Shown: positions 1 through 64,000 of the stretch, one piece after another
Layout of the letters: every line of letters begins with the position of its first letter
How positions within the stretch are numbered: position 1 is the first letter of the stretch
Source of the DNA: Escherichia coli
Lineage (GTDB): Bacteria > Pseudomonadota > Gammaproteobacteria > Enterobacterales > Enterobacteriaceae
Length of the DNA stretch: 64,000 bases
Strand: one strand, 5' to 3'
Assembly (NCBI RefSeq): GCF_041248615.1
Contig: NZ_CP158426.1
Program-made: the position numbers and the translations under genes
Notes under the pieces: model-generated
Databases searched by the model: none
Told to the model about the DNA's origin: nothing
What the model saw: only the letters and a program-made list of their open reading frames with translations

Positions 1-780
1 ACCAGCACCTACATCCCGCACCCGCTGCTCAGCCAGCAGGCTTTTTCACGTTTTGTGCAGGACTATCTGGTATTTGGTAACGCCTACCTGGAGAAACGCA
101 CGAACCGCTTCGGTGAAATTATCGCCCTTGAACCGGCCCTGGCAAAATACACCCGACGCGGGTTAGACCTGGATAACTACTGGTTTGTGCAATACGGCAT
201 GACCACGCAGCCGTATCAGTTCACGAAAGGCAGTATCTTTCATCTGATGGAACCGGACATCAACCAGGAGATCTACGGCCTGCCCGGTTATCTTTCTGCC
301 ATTCCATCCGCCCTGCTCAACGAGTCCGCCACGCTGTTCCGTCGAAAGTATTACATTAACGGCAGTCATGCAGGCTTCATCATGTACATGACCGATGCCG
401 CGCAGAACCAGGAGGATGTGAACAACCTCCGCAATGCGATGAAAAGCGCCAAAGGCCCTGGCAACTTCCGCAACCTGTTTATGTACTCGCCTAACGGCAA
501 AAAGGACGGGCTTCAGATCATCCCGTTGTCAGAAGTCGCGGCGAAGGATGAGTTTCTGAATATCAAGAACGTGAGCCGGGATGACATGATGGCTGCGCAT
601 CGTGTGCCGCCACAAATGATGGGGATAATGCCAAATAATGTCGGGGGATTTGGGGATGTGGAGAAGGCTGCTAATGTGTTTGTTCGAAACGAGTTGCTAC
701 CTTTACAAAAAAGGATAGAGGAGGTCAATGATTGGCTAGGTGAAGATTTAATTACATTCAATTCATATTGCTTTGATTAA
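1..780 (+). CDS. Phage portal protein (P2 Q / 186 W-like), C-terminal part; 5' end lies left of the window
   Basis: Frame 1 is open from base 1 to the stop at 778-780 (track ORF 55-780 starts at an internal GTG). Gene points toward the cos-like sequence at 2045-2063, as the portal gene does in P2-family genomes. Product call is from position and recalled family resemblance. Confidence 0.5.
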   Translation, partial: TSTYIPHPLLSQQAFSRFVQDYLVFGNAYLEKRTNRFGEIIALEPALAKYTRRGLDLDNYWFVQYGMTTQPYQFTKGSIFHLMEPDINQEIYGLPGYLSAIPSALLNESATLFRRKYYINGSHAGFIMYMTDAAQNQEDVNNLRNAMKSAKGPGNFRNLFMYSPNGKKDGLQIIPLSEVAAKDEFLNIKNVSRDDMMAAHRVPPQMMGIMPNNVGGFGDVEKAANVFVRNELLPLQKRIEEVNDWLGEDLITFNSYCFD

Positions 781-790
781 TATTTAAGTT

Positions 791-823
791 AGCCCCAAGA
801 GAAATGAAAATTCTCAATGGGGC
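791..823. terminator. Inverted repeat between the convergent portal and RES genes (AGCCCCA...TGGGGCT with inner GAGAA/TTCTC)
   Basis: Nested palindrome read directly in the 52-bp gap between two convergent stops; weak T-run, so terminator function is tentative. Confidence 0.3.
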
Positions 824-832
824 TATTATCAC

Positions 833-1984
833 TTATTCAACTTCATCGTAATAAATCTCCCATTGATCATTCATACCAACAACCTGCTTTTCCTCGTAAA
901 TATACTGAACCTTGTCAATTTCTATTACTTTTGATGAACCATCTATAAATTCCATACATGAAGGATTAAAAACAACCAAGTTCTTACCTTTACCAACTGT
1001 ACTTGAAAATTGTATACCATCATACCCCTCTTTCCTTATACAATCAGATATTAGTTGGGACACACTATATCTTCCTTCTAAGGAAGGTGGAGTTGCAGTA
1101 TTAAAAATACCTGCCATCTTTGCATATGGTATCATGGATAATAAACTTTCATCACTCTCAATAAACTCTAAAAAATTAGGATAAGAAAAATCGAATACCT
1201 TTAATGCTTTTGCAACTCTAAATTTACCAATTGAAACAACATCTGTTGGATGAGGTCGAACTTCCGCAATTGCAGTATAACTATCTGTAGCACAATAAAG
1301 GTAAGAAACGCCTGCTCTATTAGCCCTGCCAGCAGTAGCCTTTAGTGGTGGCACGGCTCCTATTTCCTTATCTTTAAATGGAACAAATATTTTCTTTCCT
1401 TCACGGCTAAATCCCCTAAGTGCTGTTTTATAGCCAGCAGTCCCAACTCTGGCTCTATATACCACAGAACTTCCTTCTATTATCTTCGAAAAAATATCAC
1501 CATAACCTTTTATAATACTTCTTAGCTCACCTTCAAAATCATGGTAATTCTTTTCTGAAAGCTGTTTTGACAAAGAATCTAAAAATGGCTGATGTGCATT
1601 TCTGATAGACATATATGGCGTATTATATAGACCATCAGATCCATAGCCTGCATAAATATTTATTCCCTCACTATCAAATGCCATATCCCACAATTCGCTA
1701 TCGAGTTCCCCAAAAGATTCATCATGCTCCTGTATATCCTTGGTGAAAATAAAATCATCTTCCAATAGAAAACTCGGGTAATACTCCCCTCCAAAATGAG
1801 TATTGTAATCGACTTCATCATAATGATATCTCAGAATAGCTTTCAACAAATTACGTACTTCTGAAGAATCAGTATCTAAACAAACAGTATCTGCACAACA
1901 AAAAGCACAAATACCTCGTATATTTTGCGAAAAAATTAGTTTTTTTATATTTGATTCAACAATGTGACTTTCGCAGATATACAT
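833..1984 (-). CDS. RES-domain protein with Cys/His-rich N-terminal domain (putative NAD+-targeting toxin / abortive-infection effector); AT-rich cargo gene
   Basis: C-terminal half carries the RES signature: VYRAR, AGRANRAGVSYLYCATDSYTAIAEVRPH (R..N..G...LY.A.......E) and DGIQFSSTVGKGKNLVVFNP (conserved Ser, N.vvF). N-terminus has C-x20-C-x2-CC-x4-C. AGGAG sits 6 nt upstream of the second ATG (1984). Markedly AT-rich versus flanking phage genes. Confidence 0.6.
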   Translation of the reverse strand: MYICESHIVESNIKKLIFSQNIRGICAFCCADTVCLDTDSSEVRNLLKAILRYHYDEVDYNTHFGGEYYPSFLLEDDFIFTKDIQEHDESFGELDSELWDMAFDSEGINIYAGYGSDGLYNTPYMSIRNAHQPFLDSLSKQLSEKNYHDFEGELRSIIKGYGDIFSKIIEGSSVVYRARVGTAGYKTALRGFSREGKKIFVPFKDKEIGAVPPLKATAGRANRAGVSYLYCATDSYTAIAEVRPHPTDVVSIGKFRVAKALKVFDFSYPNFLEFIESDESLLSMIPYAKMAGIFNTATPPSLEGRYSVSQLISDCIRKEGYDGIQFSSTVGKGKNLVVFNPSCMEFIDGSSKVIEIDKVQYIYEEKQVVGMNDQWEIYYDEVE

Positions 1985-2044
1985 CATAATCTCCTTGAAT
2001 TTTACCTTACATGCTCATTATTGCCACTTTAGCTTGCGCGCGCA

Positions 2045-2063
2045 ATCGTATCCCCGCCACGCC
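2045..2063 (-). other. cos-like cohesive-end sequence of P2/186 type (bottom strand GGCGTGGCGGGGATACGAT)
   Basis: Bottom strand matches the recalled 19-nt 186 cohesive end GGCGTGGCGGGGAAAGCAT at 15/19 positions (first 13 contiguous). Lies in a GC-rich non-coding block with a perfect 12-bp palindrome TTGCGCGCGCAA at 2034-2045. Located between the early-region end and the portal gene, where cos is expected. Confidence 0.5.
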
Positions 2064-2349
2064 TGCCCGCTTTATGTAGCGGTTTTCATGCAGGTGCATG
2101 ATCTACGCAAAATCCCACCAGTTCTGGCGGGCCTTAGCAAAAACGATCCGCAAACGATCATGCGATCTCATGCGGCATAGTCATGCACTTACGGGGGAAC
2201 TGAAATCCAGTAACCGAATGATCGCTTGAAAAACGAAACATACGTACTTACAAAGCACAAAGCCTGCTTTGAGCGAAGCGGACATTAATAATGTTGCTGA
2301 CCATCCCTAGTACTTCTCATAATATATCCGTATGTTAATCAACAAAATA

Positions 2350-4242
2350 TTAATTTGTCCCATCACTAAAGAATTTGATTGCGTCAGTTAGTACATAGTC
2401 AATGAAAAATTTTACGTGAAAGACCTGAAAAACGCTATTTTCTGAGTTTTTAATGAAATCTACAGCTATATCTTTTAGGTTGATCAACCAGTTATATTCT
2501 TCAATCAGTCTAGTTCTGGCATCCGCATCAGAATAACGACTCCGTAAGCTAAATGCCAGTTTCCTCATGATAACTGGATCAAGTTTCCTATAGCTTTCAA
2601 TGAAAACATCAGCAGGAACTAAGTGTAAAAAAGGTACATCATGAAGATTTAACTGTCTATTATTAGAATGACTCAATTCAGATAACAACGATAATTTTCC
2701 CCTTTGTAACTCATCTCTGAACTGCAATGCAAATTCCGAAATTGAATCATCAAACCGTTTCTTCCTTTCTATTTTAATATGTTCAATAATGAGCTTAAAG
2801 TCATCACTATCCCTGTCAAGAAAACCTAAACCACGCCATGCCCTTAATTCGTTATAATGTGTTTGCGCATATTCCTTATGTACATCTTCAGCTCTAAGTC
2901 TATTATAATAATTATTTATATTCTGTTTTGTCTCATTTATGAGATCATGAACATCATCTGTTGTTAGACCTTCTTTCGCCATTTCCAGCAAAATACTCGC
3001 TGTCATCAGAAGTTCACCTAAGGAAGTGATCTTACCTGAAAACAGGTTATCCTTAGCAATAGCGTACTGCTCATAAAGCATAGTTTCATTTAGTTCTCTA
3101 TAGTTCCACAAATACTCCCATGCTTGGGAATCGCTGCTTCTAAAAAATCGCGTAATATCCAACTGAGCAAGAAGATCACCCGTTACCTTTCCATCACAGA
3201 TTAGTTCTCTCCAAGACGCACCATCCAGTAACTTCTCGGTTAATACAGGAGACGAATATTTCTCGACAATCATGTCATACTTACTTTTGACACGTTCTTT
3301 ACCCAAAAACATACCATAATTAACATTGCCGATTGAATTGAAATCCTCGTAACTAAGATTCCCTCCCCGGTACTCCATCGAAAAAATTAACAATTGATGA
3401 AAAAACACCCTTATAAATTCATCGTTACTTACATATTTATCTCCCAAAAGGGAAATAATTCGTTGTACATCGAGAAAGAACTGCCTCAAGTGTCTTAGAT
3501 TATTATAATTCGCTGACACATAGAGGTCCTCTATTGTCTGCATATCTTCTTTAAATATATTAGCAACATGCAAACTACTAATTACGTTCAAAAAAATCTT
3601 ACAAGCACTATGTAAATCTGACGTTACTTCAAATGTTTTACCTACTAGCTTTTCTTTTGTTCTCATGTATTCATTGCGAGATTTCTCATCATCATTATTT
3701 ATTCGCTTTTCTCTATTGATTATTTCATCTTCATTGGCAACCAAGATCGCTTTGTATCCGTTTACCTCTACAAAGTGATTTATATATCCAAATAAGATTG
3801 GTAAATCTACACCAGCTCTCTCGACATCATCAAAGACCAGCACAAAACCATCTGGTTTTCTAGTAAAGTCGCTAAGATTAATGGTGGGAACATTGCTATT
3901 GACATCTACGTCAGATTTATTATCGCCATTAAGATCGATCTTGAAAGTAGCCTTAAGCGTATTTTTTAGTACATTTGCACCAAAGATAAGGGCTTTGTTT
4001 GATAGGACAGGATGCAGTTGACGATAGAACTCATCTTCAATCTGCTCAATAGAGTTGACGCCATACAAGCTCACTTTTAGAAATTTGAACTCTGAATGTT
4101 TCTGCCTATATTCTTCAAGAACTCGTTCAATGAACCAAGTTTTACCTGATCCCCAAGCACCTTTAAGCATAATGGCGTATTGAGGTTCAGTTTTAAGGCT
4201 AAGGTAATATTCTAGATAGTCTTTGATGTACGTATTGTGCAT
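2350..4242 (-). CDS. KAP-family P-loop NTPase (candidate anti-phage defence cargo in the tin/old-equivalent hotspot)
   Basis: Walker A GAWGSGKT in the KAP-type GxWGxGK[ST] context and Walker B-like hhhhDDVER (VLVFDDVER); about 630 aa. AT-rich. Start taken at the MHNTY Met (4242); the track ORF extends to 4293 with no RBS. Confidence 0.65.
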   Translation of the reverse strand: MHNTYIKDYLEYYLSLKTEPQYAIMLKGAWGSGKTWFIERVLEEYRQKHSEFKFLKVSLYGVNSIEQIEDEFYRQLHPVLSNKALIFGANVLKNTLKATFKIDLNGDNKSDVDVNSNVPTINLSDFTRKPDGFVLVFDDVERAGVDLPILFGYINHFVEVNGYKAILVANEDEIINREKRINNDDEKSRNEYMRTKEKLVGKTFEVTSDLHSACKIFLNVISSLHVANIFKEDMQTIEDLYVSANYNNLRHLRQFFLDVQRIISLLGDKYVSNDEFIRVFFHQLLIFSMEYRGGNLSYEDFNSIGNVNYGMFLGKERVKSKYDMIVEKYSSPVLTEKLLDGASWRELICDGKVTGDLLAQLDITRFFRSSDSQAWEYLWNYRELNETMLYEQYAIAKDNLFSGKITSLGELLMTASILLEMAKEGLTTDDVHDLINETKQNINNYYNRLRAEDVHKEYAQTHYNELRAWRGLGFLDRDSDDFKLIIEHIKIERKKRFDDSISEFALQFRDELQRGKLSLLSELSHSNNRQLNLHDVPFLHLVPADVFIESYRKLDPVIMRKLAFSLRSRYSDADARTRLIEEYNWLINLKDIAVDFIKNSENSVFQVFHVKFFIDYVLTDAIKFFSDGTN

Positions 4243-4563
4243 TTTTAGTCCATTTTGATAAAATACATAAACATAGATGGTAAGTAGAGCCAAAGGCCAA
4301 CTATGGAAAACTCAATCGGTAGTGTACATTGTAAGGTTATTATTGGTAAATATTATAGGAATACCCATAATCTAACAAAATTCAGATTATCCGTTGCAAA
4401 TTAGTCTGCCATTCGCTAATTGACGAAAGATAGCACAAGAAACGTTCGCTTCTGGCACAAAGCGGACGATCACTTATAAAAATGACCGCCCACCTTACGC
4501 CTTATTTCACTCGTTGCCCAAACTAGCCCCCATTAGAATGAATCCTCCTAGGGGCAACGTTTC

Positions 4564-4797
4564 TTAATGCAGCCAGCTGTCATCTTCCCACACTTTCTGC
4601 ATAATTTTCATTACTTGTTTTCTTTCTTCGTCCAGTTGCAGTCCGGTTAGTTCCACACCGTTAGAGCTACCTTTGCGGATACGAATTACCGTTTTGGAAT
4701 ACAGGGGGCGCAGATTGCGGTAAAGCTCGGATTCAAGGGCGTCCAGGGTAGACTGGCTAATCTTCTGCTCTTTATCGATCATTATTTCAATGCGCAT
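4564..4797 (-). CDS. DinI-family protein (resembles E. coli DinI and the DinI-like domain of phage 186 Tum)
   Basis: MRIEIMIDKEQ...LDALESEL...IRIRKG...LTGLQLDEERKQVMKIMQKVWEDDSW aligns by eye with DinI (MRIEV.IAK...IDAL..EL......V.VR...LSV.G...E...I.EILQETWE.ADDW). GAGGTG RBS 7 nt upstream of ATG at 4797; track ORF 4564-4869 is an upstream extension. Confidence 0.6.
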   Translation of the reverse strand: MRIEIMIDKEQKISQSTLDALESELYRNLRPLYSKTVIRIRKGSSNGVELTGLQLDEERKQVMKIMQKVWEDDSWLH

Positions 4798-4807
4798 AAA
4801 AGTCACC

Positions 4808-4996
4808 TCAGCTGATGACATCCATTGAGCGGTTGTATTCGTGGCTTCTGATTTTTGCCATGAGTTCATCAGTCAATTCAGAAACCCACTGCAGAGCCAG
4901 CCCCTTCTCTTCATCACTACACTCACTAGCCGCTACAAGCTTAAGAAAAAAATCAATGCGCTGGAGCTTCAAAGACTCCAAAAAATAGTCCTGCAT
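4808..4996 (-). CDS. Small phage protein of unknown function, first gene of a two-gene unit with the DinI-like gene
   Basis: 62-codon ORF with AGGAGG RBS 5 nt upstream of ATG; its stop lies 10 nt before the DinI-like start. Confidence 0.45.
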   Translation of the reverse strand: MQDYFLESLKLQRIDFFLKLVAASECSDEEKGLALQWVSELTDELMAKIRSHEYNRSMDVIS

Positions 4997-5039
4997 CTTT
5001 CCTCCTATGACACCACACGCAATTCTGTATGTATAACCA

Positions 5040-5055
5040 CTGTTTATATTTACAG
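5040..5055 (-). promoter_or_regulatory. LexA-box-like motif (bottom strand CTGT-N8-ACAA) upstream of the small-protein/DinI-like pair
   Basis: Top strand TTGTTTATATTTACAG; on the coding strand this is CTGTAAATATAAACAA, one mismatch from the CTGT-N8-ACAG SOS box, about 45 bp upstream of the start codon. Confidence 0.3.
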
Positions 5056-5149
5056 TATATAATAATCCTACTGATGTAAAACGTTTTTTTACGCTTATCA
5101 GCCTGATATGCCTGGTATTATTAAGAGCACGAATTGTTAACCCGCGTAA

Positions 5150-7564
5150 TTAATACAGGTTCCGCCACTGATCATCTTCCTGCAAACGTTGGTTCCGATA
5201 GAAGATACGCAGGCCTGCTCCTGACGGAATACTGCCGCCACGAAGGAGTAAATAGACCTCTTTCTCGCTGCCATCAAATCCTCTGGACTTCAGTTCATAG
5301 ACAAGCTGCTGTCGCTGATGGTCTGTAATTCGCTGTTTGTAGTCTTTACGCCGTTTCGGTTTCACCAGGCGTAACCTTGCAGCCAGTTCCCGGCGCTCTT
5401 TTTTGCTCATACTGTGCAGGTATTCGTGCAACTCCTTGTCATCCATGCGGGTGATATCCGTTCTGGTATCTCCATCAGCTGATTTGTCTTTCCCTTGTTG
5501 GTACAAATTTTCAGCAAGGGGACAGTTATTGCCACGAGTCCAAGGGGCGCAAGCGCCCTGGTCGGCTGCCGCCTCCTGAACGTCAACGGCCTTACGAACC
5601 ATTTTCCACTTCACTGCATGAGTGCAGATCTTGCCCTCTGCAATGGGTGACCAGATGCCATAAATACGAATGCCGTGATCGCCATAGGCGGTCGGCTCTT
5701 CGTTAATTTCATAAGCAGTTCTGATGAGGTGATATTTGCGGGGAACCAGTACGCCGCCCTGCTTCATGATGTAAGTGGCAAAACAACCAGCATCAGCAGC
5801 AGCCAGGATTGCATCAAGGCGCGGGTTATCCAGTACCGGCGCACCTGCTTTTTTGTCCCCCTGTTGCCTTGCCGCCTGACCAGCCAGCAATCGCAGTTCA
5901 CGGTAAGCCTGACGCCCCGGAATGCCAAAGAAGCGGAATTGCTGAACACGATGCAGAGACGCCCAGGCATTAACGTATTCAGCGTTATCACGCAGGGATT
6001 TACCCGTTTCCTTGCTGATCTCGCCAGCCAGACCACGCCCGTCAATGTTCTTACTGATGTATTTCGCGATGTAGCTTGTTGGCGTACCTTTGCGCGGGTT
6101 TATCAGCTCAGACTTAAAGCGTGGTCCCGTGTTATTCCCCAGCTCCTCGCGGTCTTCACGAATGGCAAACTTACGCAATAAAGCAGTAATGGCGCGGCGA
6201 TCTTTTTTGCGCATAAAACACAACAGGTGCCAGTGAACTGTACCGTCATGATGCGGCTCAGCCACCCGCACGCCATACCACCGCAATCCGGCTTTGTGCA
6301 TCGCCTTACGAAATGCAGCAAACATGCCGACCAGATAATCACTGCTTTGTTTTACCGTCGCATTTGTCCAGGTTGGGTTGGGCCTGCCGTTATTTAGCGT
6401 GGAATGGAAACGTGACGGACAGGTGATGGTGTAGAAAACGGCGCAGTCACCGCGCATTTCCGCGATAAGCTCCAGACCTTTAACACAGGCCATCATCTCA
6501 TTGCGGCGATGCGCAGGGTTGCTGCTGCTGGCGTTTACCACATCCTCCATGTCCAGCGTGTCGCCGTCTTCGTTCACCAGTTCATGAGAACGGAAAAACT
6601 CCAGCGACTTACGGCGCTGCTCACGTTTATGCATCACGGCTTCATAGCTGACATAGGGGGATGCTTTTTTGCTAACCAGGCAGACAGCGCGCAACTGCTC
6701 TTCCCGCCATTCGCAACGCATCTTCCATAATTTCCGATACCACCAGTCGGCGCACAACATACGCGCCAGCGAACCCGGAATGAGTTCATAGGGCACGGGT
6801 TTACGGCGGTTTCTTTTCCGGCGGAGTTGCTCAAACGCAGGTGGGATGACATCCAGACGCAGGGTTTCCGCCGCCACCCTTTCCCATGTCTTGCGGATTT
6901 CTTCTGGCTTAACGTCATCGGTGGCATACAAATCGCCACAAGCTGCATCAAGGCACATGCTCATATGCGCAGCAACAAGGGTGGACAGGCGTTTCACCTG
7001 ATCCTGACTCATTTCAGGCAGAATCAGCAGGCCGTCCAGCCCTTCATGGCTTGCCATAAAGCGAAAAGAAGTGGATAGCTGACTGTCGCGTACATGCTCC
7101 AGCCGTTCCAGACATGGCTTAATCGTCTCACGCAAATAGCGGGAATAAGCCTTTGGCCTGCCAAGGCTACTGAAGTATTCAATACGTTGCATCAGCGGCT
7201 TGCTGATATGGGAGGGCTGGGCGCTGACGTCTGCCAGAATGACCATGTCCGGGTTAAAACGCTGCTGCTCATGCGCCAACTTTGCCCGGCTAATGAGCTT
7301 ATCCTGCTCCATTTCGCGCTGGACAGGATCACGGGATTCATTAAAGAAATAACGCTCCCAGACCTGATCACTCAGTGCCTCGCGGCGCAGTTGTTCCTGC
7401 TCGTTATCGGCAGCGTACAGAGTGATCAGGTTTGAAAGCGCAGAAACCGGCGCAACTTCCGCCGGGTCCAGATAAGGGTTAATAGCCTTTTTCGGGCTGT
7501 TCCATGAGAATGCTGCGGCGGCCTCGTTAAAGCCGCTGCAGTTGTTCATATCAGCATGGCTCAT
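5150..7564 (-). CDS. Phage replication initiation endonuclease (P2 gpA / 186 A family, rolling-circle)
   Basis: 804-aa ORF; size, early-operon position and C-terminal region resemble P2-family A proteins. Start overlaps the Dam stop by 4 nt. Confidence 0.8.
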
Positions 7565-8418
7565 GCACGCACTCCGTACACGGCAGAACTATCCACGCCA
7601 CGCGAAGGATCAAATCCCACCCAGCAGCGCGCCCCAGAAACAGCGATGATTTCTGTTGCAGATTTACTCTCACCAGTTGCTACGCCGATGCTGCGTTTTG
7701 CCTTGATGTAGTGGTGAGTAAAATTGCGATACAGCGAACGGATCAGGGATGTGTCACTGTTAGAAACAATGACCGGATGTCCTTCTGATGACCGATGTTC
7801 AAGAACGGATGCCAGGTGATACTGGTCATCTTCAGTGAAGCCGTCAGTGTGATAACCGGAAAACGTGCCGTCATACGGCGGATCGCAATACACCACATCC
7901 CCCGCCTTCAACATCGCCAGCGTTTCATCAAAGCTGGCGCAGATAAACGTTGCCCGCTGGGCTTTTTCTGCAAATGCGCGAATTTCTTTTTCAGGGAAAT
8001 ACGGATTTTTATAATTACCGTAGGGAATGTTGAAATGCCCGCTCTTGTTATAGCGACATAAACCACGGTAACCGTGACGATTGAGATACAGGAAATATAC
8101 CGCTTTCATGAAATCAGTAATTTCAGTTGAGTAATTAAACTCCTGCCTTATGTTGTAATAAGCCACCTCCCTGTTTGCTTCCTCAAATAAAGCTCTGGCG
8201 CGAGATATAAACAATTCACAATCAGCGGCAACCTTTTTATAGAGGTTGATTAAATCAGGATTAATATCCGCAACCAGATAGCTGGGGTAATCCGTCTCCA
8301 TCATCACTGCACAGGAACCCGCGAAAGGTTCAACCAGTCGCGGGCCAGCAGGAAGGTGTTTTTTCAGTTCTGGCATAATGGCGGTTTTATTTCCCGCCCA
8401 TTTCAGGATGGTGCTCAT
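7561..8418 (-). CDS. Dam-family N6-adenine DNA methyltransferase (phage-encoded)
   Basis: N-terminal [11 protein letters not shown]...EPFAGS (SAM-binding) and catalytic DPPY (VYCDPPY); start at the internal Met overlaps the upstream stop (ATGA). Confidence 0.85.
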
Positions 8419-8642
8419 ACAGCACCTCCGTTGTAATGTTTGCCTTTCAGCTCTGCGATTTCCTGACAGGTAATGCAAAGCTGCACTCCAAGAATGGCGC
8501 GGCGTCGTGCTGGCGGAATTGGCGCTTCACATTCAATACAAAGCACGCGGGACACGCCCGGCGTTTTGGCACGGGCAGCACGGATATGACGCTGGCGTTC
8601 TTCTTCAACGCGCTGCTGTACGAGATCCATTGCATCAGCCAT
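8415..8642 (-). CDS. TraR/DksA-family C4 zinc-finger protein (P2 orf82-like)
   Basis: 75 aa with CIECEAPIPP...CITCQ four-Cys motif; typical early-operon position. Confidence 0.7.
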   Translation of the reverse strand: MADAMDLVQQRVEEERQRHIRAARAKTPGVSRVLCIECEAPIPPARRRAILGVQLCITCQEIAELKGKHYNGGAV

Positions 8643-8881
8643 CAGTGGATCTCCTGCGCTTCGTTCTGGATTGCTTCAGCAGTCACACGCAGCAGTTCTG
8701 CCGCTTCGACGTGGTTTAGCTGGCGGGATGTGATATGACACGCAAGACTATCAAGGCGGGCAGCCATTGCTTCAGCCCTTGCCCGGCGTTCTTCCAGACG
8801 AGCCTCTGTCAGTAAAATATTAAGCCCTGCGTCATCCGGTCCGGTTTTGGTCGTGAGGGTTTCAATATTACGCATAATCAA
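8642..8881 (-). CDS. Hypothetical phage early protein
   Basis: 79-codon ORF translationally coupled to the downstream gene; no recognisable motif. Confidence 0.4.
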   Translation of the reverse strand: MIMRNIETLTTKTGPDDAGLNILLTEARLEERRARAEAMAARLDSLACHITSRQLNHVEAAELLRVTAEAIQNEAQEIH

Positions 8882-8942
8882 TTCTCCTGAATTTAGATAA
8901 AGGGATGCCTGGCGGGTTTACGCCATTAATTTCATTAGTTGG

Positions 8943-9284
8943 TTAATTCGGCATGGTTAGCCGTCTGGGAAATAAGCTCACCACTGCACGAAAATGATTC
9001 ATTGCTTTAATCAACTCCCGCTTTTCGTCAGTGGTCAGCTCATTAATGCTGATGCTATGACGTTCAGCTGGAATTTTTGCCATAAAGAATATGGCAGCCA
9101 GTGCCCGTTTATTTTGTTCGCTATTAATATCCCGTGGATCACGCATATCTTTAATAAACCGTTCAAGCTCTGACTCAATATTCAGACCAAAAACTTTCGC
9201 CCTTAACTCCGCAATGTGATTAAGTCCATTCAGGCGTTCACCGGGGCTTAATGGAACAGTCGCCGCAGCGCCTTCAATAGCCAT
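8943..9284 (-). CDS. Hypothetical phage early protein
   Basis: 113-codon ORF in the early operon; start uncertain. Confidence 0.4.
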   Translation of the reverse strand: MAIEGAAATVPLSPGERLNGLNHIAELRAKVFGLNIESELERFIKDMRDPRDINSEQNKRALAAIFFMAKIPAERHSISINELTTDEKRELIKAMNHFRAVVSLFPRRLTMPN

Positions 9285-9448
9285 TTGTTCCCCCGTTTTT
9301 TCGTAGATAGTTCTGCCAGCAATTCATCTTGTGAACGGCACGGATGCCAGCGTTTACCATCCTCACCCATGATCCAGCCGTGACCGTAGTGCATTGCCGG
9401 GCTTTGTTTAACAAGCAGCGATGCAAATGATGGTTCTTTCGTAAGCAT
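9248..9448 (-). CDS. Hypothetical small phage early protein
   Basis: 66-codon ORF starting 8 nt after the CII stop with GAGGTG upstream; overlaps the next ORF, so the call is tentative. Confidence 0.3.
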   Translation of the reverse strand: MLTKEPSFASLLVKQSPAMHYGHGWIMGEDGKRWHPCRSQDELLAELSTKKRGNKWLLKALRRLFH

Positions 9449-9455
9449 AAGCACC

Positions 9456-9965
9456 TCACAGCAAACCGAATGAAGCACCGAGGCCAGTCACGGTATCAAC
9501 TGCACTCGCCATCGCAGGGTTAGCCTGTAAACGGGCCTGCAATGAAACAGCAGCCAGCGCCATCAGTCGTGTTACAGAGTTAATGCTGCTGATAGCATCA
9601 CGACGACCTGCACTGGTTTTTACATCGCCAGATACCGCACCTGCAGCAACACGCCCGATCTCTGCGGTTGCACTCATGACGTAATGCGGCAGTTTCTCTT
9701 TTGCTACCTCATTAATCGGAACACATGGCAGGCAGTGAATCTGTGCCAGAAAACCATCTACCAGCGTTGAATCTTCAGTCAGATCGGTAAGCAACCAAAT
9801 TTCTGGTGCGGTTAATAAATGAGGTTGAGCTGGGTTCAGTTTGTTCCGCAGAATCTGCACATTCATACCTGCACGTTCTGCCAGTTGCACCAGATTGTGG
9901 CGCAGTGCGAATGCACGACAGGCTTCATCAAAATGTGGATGTTTGGAAACTTGGTAATCAAACAT
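9456..9965 (-). CDS. CII-like lysogeny-establishment transcriptional activator (phage 186 CII family)
   Basis: N-terminus [24 protein letters not shown]...[25 protein letters not shown] closely matches the recalled 186 CII sequence; first gene-pair position of the lytic operon. Confidence 0.8.
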
Positions 9966-9997
9966 GGTCAATGCCTCTGATGTATTTCAGAATCGAA

Positions 9998-10219
9998 CTA
10001 ATTAAGGTTTAGATTGCATTCTGAAAGCGCATCAACGGTCATGGCTGCTATGTTGATCATCACTTTTTCGCGTTTTTTATCTTTGCGCAAACGGTGACGG
10101 ATAAGGCGTCCATCAGCCAACATGTCATTGATGGTATCGATGGACAGCCCTGTCAGCTCGCTATAGCGTTCAATAGTCACATGAGGCGTGGTAAGAGTGA
10201 TTGAAATGTTAGGTCTCAT
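9998..10219 (-). CDS. Apl/Cox-like excisionase and lytic-operon repressor
   Basis: 73-aa basic protein, first gene of the lytic operon and divergent from CI, as apl/cox in 186/P2. Confidence 0.55.
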
Positions 10220-10344
10220 GATGCAACATTCCTCGTTTAATGATGATTAATCAGGACGAATACGGATCGTTTGTATTTTGTGAACACCATAAACATACGA
10301 TCGCACAATGAAATCGTCAAGACAAAAGTTCACTTGGAGTGACC
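10220..10344. promoter_or_regulatory. Immunity switch region between apl and cI (expected pR/pL promoters and CI operators)
   Basis: 125-bp divergent intergenic region containing repeated ACGATCG-type elements; assignment by analogy to 186. Confidence 0.45.
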
Positions 10345-10914
10345 ATGAATTTGGAGAAAGGCGGACGAGGCGCTATAGAGCGCATGGTAGAAGCTTATGG
10401 ATTCAAGACTCGACAGGCGTTGTGCGATCATTTAGGAATCTCTAAAAGTACACTCGCCACACGCTACATGCGTGACTCATTCCCCGCAGAATGGGTAATC
10501 CAGTGCGCCCTTGAAACGGGCACCTCGCTTAATTGGCTCACAACCGGGCATGGTTCAAAGCAAACTTCAGGTAATACAAATACTATGGAAGTTGCTAAAT
10601 ATGTATTATCTGATGGGGCCTTGTGTGAAGACGGTTTTTATATTTTCGATAGGGGATTTCTACCGTCGGCATTCAAGAGTCTTTTTGTAATCACAGATAA
10701 TAATTCTGAATGTATTTGTGATAAGGAATTTGATGATATACGTGATGGTAAATGGGTAATAAGTATTGATGGTGAAATAACGATCCGTGACATTACTCGT
10801 TTACCCGGCGGAAGAATCTTCGTCGAGGGTGGAAACAGAGCGTTCGAATGCAAGATAGAAGACATTGAAATAATTGGTAAAATTATAAGTTTAACAGTCA
10901 AGTATGTTAAATAG
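10345..10914 (+). CDS. CI immunity repressor (phage 186 CI family)
   Basis: ERMVEAYGF...CALETGTSLNWLTTGHG...GKWVISIDGEITIRDITRLPGGRIFVEGGNRAFECKIEDIEIIGKII parallels the recalled 186 CI sequence; GGAG RBS before ATG at 10345 (track ORF starts at GTG 10339). Confidence 0.85.
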   Translation: MNLEKGGRGAIERMVEAYGFKTRQALCDHLGISKSTLATRYMRDSFPAEWVIQCALETGTSLNWLTTGHGSKQTSGNTNTMEVAKYVLSDGALCEDGFYIFDRGFLPSAFKSLFVITDNNSECICDKEFDDIRDGKWVISIDGEITIRDITRLPGGRIFVEGGNRAFECKIEDIEIIGKIISLTVKYVK

Positions 10915-10929
10915 TACCGGGAGGAAACT

Positions 10930-11121
10930 ATGCTTGGTAAGGTATTTTTTGTGGTTTTGTCATGTTCTTTGTTATTAAACCCACTAACTACCTATGCTAG
11001 AAATTATCCCTGTTCAGGGAAAAAGGGAGGTGTTTCTCACTGTACCTCAGATGGCAAATTCGTTTGCAATGATGGAACTATTAGTAAATCCAAAAAAATC
11101 TGTACTAAAAACTCACGATAA
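10930..11121 (+). CDS. Small secreted Cys-containing peptide (possible moron) between cI and int
   Basis: 63 codons; strong RBS GGGAGG 6 nt before ATG; N-terminal signal-peptide-like segment ([23 protein letters not shown]) followed by about 40 residues with four Cys and many Lys. Confidence 0.5.
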
Positions 11122-11309
11122 CTTTTGCTTTTATATCTGCGCCTAAAATAAAAATGAGCCGCAGGTTAACCGCAAAAGTTACATGCTCACATAGCAAAAA
11201 GAATAGCCAACTTAATTATGGCTTCAGTGAGATGTATGGTCGTAGGATTTCATACATTGACACTGGTTATACATACAGTGAAAATGCTCTCTACTGGAGG
11301 GCATTTTTT

Positions 11310-12362
11310 ATGGCAGTACGAAAACTCACCACAGGGAAATGGCTTTGCGAATGTTACCCCGCCGGACGTAATGGGCGTCGTGTGCGTAAACAATTCGCCA
11401 CCAAAGGCGAAGCACTGGCCTTCGAGCGATACACCATGGGGGAAATAGAAGCAAAGCCCTGGCTGGGCGAATCAGTGGATCGTCGGACACTGAAAGATAT
11501 GGTTGAGCTATGGTTCAAATTACATGGCAAATCTCTTACTGCCGGACAGCATGTCTACAACAAGCTGCTGTTGATGGTTGACGCCTTGGGAAATCCCCTT
11601 GCAACTGATCTCACCTCAAAAATGTTTGCTCACTATCGCGATAAACGCCTTACTGGTGAAATCTACTTCAGTGAAAAATGGAAGAAAGGAGCAAGCCCAG
11701 TTACTGTTAACCTGGAGCAAAGCCATCTAAGCAGCGTTTTCAGAGAACTTTCCCGCCTGGGTGAATGGACACTTCCAAACCCATTAGAGAAGATGCGCAA
11801 ATTCACTATCGCAGAAAAGGAAATGGCATGGCTTACACATGAGCAGATTATCGAATTACTGTCTGACTGCAAACGTCAGAACCCAATTCTGGCACTGGTG
11901 GTAAAAATATGTCTAAGTACAGGTGCACGTTGGCGAGAAGCAATCAATCTTGCTCGCTCACAGGTCACCAAGTACCGAATCACCTTTGTGAGAACGAAGG
12001 GTAAGAAAAACAGAAGCATCCCTATCAGTAAAGAGCTTTATGAAGAGATAATGGCGCTCGATGGGTTCAATTTCTTCACAGACTGCTATTTTCAATTTTT
12101 ATCCGTGATGGAAAAAACGTCTATCGTTCTCCCTCGCGGTCAACTGACACACGTTCTGCGCCATACGTTTGCGGCGCACTTCATGATGTCGGGTGGAAAC
12201 ATCTTGGCCTTACAAAAAATTCTCGGACATCACGATATAAAAATGACTATGCGTTATGCGCATCTGGCACCGGATCATTTGGAAACGGCGCTCCGTTTCA
12301 ATCCACTGGCAACGTTACCAAATGGCGACAAAGTGGCGGCAGCGGTTGGCATTACCCCGTAA
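11310..12362 (+). CDS. int: Phage tyrosine integrase
   Basis: Catalytic residues in TGARWREA, HVLRHTFAAH and MRYAHL; GGAGG RBS before ATG at 11310 (track ORF starts upstream at 11154); last prophage gene, about 100 bp from host rcdA. Confidence 0.9.
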   Translation: MAVRKLTTGKWLCECYPAGRNGRRVRKQFATKGEALAFERYTMGEIEAKPWLGESVDRRTLKDMVELWFKLHGKSLTAGQHVYNKLLLMVDALGNPLATDLTSKMFAHYRDKRLTGEIYFSEKWKKGASPVTVNLEQSHLSSVFRELSRLGEWTLPNPLEKMRKFTIAEKEMAWLTHEQIIELLSDCKRQNPILALVVKICLSTGARWREAINLARSQVTKYRITFVRTKGKKNRSIPISKELYEEIMALDGFNFFTDCYFQFLSVMEKTSIVLPRGQLTHVLRHTFAAHFMMSGGNILALQKILGHHDIKMTMRYAHLAPDHLETALRFNPLATLPNGDKVAAAVGITP

Positions 12363-12421
12363 TAACCACCACTGACCACCACATTAAGTTATTGTTTTTC
12401 ATCTAACTTATTGTTTTTATT

Positions 12422-12447
12422 AACCCATTTAGATAAGTGGGTTTTTT
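12422..12447 (+). terminator. Rho-independent terminator after int / att-junction hairpin (AACCCA-N10-TGGGTT + TTTTTT)
   Basis: Stem-loop followed by a six-T run; its 3' part TGGGTTTTTTGTT equals the recalled 3' end of the E. coli RybB sRNA terminator. Confidence 0.5.
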
Positions 12448-12466
12448 GTTATCTAAAATTTATCTA

Positions 12467-13003
12467 CTACCCTGCAACCCTCTCAACCATCCTCAAAATC
12501 TCCTCGCGCGATAGCGGCTTACGGTCGGTGACAAAATGCAGCGTCATCCCCTCAATAAACGCATCAAGCGCGCGGGCGGTTCCGGGTTCAAACCATTGTT
12601 CGAGCGTTTGCTGACTGCGCTGCATCCAGTTTTGCATTACCGTTTTTAATAGCGGTTTTCGGCTAGCCAGCGCGTAGAGCTGATACATCAGCTCCATATT
12701 ATCCGGCGTTGCAACCTGTGAGCTGTAGATCATATCGGTGATAGCCTGGCATGCGCCTTGAGCATCACTAACATCGCTAAAAAATGCCTGATATTGCCGG
12801 GACATGATCTCAGTAAAACTGCTGAACGCCTCCAGCAACAACTCATCAATTCCTGAAAAATAGTAGGTCATCGATCCCAACGGTACCCCGGCAAGGGTAG
12901 CAATTTTGCGGTGCGTAACAGCATGTATTCCATAAAGTTTCACCGCCTCCAGCGTGGCCTGGATAATTTTTTCTCGCCGTTGCGGATCGTTAGCGCGACG
13001 CAT
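12467..13003 (-). CDS. rcdA: TetR-family transcriptional regulator RcdA (YbjK)
   Basis: Trimmed to internal Met gives 178 aa, matching K-12; N-terminal TetR HTH; synteny. Confidence 0.9.
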
Positions 13004-13086
13004 GTCATTTCCTCTCTCTGCAATTGTGTACAAATGTACACAACCTTGCTAATGTTGTCTTCCCTCTTCTTATTTTGACGTGATCT

Positions 13087-14295
13087 ATGACCGTAAATTC
13101 TTCACGTAATGCATTGAAACGCCGAACCTGGGCGCTGTTTATGTTCTTCTTTTTGCCGGGCCTGTTAATGGCGTCCTGGGCAACCCGTACGCCTGCTATC
13201 CGCGATATTCTTTCTGTTTCGATCGCTGAAATGGGCGGAGTCCTCTTTGGTCTGTCGATCGGTTCAATGAGCGGTATTCTCTGCTCGGCGTGGTTAGTGA
13301 AACGCTTTGGCACGCGTAATGTCATCCTGGTCACGATGTCCTGCGCATTGATCGGGATGATGATACTAAGTCTGGCACTCTGGCTGACATCGCCCCTGCT
13401 CTTTGCCGTTGGTCTCGGCGTCTTTGGGGCAAGTTTTGGTTCTGCGGAAGTGGCGATAAACGTTGAAGGTGCCGCCGTTGAGCGAGAAATGAATAAAACG
13501 GTTTTGCCGATGATGCACGGTTTTTATAGCCTGGGCACGCTGGCAGGCGCAGGTGTCGGGATGGCACTTACGGCCTTTGGCGTTCCAGCAACGGTGCACA
13601 TTTTATTGGCGGCGCTGGTAGGCATCGCGCCTATTTATATCGCCATTCAGGCAATCCCTGACGGTACGGGCAAAAATGCTGCCGATGGCACCCAGCATGG
13701 TGAAAAAGGCGTACCTTTTTATCGGGATATCCAGTTGCTGCTGATTGGTGTTGTGGTGCTGGCGATGGCCTTTGCCGAAGGTTCTGCCAACGACTGGTTA
13801 CCCTTATTAATGGTTGACGGTCACGGTTTTAGCCCCACTTCCGGCTCGCTGATTTATGCCGGTTTTACCCTGGGGATGACCGTTGGACGCTTCACTGGCG
13901 GTTGGTTCATCGACCGTTACAGTCGCGTTGCCGTGGTTCGGGCCAGTGCGCTAATGGGGGCGTTGGGTATTGGGCTGATTATTTTTGTCGATAGCGCCTG
14001 GGTCGCTGGGGTGTCTGTTGTACTCTGGGGACTGGGTGCCTCGCTGGGCTTCCCGCTGACCATTTCTGCCGCCAGCGATACCGGCCCCGATGCACCAACC
14101 CGCGTCAGTGTGGTAGCAACGACCGGTTATCTGGCTTTCCTCGTCGGGCCGCCGCTGCTGGGCTATCTCGGCGAACATTATGGATTACGTAGTGCAATGC
14201 TGGTTGTACTGGCGCTGGTTATTCTCGCGGCTATTGTCGCGAAAGCCGTCGCCAAACCCGATACCAAAACGCAGACGGCGATGGAGAATAGTTGA
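13087..14295 (+). CDS. ybjJ: MFS inner-membrane transporter YbjJ
   Basis: 402 aa, polytopic hydrophobic; synteny. Confidence 0.85.
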
Positions 14296-15110
14296 TGAGC
14301 ATTAAATTAATTGCGGTAGACATGGATGGTACTTTCTTAAGCGATCAAAAAACCTATAACCGTGAGCGGTTTATGGCTCAGTATCAGCAAATGAAAGCAC
14401 AAGGCATTCGCTTTGTGGTCGCCAGCGGGAATCAATATTATCAGTTGATCTCTTTCTTCCCTGAAATTGCTAATGAAATTGCCTTTGTGGCTGAAAACGG
14501 CGGCTGGGTAGTGAGCGAAGGCAAAGATGTTTTTAATGGCGAGCTGTCGAAGGATGCATTTGCTACTGTCGTGGAACATTTGCTGACGCGCCCGGAAGTG
14601 GAAATTATTGCCTGCGGAAAAAATAGCGCCTATACACTCAAAAAATATGACGATGCCATGAAAACGGTGGCGGAAATGTATTATCACCGTCTGGAATACG
14701 TCGATAACTTTGACAACTTAGAAGATATCTTCTTTAAGTTTGGTCTGAATCTTTCCGATGAACTGATTCCACAAGTACAAAAAGCATTACATGAGGCCAT
14801 CGGCGATATTATGGTGCCGGTCCACACCGGCAACGGCAGCATCGATCTGATTATCCCCGGCGTACATAAAGCCAATGGCCTTCGCCAACTGCAGAAATTA
14901 TGGGGAATAGACGACAGCGAAGTGGTGGTCTTTGGCGATGGCGGTAACGATATTGAGATGCTGCGTCAGGCAGGCTTTAGTTTTGCAATGGAAAATGCCG
15001 GCAGCGCGGTCGTCGCAGCAGCAAAATACCGGGCAGGCTCCAATAACCGTGAAGGCGTACTGGATGTGATCGATAAAGTTCTTAAACACGAAGCGCCATT
15101 TAACCAATAA
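14295..15110 (+). CDS. ybjI: HAD-superfamily (Cof-type) phosphatase YbjI
   Basis: DMDGTF motif, 271 aa; synteny. Confidence 0.85.
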   Translation: MSIKLIAVDMDGTFLSDQKTYNRERFMAQYQQMKAQGIRFVVASGNQYYQLISFFPEIANEIAFVAENGGWVVSEGKDVFNGELSKDAFATVVEHLLTRPEVEIIACGKNSAYTLKKYDDAMKTVAEMYYHRLEYVDNFDNLEDIFFKFGLNLSDELIPQVQKALHEAIGDIMVPVHTGNGSIDLIIPGVHKANGLRQLQKLWGIDDSEVVVFGDGGNDIEMLRQAGFSFAMENAGSAVVAAAKYRAGSNNREGVLDVIDKVLKHEAPFNQ

Positions 15111-15195
15111 AAACGGCAGCACGCCCGGCAACACAATGCCTGAATGAAGGCTGCATAATTCGCGGAAATTAACCCGCTGCATTATTTCAGGCAAA

Positions 15196-15480
15196 ATGAT
15201 TATGAAAAATTGTCTACTGTTGGGCGCGCTTTTAATGGGCTTTACTGGTGTGGCGATGGCGCAAAGTGTCACCGTCGATGTGCCGAGTGGATACAAAGTG
15301 GTTGTGGTTCCTGAATCAGTCAGCGTTCCACAAGCGGTCAGCGTCGCGACTGTGCCGCAAACCGTCTATGTGGCTCCTGCGCCAGCTCCGGCTTACCGCC
15401 CGCATCCTTATGTTCGCCATCTTGCCAGCGTAGGTGAAGGGATGGTTATCGAACACCAGATTGACGACCATCACCATTAA
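15196..15480 (+). CDS. ybjH: Small secreted protein YbjH
   Basis: 94 aa with signal peptide; synteny. Confidence 0.8.
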   Translation: MIMKNCLLLGALLMGFTGVAMAQSVTVDVPSGYKVVVVPESVSVPQAVSVATVPQTVYVAPAPAPAYRPHPYVRHLASVGEGMVIEHQIDDHHH

Positions 15481-15520
15481 TTTGAGAATGCCTGATCGCA
15501 CAAAGCAATCAGGCATTTTT

Positions 15521-16753
15521 TTACCCTTCGTGAGAATTTCCCATCTGTTTATCTTTTAAAAAGATAACCATCAGCGACAGCCACAAAATTCCGTTGACAA
15601 GGTTGAAGAGATTAAACAGTCCGTTGCCCCCGTTCAGCCAGGCATGTTTGCTGATTTCAATACCGACGGTAAAGATCAGCATTTGCAGCATTCCCATCGC
15701 CGCAGAAACCGTACCTTTACTCATATCGCTGGCAAACAGAGTTAATCGCACCAGTCCCGCATTCGCCAGACCAATACCGAAAGCATAAATACTTAACCCG
15801 GCGGTCATCCATAAATACGCGTGCGATGAGATAACCGTTGCCGCAGCAGCGACAAACAGACCAATCATAATCGGCCAGCCGCCCATAATAATCAGCGAAC
15901 GTACGGTGCGGCGCGAGGTCAGACGCGCTAGCAGCAAGTTACCCGCAATTAACGCCCCGAAAATAGGCACTTGCAGCAAGCCATATTCATAGCTGCTCAA
16001 CTGCTCACCGGTAATGATGATAATCGGCGACTGGGCGATCCACGCCAGCAACGGCAGGCTAACGAATCCCAGCGCCAGCGCCCCCGCCACAAAGCGACCG
16101 TTCTTCAGCACCAGCTTATAGTCACGACCGAGTTCTTTCAGCGACAGTTTCTCGCCTATACGCGTGGCGGTTTCAGGCATGGCTCGTTGCAGACCGAAAA
16201 AGGAGATCGCTGCCAATGCGGCAAACAAGACAAACATCCCTTCCCAGGGCAGCACATGGATCCACGCCGCGCCCACCAGCGGGCCAAGTAGTGGAGCAAT
16301 CAGCGCCACGTTCGCCATCAGCGCGGTGATCTTGATACAAACCGCCTCTTCGAAGGATTCCTGAATTGCGGCGTATCCCACAGCGCCAATGAAACAGAGG
16401 CTTATGCCCTGCAAGAAGCGCAACAGGGTGAATTGTTCAATGTTTTGCGCCAGTAATATTGCCAGACAGGTGATGATAAACCACACCACCCCCGCCAGCA
16501 TCACCGGACGGCGACCAATACGATCCGACAGCGGCCCCAGGAGCCATTGTAAAAACATCCCGCCCGCCAGATACGCAGTCATCGAAGTAGGAACCCAATC
16601 AATGCCCGCCTGATATTGTTCCACCACGGCCAACATACCGGGTTGAATCATATCGTTGCCGATATAGGTTGAAAATTCGTAAAGCACCAGACAGAGAGGG
16701 AAAAGTAACGCCTGACGTCCAAGCCTGGCACCGGAAACTAATTTATTTTGCAT
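15521..16753 (-). CDS. mdfA: MFS multidrug efflux transporter MdfA (Cmr)
   Basis: 410 aa after trimming to MQNKL; synteny. Confidence 0.9.
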
Positions 16754-17037
16754 GCAATTTCTTCGCCAATAATAATCGCGCAAAGTTTAATAAAAGCGCA
16801 GCTAACGAGAAAGCGAATTTTGTAGCTGAAACCACGGTTAAGCACATTCTTACATTATTGCGAGTATAGCTACGCTTTCTTTAAGTTTTATTTAACCTAT
16901 GCCCGTTACAATCACCCACCGTAAACAGGCCGCTTGAGGGAAATAAGACGATGCCGCTTTACCCAGTTTAACCTGCACTTTATTCTCAACGACTTGCCTG
17001 TATTGGCTCCCTTTTAATCACTTTGCGTCGGGAAGTT

Positions 17038-17634
17038 ATGCTGGAAAATTTGAATCTCTCTCTATTCTCTCTTATTAACGCGACGCCAGACTCTGCGCCG
17101 TGGATGATCTCGTTGGCGATTTTTATTGCTAAAGATTTGATTACCGTGGTGCCGCTGCTGGCTGCGGTACTTTGGTTGTGGGGGCTTACAGCACAACGGC
17201 AACTGGTGATAAAAATCGCTATCGCGCTGGCGGTCAGCCTGTTTGTGTCCTGGACGATGGGGCATCTTTTTCCGCACGACCGACCCTTTGTCGAAAATAT
17301 CGGCTATAACTTCCTGCATCATGCGGCGGATGACTCATTCCCGAGCGATCACGGTACGGTGATTTTCACCTTTGCACTGGCATTTTTATGCTGGCATCGC
17401 CTGTGGTCCGGCTCACTTTTAATGGTGCTGGCCGTCGTCATTGCCTGGTCGCGCGTTTATCTTGGCGTCCACTGGCCGCTGGATATGCTCGGTGGATTGC
17501 TGGCAGGTATGATTGGCTGCCTTAGCGCCCAGATTATCTGGCAAGCGATGGGGCATAAACTCTATCAACGTCTGCAATCGTGGTATCGTTTCTGTTTTGC
17601 ATTACCGATCCGCAAAGGCTGGGTGCGTGACTGA
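17038..17634 (+). CDS. ybjG: Undecaprenyl-diphosphate phosphatase YbjG (PAP2 family)
   Basis: 198 aa after trimming; PAP2 motifs (SFPSDH...); synteny. Confidence 0.9.
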   Translation: MLENLNLSLFSLINATPDSAPWMISLAIFIAKDLITVVPLLAAVLWLWGLTAQRQLVIKIAIALAVSLFVSWTMGHLFPHDRPFVENIGYNFLHHAADDSFPSDHGTVIFTFALAFLCWHRLWSGSLLMVLAVVIAWSRVYLGVHWPLDMLGGLLAGMIGCLSAQIIWQAMGHKLYQRLQSWYRFCFALPIRKGWVRD

Positions 17635-17691
17635 TCTCTGCTAAAAAGTGTAGTATTGAGCGGCTCGCTTCAATAACTATTCAGAGGGATT

Positions 17692-18450
17692 ATGGAAACA
17701 CGTCGCGAAGAGCGTATCGGGCAGCTGCTGCAAGAATTAAAACGCAGCGATAAGTTACATCTTAAAGACGCCGCCGCCCTGCTTGGGGTTTCAGAGATGA
17801 CGATTCGTCGCGATCTGAACAACCACAGTGCGCCCGTCGTTTTGCTCGGCGGCTATATTGTTCTGGAACCGCGCAGCGCCAGCCATTACCTGTTAAGCGA
17901 TCAAAAATCCCGCCTGGTGGAAGAAAAACGCCGGGCGGCAAAACTGGCTGCGACGCTGGTAGAACCCGATCAGACCCTCTTTTTTGACTGTGGCACCACC
18001 ACACCGTGGATTATTGAAGCGATTGATAATGAAATCCCTTTCACCGCCGTTTGTTATTCGCTAAATACCTTTCTGGCACTGAAAGAGAAACCCCATTGCC
18101 GCGCGTTTCTTTGCGGTGGTGAATTTCACGCCAGCAACGCCATTTTCAAACCCATCGATTTTCAGCAAACGCTGAATAATTTTTGCCCGGATATCGCTTT
18201 TTATTCCGCTGCGGGCGTGCATGTCAGTAAAGGCGCTACCTGCTTTAATCTTGAAGAGTTGCCGGTAAAACACTGGGCCATGTCGATGGCGCAAAAGCAT
18301 GTGCTGGTTGTCGACCACAGTAAATTTGGCAAGGTGCGTCCGGCGCGCATGGGTGACCTGAAACGCTTTGATATTGTGGTGAGCGATTGTTGCCCGGAAG
18401 ATGAGTATGTGAAGTACGCGCAGACGCAGCGTATTAAGTTGATGTATTAA
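17692..18450 (+). CDS. deoR: Deoxyribose operon repressor DeoR
   Basis: 252 aa, N-terminal HTH (METRREERIGQLLQELK...); synteny. Confidence 0.9.
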   Translation: METRREERIGQLLQELKRSDKLHLKDAAALLGVSEMTIRRDLNNHSAPVVLLGGYIVLEPRSASHYLLSDQKSRLVEEKRRAAKLAATLVEPDQTLFFDCGTTTPWIIEAIDNEIPFTAVCYSLNTFLALKEKPHCRAFLCGGEFHASNAIFKPIDFQQTLNNFCPDIAFYSAAGVHVSKGATCFNLEELPVKHWAMSMAQKHVLVVDHSKFGKVRPARMGDLKRFDIVVSDCCPEDEYVKYAQTQRIKLMY

Positions 18451-18496
18451 TGACGTATTACCGGATGACGTTTCGCGCCATCCGGTTATCAGAAGA

Positions 18497-19699
18497 TTAA
18501 GAGAACCAGCTGCCGAACCACTGATGGAATTTCATCATCACGAAATCCCACATCCGCCCAAAGAATCCGCCCTCTTCCACATTTTCCATCACGATCAGCG
18601 GACGCTGCTCAATGGATTTACCGTTAAGCTGGAAATCAATGGTCCCGACAACCTGACCTTTTTTCAGCGGTGCGGTAAGCTGCGGTTCCGTTAACGTGTA
18701 GCTCGCTTTCAGGTTTTTCAGCTGCCCACGCGGTATGGTCACTGAGCCCGCTTCACCTGCCCCGAGATTCACTTCGCTCTTATCACCAAACCAGACGCGC
18801 TGAGTCACAAAGGTGGCATCAGGTTTAATTGGCGTCACGGTTTCAAAGAAGCGGAAACCCCAGGTCAATAATTTCTCAGACTCATTAAAACGGATACGGT
18901 CAGTTTTCGCACCCAGTACTACGGAGATCAAACGCATATCGCCCTGGGTAGCCGAAGCAACCAGATTATATCCCGCGCCTGCCGTGGTTCCTGTCTTCAT
19001 GCCATCAACATTCAGATTGCTGCTCCATAGCAGACGGTTACGGTTAGGCTGTCGAATTTTGTTGAAGGTGAACTCTTTCTCTTTATGAATGGCGTACTCT
19101 TCCGGCACATCGTGGATTAATGCTTTACCCAGCAATGCCATATCGCGCGCGGTACTGAACTGCCCCGGCGCATCCAGACCGTGCACCGTCTGGAAGGTAG
19201 TGTTGGTCAGACCCAGTTTTTTGGCATAACCATTCATCAGACCAATAAATGACTCCTGGCTCCCGGCAACGTAATCGGCCAGCGCAATACAGGCGTCATT
19301 ACCGGACTGGATAATCACACCTTTGTTCAGGTCTGCCACTGAAACCTGATCGCCCGGTTTAAGGAACATTACCGATGAACCACGCAGTGCCGGATTTCCC
19401 GTCGCCCAGGCATCTTTACCGACCGTCACCATATCGGTGAGTTTAATCTTATCGGCCTTAAGCGCCTGCCCAACCACATAGCTGGTCATGATTTTAGTCA
19501 GGCTCGCGGGGTCCAGTTTTTCATCCGCATTGCCTTCTGCCAGCACTTTACCGCTGGCGTAATCCATTAAAATCCATGCACGCGCATCCACGCTCGGCGC
19601 TTCAACGGTTTGTTCCGCCGCGAATGCCGTTGGGGCAAAAAGGAATAAAAATGCAGAACCCGCTGCAAGACCACGAAGGAGAGAGGAGTATTGCGTCAT
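18497..19699 (-). CDS. dacC: D-alanyl-D-alanine carboxypeptidase DacC (PBP6)
   Basis: 400 aa after trimming; signal peptide and SxxK active site (ASLTK); synteny. Confidence 0.9.
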
Positions 19700-19945
19700 A
19701 AATGCCACCCGAGTATCCATTCAAAAAAAATACGTTATATCGCCGTATGATAAGTTCGGTGATTAATAACGCACACACAAACTTAAAGAAACCGTAAGTT
19801 GGTAAAGTTTTTAAAGTTTATGCAATATCCTGCCGCTTCGCTGCTTCTGGTGTCATTTTTTTGCCAGCTGTTGCTTAAAAGTTAACTTTACTTCACCATC
19901 GGAGTCCTGTTCAGCCTGTGGCTGCCTGTCGGAAAAGGGGTGAGT

Positions 19946-20572
19946 ATGATTACGCTGTGGGGTCGGAATAATTCAACCAACGTAAAAAAAGTATTGCTGA
20001 CGCTCGAAGAACTGGAACTACCTTATGAGCAAATTCTCGCGGGCCGTGAGTTTGGGATAAATCACGATGCTGATTTTCTGGCGATGAACCCTAACGGGCT
20101 GGTGCCGTTGTTGCGTGACGACGAAAGTGATCTCATTCTTTGGGAATCAAACGCCATTGTCCGCTATCTGGCGGCACAGTACGGGCAAAAACGCCTGTGG
20201 ATCGACTCACCGGCACGTCGTGCGGAAGCAGAAAAATGGATGGACTGGGCAAACCAGACGCTCAGTAATGCTCATTGCGGGATCCTGATGGGATTAGTCA
20301 GAACACCACCGGAAGAGCGCGATCAGGCCGCCATTGATGCCAGTTGTAAAGAGTGCGACGCCCTGTTTGCCCTGCTCGATGCGGAACTGGCAAAAGTAAA
20401 ATGGTTCTCTGGCGACGAGTTTGGTGTGGGCGATATCGCTATCGCTCCGTTCATCTACAATTTGTTTAACGTTGGCCTGACCTGGACACCGCGTCCAAAT
20501 CTGCAACGCTGGTATCAGCAACTCACTGAACGCCCCGCAGTGCGCAAAGTGGTGATGATTCCCGTTAGCTAA
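19946..20572 (+). CDS. gstB: Glutathione S-transferase GstB (YliJ)
   Basis: 208 aa; GST fold; synteny. Confidence 0.85.
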
Positions 20573-21684
20573 TTGCGTGGGCTAACTTTAAGTAATTCCC
20601 CACTGGACTCGTCGGTGAGAACGTATAAATAACCGTCGGGTCCAGTGCGAACATCACGAATTCGCTGCCCTCTGTCCGTTAAAATACGGCCATCTTCTGT
20701 CACTTTGTCGCCGTTGACGCTCATCACAATGACATCTTTATCTTTCAGCGCGCCAATAAATAATTTTTGCTGCCACTGGGGGAATTTATCGCTGTTATAG
20801 AAGGCCATGCCGCTCACGGCGGGCGAATCTTTCCAGTAAAAAACAGGTTGCTCGGTCCCGGCGACGATCTCCCCTTTCGCTTCCGGTATCTTAAAGCCTG
20901 AATAGTTGATTCCCCAGGTTGCCAGCGGCCAGCCGTAGTTTTTGCCTTTTTGCGGGATATTAATTTCATCGCCACCGCGCGGGCCATGTTCATTCAGCCA
21001 TAGTGCATTACTCCACGGATTCATCGCCATTCCTTGCGGATTACGAATGCCATAAGACCAGATCTCGGCGCGCGCACCGGATTCCTTTATAAAAGGATTA
21101 TCATCCGGGATTTCGCCCTGGTCGGTCAGACGCACCAGTTTGCCCTGTAATTTATTCAGATCCTGCGCCGTCGAGCGCTGATTGTTTTCGCCCAGAGCAA
21201 TAAAAAGATAACCTTTACCGTCGAATACCAGCCGCCCGCCAAAATGGTTGCCGGTAGACAGTTTTGGCATCTGGCGAAAGACGGTGCGGAAGTCGGTCAC
21301 CTTTGAGAGATCATCACTTATGCGGCCATAACCCACAGCAGTTCCGGCTTTGCCATCATCGCCAACTTCGGAATAACTTAACCAGATGCGGCGAGACTGA
21401 GCAAAATCAGGCGCTAAAACCACATCCAGCAGGCCACCCTGCCCGTGCGCCCAAACTTCCGGCACTCCGGAAAGCGGCGCAGATAATCCTTTTCCTGCTT
21501 GCCAGTGACGCAACTCGCCGCCGCGCAGAGTGATTAACATACCGTGATTGTCGGGTAAAAAGGCCAGCGCCCAGGGATGGTCGAGTTTGTCCTGCAGTAC
21601 TTCGACATTTACCGTTGCAGGAGCCGCCCAGAGAGCGGAAGAAAGACAAATAAGGGGCACAAGGAAAAAGGATTGTCGATGCAT
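20569..21684 (-). CDS. yliI: Soluble aldose sugar dehydrogenase YliI (PQQ-dependent)
   Basis: 371 aa with signal peptide; synteny. Confidence 0.85.
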
Positions 21685-21794
21685 AACGCCTCCGGATTGA
21701 CTCTGGCTTAAAGCGTAGTCAGTGGAGGAGATAACAAATTCATTTTTACAAAAACTTAAACATGAAGGGGGAGACGCTTTCTCCCCCTTAGTTT

Positions 21795-22178
21795 TCAGGC
21801 CTTCTCAAGCATGGCGTGCTTCTGCAGGCTCTGGATACTCAGCGTTAAGCTCATCAGACAATTTTCAAGCTTATCGGCGTTGACGGTAATAACAGTCGGG
21901 CAATCATGGTGCCCACTCATCAAACATACTGCGGCTGTCGCTAATGCTTCTTCAGCATGATGAAGAGCACTCCACTCTTCCTGATCCAGATGAAGATTCA
22001 ACCGCAGCGATTTATCGTGCAGTTCGCGATTCAGTTTAAAAAAGTTATCTCGTAGATGATTGCTTTCGCTGACGGACATGTATCCTTTTGCCTTCCTCAG
22101 TTGCACGTATGCGGCGAGGTCAACGCGTGCGTCGATCAACCGGTTCAGCAGGTCGATTCGCTGTCTGTCAACGAACAT
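21795..22178 (-). CDS. bssR: Biofilm regulator BssR (YliH)
   Basis: 127 aa after trimming to MFVDRQ; synteny. Confidence 0.85.
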   Translation of the reverse strand: MFVDRQRIDLLNRLIDARVDLAAYVQLRKAKGYMSVSESNHLRDNFFKLNRELHDKSLRLNLHLDQEEWSALHHAEEALATAAVCLMSGHHDCPTVITVNADKLENCLMSLTLSIQSLQKHAMLEKA

Positions 22179-22390
22179 ACTTCGATCCTCCTCTTTCCAG
22201 CCTTGTTGCAATTAAATAGTATGGCTATTTTTTGAGCAAAATGCTGTCCAGGATCAATTCTTCACGCCGAATTAACAAAATTTACATTTCCTTCGCCTCC
22301 GCCAGCGAATGAGATTGCGATACAAATTTTATCCAGAACTCTGTAGAATCCCTGCCCTGACCTTTCCTGTAACTGAATATTTTTTAAGCT

Positions 22391-23716
22391 ATGAGCAAAG
22401 TAACTCCCCAGCCGAAAATCGGCTTTGTTTCCCTTGGCTGCCCGAAAAACCTTGTCGATTCAGAGCGTATTCTCACCGAACTACGCACTGAAGGTTATGA
22501 CGTGGTACCGAGCTATGACGATGCGGACATGGTGATCGTCAACACCTGCGGCTTTATTGACAGCGCGGTACAAGAATCACTGGAAGCCATTGGTGAAGCG
22601 TTGAATGAAAACGGCAAGGTAATTGTGACCGGTTGTCTGGGGGCAAAAGAAGATCAGATCCGCGAAGTCCACCCGAAAGTGCTGGAAATCACCGGGCCTC
22701 ATAGCTATGAGCAGGTTCTGGAGCATGTTCATCACTACGTGCCAAAACCGAAACACAACCCATTCCTGAGCCTGGTGCCAGAACAAGGTGTGAAACTGAC
22801 GCCGCGTCATTATGCCTATCTGAAAATTTCTGAAGGCTGTAATCACCGCTGCACCTTCTGCATTATTCCGTCTATGCGCGGCGACCTGGTGAGCCGTCCG
22901 ATTGGCGAAGTGTTAAGTGAAGCGAAACGTCTGGTAGATGCTGGCGTTAAAGAGATTCTGGTGATCTCGCAGGATACTTCCGCCTATGGCGTTGATGTTA
23001 AACATCGTACTGGCTTCCACAACGGCGAGCCGGTAAAAACCAGCATGGTCAGCCTGTGCGAACAGTTATCGAAACTGGGGATCTGGACACGTCTGCACTA
23101 CGTTTACCCTTATCCGCATGTGGACGACGTCATCCCACTGATGGCAGAAGGCAAAATCCTGCCGTATCTGGACATTCCGTTGCAGCACGCCAGCCCGCGC
23201 ATTCTCAAACTGATGAAGCGTCCGGGTTCTGTAGATCGCCAACTGGCGCGCATCAAACAGTGGCGCGAAATCTGCCCGGAACTGACCCTACGCTCAACCT
23301 TTATTGTCGGCTTCCCTGGCGAGACGGAAGAAGATTTCCAGATGCTACTCGACTTCCTGAAAGAAGCGCGTCTGGATCGCGTTGGCTGCTTTAAATACAG
23401 CCCGGTTGAAGGTGCAGACGCCAATGCCCTGCCTGACCAGGTTCCGGAAGAAGTGAAAGAAGAACGCTGGAACCGTTTCATGCAGCTGCAGCAGCAGATT
23501 TCCGCCGAGCGCCTGCAAGAGAAAGTGGGCCGTGAAATTCTGGTGATTATCGACGAAGTGGACGAAGAAGGCGCGATTGGTCGCAGCATGGCAGATGCAC
23601 CGGAAATCGACGGCGCGGTTTATCTCAATGGTGAAACCAACGTTAAGCCGGGTGATATCCTGCGTGTGAAAGTCGAGCACGCCGATGAGTACGATTTGTG
23701 GGGTAGCCGGGTTTAA
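22391..23716 (+). CDS. rimO: Ribosomal protein S12 methylthiotransferase RimO
   Basis: 441 aa, radical-SAM CxxxCxxC (CNHRCTFC) plus MTTase N-terminal and TRAM domains; synteny. Confidence 0.9.
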
Positions 23717-23889
23717 TTAATCTTAAGGCAGATCTAACAAGGATATTGTTCTTCGATCTGCCTCTGCTACCCTTCCCGATGTCCTACCCTTACGCACAAA
23801 ATCCCCTGACGCATAAATCGAGAAAAATGAATCGTACTCGAGGCAACTCTCACTTTTTCACACCAAATTAAAGTTTTGATCGCAATTAC

Positions 23890-23926
23890 TTGAAATAAGC
23901 GTAATGGTTACTATAGTAAACATTAC
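23890..23926 (+). promoter_or_regulatory. Sigma70-like promoter (TTGAAA-16-TATAGT) overlapped by a 26-bp near-perfect palindrome: likely autoregulatory operator of the toxin-antitoxin operon
   Basis: Palindrome GTAATGGTTACTA/TAGTAAACATTAC at 23901-23926 (one mismatch) spans the -10 element; RBS AAGGA and ATG follow at 23942. Confidence 0.5.
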
Positions 23927-23941
23927 CACAAGGATGGATGT

Positions 23942-24328
23942 ATGGGTGTGTATAAGGCAAGACGATTCAGCCAAAGCACGAAAAAACTTGGTATTCACGA
24001 TAAAGTTCTCATGGCTGCCGCTGAAGAAGTGATGCAGGGCATATGGGAGGCTGATTTAGGTAGCGGTGTCATCAAAAAACGTTTACCCCTCCAACAAGGA
24101 AAGAGTGGTGGAGCCAGAACAATTATCTTTTTTAAATCAGCAAATCATGTGTTTTTTTATGATGGTTGGTCCAAGAGTGGTCTAAGCAGTAAAGGAACCA
24201 AAGAAATCGAAGATGATGAACTGGCGGCCTACAAAAAAATGGCAAATGCATTTCTGGCCTTTAGCAATAAGCAAATAGAGGATTTGATCGAAACTGGCTT
24301 TTTGATTGAGGTGAAAAATGAGCGATAA
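23942..24328 (+). CDS. HigB2-like (Gp49/RelE-superfamily) toxin of a type II toxin-antitoxin pair
   Basis: GSGVIKKRLPLQQGKSGGARTIIFF resembles the recalled HigB-2 core (GTGGLRKIR...GKRGGSRIIYYF); toxin-first order with an 11-nt overlap into an HTH gene; absent from this position in K-12 as recalled. Confidence 0.55.
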   Translation: MGVYKARRFSQSTKKLGIHDKVLMAAAEEVMQGIWEADLGSGVIKKRLPLQQGKSGGARTIIFFKSANHVFFYDGWSKSGLSSKGTKEIEDDELAAYKKMANAFLAFSNKQIEDLIETGFLIEVKNER

Positions 24329-24647
24329 ATTACAAATGATGCTGGAAGATGCAAAGGAACTGAATGCACTGGGCCTGATGTCTGATAGTGAAGTTGATGC
24401 CATTGCCGTCATGGTCAAAGCTCGTGAAGTCAGCGCCCGTATAGCCAAAGTCAAATCAATGACGGGTGAAGAGATCAAAGCCATCCGCACCCGATACGGC
24501 ATGTCACAATCCGTGCTGGCACATACAATGGGAATGTCAAAAGAAAGTGTCTCGAAATGGGAACGTAATGAAATAAAACCGAGCGGCCCGGCATTACGTA
24601 TTTTGAATACATTGGCAATAAAAGGGCCGGAAGTTTTTGCAAAGTAA
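24318..24647 (+). CDS. HigA-like XRE-family HTH antitoxin
   Basis: C-terminal helix-turn-helix (GMSQSVLAHTMGMSKESVSKWE); overlaps the toxin gene. Confidence 0.6.
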   Translation: MSDKLQMMLEDAKELNALGLMSDSEVDAIAVMVKAREVSARIAKVKSMTGEEIKAIRTRYGMSQSVLAHTMGMSKESVSKWERNEIKPSGPALRILNTLAIKGPEVFAK

Positions 24648-24677
24648 AATGTTTGCAAATGATTTACCACATTCATT

Positions 24678-24701
24678 AGTACCCCTTGATTAAGGGGTAC
24701 T
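24678..24701. terminator. Bidirectional hairpin between the antitoxin gene and dgcI (AGTACCCCTT-GATT-AAGGGGTACT)
   Basis: Perfect 10-bp stem read directly between two convergent genes. Confidence 0.5.
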
Positions 24702-24716
24702 AACACTATTCTAATT

Positions 24717-26045
24717 CTACTGCCAGCTAATCTGCGCCCTGCCGTTTTTCTTACTCTTATACAGCCGCTCATCCGCCAGCATTTTCAAGCGTTCGACGGT
24801 AGTACATTCATTTGAATGCGCTACACCGATACTGGTGCTTAAATTAATGCTTCCCACCTGGAAATGAACGATTTCTTTTAGAATCGATAGCAACTCTTCC
24901 AGCGTTCCACCCGTATAAATCACCGCAAATTCGTCACCGCCGAAGCGGTAGACTTTACCTTTATCTACCGGGATCTGTGATTTAAGGATTTTCACCACTT
25001 TCATCAACACTTCATCGCCCAGCAAATGACCGAAGGTGTCGTTGATGTTTTTGAATTTATCGACGTCAAACAGGCACAAATAACCGCCTTTTTCCGGTAG
25101 CGCTTTTAAATCTTCGTCAAAGGATTTTCTGCCCATCGCTTTGGTCAGGTCGTCCAGGAACGCCGAGTTATACAGACTGTAGAGTTTTTTGACATCGGCA
25201 GCCGAAAAGAAAAGCCCGCCATCCAGTACGCGTTCAAAATGGTTATTAATAATGGCTTCTTTCTCCACAATACCACGATTAATCACTCTGCGTACCAGAT
25301 AGAGGCAACTGACACCCGATATCACTGCCACCAATGCGGCAAAGAAAATAATCAATGTACAGACCCGCAAATAAACATCTTTTTTATACGCAAATACGTA
25401 CAATCCGGTCGGCAAATAGGCGAAGTGCTCCATCGCTTCCGAAACGGTGAAGATGGCGTTTTTAGCATTATATTCATCACCGGTCACCGGTTTACCGTTC
25501 TTAAACAGAGAGAACATCAGGTTCTCGCTATCCATCGCCAGCGATTTTGACAGTAAAGAAAAACGCTCCAGACCAAGCAAAAATATCAGACTACGATTAT
25601 GAGTTACCGGATAGAGGTAATAGACGAAGGTTTTACCGTCAAAAGAGATAAACCCTGTATTTTTGACATGTCGATACTTCACAATCTGCATAATATCTGC
25701 ACAATAATTTTTCTCGAACTCCTTTACCTGAATACATTCGTCACTGGAAATCAGATAAGGACCGACATCGTACAAATAAGAGGGTGAAAGCGAGTCGGCG
25801 TAAGCTGTGCGTAAGCCAACCAACAGCTGTTCCTCCGTGGGGTTTAGCGTGTTGATAAGATCAATTGCCACGCTACGCCGATATTCAGCAATATTTGCCA
25901 CCGCAAAAGCAGTATCAATAACGGACTGTTTCAGGCCATACACCCGTTCCTTTACCATTTGAGTGTAGATCCCGCAGGCAACTGCTGAAATCATGATAAA
26001 AATCAGCAGACTGACTGTAAGTACGAACTTATTGATTCTGGACAT
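24717..26045 (-). CDS. dgcI: Diguanylate cyclase DgcI (YliF), GGDEF domain
   Basis: 442 aa, N-terminal membrane/periplasmic region and RFGGDEF motif; synteny. Confidence 0.9.
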
Positions 26046-26052
26046 ACGTAAA

Positions 26053-28401
26053 CTACTCTTTTACTAATTTTCCACTTTTATCCCAGGCGGAGAACGGCAT
26101 GGGTTTCTGGTACAGATACCCCTGAGCCTGAACACATCCTAATTTGATTAATTCGCGCGCAACGTCTTCGCTCTCTACGCCTTCCGCAATCACCGGGATC
26201 CGGTTATAGCGTGCCAGATCGAAAATAATGCGCACAATTTTTCCCGCAGTACCGAAAATATCGCCGGTAAATTGTGAGTCCACCTTTATGCTATCTGGAT
26301 TAATTTCATAAAAACGTTTCAGGTTTGACAAACCGGTGCCAAAGTCATCAATCGATATCCGTACCCCTTGTTTACGCAGTTGTTCAATATTGAGATAAAA
26401 ATGTTCATTAATTCGCTCGATCACGGTTTCAGTGATCTCAACACAGAGGCTGTTCGCCTTCAGGCCATTTTCTTTCATGATGGTGGTAAAACGCTCATGA
26501 AAGTGTGGTTCGTTTAACTGCCAGGGCGAAACATTAATATGCAGTAAGAAATCATCCTTCAGCGACGCACGCTGACTAAAATGTCTGAATTCACCCATTG
26601 CCGTTTTAATAATCTGATAACCCAGCTCATTGATAAACCCGATATCTTCAGCAATGGTAATGAACTTTAGCGGTGAAATGATCCCCCGCTCCGCAGACAC
26701 CCAACGGCACAACGCCTCCGCGCCCAGAATGGCGCGGGTGTTAATATCAACGATCGGTTGATAGACGAGGAATAGTTCGCCAATTTCCATTGCATGGCGA
26801 ATATTACGCGCAATCCAGATATTCTCTTCTATTTCGTTGAGTTTCGCGTCATCACAGAAAATAAACTCGGAGAACATATGGTCACGGATACTGGAAATCG
26901 CCAGTTTCAGTTTTTCTGCGTAACTCCAGGCGTTTTCTCCCTGCAAAGGTTCACAAATGGCAGACTTATGGATGCGCAGATTGCGGTAGCCAAAGCTGCT
27001 GTCAAAATCGTTTATCATCGCTATTTTACGGGTAAATGTCTGTACATTTTCCCGGCACAGAAGTAAATAGAGATCGGCATTGAATGTCACGATATCGCAG
27101 CATTGCGCATATTTCTCGGCAATTCGCTGACACAATTTCCTGACGATTTTATTGCGTTCATCAACACCAAACACCGCTTCCACGGCTTCCAGACCACACA
27201 GTTTGATGATCCCCAAAGCCAGATACTGATTATTGTTGGACTCAATAATCGCCATATTTTTAATAAAACCGCTTTCCTGATCGTAAGAGATCAGTGAGAG
27301 CAATTTATTTGACCGTTCAATTTCGGCATCTTTCATTTCCGCGATCGAATTTTTGATGCTGATAATCTCTTTCGCATCGCCTTCGCGAATTTTCAGAGCC
27401 TCGATCTGATCCGTTGAGTCGGGCAAAAACGCCAGCGTATTAACCAGCTCGGTCATTTCAGAAAATTGCCGACGGAACACACGAGTGGTCATTAAATAAA
27501 CCACCAGCAATACGATAATAATGAAAGCAAACGGCAGATAAAAAAGTTTATCTGATGCGTTCAATAAATTACCGCCAGGATAATAAAAATAGATTTCGAA
27601 TAATGCGTTGTTTGGCACCGCTGATGTTTTTTCGATATATTCAGTATCGACAGAATCAATAATATTATAATTACCTTCGCTATTATAAATAATCAGTTTT
27701 TCACGCGCGAGTTGATTCTTGGCAATGATCTCATGGCCTTGTTTCAAAAATAGAACTTCATCATTAGCGCTGATTTGATCAAGATACTCGTTCAGATATC
27801 GCCAGTTTAAATCGACATGTATTTTATCCACCGCTAACAAATCGTGATCTTTGCCGTTGATGCGTAGCGTAAAAGAGATACATTTTTTACCCGGACGATC
27901 AAAGCAATTGTAGGCCGGATTCCAGCTGTTGTTAGAGTCATCTGAAGCCACCGACCATGGTCGTTTCGATGGATTAAAATCGGCAAAAATAACCCGCCCT
28001 GACTCGTCGACAAGCGGTCCATTTACTTCTTCCTGATGATAAACAACGATTTTATCATTCGCCCTCCGCGAAAAGAGATAATATTTATTATCATCAAGTA
28101 CCAGTCCCACCGAGTCTAAAAATGGCATCATTTCCATTTTAAGGATCACAGCGCGTTGAATCTCCTCTGTATTTTTTAATAAATACAGTGAGTCCTTTAA
28201 TGTCAGGGCCGAACGTTCAATATCTTTAAAGAAATAGCCAACGTTTTTCTGAATAAGTTCAAAGCGGCTATCGGCACGTTTTACCGCGCGTTCCGATACC
28301 AGTTGATAGTTAATGATGAAAAAAAGGCCAATAAATGACAGTGCTGCCAATAAAAATAAAATTATCAGCCTTATCTTTATCTTTTCGTATAAACTCAGCA
28401 T
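26053..28401 (-). CDS. pdeI: c-di-GMP phosphodiesterase PdeI (YliE), EAL domain
   Basis: 782 aa after trimming; EAL-domain motifs; synteny. Confidence 0.85.
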
Positions 28402-28578
28402 GTTAATACATTTAACAAAATAACTGTCTGAACGCTGTGCCGCTGCAAAAACAGTCCCTTGCTGCGGCTTTTTAACCAAATTACCCGATTCTACAAAATC
28501 AGCAGAAAGTTACAACACTTGCTTAGGGCAATAATTTCCTGTGAGGTGATTACCCTTTCAAGCAATATTCAAACGTAA

Positions 28579-29490
28579 CTATCCTTTAATTTTCGGATCC
28601 AGCGCATCGCGTAAACCATCACCCAACAAATTGAACGCCAGTACAGTCAGAAAAATAGCCAGGGCCGGAAAAATAGCGACATGCGGCGCGATAACCATAT
28701 CCGCTCGTGCCTCATTGAGCATTGCTCCCCACTCTGGTGTCGGCGGCTGCGCACCGAGGCCGAGAAATGACAGGCTGGCGGCAGAGATAATCGAGGTACC
28801 GATGCGCATGGTGAAAAACACCACGATAGACGAGACGGTCCCAGGCAAGATATGACGCAATAAAATGGTCATATCGCTGGCACCAATACTGCGTGCTGAC
28901 TCAATAAAGGTTTGCTGTTTCAACACCAGCGTGTTGCCGCGCACCAGTCGGGCAAACGCGGGGATGGAAAAAATGGCGACTGCAATAATCACGTTAGCAA
29001 TGCCGCTTCCCAACACCGCAACAACAGCGATCGCCAGTAAAATACCCGGGAAGGCAAACAGCACATCGCAAATGCGCATGATCAGCCGATCCCACCAGCC
29101 TTCATAATATCCAGCCAACAAGCCCAGCAACGTCCCGATCGCCGCACCGATAAACACGGCAAACACGCCCGCCGCCAGCGAGATTTGTGCACCAACCAGG
29201 ACACGGCTGAAAATGTCACGCCCCAGTGAATCAACGCCAAACCAGTGCTGCAAAGAAGGTCCGTTATTCAGATTGTCATAATCGAAATAATTTTCGGCGT
29301 CATAGGGAGCGATCCAGCGTGCAAAAATGGCCACTACAATCAATAAAATAACGAATAATGCGGCGGTCATCGCCATATGCTGACGGCGAAATCGTCGCCA
29401 GAATTCATGCCACGGTGTACGTACCTGGTCAGGTTTGACCAGTGGCATGGCGTTTAACGCCGCCTGACGTCGCCAGTTAAATAGTCGCAT
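28579..29490 (-). CDS. gsiD: Glutathione ABC transporter permease GsiD
   Basis: 303 aa permease; synteny. Confidence 0.9.
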
Positions 29491-29492
29491 CC

Positions 29493-30413
29493 TTACTTGT
29501 ACCTGATAGCCGGGTTAATGGCGGCGTAAAGCACATCCACCACTAAGTTGATAAGAATAAATTCCAGCGAGAAAAGCAGAATTTCCGCCTGAATCACCGG
29601 GTAATCGCGCATTTCTACGGAGTCAACGAGTAAGCGTCCAAGTCCGGGCCAGTTGAAAACTTTCTCCACCACGATGGAACCACCGAGCAAAAAGCCAAAC
29701 TGTAAGCCCATCATGGTCACTACCGGGATCATCGCGTTGCGTAGCCCGTGTTTGAGGACAACCCAGGTTTCGCTCACCCCTTTCGCCCTCGCGGTACGCA
29801 TATAATCTTCGCTTAAAACATCGACAAACGACGCGCGGGTAAAGCGCGCCATCACGGCTGCCACTGCCGCGCCGAGCGTCAGGGAGGGTAAAATGTAGTG
29901 CTGCCAACTGTCTGCTCCCACGGTAGGCAGCCAGCCCAGTTCAACGGAGAATACCTGAATTAAAAGCATCCCCAGCGCAAATGCCGGAAACGAGATCCCC
30001 GACACCGCAATGGTCATACTCAATCGATCCGGCCAACGATTACGCCAGACGGCGGCGATAATTCCCGCCGCCATACCAAATATCACCGCCCAGACCATAC
30101 TGGTTATGGTCAGCCACAGCGTTGGCATAAAGCGGCTGGCAATCTCATCGGCAACCGGACGACGCGACACCATCGACAGGCCAAAATCCCCCTGCACAGC
30201 ATTGCTGATATAGTGCCAGAACTGGTGATACAGCGGCTGATCCAACCCCAGCTGCTGACGCACCAGTTCTATAACCTGCGCATCAGCTTCGGGCCCGGCA
30301 ATCAATCGCGCCGGATCGCCGGGCAGCATATGCACAAATAAAAACACCAGCACCGAGACGATAAACAGCGTCGGAATCAACCCCAGCAAGCGTTTGATAA
30401 CGTAATTAAGCAT
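29493..30413 (-). CDS. gsiC: Glutathione ABC transporter permease GsiC
   Basis: 306 aa permease; synteny. Confidence 0.9.
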
Positions 30414-30430
30414 TCCACTCCCTGCGTTGC

Positions 30431-31969
30431 TTATTGCAAATCCGCGTCTTCAAAGCTGAAGCCGGTGTCTGGCATGATCCAAAAACCGGTCAGGTTTTTA
30501 CTGTGTGCCGACACCAGTTTTTCTACCACCAGCGGGATCCACGGCGACTCTTGCCAGATGATATCCTGCGCCGCCTTATATAAACGGGTCTTTTCTGCCG
30601 GATCATTAGTTTTCAGTGCCTGAGCCAGGAAATCATCCACCTGTTTATTGCTGTAAAACGCGGTATTAAACAGCGTCGGTGGCCAGTTCTGCGAGGCAAA
30701 CAGCGGCGATAGTGCCCAGTCCGCTTCGCCGGTTGAAGCCGACCAGCCAGTGTAGAACATCCGCACGCCGCTCTCTTTTTGCCCTTTACCTTCAACTTCT
30801 GCCGCCCGCTGTCCGGCATCCATCGCAGTCACCTGGGCTTTAATCCCGACCTGCGCTAACTGCTGCTGGGTAAATTGCAGCACTTTCTGCGCGGTGCTGT
30901 GGTTATGTGACGACCACAGCGTGGTACTGAAACCGTTGGGATATCCCGCCTCTTTCAGTAATTCGCGCGCTTTCACTGGATCGTAAGGCCACGGTTTATA
31001 ACTTTGCGCGTAGGCGATACTCGGCGGTACCACACCAGTAGCTGGCGTTGCATAGCCCGCGAAGGCTACTTTCACCAGCGCCGGGCGGTTAATGGCGTAA
31101 TTCAGCGCCTCACGGACCTTCGGGTTATCGAACGGCTTTTGCGTCACGTTCATACTGATATAACGCTGCATAATTGACGGACTGGCCATCAACTCGATAT
31201 TTTTGTTTTTCTCCAGCAGTGCGGCCTGCTCGTAGGGAATGGGGAAAGCAAACTGCGCTTCACCGGTTTGCAGCATTGCCGCGCGGGTATTGTTATCCGC
31301 CACCGGACGCCAGGTTATGCTGTCCAGTTTGGGCAATCCTGGCTGCCAGTAACCCGCGAATTTTTTCACCTTCACAAAATCGGTCTGATTCCAGGTATCC
31401 AGTTCATACGGCCCGGTTCCCACCGGATGAAAACCAATCTCCTTGCCATATTTTTCCAGCGCTGCCGGCGAAATCATCGCGGTCGCCGGATGGGCAAGAA
31501 TATTAATAAACGCTGAGAACGGCTGTTTGAGGGTAATCTTTACCGTTGTTGGATCGATCGCTTCCGTTTTGGCAATATTCTTATACAGGTTGTAGCGTTT
31601 AAGATGATTCGCCGGATCGCTGGCCCGGTCCAGATTCGCTTTTACCGCCGCTGCGTTGAAGTCGGTGCCATCCTGGAATTTAATGCCTTCCCGCAATTTC
31701 ACGGTGTAAGTAAGGCCGTCATCGGAAACGGTATAACTCTCCGCCAGCACGTTTTTCAGTTTCATCTCTTTATCGAGACCGAACAGCCCCTGGTAAAACG
31801 ATTTCGCTACGGCCTGAGATAACGTGTCATTTGCGTCATACGGATCGAGCGTGGTGAAGTTCGATCCTACCGCCACCACCACATCTTTGGCAGCGAATGC
31901 ACAAGATGCCATCAACGCTGTCGCAATGCCCAGCGCCACTAACCCACTACGGTGTACAGCTCTTGCCAT
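30431..31969 (-). CDS. gsiB: Glutathione-binding periplasmic protein GsiB
   Basis: 512 aa from MARAVHRSG with signal peptide; the 601-aa track ORF is an upstream extension. Confidence 0.9.
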
Positions 31970-31988
31970 TTTATTCTCCGCCTGAATG

Positions 31989-33860
31989 TTATCTACGCAT
32001 GAATGCGTATTCTGATTGTGGTTGTGCGACGTAATGCCCCGGCCCGACGCATTGCAACGAGACGGCTGCCACCTCTTCGCCACGCAGATGAATATTGCTG
32101 GGAAGATCGTCCGACAGCAGTACACGCTGCGGTCGTTGTCGGGACGGTTCAGCGACCGGAACTGCCGCCAGTAATTTACGCGTATAAGGATGCTGCGGGT
32201 TTTCGAAGACCGCGCGCCGTGGACCAATTTCAACAATTTGTCCGAGATACATCACCGCCACACGATGACTAATCCGCTCTACCACGGCCATATCGTGGGA
32301 GATAAACAGATACGCAATGCCGAAATCACGCTGGAGATCGAGCAACAAGTTGATAATCTGCCCGCGAATAGAAACATCCAGCGCCGAGACGGCTTCGTCG
32401 GCAATGATCACTTTTGGATTCAATGCCAACGCGCGAGCAATGCAGATGCGCTGGCGCTGACCGCCGGAAAACTCATGCGGGTAACGCCAGGCATGTTCAG
32501 GTAACAGGCCCACGCGCTCCAGCAACCACGCAACGCGTGCAGCCGCTTCTTTACCTGGCAATAAACCGTGTACGCGCAGCGGTTCGATAATCGAATCACC
32601 GATGGTCTGACGTGGGTCCAGCGAAGCGTAAGGGTCCTGAAAAATAAACTGAATATCCCGGCGCAATGCCTGAAGTTTACCGGATGACAAGGTATCGATT
32701 CGCTGACCGTTAAAGATAATTTCGCCGCCCTGCGATTCGACCAGGCGCAGCAACGCCCGCCCGGTAGTGGATTTACCGCTGCCAGACTCGCCCACCAGCG
32801 ATAGCGTTTCGCCAGGCCAGAGATCAAAACTGACTTTCTCAACGGCATGCACTTCCCGCGTTACGCGATTCAACAAACCGCTGCGCAAAGGGAAACGGGT
32901 GACCAGATTACGCACCCGTAAAACAGGTTCGCCATCCACCACCGTTTTCTGCTCGATGGGTGGTTCCTGTTTGGCTGGATGTTCAAGCGATATCAATGGG
33001 AAACGTCGGGGATAATCTAACCCTTTCATCGCACCAAGTTGCGGAACAGCAGCTAACAGCGCACGGGTGTAAGGATGTTGCGGTGCATGAAAAATCTGTT
33101 CGACGCTACCCGTTTCCACCGCCTCGCCCTGATACATCACCAGTACCCGATCGGCAATCTCTGCCACCACGCCCATATCGTGAGTGATAAAGATAACGCC
33201 CATCGACATCTCTTTTTGCAATACTTTGATTAATTGCAGGATCTGCGCCTGAATAGTGACATCCAGCGCGGTGGTTGGCTCATCGGCAATCAGCACCGCC
33301 GGGCGGCATGACAGTGCCATCGCAATCATCACTCGCTGGCGCATCCCGCCAGAGAGTTGATGCGGATAACGTGAAAGAATGGTTTGTGCCTCCGGAATGC
33401 GTACCTGATCCAGCATCCGCTTCGCCTCGACCATTGCTTCTTCACGACTGGCGTTTTGATGCAGACGAATTGATTCGGCAATCTGTTCACCCACAGTAAA
33501 TACCGGGTTCAGCGATGTCATCGGCTCCTGAAATATCATCGCCATATCCGCACCGCGCACATGGCGCATTTGTGCAGCGCTCTGCTCGCTAAGTTCAATC
33601 ACTTCGCGACTGCGCCGCCGCAACAGCATTTGATCGCACTGCACTAAACCGCCCGCCTGTTCCAACAGGCGCATCAATGCCAGCGCAGTCACTGACTTAC
33701 CGGAGCCAGATTCGCCAACAATTGCCAGCGTCTCACCGCGTTGCAGGCTAAAAGAGAGATTGCGGACCGCAGCTATTTTCTGCTGGTCCTGCATAAAGGC
33801 AATATTCAGATTTTCAACCGCCAGCACATCACCGGCATCAAGTTCATCACTGTGTGGCAA
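31989..33860 (-). CDS. gsiA: Glutathione ABC transporter ATP-binding protein GsiA (two ABC domains)
   Basis: Two Walker A motifs (GESGSGKS twice); 623 aa if initiated at the TTG corresponding to the recalled K-12 N-terminus (M)PHSDELDAG. Confidence 0.85.
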
Positions 33861-34812
33861 CGGTGTCCCCTTTTTCACGGTAGATACCGGTGGTTGGCGT
33901 ATCGCCTGCGTAGCCCCAGGCGCGATACATTCCTTCGGTGTTAAACGGTAGCGCGATATTACCTTCATGGTCGATAGCGATTAAGCCACCGCTACCGCCA
34001 AGCGCAGGGAGTTTTTCCATTACTACCCGCTCGCAGGCTTCCGCGAGACTTAATCCGCCGTAATCCATTAACGCGGCGATGTCATATGCCGCCAGCGCGC
34101 GGATGAAGACTTCGCCCGTACCGGTACATGAAACCGCCACACTGGCGTTATTGGCGTAGCATCCGGCCCCCACTAAGGGACTATCGCCAACTCGTCCGGG
34201 TAATTTATTGGTCATTCCGCCTGTGGACGTGGCTGCCGCCAGATTGCCGTCTAAATCCAACGCCACGGCCCCCACGGTGCCCATTTTCTGTTTTTCATCC
34301 AGTGGCGCACCGCTATGGTCGAGGACTGTTGCCCCTTCCTCACGCGCTGCCATTAGTTGTTCATAACGCAAAGGCGTGGAGAAAATCTCCGGTGAGACGC
34401 GCTCCATGCCATGAGCAAACGCAAAATTTTCTGCCCCTTCGCCAATCATCATCACATGCGGGCTTTGCTCCATCACCAGCCGGGCGGCAAGAACCGGATT
34501 ACGCAGATGACTAACGCCCGCCACCGCACCGGCTTTCAGGGTGTTACCATCCATCACACAGGCGTCCAGTTCATGGGTTTCATCACGCGTAAAGACAGCG
34601 CCAATTCCGGCGTTAAACAGTGGACACTCTTCCAGCAGACGCACCGCTTCCGTCACCACATCCAGCGCACTTTCGCCCGCTACCAGCATTTTCTGCCCGG
34701 TTTCAACAATGGCAGACAACGCCTCGATGTAGCGTAATTCCTGTTGCAGACTCATCTGCGCGCGGCTAATTGCACCTGCGCCACCATGAATTGCAATGAC
34801 TGCTTTGCCCAT
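33847..34812 (-). CDS. iaaA: Isoaspartyl dipeptidase / L-asparaginase IaaA (Ntn hydrolase)
   Basis: 321 aa; autoproteolytic GTVGAVA region; synteny. Confidence 0.9.
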
Positions 34813-35015
34813 AGTATTCGTCCATTAAGGGTGGCTCGCCACTTTTGCTATAAATATCAGAATTTTTATGAATTACTCATTCAATTTTTGAATATAGAAA
34901 GATGGATATGGCATGTAAAGGCAGGAGCCAACGCTACGCCCGAGGTGGCATACAGTCTGTGGCGTTTTTCTGACATAATAGGCAAATTCGATTTTGCCTC
35001 CGCAGGAGTGTTTTC

Positions 35016-36251
35016 ATGGAATTTACCACCGGATTGATGTCGCTCGACACCGCGCTTAATGAGATGCTTTCTCGCGTTACCCCACTGACCGCCCAGGAAA
35101 CGCTGCCACTGGTTCAGTGTTTTGGTCGTATTCTGGCGAGCGATGTCGTTTCGCCGCTTGATGTCCCGGGGTTTGATAACTCCGCTATGGACGGCTACGC
35201 GGTGCGTTTAGCCGATATTGCCTCCGGGCAACCGCTGCCCGTTGCCGGTAAATCCTTTGCCGGTCAGCCGTACCATGGTGAATGGCCTGCGGGTACCTGC
35301 ATCCGCATTATGACTGGCGCACCAGTACCCGAAGGCTGCGAAGCGGTGGTGATGCAGGAACAGACCGAACAGACTGACGCTGGCGTGCGTTTTACTGCTG
35401 AAGTGCGTAGCGGGCAAAATATTCGCCGTCGCGGTGAAGATATCTCTGCGGGTGCGGTTGTTTTCCCGGCGGGAACTCGCCTGACTACCGCAGAGCTGCC
35501 AGTAATTGCTTCACTGGGGATTGCCGAAGTTCCGGTGATTCGTAAAGTGCGTGTAGCGCTGTTTTCTACCGGTGATGAACTCCAGTTGCCAGGCCAGCCG
35601 CTGGGCGACGGCCAAATCTACGATACCAACCGTCTCGCCGTACACCTGATGTTAGAACAGCTGGGATGCGAGGTAATCAACTTAGGGATTATCCGCGACG
35701 ATCCCCATGCCCTGCGCGCCGCATTTATTGAAGCCGATAGCCAGGCGGATGTGGTGATCAGTTCCGGCGGTGTTTCAGTGGGTGAAGCGGATTACACCAA
35801 AACCATTCTTGAAGAGCTGGGGGAGATCGCCTTCTGGAAGCTGGCGATTAAACCAGGTAAACCGTTCGCGTTCGGAAAACTTTCTAATAGCTGGTTCTGC
35901 GGCCTGCCGGGCAACCCGGTTTCAGCAACGCTGACCTTCTATCAACTGGTACAGCCTTTGCTGGCAAAACTAAGCGGCAATACCGCCAGTGGCCTGCCCG
36001 CGCGCCAGCGTGTACGCACAGCGTCCCGCCTGAAAAAAACGCCAGGACGCCTTGATTTCCAGCGCGGCGTGCTGCAACGCAACGCCGATGGCGAACTGGA
36101 AGTGACGACCACCGGGCATCAGGGTTCACATATATTTAGCTCCTTTAGCCTCGGCAACTGCTTTATCGTACTGGAGCGCGAGCGCGGCAATGTGGACGTG
36201 GGCGAATGGGTGGAAGTAGAACCGTTTAACGCATTGTTCGGAGGCCTGTAA
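35016..36251 (+). CDS. moeA: Molybdopterin molybdenumtransferase MoeA
   Basis: 411 aa; synteny. Confidence 0.9.
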
Positions 36252-37000
36252 TGGCGGAACTCAGCGATCAGGAGATGTTGCGCTACAACCGGCAAATCAT
36301 TCTGCGCGGTTTTGATTTTGACGGTCAGGAGGCGCTAAAAGATTCTCGTGTGCTGATCGTCGGCCTCGGTGGACTTGGCTGTGCAGCTTCGCAGTATCTG
36401 GCAAGCGCCGGTGTCGGCAATCTGACACTGCTCGACTTCGACACGGTTTCGCTCTCGAATCTGCAACGCCAGACTCTGCACAGTGATGCCACGGTCGGGC
36501 AACCGAAGGTGGAATCCGCCCGTGACGCCCTGACGCGGATCAACCCACATATCGCGATTACACCCGTCAATGCACTGCTGGATGACGCAGAACTTGCAGC
36601 ATTGATTGCTGAACACGATCTGGTGCTCGATTGTACGGATAACGTTGCGGTACGCAATCAACTGAACGCAGGCTGTTTTGCCGCGAAGGTGCCGCTGGTT
36701 TCCGGCGCGGCAATTCGTATGGAAGGTCAAATCACGGTCTTCACTTATCAGGACGGCGAGCCTTGCTATCGCTGCCTTAGCCGTTTGTTTGGCGAGAACG
36801 CGTTAACCTGCGTAGAAGCAGGCGTGATGGCACCGTTGATCGGCGTAATTGGTTCGTTGCAGGCAATGGAAGCGATCAAACTGCTGGCAGGTTATGGCAA
36901 ACCGGCCAGCGGGAAAATCGTCATGTACGATGCGATGACCTGTCAGTTTCGCGAAATGAAACTGATGCTTAACCCGGGGTGTGAGGTGTGTGGGCAGTAA
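36251..37000 (+). CDS. moeB: Molybdopterin-synthase adenylyltransferase MoeB
   Basis: 249 aa, ThiF/MoeB fold (GLGGLG) and C-terminal CxxC pairs; synteny. Confidence 0.9.
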   Translation: MAELSDQEMLRYNRQIILRGFDFDGQEALKDSRVLIVGLGGLGCAASQYLASAGVGNLTLLDFDTVSLSNLQRQTLHSDATVGQPKVESARDALTRINPHIAITPVNALLDDAELAALIAEHDLVLDCTDNVAVRNQLNAGCFAAKVPLVSGAAIRMEGQITVFTYQDGEPCYRCLSRLFGENALTCVEAGVMAPLIGVIGSLQAMEAIKLLAGYGKPASGKIVMYDAMTCQFREMKLMLNPGCEVCGQ

Positions 37001-37086
37001 TTGCCACCTCAGGCCAGATAAGACGTAGCAGGCATCGGTGCACTCCGCCACGTCATCAGCAATTTATGAGGATGCAGAACGTCCGG

Positions 37087-37749
37087 TTAAATCGACGTTC
37101 TGCCAAACGCTCCCTGCCAGTCCTGCTCAAACTTCGCCACAGCGGCATCAACCGCCGGATAGCTAATCATCTGTTGTGCCACATCCAGCGGCAGAGTAAT
37201 TGATTCACACCCTGCCAGTAAGCAGTCCAGCGCCTGACGCGGGGTTTTGAAACTCGCGGCTAACACTTTCGCCTGCGGCGCATGCATTTTCAATAACTGG
37301 TGTAAGTCGGTCACAGTCTGAATACCGCTACCGCCCTGAGCATCAATACGATTAACGTAAGGCGCAACATATTCCGCACCTGCCAGCGCCGACAGTAGCC
37401 CTTGTGCTGCGCCATATACCGCGGTTCCCAGCGTCGGAATCCCTTCCGCTTTTAACATCTTAATAGCTGCCAGCCCCTCAGCGGTCACCGGAACTTTCAC
37501 CACGATATCCGCAATAATAGAACGCAATTTACGTGCGTCATTCACCATCCCTTCAGCAGTGGTAGCCATTACCTGGGCAAACAGACGCCCCTGACCGCCC
37601 ATCGCCTCGTGAAGTTGCGGAAGCACAACCTCCAGCGGTTTTTTACCCGCTGCGATAATGCTTGGGTTAGTGGTTACACCCGCCAGCGGAAAAATACGTG
37701 ACAGCGCCTTCACCGCAACAACGTCTGAAGTATCCAGATACAGTTCCAT
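37087..37749 (-). CDS. fsaA: Fructose-6-phosphate aldolase 1 FsaA
   Basis: 220 aa from MELYLDTSD; the track ORF is a longer upstream extension. Confidence 0.9.
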
Positions 37750-37879
37750 AACCATCCTCAAAATGTACTTTTTGTCTGAATGTAGACTATCACGGGAAAA
37801 CTCTCTGAACAGTTGACGCACATCAATCCAGCTTTCATTCGAAAGTATTTTAATGTTTGAACGAAACAGAGAGGCAACT

Positions 37880-38779
37880 ATGATTTTCAATATTCAACGC
37901 TACTCGACCCATGATGGCCCCGGTATCCGCACGGTCGTATTTCTTAAAGGCTGTTCGCTGGGCTGCCGCTGGTGTCAGAACCCGGAAAGCCGCGCCCGCA
38001 CGCAGGATCTGTTGTATGACGCACGACTGTGTCTGGAAGGCTGCGAGCTGTGCGCTAAGGCCGCGCCGGACGTGATTGAGCGCGCGTTGAATGGTTTGCT
38101 TATTCATCGGGAAAAGTTAACCCCGGAGCATCTGACGGCGCTAACCGACTGCTGCCCGACACAGGCGTTAACCGTGTGTGGTGAAGTGAAAAGCGTTGAG
38201 GAGATCATGGCGACCGTTTTGCGCGATAAACCGTTTTACGATCGCAGCGGCGGCGGCTTAACGCTTTCTGGCGGTGAACCCTTTATGCAGCCGGAAATGG
38301 CGATGGCGCTTCTGCAAGCCAGCCACGAGGCAGGCATTCATACTGCGGTAGAAACCTGCCTGCATGTGCCGTGGAAATATATCGCCCCTTCTCTGCCCTA
38401 TATCGATCTGTTTCTTGCCGATTTAAAACACGTTGCCGACGCACCGTTTAAACAGTGGACCGACGGTAACGCCGCCAGGGTGCTGGATAATCTGAAAAAA
38501 CTCGCTGCGGCGGGGAAAAAAATCATCATCCGCGTACCGCTGATTCAGGGCTTTAACGCCGACGAAACCTCTGTGAAAGCCATTACCGATTTTGCCGCCG
38601 ACGAGCTGCACGTTGGCGAAATCCATTTCCTGCCCTACCACACGCTGGGCATCAACAAATATCACTTACTTAATCTGCCCTATGACGCCCCGGAACAACC
38701 GCTTGATGCGCCAGAACTGCTCGACTTTGCCCAGCAGTATGCCTGCCAGAAAGGGTTAACCGCGACCTTACGAGGATAA
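37880..38779 (+). CDS. pflE: Glycyl-radical enzyme activase PflE (YbiY)
   Basis: Radical-SAM CxxxCxxC (CSLGCRWC); GAGG RBS before ATG at 37880; synteny. Confidence 0.85.
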
Positions 38780-38784
38780 CAACC

Positions 38785-41217
38785 ATGACCACACTGAAAC
38801 TGGACACGCTCAGCGATCGCATTAAAGCGCACAAAAATGCGCTGGTGCATATTGTGAAACCGCCGGTCTGTACCGAGCGCGCGCAGCACTATACCGAGAT
38901 GTATCAACAACATCTCGACAAGCCCATTCCGGTACGTCGCGCGCTGGCACTGGCGCATCACCTGGCGAATCGCACCATCTGGATCAAGCACGATGAGTTG
39001 ATCATTGGCAACCAGGCAAGCGAAGTTCGCGCCGCGCCGATCTTCCCGGAATATACCGTCTCATGGATCGAAAAAGAGATCGATGATCTGGCAGATCGTC
39101 CCGGTGCTGGCTTTGCGGTGAGCGAAGAGAACAAACGCGTTCTGCATGAAGTGTGCCCGTGGTGGCGCGGTCAGACCGTACAGGATCGCTGCTACGGCAT
39201 GTTTACCGATGAGCAAAAAGGTCTGCTGGCGACCGGCATCATTAAAGCGGAAGGCAATATGACCTCCGGCGATGCGCACCTGGCGGTCAATTTCCCGCTG
39301 CTGCTGGAAAAAGGGCTTGATGGTCTGCGCGAGAAAGTAGCGGAACGTCGCTCGCGCATCAACCTGACGGTGCTGGAAGATTTACACGGTGAGCAATTCC
39401 TGAAAGCGATTGATATCGTGCTGGTGGCAGTCAGTGAACACATTGAACGTTTCGCTGCCCTGGCGCGTGAAATGGCCGCGACCGAAACCCGCGAAAGCCG
39501 TCGCGATGAACTGCTGGCGATGGCAGAAAACTGCGATCTTATCGCCCACCAACCGCCGCAGACTTTCTGGCAGGCGCTGCAACTGTGTTACTTCATCCAG
39601 TTGATTTTGCAGATTGAATCTAACGGTCACTCCGTATCTTTTGGTCGTATGGACCAGTATCTGTACCCGTATTATCGTCGCGACGTTGAACTCAACCAGA
39701 CGCTGGATCGTGAACACGCCATCGAGATGCTGCATAGCTGCTGGCTGAAATTGCTGGAAGTGAACAAGATCCGCTCCGGCTCGCACTCAAAAGCCTCTGC
39801 GGGAAGTCCGCTGTATCAGAACGTCACTATTGGCGGGCAAAATCTGGTTGATGGTCAACCAATGGACGCGGTGAATCCACTCTCTTACGCGATCCTTGAA
39901 TCCTGCGGTCGCCTGCGTTCCACTCAGCCTAACCTCAGCGTGCGTTACCATGCAGGAATGAGCAACGATTTCCTCGACGCCTGCGTACAGGTGATCCGTT
40001 GCGGCTTCGGGATGCCGGCGTTCAACAACGACGAAATCGTGATCCCGGAATTTATTAAACTCGGTATTGAACCGCAGGACGCTTACGACTATGCAGCGAT
40101 TGGTTGTATCGAAACCGCCGTCGGTGGCAAATGGGGCTATCGCTGTACCGGCATGAGCTTTATCAACTTCGCCCGCGTGATGCTGGCGGCGCTGGAAGGC
40201 GGTCGTGATGCCACCAGCGGCAAAGTGTTCCTGTCACAAGAAAAAGCGTTGTCGGCAGGTAACTTCAACAACTTCGATGAAGTGATGGACGCGTGGGATA
40301 CGCAAATCCGTTACTACACCCGCAAATCAATCGAAATTGAGTATGTCGTCGACACCATGCTGGAAGAGAACGTACACGATATTCTCTGCTCGGCGCTGGT
40401 GGATGACTGTATTGAGCGAGCGAAAAGTATCAAGCAAGGCGGCGCGAAATATGACTGGGTTTCTGGCCTGCAGGTCGGTATTGCCAACCTCGGCAACAGC
40501 CTGGCGGCAGTGAAGAAACTGGTGTTTGAACAGGGCGCGATTGGTCAGCAACAGCTGGCTGCCGCACTGGCGGATGACTTCGACGGCCTGACTCATGAGC
40601 AACTGCGTCAGCGGCTGATTAACGGTGCGCCGAAGTACGGCAACGACGATGATACTGTCGATACGCTGCTGGCTCGCGCTTATCAGACCTATATCGACGA
40701 ACTGAAACAGTACCATAACCCGCGCTACGGTCGTGGTCCGGTTGGCGGCAACTATTACGCGGGTACGTCGTCTATCTCCGCTAACGTACCGTTTGGCGCG
40801 CAAACTATGGCAACGCCGGACGGGCGTAAAGCCCACACCCCGCTGGCAGAAGGCGCAAGCCCGGCTTCCGGTACTGATCATCTTGGCCCTACTGCGGTCA
40901 TTGGCTCAGTGGGTAAACTGCCTACGGCAGCGATTCTCGGCGGCGTGTTGCTCAACCAGAAACTGAATCCGGCAACGCTGGAGAACGAATCTGACAAGCA
41001 GAAACTAATGATCCTGCTGCGTACCTTCTTTGAAGTGCATAAAGGCTGGCATATTCAGTACAACATCGTTTCCCGCGAAACGCTGCTGGAGGCGAAAAAA
41101 CATCCCGATCAGTATCGCGATCTGGTAGTGCGCGTCGCGGGCTATTCCGCCTTCTTCACCGCGCTCTCTCCAGACGCTCAGGACGATATCATCGCCCGTA
41201 CTGAACATATGCTGTAA
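38785..41217 (+). CDS. pflF: Glycyl-radical enzyme PflF (YbiW), PFL-like
   Basis: 810 aa with C-terminal glycyl-radical motif ([10 protein letters not shown]); synteny. Confidence 0.85.
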
Positions 41218-41362
41218 TCTCCTCAGCCCGGCGGCGGCGTCGCCGGGCCAAATCATTCACACCATCAATTTTAGCCTCGCTTTCATTCGAAATATAATTT
41301 GTGCTCTGCGTCACATTGTTATTACACTGTTACGGTTTCATTTTCGAGCCAGGAGCACACCT

Positions 41363-42178
41363 ATGAGCGTAAAAGTTATCGTCACAGACATGGACGGTAC
41401 TTTTCTTAACGACGCCAAAACGTACAACCAACCACGTTTTATGGCGCAATATCAGGAACTGAAAAAGCGCGGCATTAAGTTCGTTGTCGCCAGCGGTAAT
41501 CAGTATTACCAGCTTATTTCGTTCTTTCCTGAGCTAAAGGATGAGATCTCTTTTGTCGCGGAAAACGGCGCACTGGTTTACGAACATGGCAAGCAGTTGT
41601 TCCACGGCGAACTGACCCGACATGAATCGCGGATTGTAATTGGCGAGTTGCTAAAAGATAAGCAACTCAATTTTGTCGCCTGCGGTCTGCAAAGTGCATA
41701 TGTCAGCGAAAATGCCCCCGAAGCATTCGTCGCACTGATGGCAAAACACTACCATCGCCTGAAACCTGTAAAAGATTATCAGGAGATTGACGACGTACTG
41801 TTCAAGTTTTCGCTCAACCTGCCGGATGAACAAATCCCGTTAGTGATCGACAAACTGCACATAGCGCTCGATGGCATTATGAAACCCGTCACCAGTGGTT
41901 TTGGCTTTATCGACCTGATTATTCCCGGTCTACATAAAGCAAACGGTATTTCGCGGTTACTGAAACGCTGGGATCTGTCACCGCAAAATGTGGTAGCGAT
42001 TGGCGACAGCGGTAACGATGCGGAGATGCTGAAAATGGCGCGTTATTCCTTTGCGATGGGCAATGCTGCGGAAAACATTAAACAAATCGCCCGTTACGCT
42101 ACCGATGATAATAATCATGAAGGCGCGCTGAATGTGATTCAGGCTGTGCTGGATAACACATCCCCTTTTAACAGCTGA
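41363..42178 (+). CDS. ybiV: Sugar phosphatase YbiV (HAD Cof-type)
   Basis: 271 aa, DMDGTF motif; paralogous to ybjI in this window. Confidence 0.85.
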
Positions 42179-42186
42179 CCTCTCTA

Positions 42187-42209
42187 CCGGAGCCATGCGC
42201 TCCGGTTTT
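42187..42209 (+). terminator. Rho-independent terminator of ybiV (CCGGAGC-loop-GCTCCGG + TTTT)
   Basis: Hairpin and T-run read directly after the stop. Confidence 0.55.
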
Positions 42210-42329
42210 CCCTTCTTTTTACATCCTGTACATCACATCAAATCATTAAACTTGCATTAACTTATTTATAACTTATATTGTCACATGCAAATCATCATAG
42301 TTTCGAATGAAAGTTAATGCGAGGTGGTT

Positions 42330-43595
42330 ATGGCTTCTACTTTTACCAGCGACACATTGCCTGCCGATCACAAAGCAGCTATCCGTCAGATGAAGCACGC
42401 GCTGCGGGCACAGCTTGGCGACGTCCAGCAGATCTTTAATCAGCTAAGCGATGACATTGCTACGCGAGTGGCTGAAATCAACGCACTCAAAGCACAGGGC
42501 GATGCCGTCTGGCCGGTGCTGTCTTATGCCGATATCAAAGCAGGTCATGTTACTGCAGAGCAGCGCGAACAGATTAAACGTCGCGGTTGTGCGGTGATAA
42601 AAGGCCATTTCCCCCGCGAACAAGCGCTAGGCTGGGATCAGTCGATGCTGGACTATCTGGACCGCAACCGCTTTGACGAGGTCTACAAAGGCCCCGGCGA
42701 TAATTTCTTCGGGACGCTCAGCGCTTCACGTCCCGAGATTTACCCCATCTACTGGTCGCAGGCGCAAATGCAGGCCCGCCAGAGTGAAGAAATGGCGAAT
42801 GTGCAGTCGTTTCTCAATCGTCTGTGGACATTTGAAAGTGATGGAAAGCAATGGTTTAACCCGGATGTGAGCGTCATCTACCCTGACCGTATCCGCCGCC
42901 GTCCGCCCGGAACGACCTCCAAAGGTCTTGGAGCGCATACCGACTCCGGGGCGCTGGAACGCTGGCTGCTTCCAGCGTATCAGCACGTTTTCGCCAACGT
43001 CTTTAATGGCAATCTGGCGAAATACGATCCCTGGCATGCGGCACATCGTACGGAAGTTGAAGAGTACACGGTGGACAACACCACCAAATGTTCCGTGTTT
43101 CGGACATTCCAGGGCTGGACAGCGCTCTCTGATATGCTGCCTGGTCAGGGGCTGCTGCACGTCGTGCCCATTCCTGAAGCCATGGCGTACGTACTGTTAC
43201 GTCCGCTGCTTGATGATGTGCCGGAGGATGAACTGTGCGGCGTAGCGCCCGGAAGAGTATTGCCGGTATCAGAGCAATGGCATCCACTGTTAATTGAGGC
43301 GTTAACCAGCATTCCAAAACTCGAAGCCGGAGACTCCGTCTGGTGGCACTGCGACGTCATCCATTCCGTTGCCCCCGTTGAAAATCAACAGGGCTGGGGC
43401 AACGTGATGTACATTCCTGCGGCACCGATGTGCGAGAAAAATCTTGCCTACGCGCACAAGGTGAAGGCCGCACTGGAAAAAGGCGCATCGCCGGGCGACT
43501 TCCCGCGCGAGGACTATGAAACAAACTGGGAAGGACGCTTTACGCTTGCCGACCTCAACATTCACGGTAAGCGAGCGTTGGGAATCGACAGCTGA
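42330..43595 (+). CDS. ybiU: DUF1479-family protein YbiU
   Basis: 421 aa from MASTFTSD; synteny. Confidence 0.8.
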   Translation: MASTFTSDTLPADHKAAIRQMKHALRAQLGDVQQIFNQLSDDIATRVAEINALKAQGDAVWPVLSYADIKAGHVTAEQREQIKRRGCAVIKGHFPREQALGWDQSMLDYLDRNRFDEVYKGPGDNFFGTLSASRPEIYPIYWSQAQMQARQSEEMANVQSFLNRLWTFESDGKQWFNPDVSVIYPDRIRRRPPGTTSKGLGAHTDSGALERWLLPAYQHVFANVFNGNLAKYDPWHAAHRTEVEEYTVDNTTKCSVFRTFQGWTALSDMLPGQGLLHVVPIPEAMAYVLLRPLLDDVPEDELCGVAPGRVLPVSEQWHPLLIEALTSIPKLEAGDSVWWHCDVIHSVAPVENQQGWGNVMYIPAAPMCEKNLAYAHKVKAALEKGASPGDFPREDYETNWEGRFTLADLNIHGKRALGIDS

Positions 43596-44665
43596 GTGTC
43601 GTACAGCCCTTCCCGTTCCACGGCGGTGTTCCCTTTTCCTGGGCGAACCCGCCGCACTGACTCCCGCATCGCCAATCGTCCGTGCAGCAGCAGCGAGCCC
43701 ACCGGAGCATCCGGGCGAATCAGCCGCTGTTGCAACATTTGCACCGCTTCATTGCCTAGCTCATCGCGTGGCACATGCACAGCCGTCAGGGGAACATCCT
43801 CGATTGCCGCAAGGTTAAAGCCGTCGATACTCATCACCGAGACATCCTGTGGTACGCGCAGACCACGACGATGTAGCGCATTTACCGTTCCCGCCGCCAT
43901 AAAATCCCCGCCGACCAGAAACGCCGTCGGCAACGTCTTGCCATTGGCGGCATCCAGCCACGCTCCGACCTTTTCTTCCGCTTCTTTAGCGCTAAAACTG
44001 CTGATATTCAGCAAATGACGGTCATGGTGAAAGGCCAGATTATGCTGACGCCATGATTCTTTAATCCCTGCAAACCGCTGCTCCATAGTGTAGCGGCGCA
44101 GGCACATCACATTCATCACCTCCCGGTGACCCATTTCAAACAGATAGCGGGCGGCGAACGCGCCAATTAACCGATGGTCCGGCGCAATCGCCGGGAGGCG
44201 CATTCGTTCATCACGGCAGTTGATCAGCACACAAGGCTTAGCGAGATCGGCGGCCAGATCATGGATGTGCGGATCGTCAATCCCCAGCAGGATCGCCGCC
44301 TGCGTATCTGCTTCATTCATCCGCGAGAGAAATAGCGCGGGATCGCTGTCAAACTCCTCCAGCGCGCAGTAACGCAGCCGCACTTCATGCGGCGATAACG
44401 CTTTGCTGATGCTCTGGATCACACGGTAATAAAAGATATCAGATCGTTGGTCAAAAGCGCGTTGCGGCGCGAAAATAATCAGGTTGTTCAGCAACATACG
44501 ACCTGCTGCCATGCCATCCATCACGCCCAACTCACGCGCGCAGGCCAGCACCTGTTCGCGAGCGCGTGCACTGGTATTCGCTTTGCCAGCCAGCACCCGC
44601 GAAACCGTACTCGGCGATAGCCCGGTACGTGCGGCGATATCGGCGATTTTCAGCTTCTTGTCCAT
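43562..44665 (-). CDS. LacI-family transcriptional regulator (accessory island)
   Basis: N-terminal HTH (KIADIAARTGLSPSTVSRVLAG) and periplasmic-binding-like effector domain; start at MDKKLKIADIA; 3' end overlaps ybiU by 34 bp. Confidence 0.75.
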   Translation of the reverse strand: MDKKLKIADIAARTGLSPSTVSRVLAGKANTSARAREQVLACARELGVMDGMAAGRMLLNNLIIFAPQRAFDQRSDIFYYRVIQSISKALSPHEVRLRYCALEEFDSDPALFLSRMNEADTQAAILLGIDDPHIHDLAADLAKPCVLINCRDERMRLPAIAPDHRLIGAFAARYLFEMGHREVMNVMCLRRYTMEQRFAGIKESWRQHNLAFHHDRHLLNISSFSAKEAEEKVGAWLDAANGKTLPTAFLVGGDFMAAGTVNALHRRGLRVPQDVSVMSIDGFNLAAIEDVPLTAVHVPRDELGNEAVQMLQQRLIRPDAPVGSLLLHGRLAMRESVRRVRPGKGNTAVEREGLYDTQLSIPNARLP

Positions 44666-44959
44666 TTTGTGATCTGCCTCTAATTCGGAAATGACAGAAT
44701 TTTCATGAGCAAAAAAGCCCATTCTGTCTGGCATTAAATCCATTTCAGTAATGTATATCAGTCACTCATGGAAAAACGTGCACAAAACCCGCTTTCTTTC
44801 GCTTTTAGGGTCTCTTACTGTGAATTGGTAGAACAACTTCCATACAAAAATAATGGGAAAACGAACAATAAAGACTTTATTTATCAAAAAGTTAAAAGTG
44901 GTGTGACAACTCCATTCTGACGTTGCCGCACAAACCCTATACCATTCTGTGGAGTGCAT

Positions 44960-46261
44960 ATGAGTCAGGGTATCAATAACGATATGACTGCCAGTAAACC
45001 GCGCCATATCGTCAAAAATCTGCGTTGGTGGATACTGGTCCTTTTTTTGCTCGGTGTTACTGTCAACTACATCACGCGTAACTCGCTGGGTATTCTCGCC
45101 CCCGAACTGAAAAGCAACCTGGGGATTACCACCGAACAATATTCCTGGATTGTAGGTGCTTTCCAGCTCGCCTATACCCTATTCCAACCGTTGTGTGGAT
45201 GGCTGATTGACGTCATTGGCCTCAAACTGGGCTTTATGATCTGCGCGGGACTGTGGGCGCTGGCCTGTCTGATGCATGCGGGGGCGGGAAACTGGGTACA
45301 TCTGGCGCTGTTGCGCTTCTTTATGGGCGGTGCGGAAGCCGCGGCACCCCCAGCAAACGCCAAAACCATCGGTGAATGGTTTCCAAAATCAGAACGCCCG
45401 ATCGCCGCAGGCTGGGCAGGCGTCGGTTTTTCCATCGGTGCCATGCTGGCCCCACCGATTATCTATTTTGCCCACGCTTCATTCGGCTGGCAGGGTGCAT
45501 TTATGTTCACTGGCATCCTGGCGATGCTGTGGGTGGTGCTGTGGTGGGCGTTCTATCACAACCCGGATAAGCATCCTAACCTCAGCAAAGCCGAGCTGGA
45601 CTTTATCCGCCAGGATAACGAAGCGCCCCCTGTCAAGTTACCCTTTCTGACCGCACTGAAAACCGTAGGTAAAAATAAACGCTTTTACGGTATCGCTATC
45701 CCGGCCTTTATGGCAGAACCGGCGTGGGCGGTGATGAGTTTCTGGGTTCCGCTATACCTGTCCAAAACCTATGGCATGGACCTGAAGCAGATCGCATTAT
45801 TCGCCTGGTTGCCGTTCCTCGCCGCTGATCTTGGCAGTATTGCCAGCGGCTATCTGACCAAACTTTACACCCGCCTGTTTGGGCTGAGTCGTGTGAACTC
45901 CGTTGTCGCATCATCGGTCAGTGGCGCATTCCTGATGGTTTCGCTGGCGGTGATGGCCTTTACCAATAACCCGTATATCGCCATCGTCCTTATTTCCATC
46001 GGCGGCTTCGGTCACCAGATCATCTCCTGCATGCTGAGCGCACTGGTGGTGGAATCCTTCGACAAAGGTCAGATGGCCACTGTTAACGGCATGCGCGGTT
46101 CTGCCGCGTGGATCGCAAGTTTCCTGTTCTCCCTGATTATCGGGGTTACCGCTGACAAAATCGGCTTTAACCCCCTGTTTATCGCCATGGGCTTCTTTGA
46201 CCTGATTGGTGCTTTCTTCCTGGTCACCTTTATTGCTGAACGTCGCGCAAAACGCGCCTGA
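44960..46261 (+). CDS. MFS transporter of the anion:cation symporter type (ExuT/hexuronate-transporter-like)
   Basis: Twelve hydrophobic segments; blocks resembling the recalled ExuT sequence (FYGIAIPAFMAEPAW, IALFAWLPFLAADLG, TNNPYIAIVLISIGGFGHQ); GGAG RBS before ATG at 44960. Confidence 0.7.
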   Translation: MSQGINNDMTASKPRHIVKNLRWWILVLFLLGVTVNYITRNSLGILAPELKSNLGITTEQYSWIVGAFQLAYTLFQPLCGWLIDVIGLKLGFMICAGLWALACLMHAGAGNWVHLALLRFFMGGAEAAAPPANAKTIGEWFPKSERPIAAGWAGVGFSIGAMLAPPIIYFAHASFGWQGAFMFTGILAMLWVVLWWAFYHNPDKHPNLSKAELDFIRQDNEAPPVKLPFLTALKTVGKNKRFYGIAIPAFMAEPAWAVMSFWVPLYLSKTYGMDLKQIALFAWLPFLAADLGSIASGYLTKLYTRLFGLSRVNSVVASSVSGAFLMVSLAVMAFTNNPYIAIVLISIGGFGHQIISCMLSALVVESFDKGQMATVNGMRGSAAWIASFLFSLIIGVTADKIGFNPLFIAMGFFDLIGAFFLVTFIAERRAKRA

Positions 46262-46275
46262 GAGTGGATGTAAAC

Positions 46276-48639
46276 ATGAAAACGCTGAAAAACTGGACCC
46301 TGCACAAACAGTCTGCCCACCACGTTGAACTGCTGGTCGATGGCCAGCATATCCTGTGCCTGTACGTGCTGGAAGAAAATCTGTTCCGCGTGCTGTTAAA
46401 ACGCAAAGGCGAGCTGGCGCTGGATCGCACCTGGAGTATTGCTCCGGCGCAGGATGTGCCATGGGAAGGGCGCAGCCGCGAAGATCTCAGCGGCTTTAGC
46501 CTGCCCGCGTGGACATTGATCCAGCACGACGACACCGTGGTTATCGCCACCGAGTCACTGCGTGCAACCGTTCACCAGCCGCTGTGGCTGGAGTGGCACT
46601 ATCGTAACAACGAAGGCGAATGGCTGCCGTTGGTGAATGACCGCCCGACCAGCGCTTATCTGCTGAATGCCCACGGCGATGGCGTGGCACACTATCAGAG
46701 CCGTCGTAAAGATGAACGCTTTTATGGCCTCGGAGATAAAGCCGGCGACCTGCAACGCAACGGTAAACGTTACGAGATGCGTAACCTCGACGCGATGGGC
46801 TACAACGCCGTTAGTACTGACCCGCTGTACAAACACATTCCATTCACCATCACCCGCCGCGATGACATTAGCTTCGGCCTGTTTTATGACAACCTCAGCA
46901 GCTGCTGGCTGGATCTGGGCAACGAGATCGACAACTACCACACCGCCTATCGCCGCTGGCAGGCGGAAGCGGGTGATATCGACTACTACCTGTTTACCGG
47001 CGAACGCGTACTTGATATCACCAAATCCTTCGTACGCCTGACCGGAAAAACCCTGTTCGGACCGAAATGGAGCCTGGGCTACAGCGGTTCAACTATGCAC
47101 TACACCGATGCGCCGGACGCACAAAATCAGTTGATGAACTTTATCCGCCTGTGTGAAGAACATGCAATTCCCTGCGATTCGTTCCAGCTCTCTTCCGGTT
47201 ATACCTCAATTAACGGCAAACGCTATGTGTTCAACTGGAACTACGAAAAAGTGCCGCAGCCGAAAGTGATGAGCCAGGCATTTCACAATGCTGGTTTGCA
47301 CCTGGCCGCCAATATCAAGCCGTGCCTGTTGCAGGATCACCCACGCTATAACGAAGTGGCAGAAAGAGGACTGTTCATCCGTGATTCAGAAACAGATGAA
47401 CCAGAACGTTCCAGCTTCTGGGATGACGAAGGTTCTAACCTCGACTTTACTAATCCGCAGACCATCCAGTGGTGGCAGGAAGGCGTGACCACACAGCTTC
47501 TGGAGATGGGTATCGACTCCACCTGGAACGACAACAACGAATTCGAAGTATGGGACGGTGAAGCACGCTGTCACGGCTTTGGTCAGACGATCGCGATCAA
47601 ACATATTCGCCCAGTGATGCCACTGCTGATGATGCGAGCCTCGATGGAAGCCCAGCAGCGTTTCGCTCCGGAAAAACGTCCGTACTTGATCTCCCGCTCC
47701 GGCTGCGCGGGAATGCAGCGCTACGTGCAGACCTGGAGTGGCGATAACCGCACTAGCTGGGACACTCTACGCTACAACACCCGCATGGGTCTGGGGATGA
47801 GCCTCTCCGGGCTGTATAACCTCGGTCACGACGTCGGCGGTTTCTCCGGTGATAAGCCGGACCCGGAACTGTTTGTACGCTGGGTACAAAACGGCGTGAT
47901 GCATCCGCGCTTTACGATTCACTCATGGAACGATGACCATACCGTAAACGAACCGTGGATGTATCCGGGCGTCACTCCGGCGATCCGCAGCGCTATTGAG
48001 TTGCGCTATCGCCTGCTGCCCTACTTTTATACCCTGATGTGGCAGGCATACGCCGATGATGAACCAATGCTACGTCCGACTTTCCTTGACCACGAGCACG
48101 ACGTTCAGACTTTTGAAGAGTGTGATGACTTCCTGCTTGGTCGCGATATTTTGGTTGCCAGCGTCGTAGAGCAAGGCGAGCGCCAGCGCCGTGTATGGCT
48201 GCCAGATAACGAAACTGGCTGGTACGATTTCTACAACGGCGAATGGTTCAGTGGCGGTCAGTGGATCACCCTCGACGCACCGCTGGAGAAACTGCCGCTG
48301 ATGGTGCGTGCCGGGGCTGGTCTACCGCTCAGCAAACGCATCACCTATGTGAGCGCAGAACAAGACGATACCCGCGAACTGAAACTGTTCCCGCTGAAAG
48401 GTGTGGGCACAACGTCCGGCCTGCTGTTTGAAGACGATGGCGAAAGCTGGGGCTACCAAACTGGTAATGCGCTTTGGGTGGAATGGGAAATGGTTTGCGA
48501 TGGGGCGACCATCAACCTGAAAGTCAACGCGCGCGGGGATTATCGACCTGCATGGAGTGCACTGAAAGTGTCATTACCAGTGGAAGAAAAACGCACGCTG
48601 CTGGTCAATGGTGTTGAAGGGAGTGAATGGATGCGTTAA
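46276..48639 (+). CDS. Glycoside hydrolase family 31 enzyme (alpha-glucosidase/alpha-xylosidase-like), substrate unknown
   Basis: About 790 aa with GH31-type nucleophile region (IDSTWNDNNEFEV) and acid/base region (LGHDVGGF); begins 15 nt after the transporter stop, so probably cotranscribed. Confidence 0.7.
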   Translation: MKTLKNWTLHKQSAHHVELLVDGQHILCLYVLEENLFRVLLKRKGELALDRTWSIAPAQDVPWEGRSREDLSGFSLPAWTLIQHDDTVVIATESLRATVHQPLWLEWHYRNNEGEWLPLVNDRPTSAYLLNAHGDGVAHYQSRRKDERFYGLGDKAGDLQRNGKRYEMRNLDAMGYNAVSTDPLYKHIPFTITRRDDISFGLFYDNLSSCWLDLGNEIDNYHTAYRRWQAEAGDIDYYLFTGERVLDITKSFVRLTGKTLFGPKWSLGYSGSTMHYTDAPDAQNQLMNFIRLCEEHAIPCDSFQLSSGYTSINGKRYVFNWNYEKVPQPKVMSQAFHNAGLHLAANIKPCLLQDHPRYNEVAERGLFIRDSETDEPERSSFWDDEGSNLDFTNPQTIQWWQEGVTTQLLEMGIDSTWNDNNEFEVWDGEARCHGFGQTIAIKHIRPVMPLLMMRASMEAQQRFAPEKRPYLISRSGCAGMQRYVQTWSGDNRTSWDTLRYNTRMGLGMSLSGLYNLGHDVGGFSGDKPDPELFVRWVQNGVMHPRFTIHSWNDDHTVNEPWMYPGVTPAIRSAIELRYRLLPYFYTLMWQAYADDEPMLRPTFLDHEHDVQTFEECDDFLLGRDILVASVVEQGERQRRVWLPDNETGWYDFYNGEWFSGGQWITLDAPLEKLPLMVRAGAGLPLSKRITYVSAEQDDTRELKLFPLKGVGTTSGLLFEDDGESWGYQTGNALWVEWEMVCDGATINLKVNARGDYRPAWSALKVSLPVEEKRTLLVNGVEGSEWMR

Positions 48640-48818
48640 ATCATTACCGGGGCCGGGAGGCGACTGCGCCTTACCCGGTCCAGCCATCGAATCCTTTACC
48701 TCAGTATTTCACGCTGCAGGAAGGCAGCAAACCTGTAAACCCCGGGAGCTTAAATAAGTAAGTGACCGGGGTGAACAGGTGAAGCCAATGCATCTGCCGC
48801 ATGAAAGACGGCGGGAAA

Positions 48819-50414
48819 TTAACCGTCGATCCCTTTACTACGCAGGTAATCTTCGTAATTACCGCTAAAGTCGATCACGCGTTCCGGGGTGATTTCCAGA
48901 ATGCGGGTCGCCAGGGAGCTTACGAACTCACGGTCGTGTGAAACAAAGATCAGCGTGCCCTGATACAGTTCCAGCGCCATGTTCAGCGACTCAATAGATT
49001 CCATATCCAGGTGGTTGGTCGGTTCGTCCATGATCAGAATGTTCGGCTTCTGCATCATTAACTTACCAAACAGCATCCGCCCTTTTTCTCCACCGGAAAG
49101 CACTTTCGCTGGCTTTTTGATGTCGTCCTGGCTGAACAGCAAACGACCGAGAATGCTGCGTACCGCCTGCTCATCATCGCCTTCCTGCTTCCACTGACTC
49201 ATCCATTCGAACACGGTAAGATCATTTTCAAACTCATATTCGTGGTCCTGGGCGTAGTAACCAATGCGTGCGTTTTCAGACCATTTTACGGTGCCGCTGT
49301 CCGGTTGCAGATCGCCCACCAGCGTTTTCAGCAGCGTTGATTTACCGACGCCGTTGGTACCCAGTACCGCCAGTTTTTCACCCACTTCCAGCAGCAGGTT
49401 GAGATTTTTAAACAGTGGACCGTTATCAAACCCTTTGGTCAGACCTTCCACTTCCAGCGCGTTACGGAACAGTTTCTTATCCTGCTCAAAACGGATGAAC
49501 GGGTTCTGACGGCTGGAGGCTTTCACCTCTTCCAGTTTGATTTTATCAATCTGGCGCGCGCGCGAAGTTGCCTGGCGAGATTTCGAGGCGTTGGCGCTAA
49601 AGCGGCTAACGAAAGATTGCAGCTCAGCAATCTGCGCCTTCTTCTTGGCGTTATCAGCCAGCAGACGTTCACGCGCCTGGGTCGCCGCCGTCATGTACTC
49701 ATCGTAGTTGCCCGGATAAACGCGCAGCTCGCCGTAATCCAGATCCGCCATGTGGGTACAAACCATGTTAAGGAAGTGACGGTCGTGCGAGATGATGATC
49801 ATGGTGCTGTCACGCTCGTTCAGCACCTGTTCCAGCCAGCGAATGGTGTCGATGTCGAGGTTGTTGGTCGGTTCGTCGAGCAGGAGAATGTCCGGATCAG
49901 CAAACAGCGCCTGCGCCAGCAGCACACGCAGCTTCCAGCCAGGAGCAACTTCACTCATCGGGCCGTAGTGCTGTTCCACTGGAATTCCCACGCCAAGCAA
50001 CAGTTCACCGGCGCGAGCTTCCGCAGAGTAACCGTCCATTTCGCCGTATTTCACTTCCAGATCGGCCACTTTATAGCCGTCTTCTTCACTCATTTCCGGC
50101 AAAGCATAGATGCGGTCACGCTCCTGCTTCACTTCCCACAACTCTTTATGCCCCATGATCACCGTATCCAGCACAGTGAACTCTTCAAAGGCAAACTGAT
50201 CCTGACGCAGCTTACCAATGCGCTCGTTGGGATCGAGGGAAACGTTACCCAACGTCGGCTCTAAGTCGCCGCCGAGGATCTTCATAAAGGTGGATTTACC
50301 ACTACCGTTCGCGCCAATCAGGCCGTAACGGTTGCCGCCGCCAAATTTGACGGAAATGTTTTCAAACAACGGCTTACTGCCGAACTGCATGGTGACGTTA
50401 CTGGAAACTAACAC
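48819..50414 (-). CDS. ybiT: ABC-F family ATPase YbiT
   Basis: Two ABC cassettes (GANGSGKS and GTNGVGKS); about 530 aa; synteny. Confidence 0.9.
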
Positions 50415-50632
50415 AGGCGTATCCTGAAAAGAGATATGACAAACCGCGCATTATGCCATAAGTCTGAAAGAAGATCCTGCTCCTCGCTTAAGGTCTACAC
50501 TCAAGCCAAAGGCAAAAAATGTGATTTCGTACACATCTGATTTCACTGTGAGCAGGAATGAACTTATAATGCGCTTCCAATACTCTAATATTCTCAACCC
50601 AATGGCCTGCCAGGCACAAAATCTCGCTTAAC

Positions 50633-51553
50633 ATGAATATGAAATTGAAAACATTATTCGCAGCGGCCTTCGCTGTTGTCGGCTTTTGCAGTACCGCCTC
50701 TGCGGTAACTTATCCTCTGCCAACCGACGGGAGTCGCCTGGTTGGTCAGAATCAGGTGATCACCATTCCTGAAGGTAACACTCAGCCGCTGGAGTATTTT
50801 GCCGCCGAGTACCAGATGGGGCTTTCCAATATGATGGAAGCGAACCCCGGTGTGGATACCTTCCTGCCGAAAGGCGGTACTGTACTGAACATTCCGCAGC
50901 AGCTGATCCTGCCGGATACCGTTCATGAAGGCATCGTCATTAACAGTGCAGAGATGCGTCTGTATTACTATCCGAAAGGAACCAACACCGTTATCGTGCT
51001 GCCGATCGGCATTGGTCAGTTAGGCAAAGACACGCCTATCAACTGGACCACCAAAGTTGAGCGTAAGAAAGCAGGCCCGACCTGGACGCCAACCGCTAAA
51101 ATGCACGCAGAGTACCGCGCTGCGGGCGAACCGCTTCCGGCTGTCGTTCCGGCAGGTCCGGATAACCCGATGGGTCTGTATGCACTCTACATCGGTCGCC
51201 TGTACGCTATCCATGGCACCAACGCCAACTTCGGTATCGGCCTGCGTGTAAGTCATGGCTGTGTGCGTCTGCGTAACGAAGACATTAAATTCCTGTTCGA
51301 GAAAGTGCCGGTCGGTACTCGTGTACAGTTTATTGATGAGCCGGTAAAAGCGACCACCGAGCCAGACGGCAGCCGTTATATTGAAGTCCATAACCCGCTG
51401 TCTACCACCGAAGCCCAGTTTGAAGGTCAGGAAATTGTGCCAATTACCCTGACGAAGAGCGTGCAGACAGTGACCGGTCAGCCAGATGTTGACCAGGTTG
51501 TTCTTGATGAAGCGATCAAAAATCGTTCCGGGATGCCGGTTCGTCTGAATTAA
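50633..51553 (+). CDS. ldtB: L,D-transpeptidase LdtB (YbiS)
   Basis: 306 aa, signal peptide, YkuD-domain catalytic SHGCVRL. Confidence 0.9.
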
Positions 51554-51570
51554 TCGTCAAAACGTAAAAC

Positions 51571-51598
51571 AAAGGCGGACTCATCATCCGCCTTTTTT
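51571..51598. terminator. Hairpin plus T-run between convergent ldtB and ybiR
   Basis: GGCGGA-loop-TCCGCC followed by TTTTTT. Confidence 0.5.
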
Positions 51599-51610
51599 AT
51601 TTGCCAGACC

Positions 51611-52729
51611 CTAGTTGGCTGGGAGTATAACCAACAAAACATATCCCACCAGCGCCGCCCACAACAGCATCGGTATTGAATAGAGATGGAAACGCCACCA
51701 GATACGGCGATCGTTCGCCATCCTTAACGCAATCAAATTTGCCAGCGATCCGGGTAATAAACCAAAGCCCCCCACGTTTACCGCCCATGCCAGCAGCAAC
51801 GACGGCGGCACATAGTTCAGCAACAATATGGTACTCGGCACGTTACTGATCACCTGCGATAAACCGATTGCCGTTAACCATAACCCGGGTTCGGATAAAT
51901 GACTCACGTTACTTAACACCCCCTGCAAAGCTGGCAGTTGGGTTAGTAAATGGACGTCGATAAACATCGCCATAAATACCAGCAGCAGCGTCCAGTCCAC
52001 ACTAAGCACCACGCGACGTGCCAGCAGCGCAAAGCCCACCGCCACAATCACCAGTCCCCACAGCTCTTGTTTTAACTCCAGCGCCATCAGAAAGACGATA
52101 TACAGCCCCAGACAACTCCACACCAGCCGCGGTTTCCACTCCGGCGTTTGCACCCCCGTATGGTATTGCAGCGCCTTTCCAGGGAAACAACACCAGCACA
52201 GGAGCAGGAGCGTCAGCATCATTGCGCCAGCCAGCGGTGCCATTTGGACAATAAATCCGGCAAACGAAAGACCAGAACGTCCCCAGATAAGAATATTTTG
52301 CGGGTTGCCAATTGGCGTCAGTAGCGAACCAGCGTTGACTGCCAGCGCCTCAAAAATAATCAGCCGATTAACCGGGATCTCACACAGTCTTTTTAGCGTG
52401 ATAGTCAGCGGAACAACTATAAACAGCGCGACATCGTTGGTCAGAAAGGTAGAAAGCAGCGCCGCCGCCAGCACCATAAACATCGCCAGCCGTCGCTCCG
52501 TAGCAAAGCGGCGCACCATTTTGCGCCCCAGCACATCAAAATAACCGCTTAACTCCACACCTTTGGTCAGCAGCATCAGGCCGCTTAAGGTGATGATGGT
52601 GTGCCAGTCGATAGCAGCAGGCCAGGATTTCGGTGCAAAGGGAACGAAAAAACTTAATCCGATGCCAACAAGAATTAATAACTGAAAAAAACGATCGCCT
52701 TGCAGCGTGCGTAAAAAAGGCAGGCTCAT
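51611..52729 (-). CDS. ybiR: Inner-membrane transporter YbiR (ArsB/NhaD-type permease)
   Basis: 372 aa polytopic protein; overlaps the mntR stop; synteny. Confidence 0.85.
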
Positions 52730-53193
52730 TTGGCACCGTGTTTCTGGGTAAACAAACGAAAGGCATCCAGCGTCTCTTCACTAACATGGTGCTCCATGCC
52801 TTCCGCGTCGCGACGGGCGATTTCCGGACTGACGCCCAACACCAACAAGAAATTTTCGACTATCTGATGTCGCTCGCGGCTTTCCTGCGCCAGTTTCTCT
52901 CCTTCTGCCGTTAAAAACACGCCACGCCAGGGGATCATTTCAATCAGCCCCATGGTTGCCAGCCGCTTAAGCATTTTCGCCACCGTCGGTTGCGAAACCC
53001 CCAGACGAGCAGCCATGTCTACCTGACGAGCTTCCCCCACTTCCCTGATCAAGTCAGAAATCAGCTCAACGTAATCATCAATAAGCTCGCGCCGATGCGC
53101 CTCTCTGACCTGGCGGAACCCTTCAACGTGCTCTTCCACGTTCACTAACTGAGTCACTTTTTTTGCTGTTGGCGTACCTGCGCGACGACTCAT
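52726..53193 (-). CDS. mntR: Manganese-responsive regulator MntR (DtxR family)
   Basis: 155 aa; synteny. Confidence 0.9.
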
Positions 53194-53284
53194 TGTGCTT
53201 CCTCATTATGGTGACGCATACATAGCGTTCTCATTTCGTGCGCACATTGTAAACCAGAGTTGCGAAGGTACAAAAAATTAACGT

Positions 53285-53320
53285 TTTAGCAATAGCTATA
53301 TAATATAGCCTGTGCTATAT
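53285..53320. promoter_or_regulatory. Putative MntR operators upstream of mntS (ATAGC/GCTAT-type palindromes)
   Basis: TAGCAATAGCTA (53287-53298) and ATAGCCTGTGCTAT (53305-53318) read directly; MntR repression of mntS is established knowledge. Confidence 0.45.
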
Positions 53321-53378
53321 CTGTATGTAATGCAATCATCCCTCAAGGATCGACGGGATTAGCAAGTCAGGAGGTCTT

Positions 53379-53507
53379 ATGAATGAGTTCAAGAGGTGTA
53401 TGCGCGTGTTTAGTCATTCTCCCTTTAAAGTACGGTTAATGCTGCTCTCTATGTTGTGCGATATGGTCAACAACAAACCGCAGCAAGATAAACCTTCCGA
53501 TAAATAG
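53379..53507 (+). CDS. mntS: Small protein MntS (42 aa; formerly the rybA locus)
   Basis: AGGAGG RBS then ATG; translation MNEFKRCMRVFSHSPFKVRLMLLSMLCDMVNNKPQQDKPSDK matches recalled MntS; below the ORF-track size cut-off. Confidence 0.85.
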   Translation: MNEFKRCMRVFSHSPFKVRLMLLSMLCDMVNNKPQQDKPSDK

Positions 53508-53778
53508 CGGCGTCGCGGTACGCCGCTTCACTCCTGCTTTTATGCAGGCACAACGCGTTTTGCCCTGAAAAACCCCACTTTTTGTCGGATTTGCAATCCC
53601 CTTCGCAAAAGATTTGTTCGTCAGTAGTTGACCTGAACGGCAGCTCGCTCTATCTTCTTGCAGCCCTGCGTATATTGCGGCTCGCGGATGCGGACCCCTT
53701 TCCCCTCTTCACGCACTCTTGCAGGTATTGACCCTTGACGCCAGGGTAAGCACATGGCGTTTGTTACGATAGTGGCAT

Positions 53779-55362
53779 ATGAATTTAACCCTCAAAGAAT
53801 CGCTTGTTACCCGTAGCCGGGTATTTAGCCCGTGGACTGCGTTCTACTTTTTACAGTCGCTATTAATTAACCTCGGCTTAGGTTACCCCTTCAGTTTGCT
53901 CTACACCGCCGCATTTACGGCTATTTTGCTTTTGCTATGGCGAACATTGCCTGGCGTACAAAAAGTTCTGGTCGGTATCAGTTCGCTGGTGGCGGCTTGT
54001 TATTTCCCTTTTGCTCAGGCCTACGGCGCGCCTAACTTCAATACATTGCTGGCATTGCACTCCACCAATATGGAAGAGTCGACCGAAATCCTGACGATTT
54101 TTCCGTGGTACAGCTACCTGGTCGGCTTATTTATTTTTGCGCTCGGCGTAATAGCAATCCGGCGAAAAAAAGAGAGTGAAAAAGCGCGCTGGAATACCTT
54201 CGATAGCCTGTGTCTGGTATTCAGTGTGGCGACATTTTTTGTTGCTCCCGTGCAAAACCTGGCCTGGGGCGGCGTATTTAAACTGAAAGATACTGGCTAT
54301 CCGGTATTTCGTTTTGCTAAGGATGTCATCGTCAATAATAACGAGGTGATTGAAGAGCAAGAACGGATGGCAAAACTTTCCGGAATGAAAGATACCTGGA
54401 CGGTCACTGCCGTTAAGCCGAAGTATCAGACCTATGTGGTGGTGATCGGTGAAAGCGCGCGTCGCGATGCCCTCGGTGCCTTTGGCGGTCACTGGGACAA
54501 TACCCCGTTTGCCAGCAGCGTTAACGGTTTGATATTTGCTGACTACATTGCCGCCAGTGGCTCCACGCAGAAATCGCTTGGCTTAACGCTCAATCGCGTA
54601 GTCGATGGCAAACCACAGTTTCAGGATAACTTTGTCACCCTGGCAAATCGCGCGGGCTTCCAGACCTGGTGGTTTTCCAACCAGGGCCAAATCGGCGAAT
54701 ACGATACCGCCATCGCCAGCATCGCCAAACGAGCAGATGAAGTGTACTTCCTGAAAGAAGGTAATTTTGAAGCAGATAAAAACACGAAAGACGAAGCGTT
54801 ACTGGATATGACCGCTCAAGTGCTGGCGCAAGAGCACTCGCAACCGCAGCTGATTGTTTTACATCTGATGGGCTCACATCCGCAGGCCTGCGACCGGACA
54901 CAAGGCAAATACGAAACCTTTGTGCAATCGAAAGAAACGTCGTGCTATCTCTATACCATGACGCAAACAGACGATTTACTGCGCAAGCTGTACGATCAGT
55001 TACGCAACAGCGGCAGCAGCTTCTCGCTGGTTTACTTTTCTGACCACGGTCTGGCCTTTAAAGAGCGTGGCAAAGACGTGCAATACCTTGCCCATGATGA
55101 TAAGTATCAGCAAAATTTCCAGGTGCCTTTTATGGTCATTTCGAGCGACGATAAAGCGCATCGGGTGATTAAAGCCCGCCGCTCTGCCAATGACTTCTTA
55201 GGCTTTTTCTCGCAGTGGACGGGAATTAAAGCGAAGGAAATTAACATCAAATACCCGTTTATATCTGAGAAGAAAGCCGGGCCGATATACATCACCAACT
55301 TCCAGTTACAGAAGGTGGATTACAACCATCTCGGAACCGATATTTTCGACCCGAAACCTTAA
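53779..55362 (+). CDS. ybiP: Putative phosphoethanolamine transferase YbiP (membrane sulfatase-family)
   Basis: 527 aa, N-terminal TM helices plus sulfatase-like domain; synteny. Confidence 0.85.
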   Translation: MNLTLKESLVTRSRVFSPWTAFYFLQSLLINLGLGYPFSLLYTAAFTAILLLLWRTLPGVQKVLVGISSLVAACYFPFAQAYGAPNFNTLLALHSTNMEESTEILTIFPWYSYLVGLFIFALGVIAIRRKKESEKARWNTFDSLCLVFSVATFFVAPVQNLAWGGVFKLKDTGYPVFRFAKDVIVNNNEVIEEQERMAKLSGMKDTWTVTAVKPKYQTYVVVIGESARRDALGAFGGHWDNTPFASSVNGLIFADYIAASGSTQKSLGLTLNRVVDGKPQFQDNFVTLANRAGFQTWWFSNQGQIGEYDTAIASIAKRADEVYFLKEGNFEADKNTKDEALLDMTAQVLAQEHSQPQLIVLHLMGSHPQACDRTQGKYETFVQSKETSCYLYTMTQTDDLLRKLYDQLRNSGSSFSLVYFSDHGLAFKERGKDVQYLAHDDKYQQNFQVPFMVISSDDKAHRVIKARRSANDFLGFFSQWTGIKAKEINIKYPFISEKKAGPIYITNFQLQKVDYNHLGTDIFDPKP

Positions 55363-55397
55363 AACAAAAAATCCGCCCCGAGAGGCGGATTTTTTAT
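55363..55397. terminator. Bidirectional rho-independent terminator between ybiP and ompX
   Basis: ATCCGCC-CCGAGA-GGCGGAT flanked by A-run and T-run. Confidence 0.65.
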
Positions 55398-55410
55398 ATC
55401 ACCGAAGTGA

Positions 55411-55926
55411 TTAGAAGCGGTAACCAACACCGGCAATCCAGGTGCCTACGTCAACGCTACGAATACGGCTCTGCTCGTAAGAGAAGTCCAGAGCAACGTT
55501 TTCCATCGGGTTGAACTGCAGACCAGCACCGTAGGAGAAACCGTAGTCGCTGGTGTCGTGTTTGTAGGTCGGGTATTCAGTGGTCTGGAATTTACCATAA
55601 CCCACACCCACTACACCGTAGATGCTTGCCCAGTCGTTAATGCGGTAAGCCGGACCAGCAGTGATGCCGTAGTACTGGTTTTTGTTGTAGTCACCAGAGC
55701 TTGCAGTACGGCTTTTCTCGGTGTAAGTGAAAGAACCGATCACACCCAGCGGGCTGTTGTCTTCTTCATAGCGGTATTTCAGGTTGAAACCGCCCATTTT
55801 GTTCATTTGGCCCTGAGCGTCGCTCTGTGCGTAACCGCCAGTTACGGTAGAAGTTGCAGCTACGGAAGTACCTGCGGTGAAAGCCAGAACTGCGGCCAGT
55901 GCTGAAAGACATGCAATTTTTTTCAT
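55411..55926 (-). CDS. ompX: Outer membrane protein OmpX
   Basis: 171 aa from MKKIACLSALAAVLAFTAGTSVA; beta-barrel; C-terminal F. Confidence 0.9.
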   Translation of the reverse strand: MKKIACLSALAAVLAFTAGTSVAATSTVTGGYAQSDAQGQMNKMGGFNLKYRYEEDNSPLGVIGSFTYTEKSRTASSGDYNKNQYYGITAGPAYRINDWASIYGVVGVGYGKFQTTEYPTYKHDTSDYGFSYGAGLQFNPMENVALDFSYEQSRIRSVDVGTWIAGVGYRF

Positions 55927-56278
55927 AACCACCTCAAATGTGATTCAAATAAGTCCTAAGTTTTAAATATATCAAAAATTAATGGGAAACTCTTCGCGAT
56001 TTGTGATGTCTAACGGGCCATTTCATGTAACAGAACGTTTCCATACACCGCTATCCATCTAAATTTAAATCACTTTTTCAGAGAACTGCGTAAGTATTAC
56101 GCATGTTTTCCCTGTCATTCATCCAGATTATTCCTAATCACCAGACTAATGATTCCATCAATCCTGGCGCATTTTAGTCAAAACGGGGGAAAATTTTTTC
56201 AACAAATGCTCAACCAGCATTGGGTATATCCAGTACACTCCACGCTTTACTTAAGTCTAGATATTTGTGGGAGAAAGG

Positions 56279-57166
56279 ATGCCTGGTTCATTACGTAAAA
56301 TGCCGGTCTGGTTACCAATAGTCATATTGCTCGTTGCCATGGCGTCTATTCAGGGTGGAGCCTCGTTAGCTAAGTCACTTTTTCCTCTGGTGGGCGCACC
56401 GGGTGTCACTGCGCTGCGTCTGGCATTAGGAACGCTGATCCTCATCGCGTTCTTTAAGCCATGGCGACTGCGCTTTGCCAAAGAGCAACGATTACCGCTG
56501 TTGTTTTACGGCGTTTCGCTGGGTGGGATGAATTATCTTTTTTATCTTTCTATTCAGACAGTACCGCTGGGTATTGCGGTGGCGCTGGAGTTCACCGGAC
56601 CACTGGCGGTGGCGCTGTTCTCTTCTCGTCGCCCGGTAGATTTCGTCTGGGTAGTTCTGGCGGTTCTTGGTCTGTGGTTCCTGCTACCGCTGGGGCAAGA
56701 CGTTTCCCATGTCGATTTAACCGGCTGTGCGCTGGCTCTGGGGGCCGGGGCTTGTTGGGCTATTTACATTTTAAGTGGGCAACGCGCAGGAGCGGAACAT
56801 GGCCCTGCGACGGTGGCAATTGGTTCGTTGATTGCAGCGTTAATTTTCGTGCCAATTGGAGCGCTTCAGGCTGGTGAAGCACTCTGGCACTGGTCGGTTA
56901 TTCCATTGGGTCTGGCGGTCGCTATTCTCTCGACCGCTCTGCCTTATTCGCTGGAAATGATTGCCCTCACCCGTTTGCCAACACGGACATTTGGTACGCT
57001 GATGAGCATGGAACCGGCGCTGGCTGCCGTTTCCGGGATGATTTTCCTCGGAGAAACACTGACACCCATACAGCTGCTGGCGCTCGGCGCTATCATCGCC
57101 GCTTCAATGGGGTCTACGCTGACAGTACGCAAAGAGAGCAAAATAAAAGAATTAGACATTAATTAA
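56279..57166 (+). CDS. rhtA: Threonine/homoserine exporter RhtA (DMT family)
   Basis: 295 aa from MPGSLRKMPVW; synteny. Confidence 0.9.
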   Translation: MPGSLRKMPVWLPIVILLVAMASIQGGASLAKSLFPLVGAPGVTALRLALGTLILIAFFKPWRLRFAKEQRLPLLFYGVSLGGMNYLFYLSIQTVPLGIAVALEFTGPLAVALFSSRRPVDFVWVVLAVLGLWFLLPLGQDVSHVDLTGCALALGAGACWAIYILSGQRAGAEHGPATVAIGSLIAALIFVPIGALQAGEALWHWSVIPLGLAVAILSTALPYSLEMIALTRLPTRTFGTLMSMEPALAAVSGMIFLGETLTPIQLLALGAIIAASMGSTLTVRKESKIKELDIN

Positions 57167-57335
57167 ATTTACATTTCTGCATGGTTATGCATAACCATGC
57201 AGAATTTCTCGCTACTTTTCCTCTACACCGTCTTTATATATCGAATTATGCAAAAGCATATTTATTCCGAAAATTCCTGGCGAGCAAATAAATAAGAATT
57301 GTTCTTATCAATACCTCTAACTGATTGAATTTTAA

Positions 57336-57968
<633 letters not shown>

Positions 57969-58008
57969 ATCCATCGCTGATGGTGCAGAACTTTAGTACA
58001 CGATAAAA

Positions 58009-58040
58009 GCGGCTTCCTGACAGGAGGCCGTTTTGTTTTG
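58009..58040 (+). terminator. Rho-independent terminator of dps
   Basis: GC-rich hairpin (GCGGCTTCCTG/CAGGAGGCCG) followed by TTTTGTTTTG. Confidence 0.55.
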
Positions 58041-58194
58041 TAGCCCGCCTCAACGCACTTATTTAGTGCATCCATCTGCTATTCCCAGCTGGTTAAGTAA
58101 ATTTTTTGTATCCACATCATCACACAATCGTTACATAAAGATTGTTTTTTCATCAGGTTTTACGCTAAATAATCACTGTGTTGAGTGCACAATT

Positions 58195-58320
58195 TTAGCG
58201 CACCAGTTTGGTGCCCCAGAATGGTGCATCTTCAAGGTGTTGCCCTATAAATCGTGCATCACGTTTTTACCGCATCTCGATAAATCAATGAGTTGCAAAA
58301 CTGGCACGATTTTTTCATAT
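58195..58320 (+). promoter_or_regulatory. glnH control region: NtrC-type sites (GCACCA-N-TGGTGC) and sigma54 promoter TGGCAC-N5-TTTCA
   Basis: GCACCAGTTTGGTGC and TGGTGCA elements at about 58200-58230 and TGGCACGATTTTTTCA at 58302-58317. Confidence 0.55.
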
Positions 58321-58356
58321 ATGTGAATGTCACGCAGGGGATCGTCCCGTGGATAG

Positions 58357-59118
<762 letters not shown>

Positions 59119-59150
59119 TAACGCTACGCCTGTAAAGCGCACTGGCAGTT

Positions 59151-59205
59151 CCCTCTCCCCGCCGGGGAGAGGATTAGGGTGAGGGGCGCAAACCCGCTCC
59201 GAGGC
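59151..59205. repeat. GC-rich palindromic intergenic element between glnH and glnP (CCTCTCCCC-GCC-GGGGAGAGG)
   Basis: Perfect 9-bp inverted repeat followed by a second GC-rich segment; possible intra-operon attenuator or mRNA-stabilising hairpin. Confidence 0.4.
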
Positions 59206-59256
59206 CATTAATTACCCTGAATTTGATTATTTACACCACGGTAACAGGAACAACAT

Positions 59257-59916
59257 ATGCAGTTTGACTGGAGTGCCATCTGGCCTGCCATTCCGCTTCT
59301 GATTGAAGGTGCCAAAATGACCCTGTGGATTTCGGTCCTCGGTTTGGCTGGCGGTCTGGTGATCGGATTGCTGGCAGGTTTTGCACGCACCTTCGGTGGT
59401 TGGATAGCCAACCACGTCGCGCTGGTCTTTATTGAAGTGATCCGCGGCACACCTATCGTCGTCCAGGTGATGTTTATCTATTTCGCCCTGCCGATGGCGT
59501 TTAACGACTTACGCATCGACCCGTTTACTGCGGCGGTGGTCACCATCATGATCAACTCCGGCGCGTACATTGCGGAAATCACGCGTGGTGCGGTGCTGTC
59601 TATTCACAAAGGTTTTCGTGAAGCAGGACTGGCGCTCGGTCTTTCACGTTGGGAAACCATTCGCTACGTCATTTTACCGCTGGCACTGCGTCGTATGCTG
59701 CCGCCGCTGGGTAACCAGTGGATCATCAGCATTAAAGACACCTCGCTGTTTATTGTTATCGGCGTGGCGGAACTGACCCGTCAGGGGCAAGAAATTATTG
59801 CCGGTAACTTCCGCGCCCTTGAGATCTGGAGCGCCGTGGCGGTGTTCTATCTGATTATTACCCTGGTGCTGAGCTTTATTCTGCGTCGTCTGGAAAGAAG
59901 GATGAAAATCCTGTGA
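59257..59916 (+). CDS. glnP: Glutamine ABC transporter permease GlnP
   Basis: 219 aa; synteny. Confidence 0.95.
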
Positions 59917-60635
59917 TTGAATTTAAAAACGTCTCCAAGCATTTTGGTCCAACCCAGGTGCTACACAATATCGATTTGAACATTGCTCAGGGCGAAGTCG
60001 TGGTGATTATCGGGCCGTCCGGTTCCGGTAAATCGACCCTGCTGCGCTGCATCAACAAACTGGAAGAAATCACTTCCGGCGATCTAATCGTCGATGGCCT
60101 GAAGGTTAACGATCCGAAAGTTGACGAGCGCCTGATTCGCCAGGAAGCAGGTATGGTGTTCCAGCAGTTTTACCTCTTCCCGCATCTGACGGCGCTGGAA
60201 AACGTCATGTTTGGTCCGCTACGCGTGCGTGGCGCGAACAAAGAAGAGGCGGAAAAACTGGCGCGTGAGCTGCTGGCGAAAGTCGGCCTGGCAGAACGCG
60301 CTCACCACTACCCTTCCGAGCTTTCTGGTGGTCAACAGCAGCGTGTGGCGATCGCACGCGCGCTGGCGGTAAAACCGAAAATGATGCTGTTCGATGAACC
60401 GACTTCCGCTCTTGACCCGGAACTGCGCCATGAAGTGCTGAAGGTTATGCAGGATCTGGCTGAAGAAGGGATGACGATGGTGATCGTGACACACGAAATC
60501 GGTTTTGCCGAGAAAGTAGCTTCGCGCCTGATCTTTATCGACAAAGGCCGGATTGCGGAAGATGGCGATCCGCAGGTGTTGATCAAGAACCCACCGAGCC
60601 AGCGCTTGCAGGAATTTTTGCAGCACGTCTCTTAA
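59913..60635 (+). CDS. glnQ: Glutamine ABC transporter ATP-binding protein GlnQ
   Basis: 240 aa, Walker [10 protein letters not shown], signature LSGGQQQR. Confidence 0.95.
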
Positions 60636-60642
60636 CTTCTCA

Positions 60643-60668
60643 GCCTCCCTTTCCCCCGAAAGGGAGGC
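60643..60668 (+). terminator. Stable hairpin after glnQ (GCCTCCCTTT-CCCCCG-AAAGGGAGGC)
   Basis: 10-bp perfect stem directly after the stop; no T-run, so termination efficiency is uncertain. Confidence 0.4.
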
Positions 60669-60751
60669 ACACCAGATTCCTCTCATTTAAAATCGCCCCT
60701 CCCCCAGCATCTATACTTATCTTTTTGCTCTGTTTTCTCACTGGAGGAGTC

Positions 60752-62977
60752 ATGCGGTGGATCCTGTTCATCCTCTTCTGCCTGCTGGGCGCACCTGCCC
60801 ACGCGGTATCCATACCCGGCGTTACAACCACAACGACAACGGACTCAACGACTGAACCGGCCCCGGAACCGGATATCGAACAAAAAAAAGCGGCCTATGG
60901 CGCACTGGCGGATGTGCTGGATAATGACACCTCGCGTAAAGAGTTGATCGACCAGTTGCGCACCGTCGCCGCGACGCCCCCTGCGGAACCCGTACCGAAG
61001 ATCGTGCCGCCGACGCTGGTTGAAGAGCAAACCGTGCTGCAAAAAGTCACCGAAGTCAGCCGCCATTATGGTGAAGCCCTTTCCGCCCGCTTCGGACAAC
61101 TTTATCGCAATATCACCGGCTCCCCGCATAAGCCGTTTAATCCACAAACCTTCAGCAATGCGTTGACCCATTTTTCAATGTTAGCGGTATTAGTGTTTGG
61201 TTTTTACTGGCTGATTCGCCTGTGCGCACTTCCGCTGTATCGCAAAATGGGTCAGTGGGCGCGGCAAAAAAATCGTGAGCGCAGTAACTGGTTGCAGCTT
61301 CCGGCGATGATTATCGGGGCGTTTATTATCGACCTGCTGTTACTGGCGCTGACATTGTTTGTCGGCCAGGTATTAAGCGACAACCTGAATGCGGGCAGTC
61401 GCACCATCGCTTTCCAACAAAGTTTGTTTCTCAACGCCTTTGCCCTGATTGAATTTTTCAAAGCTGTACTACGCCTGATTTTTTGCCCAAACGTGGCGGA
61501 ACTGCGCCCGTTCACGATTCATGACGAGACCGCCCGTTACTGGAGCCGTCGCCTGAGCTGGTTAAGCAGCCTGATTGGCTATGGCCTGATTGTGGCCGTG
61601 CCGATTATCTCTAATCAGGTGAATGTACAGATAGGTGCGCTGGCGAACGTCATCATTATGCTGTGCATGACGGTCTGGGCGTTGTACCTGATCTTTCGCA
61701 ATAAAAAAGAGATTACCCAGCATTTGCTCAACTTCGCGGAGCATTCGCTGGCCTTTTTCAGCCTGTTTATCCGCGCCTTTGCGCTGGTGTGGCACTGGCT
61801 GGCAAGCGCCTATTTTATCGTGCTGTTTTTCTTTTCGTTGTTCGATCCGGGCAACAGCCTGAAATTTATGATGGGTGCAACGGTGCGCAGCCTGGCGATT
61901 ATTGGTATCGCAGCATTTGTTTCCGGTATGTTTTCCCGCTGGCTGGCGAAAACCATCACCCTCTCGCCACATACTCAGCGTAACTATCCCGAGCTGCAAA
62001 AACGGCTGAATGGATGGCTTTCGGCGGCACTGAAAACGGCGCGTATTCTGACCGTCTGCGTGGCGGTAATGTTGCTGTTGAGCGCATGGGGATTGTTCGA
62101 TTTCTGGAACTGGCTGCAAAACGGTGCGGGGCAGAAAACCGTAGATATCCTGATCCGTATCGCACTCATTCTTTTCTTCTCGGCGGTTGGCTGGACGGTG
62201 CTCGCCAGTTTGATCGAAAACAGGCTGGCTTCGGATATTCATGGCCGCCCACTACCCAGCGCCCGTACGCGTACCCTGCTGACGCTGTTCCGTAACGCGC
62301 TGGCGGTGATTATCAGTACCATCACCATCATGATTGTGTTGTCGGAAATCGGCGTTAATATCGCGCCATTGCTGGCAGGTGCCGGTGCATTGGGGCTGGC
62401 TATCTCTTTTGGTTCGCAAACGCTGGTGAAAGATATTATCACCGGGGTATTTATTCAGTTTGAAAACGGCATGAACACTGGAGATTTGGTGACTATCGGG
62501 CCGTTGACCGGCACTGTGGAACGGATGTCGATTCGCTCCGTGGGCGTGCGTCAGGATACCGGGGCGTATCACATCATTCCGTGGTCTTCGATAACTACCT
62601 TTGCTAACTTCGTCCGCGGCATTGGTTCGGTGGTGGCAAATTACGATGTTGATCGCCATGAAGATGCTGATAAAGCCAATCAGGCACTGAAAGATGCGGT
62701 AGCTGAATTGATGGAAAACGAAGAAATTCGCGGGTTGATTATCGGTGAACCGAACTTTGCCGGGATTGTCGGCTTAAGCAATACCGCATTTACACTGCGT
62801 GTTTCGTTCACCACGCTGCCACTCAAACAGTGGACGGTCCGCTTTGCCCTCGACAGCCAGGTGAAAAAACATTTCGACCTGGCGGGTGTTCGCGCGCCGG
62901 TACAGACTTATCAGGTGCTGCCTGCTCCGGGCGCGGCCCCGGCTGAACCGCTGCCGCCGGGGGAGCCAACGCTTTAA
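60752..62977 (+). CDS. ybiO: Mechanosensitive channel YbiO (MscS family)
   Basis: 741 aa from MRWILFILF with GGAGG RBS; signal peptide, multiple TM helices, MscS-like C-terminal domain. Confidence 0.9.
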
Positions 62978-63900
62978 CGTTGGCGATTGACAAAACGGCG
63001 GCGCTGCTCGTCGTTCATAAAGGTCCAGGCAATAAAGCGACTCTGCTTTTGCCCCTGGGCCATCTCTTTTTTAACCACCTTCACCGCGCCAACGTCCGTC
63101 AGGGCACGATACAATGGCGGTAAGTTTTCACCACGAGATACCAGTGAGGTAAACCACATCACCTGCTTCGCGAAGCCTTTGCTCTCTTCAATCATCTTTT
63201 TGATAAAAGCGACTTCACCGCCTTCACACCACAACTCCTGTTGCTGACCACCAAAGTTCAGTGCATTGTCTTTGTTCAGCCCCAGGTTACGGCGTTTACG
63301 TTCACTACCTGCCCGTGCCGCAGCGGCGGAATCGTGGAATGGCGGGTTACACAAGGTCGCGTCGTATTGCTCGTTTTTATGGATGATGCCATTAAAAATC
63401 GCCCCACTCTCTTTTTGCCGACGCAGACGAATAGCGCGGTTAAGCCCCGGATTAGCACTGATGATCGCCTGCGCACTGCTTAACGCCTGACTGCTGGTTT
63501 CACTACCGGTAAAACGCCAGCCATATTCATGTACGCCAATCAGCGGGTAAATACAGTTCGCACCAACGCCGATATCCAGAATGCTGGCATTAGCTGGAAT
63601 TGTTCCGCTTGCTTCTGCCAGTAAATCGGCAAGGTGATGAATATAATCCGCCCGGCCCGGTACTGGTGGGCAGAGAAAACCGTCGGGGATATCCCAGTTC
63701 GCTACGGCGTAAAAATGGGCCAGCAACGCCTTATTGAGCGCCTTCACCGCCAGCGGATTGGCAAAGTCTACGCTTTGCTCCCCGGCGGGTGTAAGCGTGA
63801 GGAATTGCCTGAGTTCAGGATTGACCTGACAAAGCGTGGCGAGATCGTAGCGGCTGTGATGACGGTTGCGCGGATGCAACCCCGGTTTCTGGGCGGACAT
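62974..63900 (-). CDS. rlmF: 23S rRNA m6A1618 methyltransferase RlmF (YbiN)
   Basis: 308 aa; NPPF motif and SAM-binding motifs; synteny. Confidence 0.9.
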
Positions 63901-64000
63901 AGCATTCTCCTTTAAGCAGCGGCGTAAGATACCCGCATAACGCGACAGGGTAAATATCTGGCTGCGTTTATCATTCCCAAAAACCTTAACATGACTATGG

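Follow-up and report, generated by a model that had tools for sequence, protein, structure and literature searches.

Positions 1–12463 of the 64,000-nucleotide stretch of DNA analysed here (the window) are best read as the integrase-proximal third of a temperate P2-family phage (Peduoviridae) 34.3 kb in length, with regulation of the 186/Fels-2/PSP3 type, integrated at the ybjL-rcdA attB of Escherichia coli NRZ14408. Together with the roles proposed below for its switch, its Dam methylase and its cargo genes, we hold this reading to be about 85% probable. The prophage is an ordinary, common 186/Fels-2-type E. coli element, of which nothing is even mildly notable except two single-gene cargo genes, with a predicted anti-phage role, that flank the packaging site. 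The features are collected in Table 1.

The window sequence is identical to NZ_LT599825.1, the chromosome of E. coli NRZ14408, in which the prophage sits between ybjL and rcdA and its right 12.4 kb corresponds to positions 1–12463. Many E. coli genomes match the reconstructed empty site perfectly (100% identity over 600 nt). Because the gene set is complete, both att copies are present, cos is conserved and a tum-like operon is under SOS control, the prophage looks intact and, by its predicted gene content, is probably inducible. A preliminary description of this DNA had considered it intact over its int-proximal 12 kb and probably active. Every ORF of 1–12463 is indeed open, but the true end lies at 12463 rather than 12450, and the span 1–5150, with the 3′ end of the portal gene, a RES-domain gene, cos, a KAP NTPase gene and a LexA-controlled split tum operon, was absent from that account. 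Full annotation with flanking sequence, which it had called for, revealed a complete P2-type set of late genes beyond the window, ogr included. A tail-fibre region that PGAP flags as two partial pseudogenes is a single, uninterrupted and intact ORF of 501 aa.

Those pseudogene calls could be taken to indicate a defective, domesticated remnant that produces no phage and is retained solely for its defence cargo. Roughly one in five E. coli genomes has the ybjL-rcdA site interrupted, presumably by insertion, and this too could reflect old, fixed elements. Such a remnant is very improbable, given that the P2 late genes, ogr, cos, both att copies, int, the Cox-like gene and the SOS operon are all intact. 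Moreover, a second copy of the prophage that is 99.6% identical is found in an unrelated strain, and relatives that are ~94% identical over ~60% of the query are deposited as phage records.

Table 1. Features of positions 1–12463, in order of position.
Feature	Position	Strand	Basis
Portal gene, 3′ part (P2 Q/186 W homologue)	55..780	+	Pfam Phage_portal E 2.7e-17; 62% identity to 186 portal; PGAP: portal; start outside window
Stand-alone RES-domain protein (384 aa), aRES type	833..1987	-	Pfam RES E 2.8e-18; slot between cos and Q
cos, 19-nt cohesive-end sequence GGCGTGGCGGGGATACGAT	2048..2066	-	Aligns with 186 and P2 cos junctions
KAP-family P-loop NTPase (630 aa), candidate single-gene defence protein	2350..4242	-	Pfam KAP_NTPase E 5e-20; PADLOC PDC-S49 E 3e-156; slot between tum and cos
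DinI-like gene, downstream half of split tum	4564..4797	-	Pfam DinI E 1e-21; 40% identity to 186 Tum residues 71-145
orf62, upstream half of split tum, putative antirepressor	4808..4996	-	Matches phrog_698
LexA box CTGTAAATATAAACAG	5040..5055	-	Overlaps -10 (TATACT) of orf62-dinI operon promoter; counterpart of 186 p95
gpA, rolling-circle replication initiator (804 aa)	5150..7564	-	Pfam Phage_GPA E 1e-127; 35% identity to 186 A, 31% to P2 A
Dam-type (D12 class) N6-adenine methyltransferase (285 aa), DPPY	7561..8418	-	Pfam MethyltransfD12 E 4e-77; predicted GATC specificity
TraR/DksA C4 zinc-finger protein	8415..8642	-	Pfam zf-dskA_traR E 1e-8; 67% identity to 186 homologue, 46% to P2 Orf82
DUF2732 gene	8642-8881	-	Pfam; 46% identity to 186 protein
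DUF5347 gene	8943-9284	-	Pfam
Fil gene	9248-9448	-	Pfam; 81% identity to 186 Fil
cII (169 aa)	9456..9965	-	Pfam Phage_CP76 E 3e-42; 69% identity to 186 CII
CII-binding half-sites at cII 5′ end	ATGTTTG 9939-9945, CAAACAT 9959-9965	-	Identical to annotated 186 CII site
Apl/Cox-like excisionase-repressor (73 aa)	9998..10219	-	PHROG 575 'Cox-like excisionase and repressor' E 6e-31
Switch region	10220..10344	.	125 bp between apl-like and cI; 129 bp in 186
Candidate operator: 18-nt imperfect inverted repeat	10265-10282 / 10285-10302	.	Repeat search
pR-like promoter TTGACG-17-TATGTT	10320 to 10292	-	Consensus promoter scan of switch region
cI immunity repressor (189 aa), 186/HP1 type	10345..10914	+	Pfam Phage_CI_repr E 3e-33, Phage_CI_C E 1e-25; 33% identity to 186 CI
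YdcA-family small protein (63 aa)	10930..11121	+	PGAP name; matches phrog_6000; variable cI-int slot
Tyrosine integrase int (350 aa)	11310..12362	+	Pfam Int_N and Phage_integrase; 54% identity to 186 Int, 36% to P2 Int
Right att copy GTGGGTTTTTTGTTATCTAAAATTTAT	12437..12463	.	Prophage/host junction immediately before rcdA; imperfect 27-bp repeat of left end (L003 5770)

To judge from its genes, the lysogeny switch is of the 186 type throughout. cI and int lie on the plus strand and diverge from a minus-strand series of apl-like, cII, fil, DUF5347, DUF2732, TraR, Dam and gpA genes. The preliminary description had recognised this switch and arrangement, with CI and CII both said to match their 186 counterparts closely. 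This holds for CII, but CI is merely 33% identical to 186 CI and, among deposited phages, reaches 57% identity with its top match; the immunity type therefore differs from that of 186. In the place of the Apl that it named lies an Apl/Cox-like protein, recognised by a PHROG profile only; Pfam gave no match, and BLAST related it to neither 186 Apl nor P2 Cox. In the switch region, the consensus scan found a pR-like promoter alone and picked up no pL-like one; promoter-like matches are no more frequent there than in shuffled sequence.

By homology with 186, CI would repress the pR-like promoter and thereby keep the leftward early operon (apl-cII-fil-DUF5347-DUF2732-traR-dam-A) silent. On infection, CII would bind its two half-sites and drive establishment transcription that runs antisense across apl and on into cI and int. 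The slot between cI and int is occupied by other genes in relatives; here it holds the YdcA-family protein, whose hydrophobic N-terminus is read as a signal peptide. Exit from lysogeny may be governed by the tum operon, which is split into two genes in an arrangement known from Fels-2 and PSP3 (PMC3121763). Its LexA box is the single match to CTGT-N8-ACAG in the entire 64 kb, and the similarity of orf62 to the N-terminus of 186 Tum (Smith-Waterman score 57, z 8.9) was reached by none of 2000 shuffles. Following DNA damage, LexA would leave the box at the split tum promoter and the orf62 product would inactivate CI, as homology with 186 predicts; Apl would then tilt the switch to lytic growth and promote excision at the att sites.

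The replication genes invite another reading, namely a mosaic of a 186 switch and P2 replication functions, as the preliminary description had it, in which the extra Dam gives the lysogen anti-restriction or epigenetic effects through an added m6A motif. The genes that it names are all present, gpA does belong to the P2 GPA family, and PADLOC assigns the methylase to its orphan MTase class (E 1e-111). Phage-borne Dam enzymes are, in addition, often discussed as anti-restriction functions. Nevertheless, we give this mosaic very little credence. 186 itself has gpA, DUF2732 and a TraR-like finger in the same order, gpA is about equidistant from 186 A and P2 A, and no homologue of the P2-specific B was found in the prophage, so there is no 186/P2 combination to explain. 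The TraR zinc finger is a standard component of 186 and P2 alike. As in 186, gpA would start rolling-circle replication.

The Dam half of the proposal fares no better. The phage enzyme aligns with E. coli Dam (EcoDam, PDB 2G1P) over its full length (E 3e-73; ~50% identity, counted from the alignment), and every EcoDam GATC-contact residue that was checked is kept (K9, Y119, L122, R124, P134 and Y138), as is the DPPY motif. From this conservation GATC is predicted as its target, and the phage Dam most likely shares the specificity of the host enzyme, an outcome that the preliminary description had itself counted against its idea. Since the contacts are kept, the enzyme should bring no further motif to a dam+ host, and an added m6A motif or an altered lysogen epigenome is unlikely. 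The gene also lies inside the CI-repressed early lytic operon, downstream of the pR-like promoter, and a consensus scan of the coding strand turned up no separate promoter for it. The coupled stop/start overlaps reported earlier are seen in the sequence as ATGA at Dam/A and at TraR/Dam, and as TGATG at DUF2732/TraR; dam, with ATGA at both ends, is predicted to be translationally coupled to A. Nor is the gene uncommon, as 1238 of 5426 complete E. coli genomes (23%) carry it; in the records listed, its annotated neighbours are TraR and a replication endonuclease. Of the preliminary claim, then, the zinc finger and the DPPY methyltransferase stand and the epigenetic effect is unlikely. By homology, Dam would be translated in tandem with A and methylate GATC on fast-replicating phage DNA, and a dam+ host would gain no motif.

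The two cargo genes lie on either side of cos. The packaging region around it (about 2034–2189) is conserved, a 155-bp block being kept in related phages, and in all the E. coli prophages with RES that were checked, the cos motif is located 61–76 bp upstream of that gene. The RES protein combines an N-terminal HEPN/RES-NTD1-like domain, which bears a Cys/His cluster, with a C-terminal RES NAD+ phosphorylase domain. C5, C27, C30, R178, R180, Y231, E242 and S329 are invariant among 49 homologues. In an AF2 model (pLDDT 94), the C-terminal half matches MbcT, ParT and RES toxins. PF18870 was not detected directly by hmmscan in the N-terminal 210 residues, even at E 10, but hhalign relates this domain to PF18870-positive N-domains (97%, E 1e-10). 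No antitoxin gene was seen beside RES, and the protein is predicted to phosphorolyse NAD+ when triggered by phage and thereby to arrest growth. The KAP protein has invariant Walker A (G28-K34) and Walker B (D138/D139/E141) motifs and, in the model, an all-helical C-terminal half; no recognisable effector domain was found in the model, which gave weak fold matches that all fell short of E 0.001.

Since each gene occurs without the other, RES and KAP are considered independent single-gene cargo, with a defence role predicted by homology, in the known gpA-gpQ hotspot of P2-like phages. That they instead form one two-gene system, with the KAP ATPase as a sensor controlling a RES NADase effector in the manner of RdrA with RdrB in RADAR, is the least probable of the alternatives, and remotely so. 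The two genes are neighbours on the same strand, and RdrA is among the weak fold matches of KAP. Of the five complete E. coli genomes that carry RES, four have a KAP-family gene, from either of two unrelated KAP families, across cos, which would be compatible with a functional link, and KAP plus RES arrangements appear in Table S5A of Rousset et al. 2022 (PMC9122126), where DinI, KAP_NTPase and RES, the latter under the same accession, were already recorded. The four co-occurrences, however, reduce to two prophage lineages, and cos together with a 360-bp spacer separates the genes, which places them at opposite ends of the virion DNA. KAP is found in 45 genomes and RES in only 5 (of 5426 E. 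coli genomes), at least 13 KAP-carrying prophages list no RES gene, RES homologues adjoin other genes or int, and the KAP homologues of Serratia, Pseudomonas and Paraburkholderia are solitary genes among unrelated neighbours. The PADLOC model of PDC-S49 consists of one gene, and the aRES proteins, which are stand-alone antiphage RES-domain proteins tested experimentally, work alone (Osterman et al., bioRxiv 2026, doi 10.64898/2026.01.28.702374).

As independent cargo, both genes can be compared with known systems. Like the aRES proteins, the prophage RES is a stand-alone protein whose RES domain keeps invariant catalytic residues, whose N-domain is homologous to HEPN/RES-NTD1 and whose gene travels among mobile defence cargo, a likeness of domain make-up to the three tested proteins. 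It differs in lacking the direct PF18870 hmmscan match, in occupying the specific cos-Q slot of P2-like prophages and in being rare. Comparable, too, are the P2 old/tin locus and the gpA-gpQ defence hotspot of P2-like phages, where the variable stretch near cos accommodates short anti-phage systems (Rousset et al. 2022, PMC9122126); neither RES nor KAP is among the systems named as validated in the results of that work. Here, the hotspot is divided by cos into two slots (tum-cos and cos-Q), each with one single-gene module. The phage Dam, similar as it is to EcoDam, differs from it in being phage-borne, embedded and coupled in an early lytic operon, and in having a shorter loop after DPPY.

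For the phage as a whole, 186 provides the layout: int-cI divergent from apl-cII-fil-...-DUF2732-TraR-...-A, with a LexA-controlled tum operon and cos coming next, in that order. CII (69%, with identical half-sites), Fil (81%), TraR (67%) and Int (54%) are shared with it, and the division of tum into antirepressor and DinI halves is shared with Fels-2 and PSP3. In contrast to 186, the prophage has a divergent CI and Apl-like protein (above), a different operator palindrome, Dam in place of orf82-84, DUF5347 in place of dhr, cargo on both sides of cos where 186 carries orf97, and its attB at ybjL-rcdA instead of a tRNA-Ile gene. Klebsiella phage 4LV2017 (Elveevirus) and Escherichia phage vB_EcoM-813R9 share the backbone (Q, tum, A, Dam, TraR, cII and int) at ~94% DNA identity, but just 61–62% of the 12.4 kb is common to them and their CI is at most 57% identical. 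In the cargo slots that here contain RES and KAP, these phages have a retron St85 system or a Hypoth_Ymh (Abi-like) gene, and in the cI-int slot a large ATPase or another ORF. 813R9 is nonetheless integrated beside rcdA, with the same cos motif.

Only the cargo genes of this prophage deserve experimental follow-up, and both of them, together with the cos site that lies between them, were missed in the preliminary description, a reading of positions 1-12450 from the sequence alone. The window is identical in sequence to positions 3491669-3555668 of the chromosome of E. coli NRZ14408 (NZ_LT599825.1), where the prophage is seen to be a P2-family element of 34.3 kb lying between ybjL and rcdA (ybjK), with window positions 1-12463 forming its right-hand part. 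Both prophage ends carry an imperfect 27-bp repeat, GTGGGTTTTTTGTTRYCTRAAATTTAT. An in silico empty site of 600 nt, made of the left host flank followed by the right copy of the repeat with its adjoining sequence, aligned without a break and at 100% identity to many E. coli genomes, and the prophage boundaries are therefore exact. Of 5426 E. coli genomes, 4295 have the empty ybjL-rcdA site in contiguous form; P2-like phages commonly use this site as attB. A tRNA scan found none, so the att site does not lie within a tRNA gene, and the sole match in an Rfam scan of positions 1-13000 was a chance miRNA match.

From 12467 on, the window consists of regular core chromosome of E. coli, from rcdA, ybjJ and ybjI to rlmF. 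Two further loci can be recorded in it. A RelE/ParE-family toxin gene overlapping a downstream HTH gene constitutes a type II toxin-antitoxin pair (23942-24647, plus strand) in a patch of lower G+C between rimO and dgcI. Between ybiU and ybiT (43562-48639) lie genes for a LacI-family regulator, an MFS transporter and a member of glycoside hydrolase family 31, which, unlike their named neighbors, have no PGAP gene names and may be an accessory sugar-utilization cluster. Outside the window, nfsA of this clinical isolate is annotated as frameshifted (1864-2575 of L003, the stretch of NZ_LT599825.1 with the rest of the prophage). Loss of nfsA is linked to nitrofurantoin resistance.

The preliminary description had taken the int-proximal part of the prophage to be intact, and the annotation of the whole element with its flanks bears this out. 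In the record, the full set of P2 late genes is annotated, and so are ogr, the genes for lysis, and a DNA invertase gene with alternative tail-fiber ends; both att copies, cos, int, a Cox-like gene and an SOS operon are also present. PGAP presents the tail-fiber gene as disrupted, in the form of two partial pseudogenes, one of which is mislabeled 'integrase'. This was rejected because the gene is a single uninterrupted ORF, and the annotation is corrected here to an intact gene. From its sequence, the prophage is probably inducible. A copy of the 12.4-kb prophage portion that is 99.6% identical occurs in another strain, and deposited phage records, including the close relatives 4LV2017 (from Klebsiella) and vB_EcoM-813R9 (from Escherichia; 813R9 hereafter), matched with about 94% identity over about 60% of the query. 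Two observations concern the late region outside the window. The serine DNA invertase gene adjoins a gp53-like fragment and two oppositely oriented tail-fiber assembly genes (L003 13150-15163), an arrangement suggestive of a host-range switch that works by inversion, like those of Mu Gin and P1 Cin. In addition, the baseplate V gene and the S gene are separated by a hypothetical gene of 288 aa in the opposite orientation (L003 19188-20054, plus strand); P2 carries its non-essential orf30 at this place, which is possibly another cargo slot.

Features of the prophage, with positions in the window unless another record is named
Feature	Position	Strand	Basis or remark
RES gene, 384 aa	833-1987		Pfam PF08808, E 2.8e-18
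cos, GGCGTGGCGGGGATACGAT	2066-2048	minus	Alignment with 186 and P2 junctions
KAP NTPase gene, 630 aa	2350-4242		PADLOC PDC-S49, E 3e-156
DinI-like, downstream ORF	4564-4797		40% identity to C-terminal half of 186 Tum
orf62, upstream ORF	4808-4996		Aligns with 186 Tum N-terminus
LexA box	5040-5055		CTGT-N8-ACAG
gpA	5150-7564	minus	ORF listing, Pfam/PHROG
D12/Dam methylase, 285 aa	7561-8418	minus	Pfam E 3.7e-77
TraR/DksA finger	8415-8642	minus	ORF listing, Pfam/PHROG
DUF2732	8642-8881	minus	ORF listing, Pfam/PHROG
DUF5347	8943-9284	minus	ORF listing, Pfam/PHROG
fil	9248-9448	minus	ORF listing, Pfam/PHROG
cII	9456-9965	minus	ORF listing, Pfam/PHROG
CII half-sites	9939-9945 / 9959-9965		ATGTTTG / CAAACAT
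apl-like	9998-10219	minus	ORF listing, Pfam/PHROG
Inverted repeat (candidate CI operator)	10265-10282 / 10285-10302		18 nt, imperfect
cI	10345-10914	plus	ORF listing, Pfam/PHROG
63-aa YdcA-like ORF	10930-11121	plus	Between cI and int
int	11310-12362	plus	ORF listing, Pfam/PHROG
Right att repeat copy	12437-12463		Imperfect 27-bp repeat
Tail-fiber ORF, 501 aa, intact	L003 15163-16668 = NZ_LT599825.1 3479162-3480667		Outside window; PGAP flags are an annotation artefact

The early region had been described as a 186-like lysogeny switch combined with P2-like replication functions. Its layout was confirmed by ORF listing and Pfam/PHROG searches, with an apl-cII-...-A series on the minus strand divergent from cI-int on the plus strand, a TraR finger and a Dam methylase with a DPPY motif. 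The coupled stop/start overlaps were also found at the sequence level, as ATGA at the Dam/A and TraR/Dam junctions and TGATG at DUF2732/TraR. The combination itself had to be given up. In the annotated genome of 186, DUF2732, a DksA-like finger and A follow in the same order as here, which leaves no 186/P2 mosaic; Dam occupies the place of 186 orf82-84. The rolling-circle initiator gpA (Phage_GPA, Pfam E 1.4e-127) has 35% identity to 186 A and 31% to P2 A. No ORF of the window matches the P2 B region by tblastn, the helicase-loader gpB being specific to P2 and missing from 186, and the 'GpB' label of a DUF5347 homolog in the 813R9 record is unsupported. Fil shares 81% identity with 186 and none with P2, and for the TraR finger the values are 67% and 46%. 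The whole early region is of the 186 type.

CI and CII had both been called close to their 186 counterparts, which is true of CII only. This protein of the CP76 family (Pfam E 3.4e-42) has 69% identity to 186 CII and none to P2, and its half-sites at the start of cII, 20 bp apart, are identical to the annotated 186 site. CI contains the Phage_CI_repr HTH domain (E 2.8e-33) and the Phage_CI_C domain (E 1.2e-25) in Pfam, and reaches 33% identity to 186 CI over 175 aa, none to P2 C, and 57% to its best match among deposited phage records. Int is 54% identical to that of 186 and 36% to that of P2. The Apl-like protein, encoded by the first gene of the lytic operon, belongs to PHROG 575 (E 6e-31), and BLAST matched it to neither 186 Apl nor P2 Cox. 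The cI-apl interval measures 125 bp, against 129 bp in 186. A consensus scan placed in it a pR-like promoter directed at apl (TTGACG-17-TATGTT) and passed no pL-like promoter there, promoter-like matches overall not being above shuffled expectation; a face-to-face arrangement of pR and pL is thus putative here. The imperfect inverted repeat overlapping the -10 element of the pR-like promoter is a plausible candidate for the CI operator. The palindromes that relatives have here are different ones, in keeping with different immunity types. The palindrome has a GATC at each outer end, one of which abuts the -10 element, and methylation of the pair could influence the activity of the promoter or the binding of the repressor. 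As a general feature linking Dam to the switch, a methylation-sensitive operator was rejected, as GATC is absent from the switch interval of the Dam-carrying 4LV2017 and occurs there only once in 813R9. The YdcA-family ORF between cI and int has a hydrophobic N-terminus, and this interval is a third variable slot, holding in relatives a 558-aa 'chromosome segregation ATPase', a ParA-family gene, a 349-aa ORF or a 444-aa ORF.

Control of the switch by the SOS response is suggested by a perfect LexA box, the sole match to its motif in the 64-kb window. The box covers the -10 element (TATACT) of a promoter that precedes two small ORFs. The alignment of orf62 with the N-terminus of 186 Tum has a Smith-Waterman score of 57 (z 8.9) that none of 2000 shuffles reached. 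Together, orf62 and the DinI-like ORF represent a split tum, as in Fels-2 and PSP3, and form a putative antirepressor operon under LexA; in PSP3, the upstream gene of the split tum is reported to encode the antirepressor (PMC3121763). Pfam finds no significant S24 peptidase domain in CI, which is consistent with induction driven by an antirepressor rather than by RecA-dependent cleavage.

The Dam methylase had been proposed as a source of an added m6A motif in the lysogen. Instead, it aligns over its full length with E. coli Dam (PDB 2G1P and related entries; E ~3e-73, about 50% identity by hand count from the alignment), with the DPPY catalytic motif visible. In the structure of EcoDam with DNA, GATC is contacted by K9, Y119, L122, R124, P134 and Y138, and all six residues are identical in the prophage protein, which is accordingly EcoDam-like with a predicted specificity for GATC. 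An additional motif in the lysogen methylome is thus unlikely, and nothing new would probably be seen there. The observed/expected ratio of GATC is similarly below expectation in prophage (0.73) and host (0.79). The gene sits in the early operon, which by homology to 186 would be repressed by CI, and is translationally coupled on both sides; its most likely role would be to maintain GATC methylation on rapidly replicating phage DNA, either in the lytic cycle or in a host with little Dam or with DpnII-type restriction. Dam and TraR are stock components of the lineage. About a quarter of complete E. coli genomes (1238 of 5426) contain the dam gene, mostly with 95-99% identity, and it is also found in SopE-phi and Klebsiella P2-like phages; in the records listed, its annotated neighbors are TraR and the replication endonuclease.

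Unlike the rest of the prophage portion, where G+C content is about 44-54%, the interval 1000-4000 has 35-38%. The exact P2 cos sequence was not found here with up to three mismatches allowed, and cos was placed by visual inspection and by aligning the region to the junctions of 186 and P2, between the RES-domain gene and the KAP NTPase gene. In virion DNA, the two genes are consequently at opposite ends.

The RES gene (WP_077758113) occurs in five of 5426 complete E. coli genomes. Twelve residues are invariant in 49 homologs (C5, C27, C30, R178, R180, R221, N223, Y231, E242, R244, Y307 and S329). In the AlphaFold model (pLDDT 94), the C-terminal half matches the RES toxins MbcT, ParT, P. putida RES and VPA0770, and the solved structures among the fold matches listed are all RES or ART-type domains of about 145-185 residues that cover this half. 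By sequence, the protein matched no solved structure even at E 1, and no family in PADLOC or PHROGs. In P2-like prophages, its homologs adjoin Q; cos lies 61-76 bp upstream of them, and the genes on the far side of cos differ. A Yersinia homolog adjoins int. A RES-Xre toxin-antitoxin module can be dismissed, since no Xre/DUF2384-type antitoxin ORF is adjacent here or at homologous loci. The neighbors differ in every context examined, with cos immediately upstream and no operonic partner. Stand-alone antiphage RES proteins (aRES) were defined in a January 2026 preprint as proteins of 300-600 aa that combine RES with PF18870 (HEPN/RES-NTD1), and three enterobacterial members (E. coli UC5, K. pneumoniae S_34AVR and E. 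chengduensis GN04826) were shown there to be protective in E. coli, where NAD+ is turned into nicotinamide and ADPR-1''-phosphate and growth is arrested (Osterman et al., bioRxiv 2026, doi 10.64898/2026.01.28.702374). The prophage protein shares with them its length, a RES domain with intact R/E/S-type catalytic residues and the lack of an antitoxin. Distant full-length homologs have PF18870 at residues ~20-160, and a direct hmmscan of the N-terminal 210 residues against Pfam returned nothing. Membership of this domain in PF18870 was judged by proxy, from the alignment of a RES-family N-domain profile with the N-domains of five PF18870-positive homologs, at a probability of 97% (hhalign, E 1.1e-10, 136 columns), the aRES definition asking for a profile-profile probability above 80%. 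By these family-defining features, the RES gene is likely a member of aRES.

The KAP gene is found in 45 of 5426 E. coli genomes. The match to PDC-S49, a candidate system of PADLOC, covers residues 19-640 of the 647-aa ORF, and the KAP_NTPase domain of Pfam (E 5e-20) has invariant Walker A (GxxGxGK) and Walker B (DDxE) motifs. Homologs in Serratia, Pseudomonas and Paraburkholderia are solitary, with unrelated neighbors. In the model (pLDDT 84), residues 80-122 form a disordered insert and the C-terminal half is entirely helical. A fold search in the PDB gave weak matches to ORC/Cdc6, RdrA, RFC and NLR proteins, none at E 0.001 or better; no effector domain was recognizable in the model or these matches, and the C-terminal 384 residues alone had no significant match in Pfam. 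No literature on PDC-S49 was found; other KAP NTPases have been shown to defend Enterococcus (PMC12632615). The protein is a PDC-S49 family member and a predicted single-gene candidate for defense. In E. coli K56-43-un (record L015), a second KAP-family NTPase of 706 aa (L015 6676-8796) lies in the tum-cos slot beside a RES gene. It has no BLAST similarity to the KAP protein of the window; the RES gene next to it shares 99.7% DNA identity with that of the window and has the same accession, WP_077758113.

With two candidate defense genes on either side of cos, a relation between them has to be considered. It seems rather doubtful that the cos-flanking slots, as the ends of the virion chromosome, are a dedicated two-slot defense platform, with KAP as a single-protein system of undescribed mechanism and maybe in synergy with the aRES NADase. 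The reading of KAP and RES as a two-gene system is largely rejected on their distribution: a KAP gene lies across cos in four of the five RES-carrying E. coli genomes, but these genes come from two unrelated KAP families and the four co-occurrences reduce to two prophage lineages, which makes the association weak, and at least 13 KAP-carrying prophages among the matches have no RES gene annotated.

As two separate cargo genes, the rare, predicted aRES-type NADase and the KAP NTPase candidate provide a natural case in which both flank cos, and a convenient construct for testing them singly or together. They reside in a precisely delimited and apparently inducible prophage of a clinical reference-center isolate, with attL/attR, cos, the LexA box and the CII sites mapped. 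The location corresponds to the cos-proximal gpA-gpQ hotspot of P2-like phages, and Table S5A of the same study already has the entry 'DinI + KAP_NTPase + RES' with the same RES accession (Rousset et al. 2022, PMC9122126). In the hotspot, 4LV2017 has instead the RT-plus-effector pair of retron St85 (1313-3296 of its record, L001), and in 813R9, where cos lies between the cargo gene and dinI, the same cos-Q slot holds a Hypoth_Ymh (Abi-like) gene (1338-2594 of its record, L002). With other cargo in this slot or in the wider hotspot of these relatives, the cos-Q interval is a recurrent single-gene cargo slot of the lineage. The element itself is routine and of a well-understood type, a further member of the 186/Fels-2-type Peduoviridae whose immunity allele is divergent and whose two predicted defense cargo genes form a particular combination.

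Follow-up and report, generated by a model that had tools for sequence, protein, structure and literature searches.

A divergent aRES-family protein as candidate anti-phage cargo of a P2-like prophage in Escherichia coli

What is the role of an AT-rich gene that lies between the portal gene and the cos site of an E. coli prophage, and to which protein family does its product belong? We addressed this question for a 64,000-nucleotide stretch of E. coli DNA (contig NZ_CP158426.1 of assembly GCF_041248615.1), called the window below. The gene order in its first part is terminase, portal gene gpQ, RES gene, cos block, P-loop NTPase, DinI-like ORF and replication endonuclease gpA, followed further on by cI and an integrase, and the element carrying the RES gene is a P2-like prophage. 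Past ~12.4 kb the window is ordinary E. coli chromosome, the first genes of which are rcdA and ybjJ; a RelE/ParE-family toxin and HTH pair annotated there by RefSeq (~23941-24646, plus strand, between rimO and dgcI) is unrelated to the RES gene. An earlier note on this DNA had placed the gene between a cos-like site and the portal gene and described it as AT-rich, and both observations hold: gpQ ends at 780, the cos block occupies 2035-2200, and the GC content is 0.32-0.37 along the RES ORF versus ~0.53 in the flanking phage genes gpQ and gpA. The gpQ and RES genes are convergent. Judging from homology and genomic context, we consider it quite probable that the product of the RES gene is an aRES-type effector that works without a partner and protects against phages by abortive infection, and that the P2-like prophage carries the gene as cargo of its defence hotspot. 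The coordinates of the locus are collected in Table 1.

Table 1. Features of the RES gene, its predicted product and its surroundings in the window
Feature	Coordinates	Strand	Description
Portal gene gpQ, 3' part	55..780	+	TIGR01540 E 9e-94, RefSeq annotation; left boundary of the slot
RES ORF	833..1987	-	complete, 384 aa with stop; identical to RefSeq WP_077758113 'RES family NAD+ phosphorylase'
C-terminal tail	836..946	-	residues 348-384; poorly conserved, shorter than in the tested aRES proteins
RES catalytic domain (predicted)	947..1471	-	residues 173-347; key residues R178, R180, R221, Y231, E242, S329
N-terminal regulatory module (predicted)	1472..1987	-	residues 1-172; zinc ribbon and divergent alpha-helical HEPN/RES-NTD1 domain (PF18870)
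Zinc ribbon (predicted)	1874..1981	-	residues ~3-38; ligands C5, H8 (Cys in most homologues), C27, C30
Cassette-specific upstream DNA	1988..2034	-	Shine-Dalgarno AAGGAG at 1991-1996, weak promoter-like hexamers
P2-type cos block	2035..2200	.	conserved and non-coding; cassette boundary, outside the RES gene

The assignment of the catalytic half is straightforward at the level of the domain. Both of the peptide strings from which a RES domain had originally been recognized are present in the minus-strand ORF at 833-1987, and the Pfam RES model (PF08808) matches residues 213-347 with an E-value of 4.5e-18. A database search returned 123 relatives, among which 50 full-length proteins (26-80% identity) from Enterobacterales (E. 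coli, Yersinia, Proteus), Bacteroidota (Flavobacterium, Pedobacter, Chryseobacterium) and metagenomes align end to end. The RES protein family is large: a profile search against 1.84 billion representative proteins retrieved 7,769 relatives at E<=1e-3 and 887 at E<=1e-30. Positions invariant over the 50 aligned homologues include R178, R180 and G182 of a YRARxG motif, R221, N223, R224 and Y231 of a GRxNRxGxSxxY motif, E242 and R244 of an AEVRPHP motif, as well as P301, Q311, S329 and N336, and, in the N-terminal part, C5, C27, C30, R53, E58, Y61, G66 and N147. The best structural matches are the NAD+ phosphorylases/NADases MbcT and NatT, followed at a greater distance by the catalytic domains of diphtheria toxin and PARP, and Foldseek agrees with this result. 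None of the solved RES toxins was matched by sequence search, and the link to them needed Pfam together with structure comparison. No family in PADLOC, NCBIfam or PHROGs matches the RES protein; PADLOC-DB 2.0.0 dates from 2023 and thus predates the description of aRES.

The N-terminal half begins with a cluster of cysteines, for which the earlier note had given a first spacing of x20 and no known function. The cluster is present, with the spacing C5-x21-C27-x2-C30-C31-x4-C36. In the alignment of 50 homologues its conservation extends to C5, C27 and C30 and to position 8, where the enterobacterial alleles have His and most other homologues have Cys, and not to C31 and C36. The metal site is therefore CxxH/C...CxxC, a predicted four-ligand zinc ribbon, modelled by AF2 with three short strands (E3-5, E23-26 and E33-38). 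A ribbon of this kind in front of a known domain family also replaces the label of unknown function, since the HEPN/RES-NTD1 domain was defined computationally by Anantharaman et al. in 2013 (PMC3710099), and the domain order ZnR, HEPN/RES-NTD1 and RES described there (PMC3710099; Pfam PF18870) is the order in the window protein. That work was purely computational and the RES domain was guessed to be an RNase; on computational grounds, then, this architecture has been recognized for more than ten years. In the window protein PF18870 goes undetected by plain Pfam hmmscan, which finds it in one of the 50 homologues (E 0.07), and several distant homologues carry it. When the profile of residues 1-200 was compared with the N-termini of PF18870-bearing homologues, the two aligned over the full length with an hhalign probability of 99.1% (E 1e-18). 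By this profile comparison, the window protein belongs to a divergent branch of the NTD1 family. The N-terminal module has no solved structural relative, and this domain is neither Xre-like nor MbcA-like.

The same combination of domains defines the aRES proteins, reported in January 2026 by Osterman et al. (bioRxiv 10.64898/2026.01.28.702374) as stand-alone proteins of 300-600 aa with PF08808 and PF18870 that occur in ~4% of genomes, often in defence islands. Three of them, from E. coli UC5, K. pneumoniae and E. chengduensis, were tested in that study; in E. coli they confer resistance to several phages, accompanied by growth arrest, and they are stand-alone and non-toxic before infection. 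In infected aRES cells NAD+ is converted to nicotinamide and ADPR-1''-phosphate, which phage NARP1 recycles only with an extra Macro-domain phosphatase, and the aRES active site is blocked by small aRad1 proteins (bioRxiv 10.64898/2026.01.28.702374). Defence is lost in the UC5 mutants R182A, R184A, R215A, Y225A, E236A and S334A (bioRxiv 10.64898/2026.01.28.702374 supplement).

The window protein contains PF08808, has a length of 384 aa (383 from the second ATG) and lacks a conserved operonic partner, as expected for aRES. For PF18870, the aRES study relied on an hhsearch probability of >80% against Pfam; here the domain was assigned by proxy, through hhalign comparison with the PF18870-bearing N-termini described above and with the UC5 aRES itself. 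In the latter comparison, columns 10-356 of the family profile aligned to residues 4-357 of UC5 aRES (hhalign probability 99.7%, E 5.8e-26), so that the alignment starts at the zinc ribbon, includes the N-terminal domain and extends through the end of the RES domain; BLASTP gives 31% identity across the RES core (E 2e-12). The UC5 residues R182, R184, R215, Y225, E236 and S334 correspond to R178, R180, R221, Y231, E242 and S329 of the window protein, all of which are invariant in the 50 homologues. On all defining features open to in silico analysis, the window protein qualifies as aRES, as a divergent member from a shorter subclade.

Likeness and difference can be stated feature by feature. 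In common with aRES, the protein stands alone, has an N-terminal zinc ribbon of the CxxC...CxxC type and a PF18870-type domain followed by RES, carries all six residues required for defence and is found in a defence-island or hotspot context. Its overall identity to the tested aRES proteins, in contrast, is ~23% (31% in the RES core), and it is shorter, with 384 residues versus >399, and differs in its C-terminal tail. Plain hmmscan misses PF18870 in the window protein, and the second ligand of the zinc ribbon is His in the enterobacterial alleles, whereas the validated aRES have CxxC. Finally, the window gene is located on a P2-like prophage, a context that the aRES preprint does not mention. 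The alignment with UC5 aRES and the six shared residues give homology support to the functional idea of the earlier note, namely a single-protein NAD+-depleting effector with an N-terminal regulatory or sensor domain.

Among the other activities described for this fold, the protein could be a RES-type ADP-ribosyltransferase that modifies a macromolecule, in the way ParT modifies Prs, without bulk depletion of NAD+; such an activity would still serve defence or exclusion. We regard it as unlikely. The best structural matches are NAD+ phosphorylases/NADases, and both the full-length homology and the six functional residues are shared with aRES proteins that produce ADPR-1''-phosphate, while a match to ParT at the sequence level is lacking. 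ParT, moreover, is paired with the antitoxin ParS, whereas no partner or target is indicated for the window protein.

The characterized RES proteins are toxins of toxin-antitoxin systems, and one can propose that the gene is such an addiction toxin that stabilizes the prophage, its antitoxin being a small RNA or peptide encoded in 1988-2349 or elsewhere. With the RES-Xre toxins (MbcT/MbcA, P. putida Res/Xre, NatT/NatR and VPA0770) the window protein shares the RES toxin fold; it differs from them by the absence of an antitoxin gene, by its additional N-terminal module of 172 aa and by the lack of a sequence-level match to the solved RES toxins. The earlier note had seen no Xre-type antitoxin next to the gene, and indeed neither an Xre gene nor any other small conserved ORF is present on either side. 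It had also suggested that a small antitoxin RNA or peptide be sought in 1985-2349, where Rfam yields nothing credible and only fragments of a frame in the cos block are found. The 361-bp upstream interval 1988-2349 consists mostly of this block. In an alignment, the block corresponds to a site at the left end of phage Cartapus annotated as 'putative cos site, homologous to the cos of P2 phage', and wherever else it was found in P2-like loci its identity is 85-95%, regardless of cargo.

One apparent argument for an antitoxin is a 54-aa ORF annotated directly upstream of the RES gene in one related genome ('hypothetical protein' WP_164965840, K56-43). This ORF, however, is a translation of the cos block, and P2-like prophages without the RES gene have the block as well. 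The frame (window 2007-2171, minus strand; 7308-7472 in locus L002) is sometimes annotated as a gene. In the window it is broken into pieces of 22 and 30 aa, and the 62-residue N-terminal extension of a 446-aa 'RES' protein (P0005) is likewise cos-block translation, so both the 54-aa ORF and this extension look like annotation artefacts and not genes. With Rfam empty in the upstream interval, no neighbour conserved over seven contexts, and the tested aRES being stand-alone and non-toxic until infection (bioRxiv 10.64898/2026.01.28.702374), we consider a toxin-antitoxin role of the gene to be quite unlikely. Control of the window protein is presumably intramolecular or exerted by a phage trigger, and not by a labile antitoxin.

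Two terminator-like hairpins are located inside the cos block, at 2067-2082 on the plus strand and at 2131-2114 on the minus strand, and the region has 4 terminator-like sites versus ~1 in shuffled sequences. The minus-strand hairpin could end the transcription of the NTPase before it reaches cos; the two hairpins may equally be structural elements of cos.

The RES ORF opens with two ATG codons, located 6 nt (second) and 3 nt (first) from the Shine-Dalgarno sequence. The true start is probably the second ATG at nt 1984, giving a product of 383 aa, because its Shine-Dalgarno spacing is better and it is the start of the cluster representative P0001 and of most homologues. The ~47 bp upstream (1988-2034) are shared only with other RES-bearing prophages. 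A scan of the upstream region revealed no convincing promoter for the RES gene; a promoter-like site is present at 2027..1999, and the promoter role of 1988..2034 is a putative one.

The RES region is 100% identical in the chromosome of E. coli KE47 and in one other complete genome, and the identical protein WP_077758113 was found on 185 contigs. Compared with the allele of 19KM2415N (82% DNA identity), the gene has a dN/dS of 0.13. The two halves of the protein behave differently in this respect: dN/dS against a diverged allele is 0.06 for the RES part and 0.23 for the N-terminal part, and identity to the closest diverged allele is 90% and 62-70%, respectively. Thus, the N-terminal part evolves faster than the catalytic part, by these sequence comparisons. 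The gene is intact, real and under purifying selection. That it is an inert or decaying passenger without current function, as its rarity (5 of 5,426 complete E. coli genomes at this locus) and its AT-rich foreign DNA might suggest, is highly improbable given the intact ORF, the unchanged protein sequence in genomes that differ at synonymous sites (dS 0.013, dN 0), dN/dS values of 0.13 and 0.23 against diverged alleles, the invariant catalytic residues and the 887 representative clusters found at E<=1e-30.

The position of the gene had been called unusual for cargo, a view that does not survive comparison with published phage genomics. The gpA-cos-gpQ region is the P2 defence hotspot described by Rousset et al. 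2022 (PMC9122126), with old, tin, DprA-PRTase and TIR systems among its cargo. By the criterion that defines the hotspot, the window locus belongs to it, as a variable gene lies there between gpA and gpQ, beside cos, in a P2-like element. WP_077758113 itself appears in the hotspot tables as 'RES', for example in the arrangement 'DinI + KAP_NTPase + RES' (PMC9122126 supplement); no mention of RES was found in the main text, and there is no sign of it among the arrangements tested in that work (PMC9122126). The RES gene resembles the cargo described there in its locus, its AT-richness, its orientation opposite to gpQ and its swappability, and it differs from the systems validated in that study by its predicted effector chemistry.

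Within the hotspot, the gpQ-cos interval is itself a regular place of insertion. We queried E. coli genomes with the 3' end of gpQ fused directly to the cos block, and only 37 of the 1,288 matching genomes have the gpQ end and cos within ~770 bp. Cargo was present in this interval in all four sampled E. coli P2-like prophages (4/4), in the form of a STAS-like gene between two hypothetical genes, DprA, a P-loop NTPase, and a MAE_28990 HEPN gene with DUF262. The interval is also occupied in the phages Cartapus (DUF4145) and 813R9 (Ymh). In E. coli HE302 (L022 4881-6819) the cargo consists of a MAE_28990/MAE_18760 HEPN nuclease and a DUF262 protein, and in E. coli 2015C-3905 (L019 4963-6841) of a three-gene set with a STAS-like protein. 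An NTD1 sensor common to the RES protein and its slot-mates was considered and rejected, as hhalign gave a probability of <1% for both the HE302 MAE_28990 HEPN protein and Ymh of 813R9.

The left boundary of the exchanged segment can also be approximated. Near the end of gpQ (~690-780), nucleotide similarity between P2-like prophages decays across the last 40-90 nt, and GC content falls from ~600 on. The last 15-20 codons of gpQ differ with the downstream cargo. The divergence of the gpQ 3' end places the recombination boundary of the cassette, as it seems, inside this end of the gene.

Homologues of the RES gene occupy diverse contexts. An allele with 55% identity sits in the same gpQ-cos slot of another E. 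coli prophage. The Yersinia homologue lies beside an integrase at the edge of a P2-like prophage and the Proteus homologue downstream of ogr in a P2-like prophage. Another homologue adjoins BREX genes, and the one from Flavobacterium is located in an island with NERD, Shedu, OLD-TOPRIM, AbiEii, Mrr and DUF4238 genes. Over seven different contexts no partner gene is conserved. The neighbour across cos varies by carrier and is a PDC-S49 NTPase, a KAP NTPase or a hypothetical protein.

In the window this neighbour is a 647-aa P-loop (KAP-like) NTPase (2350-4293, minus strand) that matches PADLOC PDC-S49 (E 3e-156) and phrog_4740 (unknown function). Many E. coli genomes without the RES gene have a ~90% identical copy of the cos-proximal end of this NTPase gene beside cos, and the NTPase therefore seems to be an independent single-gene candidate defence system. 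A two-gene system of RES and the P-loop/KAP NTPase was rejected, given the NTPase end in RES-less genomes, the three different RES neighbours and the homologues without an NTPase elsewhere. A possible parallel to the PDC-S49 NTPase is the KAP-type 'Reve' system (bioRxiv 10.64898/2026.02.27.708500). Further towards gpA, a DinI-like ORF (4564-4869, minus strand) matches NCBIfam NF007893 with E 1.9e-9, which is below the cut-off. This ORF and a 62-aa ORF recur beside gpA in several of the P2-like prophages examined, with any cargo, and the two seem to be semi-conserved residents of the gpA side of the hotspot.

For a stand-alone aRES-type effector carried in this slot, the following mechanism can be proposed. 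The lysogen would make the RES protein constitutively and hold it in an inactive state. Infection by another phage would then be sensed, most likely through the fast-evolving zinc-ribbon/HEPN-RES-NTD1 module, presumed to be a sensor or autoinhibitor. Once active, the RES domain would phosphorolyse NAD+ to nicotinamide and ADP-ribose-1''-phosphate, the reaction for which experimental data exist in three distant homologues. By analogy with these proteins, depletion of NAD+ would stop growth and abort the infection, and the clonal population of lysogens and the prophage would be protected.

The family, the chemistry and the hotspot have all been described previously, and no new category is involved. 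What is new is the occurrence of a divergent aRES member (~23% identity), as assigned by homology, in the standard P2 cargo slot. P2-like temperate phages would thus mobilize aRES-type defence by NAD+ phosphorolysis through their main cargo slot, which connects a newly described defence family with phages well studied as vehicles of defence exchange in E. coli. Finally, the locus provides a natural series of short alleles with 100%, 80%, 74% and 55% identity, several of them confirmed in the same slot, which could help to define the signal recognized by the N-terminal domain, the main question about aRES.

Follow-up and report, generated by a model that had tools for sequence, protein, structure and literature searches.

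The locus and its genes

The window is a 64,000-nucleotide stretch of Escherichia coli DNA. Its first 16 kb are 100% identical to the chromosome of E. coli NRZ14408 (NZ_LT599825.1, from 3491669), where the RefSeq annotation places a P2-family prophage between ybjL and rcdA. The prophage genes run in the order ogr, tail, lysis, gpL, gpM, gpN, gpO, gpP, portal, cos region, DinI, gpA, Dam methylase, CII/CI switch and integrase. A 14-bp direct repeat, GTGGGTTTTTTGTT, forms the att core and bounds a 34.3-kb element; one copy of the repeat lies inside the window at 12437-12450. E. coli HS phage 1 is integrated at this chromosomal site too. The published att core of the HS phage, AACAAAAAACCCAT, was not found verbatim in the window, and the local repeat differs from it by one base.

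The portal gene reads toward cos, as in P2, and gpA is encoded on the - strand at 5150-7564. The terminase genes, gpP for the large subunit and gpM for the small, are located 0.25-5 kb to the left of the window start in the source genome. An earlier suggestion to look for portal and terminase genes immediately left of the window was correct, with the 3' part of the portal gene falling inside it.

Two - strand cargo genes lie on either side of the cos region. The first encodes a 384-aa protein that PGAP names "RES family NAD+ phosphorylase"; searches of this protein against PADLOC, PHROG and NCBIfam gave no match. The second encodes a P-loop NTPase of the KAP family. The cos-proximal region of P2-like phages, from gpA to gpQ, is a hotspot of anti-phage systems (PMC9122126; 2026 bioRxiv preprint), and the cos-gpQ interval had been flagged earlier as a site of foreign genes (Dodd & Egan 1996 and Nakayama 1999, as cited in PMC5694545). 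The features are collected in Table 1.

Table 1. Features of the cos region and its flanks, in window coordinates
Feature	Position	Strand	Basis
Portal gene (P2 gpQ-type), C-terminal part	1-780	+	phrog_68, E=2e-130; PGAP "phage portal protein"
RES-domain cargo gene, 384 aa	833-1987	-	Pfam RES PF08808, E=4.5e-18, C-terminal
RES-gene 5' leader/promoter region, outside cos	1988-2033	-	Shine-Dalgarno AGGAG 1992-1996; one weak sigma-70-like match 2027-1999
Whole conserved cos module (predicted), 156 bp, 54.5% GC	2034-2189		blastn segment boundaries against vB_EcoM-813R9 and Fels-2
Equivalent of the 55-bp P2/P4 cos core	2038-2092	-	gap-free alignment to the P2/P4 identity block
Predicted 19-nt cohesive-end sequence (cosN equivalent), GGCGTGGCGGGGATACGAT	2045-2063	-	register from records ending at 2064 and the HS phage 1 19-mer
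Short hairpin CCGCT-TTATGT-AGCGG + TTTTC, directly beside the predicted top-strand nick	2067-2082	+	scan and manual alignment comparison
Proximal pair TCATGCA-GG-TGCATGA, boxes -36/-29, 7-nt inverted arms, then AAAACC tract	2086-2101		conservation
Hairpin CCCGCCAG-AA-CTGGTGGG (- strand CCCGCCAGAACTGGTGGG), then ATTTTG	2114-2131	-	consensus scan
Three direct YGCATG boxes, -124/-111/-101 from the cut	2182-2187, 2169-2174, 2159-2164	-	positional conservation
KAP-NTPase gene 3' flank, outside cos	2190-2349	-	hairpin 2255-2274; not conserved in relatives
KAP-family P-loop NTPase cargo gene, 647 aa	2350-4293	-	PADLOC candidate PDC-S49, E=3e-156

A conserved island between two cargo insertions

The gap between the two cargo genes, 1988-2349, is 362 bp long. 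When it was compared by blastn with 50,697 phage records, 100 P2-family records matched, from hosts including Klebsiella, Yersinia, Escherichia, Salmonella, Erwinia and others, and just ~2030-2191 aligned (best E=7e-61, 94%). Pairwise comparison with vB_EcoM-813R9 and Fels-2 showed conservation over 1-717 (portal), none over 718-2033, conservation again over 2034-2189 (94% to vB_EcoM-813R9, 90% to Fels-2), none over 2190-4553, and conservation from 4554 onward (DinI, gpA). Judged from these alignments, 2034-2189 is the sole backbone sequence between the two cargo insertions. The 156-bp island, with the same borders (~2034-2038 to 2187-2189), was found in 1,188 of 5,426 complete E. coli genomes and is left unannotated in nearly all of the 1,188. 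PGAP likewise has no annotation at the cos site of the window prophage.

The initial annotation had taken the whole of 1988-2349 for a GC-rich, non-coding cos. Its cos assignment stands for 2034-2189 and fails for 1988-2033, which is not conserved in relatives, and for 2190-2349; these are untranslated flanks of the cargo genes. The description as GC-rich is wrong, the gap having 45.0% GC versus 49.8% for the whole window. The core itself is at the level of the phage backbone, and the contrast with the 30-36% GC of the two flanking genes makes it stand out.

Register of the cohesive ends

Read on the - strand, window 2045-2063 is GGCGTGGCGGGGATACGAT. It was compared with the cohesive ends in the deposited genomes of P2 (NC_001895, 1-19, GGCGAGGCGGGGAAAGCAC) and 186 (NC_001317, 1-19, GGCGTGGCGGGGAAAGCAT). 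P2 matches at 14/19, and the agreement with the 186 end is unbroken over the first 13 nt, as stated in the initial annotation; the match to 186, given there as 15/19, is 16/19, and the same value holds for PSP3. The closest class is that of SEN8, E. coli HS and Fels-2, GGCGTGGCGGGGATACGAG, with 18/19. If up to three mismatches are allowed, the 186 19-mer has a single match in the 64-kb window, against 0.04 expected from shuffles.

The register of the ends comes from known phage genomes. A search with the - strand of 2020-2200 showed that every matched record with cos-defined ends stops at query position 137. This corresponds to window 2064, immediately beside the 19-mer, and is seen in PSP3 (30572-30636 of 30636), SEN8 (35079-35203 of 35203), SEN1 and EtG. 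In addition, the circular junctions of P2, P4, 186, PSP3 and SEN8 were rebuilt and E. coli HS phage 1 was added. Alignment to the P2 and 186 cos regions had been proposed as a check, and the seven junctions (window, HS, SEN8, 186, PSP3, P2, P4) align over 180 columns without a gap (MAFFT). The invariant columns include TGCAT.AAAACC, AAG.GGGC and GCGCGC. In this alignment the block of near-identity between P2 and P4 spans -29 to +26 around the 19-mer, exactly 55 bp, and is made up of 29 nt on the right-end side, the 19-mer, and the 7 nt (T/C)GCGCGC on the left-end side. A 55-bp cos core is credited to Ziermann & Calendar 1990 where that work is cited in PMC3931495 and PMC5694545.

Physical ends are available for a close relative. 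The cos of E. coli HS phage 1, GGCGTGGCGGGGATACGAG at NC_009800 926016-926034, was determined from read starts with PhageTerm after mitomycin C induction (PMC8008629, Suppl. Table 4, Microbiome 2021), and the sequence was confirmed at the published coordinates in the NC_009800 record. By sequence relationship, the HS phage 1 ends are the strongest support for a 19-nt register in the Fels-2-type lineage. The claim that the block contains cos and sets the genome ends of the phage is thus supported by the record ends at 2064, the gap-free junction alignment and the gene context. That context, with portal and gpA of a full phage as the flanks, also rules out the cos of a P4-like satellite.

A different reading would be that the likeness of the 19-mer to phage ends arose by chance and that the block is a regulatory region of the cargo genes or a gene for a small protein (ORF 1995-2180). 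Terminator-like hairpins do occur in excess (3 sites vs 0.5 expected), and the 61-codon frame is open in Fels-2-type relatives. But its codon differences from four relatives are mostly non-synonymous (3:8, 4:10, 2:4, 3:8), a substitution pattern no better than that of the other frames; it starts in non-conserved cargo DNA and it has a stop codon in 186. The small ORF was accordingly rejected, and the block is non-coding as originally described. A promoter scan of 1900-2450 found 1 site vs 1.5 expected, which is not significant. An Rfam scan of 700-5200 (E<=1) returned nothing in the block, and two sub-threshold chance matches to eukaryotic families inside a cargo gene. Further, the core is kept whatever cargo flanks it in the 1,188 E. 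coli genomes, it is present also in phages of Salmonella, Klebsiella, Yersinia and Erwinia, and it aligns in register to experimentally defined ends. With next to no probability left to it, the reading as chance, regulation or a small protein is refuted for practical purposes.

Very probably, then, 2034-2189 is the cos of a complete-looking, ~34.3-kb Fels-2 (Felsduovirus-like) P2-family prophage between ybjL and rcdA. We infer from sequence comparison that this cos is cleaved in this strain, and also the roles of the boxes and hairpins described below.

The predicted bottom-strand cut

The window copy differs from its relatives at one end of the 19-mer. Marking the nick by ^, the HS, Fels-2 and SEN8 junctions read ...ACGAG^CGCGCGCAA and the window reads ...ACGAT^TGCGCGCGCAA. 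Compared with HS, position 19 is T not G, position +20 is T not C, and the GC run has one more repeat. Either two substitutions and an additional GC or an insertion of TT would account for the difference. These changes from the HS site fall exactly at the predicted bottom-strand cut. The variant is also rare. The exact window 19-mer occurs in 1 of the 120 loci among the matches listed in the survey described below, and copies of the cos island with at least 99% identity are present in 2 of 5,426 complete E. coli genomes. Given the position of the changes and the rarity of the variant, this copy is assumed to be cut efficiently and to have the overhang length stated here.

The variant has the same AT^TGCGCGC sequence around the predicted cut as 186 and PSP3, and it creates a perfect 12-bp palindrome, TTGCGCGCGCAA, at 2034-2045. 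The palindrome had been reported at this position in the initial annotation and is indeed there. As a standalone feature it was rejected: palindromes of this length class occur at the chance rate, 16 perfect ones being seen in the window vs ~15.6 expected. It is the conserved GCGCGC flank lengthened by the local change, and all relatives have the same conserved GCGCGC core as the left flank of their cos.

Given where the changes fall, it is conceivable, though unlikely, that the site is a cos by descent that is now disused, with either a defective prophage or impaired bottom-strand nicking caused by the changes at positions 19 and +20. The location and rarity of the variant speak for this reading, yet the same variant restores the ...AT^TGCGCGC context of the functional phages 186 and PSP3, and the remaining conserved core positions are all intact. 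In the late region PGAP lists partial fragments of tail-fibre and integrase genes. Two fragments marked as partial or as pseudogenes lie in the tail-fibre region, left of the window, beside an invertase-like recombinase gene. The prophage may, then, fail to make infectious particles. Against a general decay of the element, the annotation has all genes for head, terminase, tail, lysis, replication and integration intact, with the exception of the tail-fibre segment, and that segment, being next to a recombinase/invertase gene, may simply be an invertible region. Moreover, the same element is present at 99.4% identity in a second strain, KE47.

The same base changes could also mean a working cos with an overhang other than the 19-mer given here, of 20-21 nt for example, since two more bases separate ACGA from the GC run in the window than in the HS/Fels-2 class. 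This is still less probable. In P2, P4, 186, PSP3 and HS alike, a 19-nt stagger places the bottom-strand nick one base before GCGCGC, and the window has the same arrangement. The flanks of the strand-specific nicks are also similar, GCGGGCA^ on one strand and GCGCGCA^ on the other. With the nick arrangement common to these phages, the distance rule and the flank rule both give 19 nt. The preferred reading remains a cos whose predicted 19-nt overhang is GGCGTGGCGGGGATACGAT.

Putative recognition boxes and hairpins

The right-end side of the core carries a set of GCAT-containing boxes in fixed positions. YGCAT is found at -124, -111, -101 and -29, and in inverted orientation at -36, in 186, SEN8, Fels-2, 813R9, P4 and the window. 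P2 has its distal box at -123 and is without the inverted copy at -36, and in PSP3 the distal box lies at -120. Between the boxes, P2 and the Fels-2 type have unrelated sequences. GCAT is present at the -124, -111, -101 and -29 positions in 70%, 86%, 84% and 97%, respectively, of 117 loci among the matches listed, the last value being GCAT at -28 to -25 in 114/117. The core contains five TCATGC/GCATGA hexamers vs 0.06 expected (Poisson p=7e-9), and the conserved island stops two bases past the outermost box. From their placement and conservation, we infer that the boxes are a recognition array for terminase, most likely for its small subunit, in the manner of lambda cosB.

Several inverted repeats beyond the palindrome had been mentioned in the initial annotation and are present: CCCGCCAG/CTGGTGGG at 2114-2131, CCGCT/AGCGG at 2067-2082, and TCATGCA/TGCATGA at 2086-2092 and 2095-2101. 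The core of the first, CCAGnnCTGG, is common to the 186 and Fels-2 types, and a 9-bp stem is found in Fels-2-type relatives. Its form resembles an intrinsic terminator, and it could halt transcription of the early operon and cargo before it reaches the cut site. For the hairpin at 2067-2082, which is terminator-like as well, covariation was sought manually in the seven-junction alignment and none was found. Its outer 3-4 pairs are invariant and its inner pairs are broken in 186 and PSP3, so that a conserved structure is unsupported.

Cos classes and terminase lineage

Cohesive ends were surveyed in IMG/VR with an 18-nt pattern, GGGCRGGCGWGGCGGGGA, which gave at least 120 P2-family loci, a sample selected by that pattern. 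The commonest 19-mer class among the matches listed (120 loci) is ...ATACGAG with 46 loci, followed by ...ATAGCAT with 23, the P2 type with 17 and the 186 type with 12; minor classes make up the remainder. Over the seven 19-mer classes among the matches listed, the invariant string is GCA..TGCAT.AAAA......C...AAGCGGGC. on the right flank, GGCG.GGCGGGGA.A..A. in the 19-mer and.GCGCGC on the left flank, of which positions -5 to +13 were set by the search pattern, so their invariance is uninformative. Window 2063-2045 on the - strand fits GGCG(A/T)GGCGGGGA.A..A., the form that is invariant over these seven classes among the matches listed.

The label "186-type" in the initial annotation turned out to be wrong. 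The window 19-mer has 16/19 matches to GGCGTGGCGGGGAAAGCAT, and gpM and gpP of the prophage are 49% and 64% identical to those of 186. On sequence the window cos belongs to the Fels-2/SEN8/E. coli HS class (...ATACGAG), with 18/19; the identity is not exact, position 19 being T and not G. The right-side block and the terminase lineage are shared with this class as well (core 87-94%, gpP 97-99.7%, gpM 94-99%). To Fels-2 itself the identities are 94% for gpM and 97% for gpP, compared with 49% and ~63-64% to P2/186.

Across the survey the class of the 19-mer goes with the terminase. Among the matches listed, loci of the ATACGA(G/T) form have a gpP with a median identity of 98% to that of the window prophage and 63% to P2/186, P2-type loci have P2 gpP (100%), 186-type loci have 186 gpP (97.5%), and the ATAGCAT class is intermediate in its linked gpP. 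The initial annotation had read the variant 3' part of the 19-mer as a sign of distinct terminase specificity. The linkage of class and terminase fits that idea. The specificity itself does not follow, since cos lies 1-6 kb from the terminase genes and shared descent explains the co-variation equally well. The prophage combines the T at position 19 with a terminase that shares 99% identity with the one in HS phage 1, so this base is no evidence of a new specificity. As far as the sequences go, the variant 3' part marks a known lineage that is abundant and whose terminase is well diverged, and they are compatible with a separate specificity for the Fels-2 class.

The satellites add one more observation. 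The P4 genes psu/sid/delta accompany 0/47 Fels-2-class loci vs 11/73 others among the matches listed (Fisher p=0.003). It is a tentative and rather doubtful proposal that the GCAT array is a real terminase recognition code of the Peduoviridae and that the 3' part of the 19-mer (ATACGA vs AAAGCA) bars P4-like satellites from Fels-2-type helpers.

Proposed packaging cycle

P2-type phages package from monomeric circles. After excision and replication, gpM and gpP of the prophage would recognize ~125 bp on the gpA side, consisting of the boxes at -124, -111, -101, -36 and -29 and the AAAACC tract. The terminase would then nick 19 bp apart, between 2064 and 2063 on the - strand and between 2044 and 2045 on the + strand, each nick following a GCG(G/C)GCA-like flank. 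In this way virion DNA would gain 5'-GGCGTGGCGGGGATACGAT overhangs. The left end would lead to the RES cargo gene and portal, and the right end would carry the recognition block. After injection the ends would anneal and be ligated, and in the lysogen the cos site would be internal and silent. Such a cycle of nicking and re-annealing follows established P2 biology. Since only ~7-11 bp to the left and ~126 bp to the right of the 19-mer would be needed, foreign genes can sit tight on both sides, as is the case in this prophage.

The site is a minor sequence variant of a known, experimentally characterized cos class and is not new. It is of small practical use. From it follow predicted virion genome ends and the packaging orientation of a prophage that is unannotated at cos. 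The boundaries at 2034 and 2189 delimit both cos-flanking cargo slots, and with them what was acquired, the RES protein on one side and the KAP-NTPase (PDC-S49) on the other. The family-wide comparison is a compact map of what a P2-type terminase probably reads, and it hints at a division by cos class between helpers and P4-like satellites. Further work may be worthwhile on just two points, the GCAT boxes with their fixed register and the lack of Fels-2-class cos sites on P4-like satellites among the matches listed.

Comparison with known cos systems

E. coli HS phage 1 shares with the window prophage the ybjL/rcdA site, the gene order and an almost identical terminase (gpM 99.1%, gpP 99.7%). 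Its cos is identical to the window at 129/145 positions from -126 to +19, without gaps, including 18/19 in the 19-mer. The cargo genes differ on both sides of cos.

SEN8 and Fels-2 (Salmonella, Felsduovirus) also have the 19-mer GGCGTGGCGGGGATACGAG, again 18/19, with a right-side block 87-90% identical to the window and the same terminase lineage, but the host genus and the cargo are different. The SEN8 record starts with an annotated cos, GGCGTGGCGGGGATACGAG (PMC5427200), a call based on annotation and not on end mapping.

In 186 and PSP3 (Eganvirus), the 19-mer agrees with the window over its first 13 nt and in the AT at its end, and the bottom-strand cut has the same AT^TGCGCGC context. Both phages are identical to the window at 55-56/64 positions from -38 to +26, and the box positions are the same in 186. 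They differ in the 19-mer at positions 14, 16 and 17, and from -100 to -39 just 25-29/62 positions are identical.

P2 and P4 resemble the window in architecture and register, with the 19-nt 5' overhang that is predicted for the window, the GCGCGC left flank and the TGCAT.AAAACC...AAGCGGGC right flank. The boxes at -111, -101 and -29 are placed as in the window, and the distal box is at -123 in P2 and -124 in P4. The sequences are more distant, with 14/19 in the 19-mer, 48/64 from -38 to +26, and terminase identities of 49% for gpM and 63% for gpP.

Lambda cos, with its cosN and cosB, is unlike the window site in that it has no sequence homology, a 12-nt overhang instead of 19, and a terminase small subunit of another family. 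In function the two would be similar, as in lambda a nicking site of partial two-fold symmetry lies beside an asymmetric array of repeated protein-binding boxes.

Organization of the cos site

The packaging site, cos, contains a set of YGCAT boxes, each with a fixed spacing relative to the cut. The distances (-124, -111, -101, -36 and -29) are constant in 186, Fels-2, SEN8, E. coli phages and the satellite P4, and this spacing is kept despite divergence of the sequence between the boxes. The distal box is displaced in P2 (to -123) and in PSP3 (to -120). The conserved module also includes a terminator-like hairpin followed by a T-run, located 51-68 nt from the cut. Its stem is 9 bp long in Fels-2-type relatives and its CCAGnnCTGG core is common to 186 and PSP3.

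An open frame spans cos and is uninterrupted in every Fels-2-type relative checked. Protein-level constraint was looked for in these relatives and none was seen; the frame is probably a by-product of conservation at the DNA level. A "hypothetical protein" is annotated across this site in some phage records.

Features in the window and in L131, the source-genome (E. coli NRZ14408) locus that extends left of it
Feature	Position	Strand	Remarks
RES-domain cargo gene, 384 aa	833-1987	-	between portal gene and cos
Frame spanning cos, 61 codons	1995-2180	+
YGCAT boxes	2159-2187, 2086-2101		also in L001-L008, L135, L136
Terminator-like hairpin and T-run	2114-2131	-	within conserved cos module
KAP-family P-loop NTPase gene, 647 aa	2350-4293	-	between cos and DinI
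att core repeat	12437-12450; L131 7770-7783, 42106-42119		GTGGGTTTTTTGTT
Tail-fibre region	L131 15150-18668		left of window; PGAP

cos class and P4-like satellites

Among the IMG/VR cos loci listed (L011-L130, a sample of at least 120 chosen by sequence pattern), the Fels-2-type …ATACGAG class of the 19-mer, the cohesive-end sequence, was never seen on a P4-like satellite: 0/47 loci of this class were satellites versus 11/73 of the others (p=0.003). The satellites among the matches listed carry P2-type or …AGAGCAT/C 19-mers. There are hints that Fels-2-type helpers are possibly not parasitised by P4-like satellites.

Cargo genes flanking cos

Two AT-rich cargo genes flank cos. The first (GC about 33%) encodes a protein with a C-terminal RES domain (PF08808), named "RES family NAD+ phosphorylase" by PGAP; its N-terminal ~210 aa have no assigned domain. 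Searches of PADLOC, PHROG and NCBIfam gave 0 matches. Because the location is a known defence hotspot, this is possibly a candidate anti-phage system made up of a single gene and so far uncatalogued. The second, the KAP NTPase, has hits to PDC-S49, a candidate system in PADLOC (E=3e-156), and to phrog_4740. PGAP places its start 17 codons downstream, giving 630 aa.

Prophage limits and tail-fibre region

In the tail-fibre region the PGAP annotation shows an "integrase" marked as partial and a tail protein that is truncated at its C-terminus. Next to them are duplicated genes for tail-fibre assembly and an invertase-like gene of the recombinase family. This arrangement may reflect either a tail-fibre segment that can invert or a prophage defect. 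The prophage as a whole is 34.3 kb long and lies between ybjL and rcdA, bounded by the att core repeat; from about 12451 onward the window consists of host chromosome (~51.5 kb). The same site is occupied by a near-identical phage, E. coli HS phage 1, and its published att core differs from the repeat found here by 1 base.

Follow-up and report, generated by a model that had tools for sequence, protein, structure and literature searches.

A single AT-rich gene for a KAP-family P-loop NTPase occupies a cargo slot beside the cos site of a 186/Fels-2-like prophage of Escherichia coli. The gene lies on the minus strand at 2350..4242, stop codon included, of the window, that is, the whole 64,000-nucleotide stretch of DNA that was analysed. 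Its product, WP_032176113.1, is by sequence a member of PDC-S49, a single-gene candidate family of the PADLOC collection, and of PHROG 4740. The gene is probably a self-contained accessory 'moron' from which the lysogen makes a stand-alone anti-phage protein. The finding is not new, since the family is already a named PADLOC candidate and the exact locus figures in a published catalogue: in the portion of Table S5 of Rousset et al. 2022 that was accessible, WP_032176113.1 and its RES-domain neighbour appear under the entry 'hypothetical + DinI + KAP_NTPase + RES' (PMC9122126).

The open reading frame extends over 2350..4293 on the minus strand and encodes 647 amino acids when read from a TTG codon; an ATG at 4242, which is the RefSeq start for WP_032176113.1 (annotated as 'P-loop NTPase fold protein'), gives a product of 630 residues. 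The original prediction described a long AT-rich frame with KAP-type Walker A and Walker B motifs, and each of these elements stands: the protein has 630 amino acids, both quoted motifs are found and the G+C content is 35% (0.351), as against 53% (0.531) for gene A of the prophage and 0.497 for the whole window. The difference is equally visible in GC3, which is 0.32 for the KAP gene and 0.57 for gene A. The window sequence is identical in E. coli NRZ14408 (record NZ_LT599825.1). Rfam returns no match anywhere in the window, and NCBIfam yields nothing meaningful for either the KAP protein or the RES protein.

The host element is a complete prophage of ∼34 kb located between ybjL and rcdA, with early genes of the 186/Fels-2 type (CI, CII, Fil, Dam and gene A) and late genes of the P2 type. 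On the early side the backbone consists of the replication endonuclease gene (P2 A-like; 5150..7564, minus strand) and a DinI-like gene (4564..4797, minus strand), which marks the end of the early region, is identified by NCBIfam DinI (1.9e-09), PHROG 189 and the RefSeq annotation, and is also found in prophages that do not carry the KAP gene. On the opposite side of the KAP gene lies a conserved cos block (2038..2189), another piece of phage backbone, which was recognized by alignment and motif search: it contains the 186-type cos core, the reverse complement of GGCGTGGCGGGGA, at 2051-2063, and is near-invariant, with few substitutions, in four prophages or phages with differing cargo. Beyond cos, a RES-domain gene (833..1987, minus strand; Pfam RES 4.5e-18) fills the interval up to the 3' end of the P2 Q-like portal gene (55..780, plus strand), which again belongs to the backbone. 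In P2, tin and old occupy the known hotspot between gene A and the portal gene (Rousset et al. 2022, PMC9122126; Vassallo et al. 2022, PMC9519451); in this prophage cos splits the hotspot into two slots. As the KAP gene is placed between the DinI-like gene and cos, it sits in the tin/old position of P2, and the location originally proposed for it is borne out.

The extent of the cargo emerges from comparison with related elements. Alignment with the empty-site phage vB_EcoM-813R9 and with the prophages of ET665 and K56-43-un delimits a spacer between the KAP stop codon and the cos block (2190..2349), which is missing in vB_EcoM-813R9. Relative to vB_EcoM-813R9 and K56-43-un, the first-slot insert spans ∼2190 to ∼4440 and includes ∼200 bp of its own upstream DNA: the region 4243..4440 (minus strand) travels with the KAP cargo, being kept in ET665 and absent from the K56-43-un prophage, which harbours a different cargo. 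Upstream of the gene a perfect -10 hexamer, TATAAT, is found at 4352-4357 on the minus strand. The assignment is a consensus match only, manual matching places a 15-nt spacer between the hexamer and a weak -35 element, and the promoter scan of this upstream DNA returned no coding-strand site that complies with its spacing rule. No direct or inverted repeats of note flank the insert that would hint at transposition.

Of 5426 complete E. coli genomes, 45 contain the gene when it alone serves as megablast query, whereas 1283 contain the flanking prophage backbone. All 45 copies are chromosomal and full length by DNA coverage. Elsewhere the first slot is empty, as in phage vB_EcoM-813R9, or otherwise filled, as in K56-43-un, where it accommodates a PifA-like gene. 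These patterns confirm the cargo variability that had been anticipated for this locus. A tblastn search of 50,697 phage records disclosed no close homologue, the best match showing 30% identity over 55% of the protein. Because the gene is absent from ∼96% of the prophages with the same backbone and from all the phage isolates searched, it is dispensable for the phage life cycle.

Family membership is well defined. The KAP assignment made initially from the motifs is upheld by Pfam KAP_NTPase (PF07693), which matches residues 5-263 with an E-value of 1.3e-19 over model positions 4-290 of 293. Among defence models, all three PADLOC models of PDC-S49 match nearly end to end, PDLC05031 at 3.7e-156, PDLC05029 at 1.7e-149 and PDLC05030 at 3.3e-88; the best alignment pairs residues 2-623 with model positions 5-614 of 624. 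PHROG 4740, a group of unknown function, is likewise a full-length match, and no PADLOC family besides PDC-S49 matches the protein at E <0.1. The original prediction held that the protein could not be assigned to a named system; this part has to be revised, as PDC-S49 is a named candidate family. PDC-S49 forms a distinct KAP subfamily, because the PADLOC models for PifA, QatA and PDC-S20 match other KAP proteins instead. The family is large: 1151 representative clusters of the PDC-S49 type are retrieved at E 1e-30 or better, a search of 5.8 billion proteins gives 332 matches to the KAP protein, and full-length relatives at ∼30% identity occur in Pseudomonas, Paraburkholderia, Lysobacter, Psychrobacter, Methylobacter and cyanobacteria. 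In the literature searched, no paper uses the name PDC-S49 or reports a test of the family, and the papers found there that mention KAP NTPases contain no report of a test on it either. KAP_NTPase occurs at least 69 times in the accessible portion of Table S5 of Rousset et al. 2022 and is missing from the table of tested systems in that study (PMC9122126). Because genomic context is what qualifies a PDC family as a candidate, the support for defence that it lends is partly circular.

The protein consists of two modules. The NTPase module (residues 1-265; 3448..4242, minus strand) comprises a P-loop core and a helical lid of the ORC/Cdc6-like AAA+ type. Its Walker A motif, GAWGSGKT, corresponds to residues 28-35 (4138..4161, minus strand) and its Walker B motif, VLVFDDVER, to residues 134-142 (3817..3843, minus strand). 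In an alignment of 76 homologues G28, W30, G31, G33 and K34 of the former and F137, D138, D139, E141 and R142 of the latter are invariant, as is R250 in the lid motif N-L-R-x-L-R-Q, and N170 is nearly so. Between the two motifs lies a hydrophilic insert of 49 residues (77-125; 3868..4014, minus strand). Few stretches of the protein are as well conserved, H77, P78, K83 and D103 being invariant; residues 80-122 have a pLDDT <50 in the structure model. The insert was also considered as an amphipathic membrane-binding helix, a proposal that its hydrophobic moment of ∼0.35 and net charge of 0 do not support. No transmembrane segment is apparent in the protein, the highest Kyte-Doolittle mean over 19 residues being 1.3. 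Transmembrane helices are typical of many KAP members and are not strictly defining, since PifA has none. Judged by its sequence, the protein is soluble and retains all its catalytic residues.

The remaining 365 amino acids (residues 266-630; 2353..3447, minus strand) constitute a family-specific C-terminal domain, presumed to be a sensor and/or an effector. In the model this domain is all-helical, with no recognisable known fold. It is less conserved than the NTPase half, with a mean column identity of 0.31-0.50 as against 0.54-0.69 for most of the latter; E290, W375, F547, R569 and E582 are invariant in the 76-sequence alignment. The two parts are fused throughout the 150 listed best of 2354 representative hits. 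Searches of PDB sequences with the whole protein and with a profile of the C-terminal domain found nothing, and nothing in the protein is recognisable as a domain of a nuclease, NADase, protease or pore.

A role in defence is likely, given the family membership, the hotspot position, the sporadic presence, the foreign base composition, the purifying selection and the invariant catalytic motifs. Cargo of the P2 hotspot that has been tested defends against phages (PMC9122126, PMC9519451). The most likely mode of action, modelled on STAND, AAA+ and KAP defence proteins, would be that of a stand-alone phage sensor coupled to an NTP switch. According to this scheme, the moron, which brought its own upstream DNA into the interval from the DinI-like gene to cos, would encode a protein whose C-terminal domain, possibly together with the conserved insert, recognises a component of the infecting phage. 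Binding and hydrolysis of NTP would in turn change its conformation or drive its oligomerisation; once active, it would block infection, probably at a cost to the cell. Conceivable outputs include runaway NTP hydrolysis, an action on the membrane such as that reported for PifA, and sequestration of a phage protein, each of which is at best tentative; the abortive type of outcome suggested in the original prediction, which would come about through draining of ATP or membrane damage, is no more than a guess. It is also conceivable, at a similarly low level of confidence, that PDC-S49 proteins are single-protein immune sensors with a mechanism new among KAP defences: the family has no membrane anchor, partner or recognisable effector, and the activity would then reside in a new all-helical fold or in the NTPase combined with the 49-residue insert.

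Gene neighbourhoods of homologues bear on the defence reading. In four contexts, including that of E. coli ET665, the immediate neighbour is itself a defence candidate, namely an HNH gene in three cases and PDC-S31 in one; in Pseudomonas PDC-M04A is one gene beyond the immediate neighbour of the KAP gene. Mobile elements are a recurrent setting: the Serratia homologue is located by an integrase gene at the edge of a lambdoid prophage, that of Edwardsiella lies inside a lambdoid prophage, and a resolvase gene occurs close to that of Pseudomonas. The association with defence islands is uneven, because two of the seven homologue contexts, those of Psychrobacter and Methylophilus, consist of solo genes among housekeeping genes.

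These two solitary homologues are among the observations that would suit an accessory gene whose function is not protection from foreign phages, for instance as a modulator of the replication or packaging of its own phage, as an addiction element that stabilises the prophage or as a factor for host fitness. Replication initiators with the ORC/Cdc6-like fold are the best structural matches of the protein, no effector domain is recognisable in it, and only three of the eight new systems from the P2 hotspot that were tested by Rousset et al. 2022 gave defence (PMC9122126). However, KAP and STAND proteins in general have this fold, among them RdrA of RADAR, and further arguments against a non-defence role are the rarity of the gene among prophages of the same backbone and the occurrence of the same gene in lambdoid prophages and chromosomal islands. 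We therefore regard a non-defence role as unlikely, albeit the most serious competitor of the anti-phage reading.

The second issue is whether the KAP gene acts alone. The original prediction left room for either a single-gene system or one half of a module with the RES-domain gene; the former is strengthened by the lack of a conserved partner, and the latter loses ground as RES accompanies the gene in only two of 45 genomes. The module would be a two-gene system spanning cos, with the KAP protein as sensor or regulator and the RES protein as an NAD+-degrading effector. The RES protein has 384 amino acids, with the RES domain at residues 213-347 preceded by an N-terminal portion of ∼200 residues that matches no family; PADLOC does not match it. 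An interpretation of the RES gene as part of a RES-Xre toxin-antitoxin pair was discarded, since the protein is not short and no small partner ORF is annotated.

Several features do connect the two genes. They are neighbours with a common orientation, and the RES gene, with a G+C content of 0.344, is AT-rich like the KAP gene. The identical RES allele, WP_077758113, is found beside a KAP_NTPase in four of four complete genomes and in each of the three rows that list it within the accessible portion of Table S5 (Rousset et al.). Its KAP neighbours belong to at least two subfamilies that are unrelated to each other, namely PDC-S49 and a PifA-like group. The census of complete genomes puts this association into perspective: the RES gene is present in five of 5426, of which two carry this KAP gene, two carry the unrelated PifA-like KAP gene in the first slot and the fifth has an 82%-identity RES homologue and no KAP gene, and the genomes with RES represent only two or three independent lineages. 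P2-like prophages devoid of KAP carry further RES homologues as cargo, at 74, 55, 50 and 45% identity. Conversely, 43 of the 45 E. coli genomes with the KAP gene lack RES, and elsewhere HNH, DprA, SIR2, PIN or hypothetical genes accompany the KAP gene. Across the seven homologue contexts from other taxa no shared partner was found and none of these distant homologues has a RES neighbour. Moreover, the conserved cos block lies between the two genes, which therefore reside at opposite ends of the packaged genome. Owing to the intervening cos, the 43 carriers without RES and the five RES homologues without KAP, the module is poorly supported and we consider it improbable; cooperation of the KAP protein with the RES protein across cos is a less likely variant of the reading that PDC-S49 proteins are immune sensors with a new mechanism. 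A single-gene unit is favoured over a two-gene module, and KAP and RES most plausibly represent separate pieces of cargo that fill neighbouring slots.

Sequence evolution shows that the KAP gene is under purifying selection. Three E. coli alleles, which diverge by 8–10% at the DNA level, give a dN/dS of 0.20–0.28 over the full length of the gene; when the gene is divided into segments, values remain in this range except for two comparisons at 0.40–0.51, and no segment exceeds 1 in any comparison of the three alleles. Given hundreds of full-length homologues and this low dN/dS, an ORF of 1.9 kb at 35% G+C is no chance feature. That the gene is horizontally acquired DNA in decay, or already inactive, is very improbable: silencing of AT-rich foreign DNA is common and no strong promoter is predicted, but dN/dS is low along the whole length, which points to a functional gene, the 630-codon frame and every catalytic residue are intact, and not one of the 45 E. 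coli copies is truncated.

The map of P2 hotspots is left unchanged by this locus. PDC-S49 is nevertheless a well-defined experimental target, as it is a large family of compact, single-gene candidates without a recognisable effector. Its position relative to characterized systems can be outlined as follows. With the established cargo of the P2 hotspot, the gene shares a location beside cos that is flanked by gene A and the portal gene Q, and the swapping of genes at that site. The protein has no sequence kinship with Tin or Old of P2, and the locus differs from the hotspot as published in having two slots with cos between them.

PifA, which is encoded by plasmid F and counts as a founding member of the KAP family, excludes phage T7. 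Analogously to the protein described here, it lacks transmembrane helices and is carried on a mobile element. Orthology was rejected: the alignment is confined to the Walker A region (BLASTP 4e-4 over 58 amino acids; hhalign 85.6% over 49 columns), and the PADLOC PifA model, which recognises true PifA at 2.9e-290, does not match the KAP protein at E <0.1. The genetic setting is also unlike that of the Pif system, as the KAP gene has no pifC-like repressor gene and its neighbours are the DinI-like gene and cos. In contrast to RdrA of RADAR and QatA of QatABCD, the KAP gene is accompanied by no RdrB deaminase and by no QatB, QatC or QatD. The PADLOC models for RdrA, QatA and Tmn give no match to the protein at E <0.1. 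Tmn, a membrane-bound P-loop NTPase of the related YobI family, acts via ATP turnover and Mg2+ export; it contains a transmembrane insertion, whereas the KAP protein has none. KAP proteins of Gram-positive bacteria also defend, in a manner that depends on Walker B (PMC12632615).

The most informative comparison is offered by Reve, a single-gene KAP defence from a P4 satellite hotspot (bioRxiv 10.64898/2026.02.27.708500), which on sequence grounds appears to be the closest tested relative of the KAP protein, albeit a distant one. The Reve DNA was taken from Dataset E1 of the preprint and encodes a product of 586 amino acids, whose only PADLOC match is PDC-S49 (2.5e-11). Both proteins are soluble, combine an N-terminal KAP NTPase with a helical C-terminal half and are encoded in a hotspot by cos, and hhalign relates Reve to the NTPase module of PDC-S49 with 95.9% probability over 202 columns. 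Their C-terminal halves do not align, however, and BLASTP covers only 49 residues. In the same preprint, construct pFD425 reduces the plating of seven Drexlerviridae to 2.5e-6–0.025, equivalent to ∼40-fold to 400,000-fold, and leaves lambda unaffected (bioRxiv 10.64898/2026.02.27.708500); pFD425 is taken here to be Reve from the construct numbering, a correspondence that is not given in the preprint text. A distant relative of PDC-S49 now has a strong phenotype, and learning how a PDC-S49 protein stops phage would help to explain how soluble KAP NTPases work.

The published P2 hotspot, extending from gene A to the portal gene, is in fact made up of two cargo slots that are split by a conserved block of ∼150 bp containing the cos site (window 2038-2189). 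The first slot lies between the DinI-like gene and cos and houses the 630-aa KAP_NTPase gene (window 2350-4242, minus strand), a member of the PADLOC candidate family PDC-S49; the second stretches from cos to the portal gene and accommodates the RES-domain gene. The contents of the two slots vary independently of each other: in phage vB_EcoM-813R9 the first slot is empty and the second is occupied by a Hypoth_Ymh/HEPN-like gene. A terminator-like hairpin on the minus strand (window 4447-4464), recognized by consensus match only, is located just 3' of the DinI-like gene, at the point where backbone gives way to cargo. Two further minus-strand hairpins of this kind, likewise consensus matches only, are found 3' of the KAP gene within the conserved cos block (window 2114-2131 and 2148-2165). 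For the DinI-like gene itself, the mechanical ORF encodes 101 aa (window 4564-4869, minus strand) and the RefSeq product 77 aa (window 4564-4797): the shorter start fits, as NCBIfam and PHROG DinI matches to the 101-aa version begin only at residue 18-25.

The prophage ends at approximately window 12360, just past the integrase gene. Window 12400-64000 is E. coli chromosome, whose first genes are rcdA, ybjJ, ybjI and mdfA, and an Rfam scan, run on the whole window, returned no match. Outside the window, the prophage's tail-fibre region carries annotated pseudogene fragments beside a small recombinase gene (locus L012 17150-20668; record 3477149-3480667). Instead of genuine decay, these fragments may represent a tail-fibre segment that can be inverted.

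Between its Walker A and Walker B motifs, the KAP protein harbours an insert of 49 residues (residues 77-125; window 3868-4014, minus strand). Conservation here is among the highest in the PDC-S49 family, with H77, P78, K83 and D103 invariant. Despite this conservation, the insert has a pLDDT below 50 in the AlphaFold2 model, and it is neither hydrophobic nor clearly amphipathic. In Serratia, Lysobacter and E. coli ET665, three contexts unrelated to one another, an HNH_2-type endonuclease gene adjoins the PDC-S49 gene. These endonuclease genes (local coordinates L008 6794-7693, L015 9264-10148 and L002 2235-2861) match the PADLOC HNH model, vary in orientation and have only the HNH domain in common, with 33% identity over 81 aa.

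The RES-domain gene (window 833-1987, minus strand) encodes a 'long RES' protein of 384 aa, in which the RES domain spans residues 213-347 and the N-terminal ∼200 aa have no family match. No Xre-type antitoxin gene accompanies it and no PADLOC model matches the protein. RES homologues are cargo at three separate sites of P2-like prophages: beside the portal gene, beside the integrase and after ogr. The gene resembles a single-gene candidate, not yet catalogued, for a defence directed at NAD+.

One and the same RES allele, WP_077758113, adjoins a KAP_NTPase gene wherever it was found, including all four complete genomes that carry it (window 833-4242; loci L010 and L011). Its KAP neighbours belong to at least two unrelated subfamilies, PDC-S49 and a PifA-like one. 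More distant RES homologues occur without KAP. The constant KAP neighbour may reflect shared descent or a functional link, and the same pairing recurs in the published hotspot cargo: in the analysed portion of Table S5 (Rousset et al., 2022), WP_077758113 adjoins KAP_NTPase in three of three rows.

What the first reader, a model, noticed from the sequence alone, without database searches (positions are those of the whole stretch)
4294..4563. Non-coding region upstream of the KAP NTPase gene with nested palindromes
The 270 bp between the DinI-like stop and the KAP gene contains inverted repeats (GTTGCCC...CCTAGGGGCAAC around 4527-4560; CAAATTAG/CTAATTG around 4390-4415) and an AT-rich tract. 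It is the likely promoter and possibly an operator or sensor RNA for the cargo gene. A loose resemblance between ...GGCACAAAGCGGAC... here and ...AGCACAAAGCC...GAAGCGGAC at 2250-2285 might mark conserved cargo-insertion boundaries.
Basis: seen in the sequence. Interest (0 to 1): 0.3.

Follow-up and report, generated by a model that had tools for sequence, protein, structure and literature searches.

The report
Phage hotspot-edge RNA hairpins plus cargo leader
The 320-bp gap is two things joined: a worn copy of a structured non-coding element found at the edge of the defence-gene hotspot in many P2/186-like phages and apparently undescribed, and the AT-rich leader that arrived with the KAP defence gene.

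Summary
The window is an E. coli P2/186-like prophage, and all genes here lie on the minus strand. The "intergenic region" has two parts.

**Phage backbone (4448-4563).** About 280 other E. coli genomes keep this part next to unrelated cargo, some of it convergently oriented. It is therefore not a cargo-specific operator. Its minus-strand RNA folds very stably (z = -8), while the plus strand does not (z = -1.8).

Positions 4491-4572 are a diverged copy (40 bits, E 1e-9) of an element I found across Peduoviridae, including 186, Wphi and P2-type phages. That element is a strongly covarying hairpin just after a stop codon, followed by the invariant sequence GGTTGAACAACGAG-N4/5-GCGAGGCGTTAG. The invariant part is the ribosome-binding site of the first hotspot gene. 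It has no Rfam match and no annotation in the records viewed. A 22-bp, G-U-rich hairpin (4454-4501) seals the degraded ribosome-binding site here.

**Cargo-specific leader (4243-4447).** This part is AT-rich and unstructured, with a perfect TATAAT at 4352-4357. Its first 10 nt pair with the DinI-like stop-codon region, with two compensatory changes among relatives.

Both of its "boundary" motifs do sit at the cargo boundaries. The layout mirrors the phage 186 SOS operon. Function is inferred, not shown.

The parts
4491..4572 (-). Diverged copy of a conserved Peduoviridae 'hotspot-edge' element: a hairpin just after a stop codon, followed by a ribosome-binding tail.
   Evidence: Covariance model R1 was built from 94 unique canonical copies. 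It scores this site 40.3 bits, E 1.3e-9, and it is the only hit in the 64-kb window. Loci L030, L112 and L172 are intermediates that link it to the canonical form.
4526..4555 (-). Hairpin H1: GCCCCUA-GG-AGGA-UUCA-UUCU-AA-UGGGGGC. It occupies the position of the canonical covarying hairpin.
   Evidence: RNA folds. It is 97.5% paired across 36 E. coli-type variants but nearly invariant, so covariation says little here. Alone, in a 64-nt context, it gives -18.7 kcal/mol, z = -2.0.
4512..4559 (.). It is an alternative outer stem specific to this lineage. GGGCAACGAG is the diverged form of the canonical GAACAACGAG.
   Evidence: (52 of 300 shuffles).
4494..4525 (-). Degraded tail CUAGUUUGGGCAACGAG-UGAA-AUAAGGCGUAAG. 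It matches the canonical GGUUGAACAACGAG at 11 of 14 positions and GCGAGGCGUUAG at 8 of 12. This is a vestigial ribosome-binding site.
   Evidence: Comparison with alignment A4 and with L030/L112. In canonical copies an ORF starts 2-3 nt after GTTAG.
4454..4501 (-). Hairpin H2: 22 bp with 8 G-U pairs and a UAUA loop. It buries the vestigial SD (AAGG), the GUG start and a 7-codon remnant ORF (VGGHFYK*).
   Evidence: -32.1 kcal/mol, z = -6.85, 71% of the ensemble. It is 90% paired in 36 variants, with 4 pairs changed on both sides. The apical stem compensates between the window and L030 (GGUCAU/GUGAUC against GGCCAU/AUGGUC). One lineage has a 7-nt deletion and another a 7-nt duplication.
4447..4464 (-). 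Small hairpin U, CGCUUUGUGCCAGAAGCG, followed by AACGUUUCUU. It is weakly terminator-like and mutually exclusive with H2.
   Evidence: Terminator scan. BLAST alignments to genomes with other cargo start at window 4435-4456. Alignment A1.
4437..4446 (-). First 10 nt of the KAP cassette (AACGUUUCUU). This is the 3' arm of a long-range helix with 4556-4565.
   Evidence: Perfect 10-nt repeat. It occurs only in KAP-type cassettes (p <= 0.01), while other cargos show at most 6 nt. It is 100% paired in 9 haplotypes with 2 compensatory double changes.
4556..4565 (-). 5' arm of the long-range helix (AAGAAACGUU). It overlaps the last two bases of the DinI-like stop codon (4564-4566).
4243..4436 (-). KAP-cassette-specific leader. 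It is AT-rich, and the likely sigma-70 -10 box TATAAT lies at 4357..4352 with a weak -35. That would give a 5' UTR of about 100 nt.
   Evidence: It is present only with the KAP gene, in 44 E. coli genomes. The -10 reads TATAAT or TATAAA in all haplotypes. Diversity downstream of the -10 is 0.016 against 0.049 at KAP third codon positions, partly biased by how the loci were selected. It is not structured.
4388..4432 (.). Imperfect inverted repeat around CAAATTAG/CTAATTG, at chance level.
   Evidence: 17 nt at 71% complementarity, with a perfect core of 6 nt. The left arm is AATTAA in most haplotypes.
2350..4242 (-). Cargo gene: a KAP-family P-loop NTPase, which is the PADLOC candidate defence system PDC-S49.
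   Evidence: PADLOC E 3.7e-156. Pfam KAP_NTPase E 5e-20.
2249..2283 (-). Downstream cargo boundary: hairpin D (GUCCGCUUCGCUCAAAGCAGGC) plus a U-rich tail. It is degenerate in this window.
   Evidence: The backbone resumes here in 13 loci carrying different cargo. In relative L077 it is a 13-bp terminator-like site on both strands. The window copy gives z = -0.2.
2045..2131 (-). A terminator-like hairpin next to cos (2131..2114), and the cos core GGCGTGGCGGGGATACGAT (2063..2045).
   Evidence: The resemblance to the P2/186 cohesive ends is from my own knowledge.
5040..5055 (.). LexA box CTGT-N8-ACAG upstream of orf62 and the DinI-like gene. It is the promoter region of the SOS operon whose 3' end is the region under study.
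   Evidence: It is the only match in the 64-kb window, and sequence context fits. It is the same arrangement as p95/LexA/tum in the phage 186 record.

Best explanation
The gap is a junction between phage backbone and a swapped-in defence cassette.

**Backbone half (4448-4566).** This is the 3' untranslated end of a LexA-controlled two-gene operon (orf62 plus a DinI/Tum-like gene), organised like the SOS operon of phage 186. It carries a worn copy of a conserved Peduoviridae RNA element.

In the ancestral form, a long covarying hairpin sits just after the upstream stop codon. It is followed by an invariant, unstructured ribosome-binding leader, GGUUGAACAACGAG-N4/5-GCGAGGCGUUAG. That leader places the first hotspot gene 2-3 nt downstream, so the gene is plugged into the upstream transcript. 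The gene is usually an 85-aa phrog_2100 protein.

In this E. coli lineage the downstream gene is gone and the leader has decayed: GAGG has become AAGG, and only a 7-codon ORF remains. A stable 22-bp G-U-rich hairpin (H2) locks the dead start site away.

I infer that the structured block acts in the sense RNA. It would protect the 3' end of the operon's message or provide a processing point, and it would insulate the cargo from upstream ribosomes. Because no convincing intrinsic terminator lies between the DinI-like gene and the KAP gene, SOS or early transcripts probably read through into the cargo.

**Cargo half (4243-4447).** This arrived with the KAP/PDC-S49 gene. It probably supplies the gene's own promoter for expression in the lysogen (TATAAT at 4352-4357) and a 5' UTR of about 100 nt.

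The cassette's first 10 nt pair with the stop-codon region. In read-through RNA this would close the whole backbone block into one compact domain.

**Shown:** the homology, the covariation of the canonical hairpin, the strand asymmetry, the boundaries, and the position of the ribosome-binding site.

**Inferred:** transcription, read-through, stabilisation or processing, and promoter use.
For: **Identity and layout**
- The window matches E. coli NRZ14408 at 100% and is a P2-like prophage.
- A LexA box precedes orf62 and the DinI-like gene.
- The 186 record shows p95/LexA, then tum, t95a, orf97, t95b and cos.

**Backbone versus cargo**
- 326 E. coli records match the region. 44 hold all of it, and the rest hold only about 4448-4563.
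- That part is kept next to SIR2, DarTG, a second KAP gene, GNAT and other cargo, including convergent genes.
- GC content switches at about 4400-4450 and about 2250-2300.

**RNA structure**
- z = -8.0 on the minus strand against -1.8 on the plus strand.
- H2 alone gives z = -6.85.

**The conserved family**
- It is present after DinI-like genes in 11 of 12 full-length loci from other genera that I examined. Those loci were picked by protein, not by the motif.
- It occurs in at least 120 IMG/VR contigs, and in 186, Wphi, a P2-type genome and PSP3.
- Hairpin covariation: 94.9% paired, 12 of 15 pairs with double changes, 271 double-change cells against 74 +/- 12 in shuffles (0 of 500).
- 129 G-U cells against 10 A-C cells, which favours the sense strand.
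- The window copy scores 40.3 bits.

**The tail is a ribosome-binding site**
- An ORF starts 2-3 nt after GTTAG in 35 of the 39 contexts (out of 96) that have an ORF starting within 12 nt. 31 of these are phrog_2100-like and 4 are UmuD-like.

**Cargo half and long-range helix**
-.

**No known family**
- No Rfam family matches.
Against: - No transcript, termination or processing data are available, so every functional step is inferred.
- In E. coli-type phages the module evolves at roughly the synonymous rate. Diversity is 0.074 for the H1 region and 0.17 for H2, against 0.084 at DinI third codon positions. This shows no purifying selection on its sequence.
- H2 carries a 7-nt deletion in one KAP lineage and is half replaced in GNAT-type phages.
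- Covariation within the E. coli-type set is weak: 9 double-change cells, reached by 10 of 500 shuffles.
- In many contexts the conserved tail stays intact although no gene follows it. A pure ribosome-binding role does not explain that.
- The -35 of the proposed KAP promoter is poor, and promoter-like sites are not enriched.
- The IMG/VR copies were selected with the invariant tail as the search pattern. Their tail conservation is therefore circular; only the protein-selected set counts for that point.
Confidence: 0.6

Rival explanations
1. One reading: the whole 270 bp is the promoter plus an operator or sensor RNA dedicated to the KAP gene, with the palindromes as regulator-binding sites or a riboswitch-like leader.
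For: - The cargo-specific half has a perfect TATAAT and is linked to the KAP gene.
- The leader downstream of the -10 is more conserved than KAP synonymous sites.
- A KAP-specific long-range helix with two compensatory changes exists.
Against: - The palindrome-rich half is backbone shared with unrelated and convergent cargo.
- The cited palindromes are at chance level.
- The KAP leader RNA is unstructured (z = +0.25 and -0.35).
- No Rfam match.
- No regulator gene sits in the cassette.
Confidence: 0.1
2. The backbone hairpins act as a partial transcription terminator or insulator, equivalent to t95a of phage 186. They would limit how much SOS or early transcription enters the cargo.
For: - 186 has an annotated partial terminator (t95a) right after tum, followed by an exclusion gene and a final terminator t95b.
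- H1 has a GC-rich stem (GCCCC/GGGGC) followed by UAGUUUGG, which loosely resembles t95a (ACCCCAUG/CAUGGGGU followed by UGUUUUG).
- The scan flags CGCUUUGUGCCAGAAGCG followed by AACGUUUCUU.
- Terminator-like sites are enriched in this region: 6 against 1.7 expected.
Against: - Neither H1 nor the canonical hairpin is followed by a U-tract; the canonical 3' flank is GGUUGAAC.
- Hairpin U has only 6 bp and a poor U-run, and it competes with the much more stable H2.
- In 186 the conserved element and t95a are separate features.
Confidence: 0.2
3. In this window the backbone block is a functionless relic: a decaying ribosome-binding site plus leftover gene fragments. It persists only because it lies between a conserved gene and a recombination breakpoint, and the 10-nt repeat is an insertion scar.
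For: - Diversity is near the neutral level.
- The tail has decayed and the remnant ORF carries an in-frame stop (VGGHFYK*, against a 14-17-aa ORF in L008 and L112).
- H2 has indels in some lineages.
- The literature describes small remnant sequences in these hotspots as products of intense recombination (bioRxiv 10.64898/2026.02.27.708500).
Against: - A fold at z = -8 with strict strand asymmetry is not expected of decaying sequence.
- H2 keeps its pairing through compensatory changes between distant variants.
- The 10-bp helix shows two double changes and no single ones.
Confidence: 0.25
4. The element is a DNA-level (single-strand hairpin) recombination site that captures or swaps cargo, loosely like an integron attC site.
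For: - It has a variable-sequence hairpin with invariant AAC...GTT closing pairs and conserved flanks.
- The variable DNA begins right after the conserved tail in many phages.
- GTTGAAC fits the attC R' consensus GTTRRRY (read directly from the sequence).
- Short GC-rich hairpins sit at both cargo edges.
- The title of Nilsson et al. 2004 proposes site-specific recombination for this region. The paper could not be read here.
Against: - There is no R''/R' pairing beyond AAC/GTT, and the 5' flank is purine-rich.
- The cargo edge lies about 27 nt after GTT, not at it.
- Breakpoints are scattered (4435-4456 and 4486) rather than at one fixed position.
- In 186 the cargo lies upstream of the element.
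- No dedicated recombinase gene is adjacent.
- The similarity between the two edge hairpins is not above chance.
- The tail is clearly a ribosome-binding site.
Confidence: 0.05

Closest known systems
SOS operon of coliphage 186 (p95/LexA, tum, t95a, orf97, t95b, cos), as annotated in NC_001317
   Same: The order of parts is the same: a LexA-boxed promoter, a DinI/Tum-like gene, a structured non-coding stretch right after its stop codon, an exclusion or defence gene, a terminator-like hairpin, then cos. 186 also carries the conserved hairpin-plus-tail element.
   Different: - In 186 the sequence right after tum is a textbook intrinsic terminator (t95a). The conserved element lies after orf97, just before t95b.
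- In this window the element follows the DinI-like gene directly, no U-tract terminator is present, and the cargo lies downstream of the element.
- Tum is one protein in 186. Here there are two ORFs, orf62 and a DinI-like gene.
P2 tin/old ('TO') defence hotspot between gpA and gpQ next to cos (Rousset et al. 2022, PMC9122126; Nilsson et al. 2004)
   Same: The locus and behaviour are the same. Low-GC cargo with anti-phage function is swapped between otherwise near-identical phages.
   Different: - The papers I could read describe genes, not the non-coding edge. They do not mention 'intergenic', 'terminator' or hairpins at the boundary.
- cos splits the gpA-to-gpQ interval into two slots. The KAP gene lies on the gpA side and the RES-domain gene on the portal side.
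Intercistronic mRNA hairpins of phage operons (T7 early RNase III sites, lambda sib retroregulation; from my own knowledge)
   Same: These are long, imperfect, strand-specific RNA hairpins between or after cistrons of a phage operon. A helix of about 20 bp is the size RNase III needs.
   Different: No processing has been shown here. No sequence similarity was tested or expected. The canonical element couples a hairpin to an invariant ribosome-binding leader, which those sites lack.
Phage 'morons': cargo with its own promoter and terminator (Juhala et al. 2000, cited in 10.1101/2024.10.15.618418)
   Same: The cassette is AT-rich, with a putative promoter of its own upstream and a terminator-like hairpin downstream, inserted between backbone genes.
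   Different: The cassette's first 10 nt are complementary to backbone sequence 109 nt upstream and covary with it. The moron model does not include this.
Integron attC sites
   Same: Both are hairpin-forming sites with variable stems, an AAC/GTT base and conserved flanks at the edge of swappable cassettes.
   Different: The defining features are not met. There is no RYYYAAC/GTTRRRY pairing, the junction is not at GTT, and no integron integrase is present. G-U pairs and the ribosome-binding tail point to RNA.

Membership tests
Peduoviridae hotspot-edge element (defined here; model R1 from alignment A4) | A significant match to the covariance model built from 94 unique canonical copies | tested here: met
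   Window 4491-4572(-) scores 40.3 bits, E 1.3e-9, full-length, and is the only hit in 64 kb. Canonical copies score 57-87 bits.
Peduoviridae hotspot-edge element (defined here; model R1 from alignment A4) | A hairpin starting 2-15 nt after the stop codon of the upstream gene, on the sense strand | tested here: met
   The DinI-like stop codon is at 4566-4564. The element's hairpin base (GAAACGUUGCC, with AAC at 4560-4558) starts 3 nt after the stop, and the paired stem is at 4555-4526.
Peduoviridae hotspot-edge element (defined here; model R1 from alignment A4) | The invariant tail GGUUGAACAACGAG-N4/5-GCGAGGCGUUAG | tested here: not met
   The window has GUUUGGGCAACGAG-UGAA-AUAAGGCGUAAG (11 of 14 and 8 of 12 positions). 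It is a diverged derivative, linked through L030 (GGUUGAACAAUGAG-UGAA-ACGAGGUGUUAG) and L112.
Peduoviridae hotspot-edge element (defined here; model R1 from alignment A4) | The start codon of a real gene 2-3 nt after the tail | tested here: not met
   Only a 7-codon GUG ORF (VGGHFYK*) follows. Canonical copies are followed by phrog_2100 or UmuD-like genes in 35 of 96 contexts.
186-type SOS operon | A LexA box overlapping the promoter upstream of a Tum/DinI-like gene | tested here: met
   CTGT-N8-ACAG at 5040-5055 is the single match in the window. Pfam DinI E 5.8e-22. 186 annotation for comparison. LexA binding itself was not tested.
186-type SOS operon | A partial intrinsic terminator (t95a type: GC stem plus U-tract) directly after the Tum/DinI gene | tested here: not met
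   The scan finds only a 6-bp hairpin with the tail AACGUUUCUU at 4464-4447, which competes with H2. H1 lacks a U-tract.
186-type SOS operon | An exclusion or defence gene, then a terminator, before cos | tested here: met
   - KAP/PDC-S49 gene.
- Hairpin D is degenerate in the window and a 13-bp terminator-like site in L077.
- A terminator-like site next to cos at 2131-2114, and cos at 2063-2045.
Sigma-70 promoter of the cargo gene | -35 and -10 hexamers at 16-18 nt spacing on the gene's strand, and a mapped transcript start | tested here: inconclusive
   There is a perfect TATAAT at 4357..4352, but the best -35 matches 2-3 of 6 positions. The scan lists no minus-strand site here, and site counts are not above shuffles. 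The transcript start cannot be tested with these tools.
Intrinsic (Rho-independent) terminator | A GC-rich hairpin immediately followed by a U-rich tract | tested here: inconclusive
   One weak candidate at 4464-4447 (6 pairs, 3 of them GC). The canonical hairpins are followed by GGUUGAAC.
Rfam RNA families (release 15) | A match at or near a family's gathering score | tested here: not met
   Nothing overlaps 4243-4572 in the window at E <= 1. Nothing overlaps the canonical element in 186, Escherichia, Enterobacter and Pantoea loci.
Integron attC recombination site | Paired R''/R' cores (RYYYAAC/GTTRRRY), the cassette junction at G|TT, and an adjacent IntI integrase | tested here: not met
   Only AAC/GTT pair. 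The 5' flank is purine-rich, the variable DNA starts about 27 nt after GTT, and no integrase lies nearby.
P2-type gpA-to-cos defence hotspot | Variable low-GC cargo between the replication gene block and cos, in otherwise conserved phages | tested here: met
   Rousset et al. 2022.

The most novel reading that the evidence does not exclude
The hairpin plus invariant 30-nt tail is a previously undescribed, Peduoviridae-wide cis-acting RNA with a function of its own at the left edge of the defence hotspot. For example, it could be a universal 'expression adaptor' or a protein-recognised operator. Such an element would plug whatever gene lands first in the hotspot into the SOS or early transcript. 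Cassettes such as KAP would have evolved pairing to it (the covarying 10-bp helix) to control how much read-through expression they receive on prophage induction.
Probability: 0.2. Interest if true: 0.7.

Novelty: new member of a known kind. Interest (0 to 1): 0.45.

Why it matters
P2-like phages are one of the best-studied reservoirs of anti-phage systems, but work so far has catalogued genes and not the DNA or RNA that frames them.

- **A landmark for cargo boundaries.** A conserved, covarying element at the hotspot edge marks cargo boundaries more sharply than flanking genes do. The covariance model finds it in 186-, P2- and Wphi-type phages.
- **A link between induction and defence.** The layout suggests that hotspot genes can be wired to the LexA-controlled or early transcript. 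That would tie defence-gene expression to prophage induction.
- **A concrete experiment.** The KAP-specific long-range helix can be disrupted and then restored.

For this particular window the practical message is more modest. The palindromes are mostly backbone relics, not a KAP operator. The KAP promoter should be sought in 4243-4447.

Tried and rejected
- **Rfam scans.** The window (1-10 kb) and five loci with canonical elements gave no relevant family.
- **Phage-database BLAST of the gap alone.** No match. This module type is absent from deposited phages, and only the canonical form is present there.
- **Small peptide in H1.** AGGAGG plus AUG gives MGASLGNE*. Rejected, because the start is lost in L085 and the frame is shifted or shortened in L004, L034 and L009.
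- **Coding potential of the conserved tail.** Rejected. The N4/N5 spacer shifts the frame, and both hairpin arms covary.
- **H2 or the downstream flank as remnants of the phrog_2100 gene.** tblastn found nothing better than E = 0.4.
- **Direct-repeat relation between the upstream and downstream boundary hairpins.** Both carry GTCCGCTT...GCGGAC, but local alignment scores are within the shuffled range.
- **Long-range closing helix as a general feature of all cargos.** Rejected. It occurs only in KAP-type cassettes.
- **Structured or sensor RNA in the KAP 5' UTR.** Rejected (z = +0.25 and -0.35).
- **Promoter within the conserved tail (TTGAAC-N17/18-...).** Rejected by inspection. The -10 is poor, and the start codon follows immediately.
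- **boxA/nut-like, IHF, sigma-E and dif/Xer resemblances.** Considered by eye and dropped as too weak.
- **Older literature.** Nilsson et al. 2004 and Odegrip et al. 2006 are not held. Searches for t95a/orf97 found nothing relevant.
Full report
**Context**

The first 5.2 kb of the window is 100% identical to the chromosome of E. coli NRZ14408 and belongs to a P2-like prophage. All relevant genes are on the minus strand. In the direction of transcription they are:
- the replication endonuclease gpA (5150-7564);
- a LexA box, CTGT-N8-ACAG, at 5040-5055, the only one in the 64 kb;
- orf62 (4808-4996, phrog_698);
- a DinI-like gene (4564-4797; Pfam DinI E 6e-22);
- the gap under study (4243-4563);
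- a KAP-family P-loop NTPase (2350-4242), which matches the PADLOC candidate defence system PDC-S49 (E 4e-156);
- a 360-bp stretch containing the cos core GGCGTGGCGGGGATACGAT (2063-2045);
- a RES-domain gene (833-1987), then the portal gene.

This is the known gpA-to-gpQ defence hotspot of P2-like phages (Rousset et al. 2022).

**Checking the observation**

Taken one at a time they are unremarkable:
- The 8-nt repeat CGTTGCCC/GGGCAACG is equalled in 52 of 300 dinucleotide shuffles.
- CAAATTAG/CTAATTG has a perfect core of only 6 nt, and most relatives lose a base of it.

What is significant is the fold of the sense (minus-strand) RNA. For 4430-4570 it is -63.9 kcal/mol, against -36.3 +/- 3.4 for shuffles (z = -8.0). 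The opposite strand gives only -30.1 kcal/mol (z = -1.8).

**The gap is two different things**

BLAST of the gap against 5,426 complete E. coli genomes finds 326 records. Forty-four hold all of it, always together with the KAP gene. The rest hold only about 4448-4563.

I fetched loci with other cargo. They carried an SIR2 gene with an ATPase gene (convergent with the operon), DarT/macro/AIPR genes, a different KAP gene, a convergent GNAT gene, an unnamed 111-aa gene (as in E. coli B REL606) and other hypothetical genes. All keep the same roughly 116 bp after the DinI-like stop codon and diverge completely after it. Breakpoints fall at 4435-4456, and at 4486 in the GNAT type.

GC content drops from 45-47% to 30-37% at the same place, and rises again at about 2250-2300.

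So 4448-4563 is phage backbone, and 4243-4447 came in with the KAP cassette. A palindrome in the backbone half cannot be an operator dedicated to the KAP gene.

**What the backbone half is**

I took loci chosen only by their DinI-like protein, from Citrobacter, Buttiauxella, Enterobacter, Erwinia, Kluyvera, Raoultella, Pantoea, Tatumella and Mixta. Of the 12 full-length loci examined, 11 show the same layout immediately after the stop codon:
- a long hairpin whose stem sequence differs from genus to genus;
- then a nearly invariant GGTTGAACAACGAG, 4-5 variable bases, and GCGAGGCGTTAG.

Searching IMG/VR with that tail returned at least 120 contigs. The element is also present in 186, Wphi, a P2-type genome, PSP3, pro147 and Yersinia and Erwinia phages.

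An alignment of 94 unique copies gives a 15-pair hairpin closed by invariant AAC...GUU pairs:
- 12 pairs show compensatory double changes, and 94.9% of cells are paired.
- There are 271 double-change cells against 74 +/- 12 in shuffles (0 of 500).
- Sliding the 3' partners gives at most 48% of cells paired.

G-U cells outnumber A-C cells 129 to 10. The pairing is therefore selected on the sense strand, meaning RNA or, less likely, single-stranded DNA.

No Rfam family matches it, and the records I viewed carry no annotation at the element itself, only one overlapping gene call in a few Yersinia and Escherichia phage records.

A covariance model built from this alignment scores the window at 4491-4572(-) with 40.3 bits, E 1.3e-9. 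This is the only hit in the window. Loci L030, L112 and L172 are sequence intermediates. The window therefore carries a diverged copy, with the tail reading GUUUGGGCAACGAG-UGAA-AUAAGGCGUAAG.

**What the conserved tail does**

In 39 of 96 unique contexts an ORF of at least 40 codons starts within 12 nt of GTTAG, and in 35 of them at +2 or +3. Thirty-one of these are an 85-aa protein of unknown function (phrog_2100, E 3e-41) and 4 are UmuD-like. GAGG sits 8-9 nt before the AUG, so the tail is a ribosome-binding leader. The variable DNA of the hotspot begins directly after it.

The element always begins 2-15 nt after a stop codon, whatever the upstream gene is: DinI/Tum, orf97 of 186, or an unannotated ORF in Wphi.

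'Empty' hotspots exist in phages vB_EcoM-813R9 and 500465-1 and in Klebsiella Kp4845-2. There the element is followed directly by the cos-proximal region.

My reading is that this is an intercistronic adaptor: a hairpin plus a ready-made translation start for the first gene of the hotspot. Two things are left unexplained. The tail stays intact in many contexts where no gene follows it, and GAACAACGAG is invariant for no reason I can give.

**State of the element in this window**

- The downstream gene is gone.
- The SD has decayed from GAGG to AAGG.
- The start codon opens a 7-codon ORF (VGGHFYK*). The same frame is 14-17 codons long in L008 and L112.
- H2 buries the SD, the start and the ORF.

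H2 is specific to a sub-lineage. It keeps its pairing through compensatory changes between distant variants. However, one KAP lineage has a 7-nt deletion in it, another has a 7-nt duplication, and GNAT-type phages have half of it replaced.

Within E. coli-type phages, nucleotide diversity is 0.074 for the H1 region and 0.17 for H2. DinI third codon positions give 0.084 and first and second positions 0.022. There is thus no sign of purifying selection on primary sequence. The copy is probably vestigial as a translation signal, while its secondary structure is retained.

**Comparison with phage 186**

The 186 record annotates the following order:
- p95 (SOS-dependent, with a LexA site);
- tum (DinI-like C-terminus);
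- t95a ('partial termination of p95 transcript'), 22 nt after the tum stop;
- orf97 ('expression from plasmid blocks 186 infection');
- t95b;
- cos.

The window has the same order of parts. The difference is that t95a is a textbook terminator (ACCCCAUG/CAUGGGGU followed by UGUUUUG). In the window nothing between the DinI-like gene and the KAP gene has a proper U-tract. The only candidate is CGCUUUGUGCCAGAAGCG followed by AACGUUUCUU at 4464-4447, and it competes with H2.

I therefore infer, but cannot show, that SOS or early transcripts read through the structured block into the KAP gene. They would end at the downstream hairpin or at the terminator-like site next to cos at 2131-2114.

**The cargo half**

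Positions 4243-4447 are AT-rich. All haplotypes carry TATAAT or TATAAA at 4357-4352, with a weak -35. The roughly 100 nt between it and the ATG are more conserved than KAP synonymous sites (0.016 against 0.049). That figure is biased downward, because some loci were retrieved with a 30-nt pattern taken from this stretch.

The leader RNA is no more structured than shuffles. The promoter scan gives no excess of sites. A dedicated promoter is expected on biological grounds, because the upstream operon is LexA-boxed and cargo genes of this hotspot are active from native promoters. It is not demonstrated.

**A real link between cargo and backbone**

The cassette's first 10 nt (AACGUUUCUU, 4446-4437) are perfectly complementary to AAGAAACGUU (4565-4556), which overlaps the DinI-like stop codon. 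In the predicted fold this helix closes H1, the tail and H2 into one three-way domain.

The complementarity exists only in KAP-type cassettes (p <= 0.01). Other cargo types reach at most 6 nt, which is chance level.

Among 9 distinct KAP-type haplotypes all 90 cells pair. Two pairs show double changes (C-G to U-A in L025, U-A to C-G in L034), and there are no single changes. Only 6 of 500 shuffles do as well.

This is suggestive of selection on pairing in a read-through RNA. With two events, an insertion scar later tidied by templated correction cannot be excluded.

**The boundary idea**

GGCACAAAGCGGAC is the shared arm of H2 and hairpin U at the upstream breakpoint. Positions 2250-2285 are where the backbone resumes in 13 loci with different cargo.

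That downstream edge is a short GC-rich hairpin with a U-rich tail. It is a 13-bp terminator-like site on both strands in relative L077, and is degenerate in the window.

Both edges carry GTCCGCTT...GCGGAC-type stems in relatives. Alignment scores between the two flanks are nevertheless within the shuffled range. I therefore treat the resemblance as unproven.

An attC-like recombination site was considered, and its defining features are not met.

**Limits**

- There are no expression data.
- The IMG/VR set was selected with the invariant tail, so only the protein-selected set speaks to tail conservation.
- The older P2/186 literature (Nilsson 2004, Odegrip 2006, Brumby 1996) could not be read, so a prior description of these sequences cannot be excluded.
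- The rest of the window beyond about 9 kb was not examined.

**Verdict**

The promoter/operator reading is only partly right.

The region is a backbone/cargo junction. Its structured half is a worn member of a widespread, strongly covarying Peduoviridae non-coding element, which is unannotated in the records I checked and absent from the papers I could read.

The window's copy is of modest interest. The family and the KAP-specific helix are worth a targeted experiment.

Noticed in passing
window 4564-5060: A perfect LexA box (5040-5055) lies upstream of orf62 (phrog_698) and a DinI-like gene, like the 186 p95/tum SOS operon. The two ORFs together are about the length of 186 Tum, which suggests a split or two-part Tum.
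   Followed up: partly
window 833-2350; L002 (REL606): cos (2045-2063) divides the gpA-to-portal interval into two separate variable slots. The RES-domain gene (833-1987) sits in the cos-to-portal slot. Only 2 of the 44 KAP-carrying genomes share it. In E. coli B REL606 the retron St85-family RT and effector occupy that same slot.
   Followed up: partly
L020, downstream boundary (about 250-170 nt before cos): A tandem (CCGCTT)n expansion of the 5' arm of the downstream boundary hairpin. This looks like replication slippage at the cargo edge.
   Followed up: no
window 4515-4547 (minus strand): A strong SD-like AGGAGG and an AUG open an 8-codon ORF (MGASLGNE*) inside hairpin H1. The start codon or the frame is lost in several relatives, so it is probably not a conserved peptide.
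   Followed up: yes
L113, L168, L216, L226: A UmuD-like gene (MGFPSPAQDYVE...) starts at exactly the same distance from the conserved GCGAGGCGTTAG tail as the usual phrog_2100 gene. The gene has been replaced precisely at the start codon.
   Followed up: partly
L095, L098, L101, L105 and many IMG/VR loci: phrog_2100 is an ~85-aa protein of unknown function with the motif (Y/F)Q(I/V)VYRG...WVFFQR. It is the commonest occupant directly after the element, and may be the ancestral third gene of the SOS operon.
   Followed up: partly
L083/L084 and L078/L085-L087, equivalent to window ~4480-4500: A 7-nt tandem duplication (TAAGGCG) and a 7-nt deletion (GGTGGGC) occur in the 5' arm of H2 in different KAP-type lineages.
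   Followed up: partly
L231 (Wphi) 3346-3497: An apparently unannotated ORF ends (...PPQRRR*) just before the conserved element in phage Wphi. The same C-terminus appears in many IMG/VR contigs.
   Followed up: no
   Followed up: no
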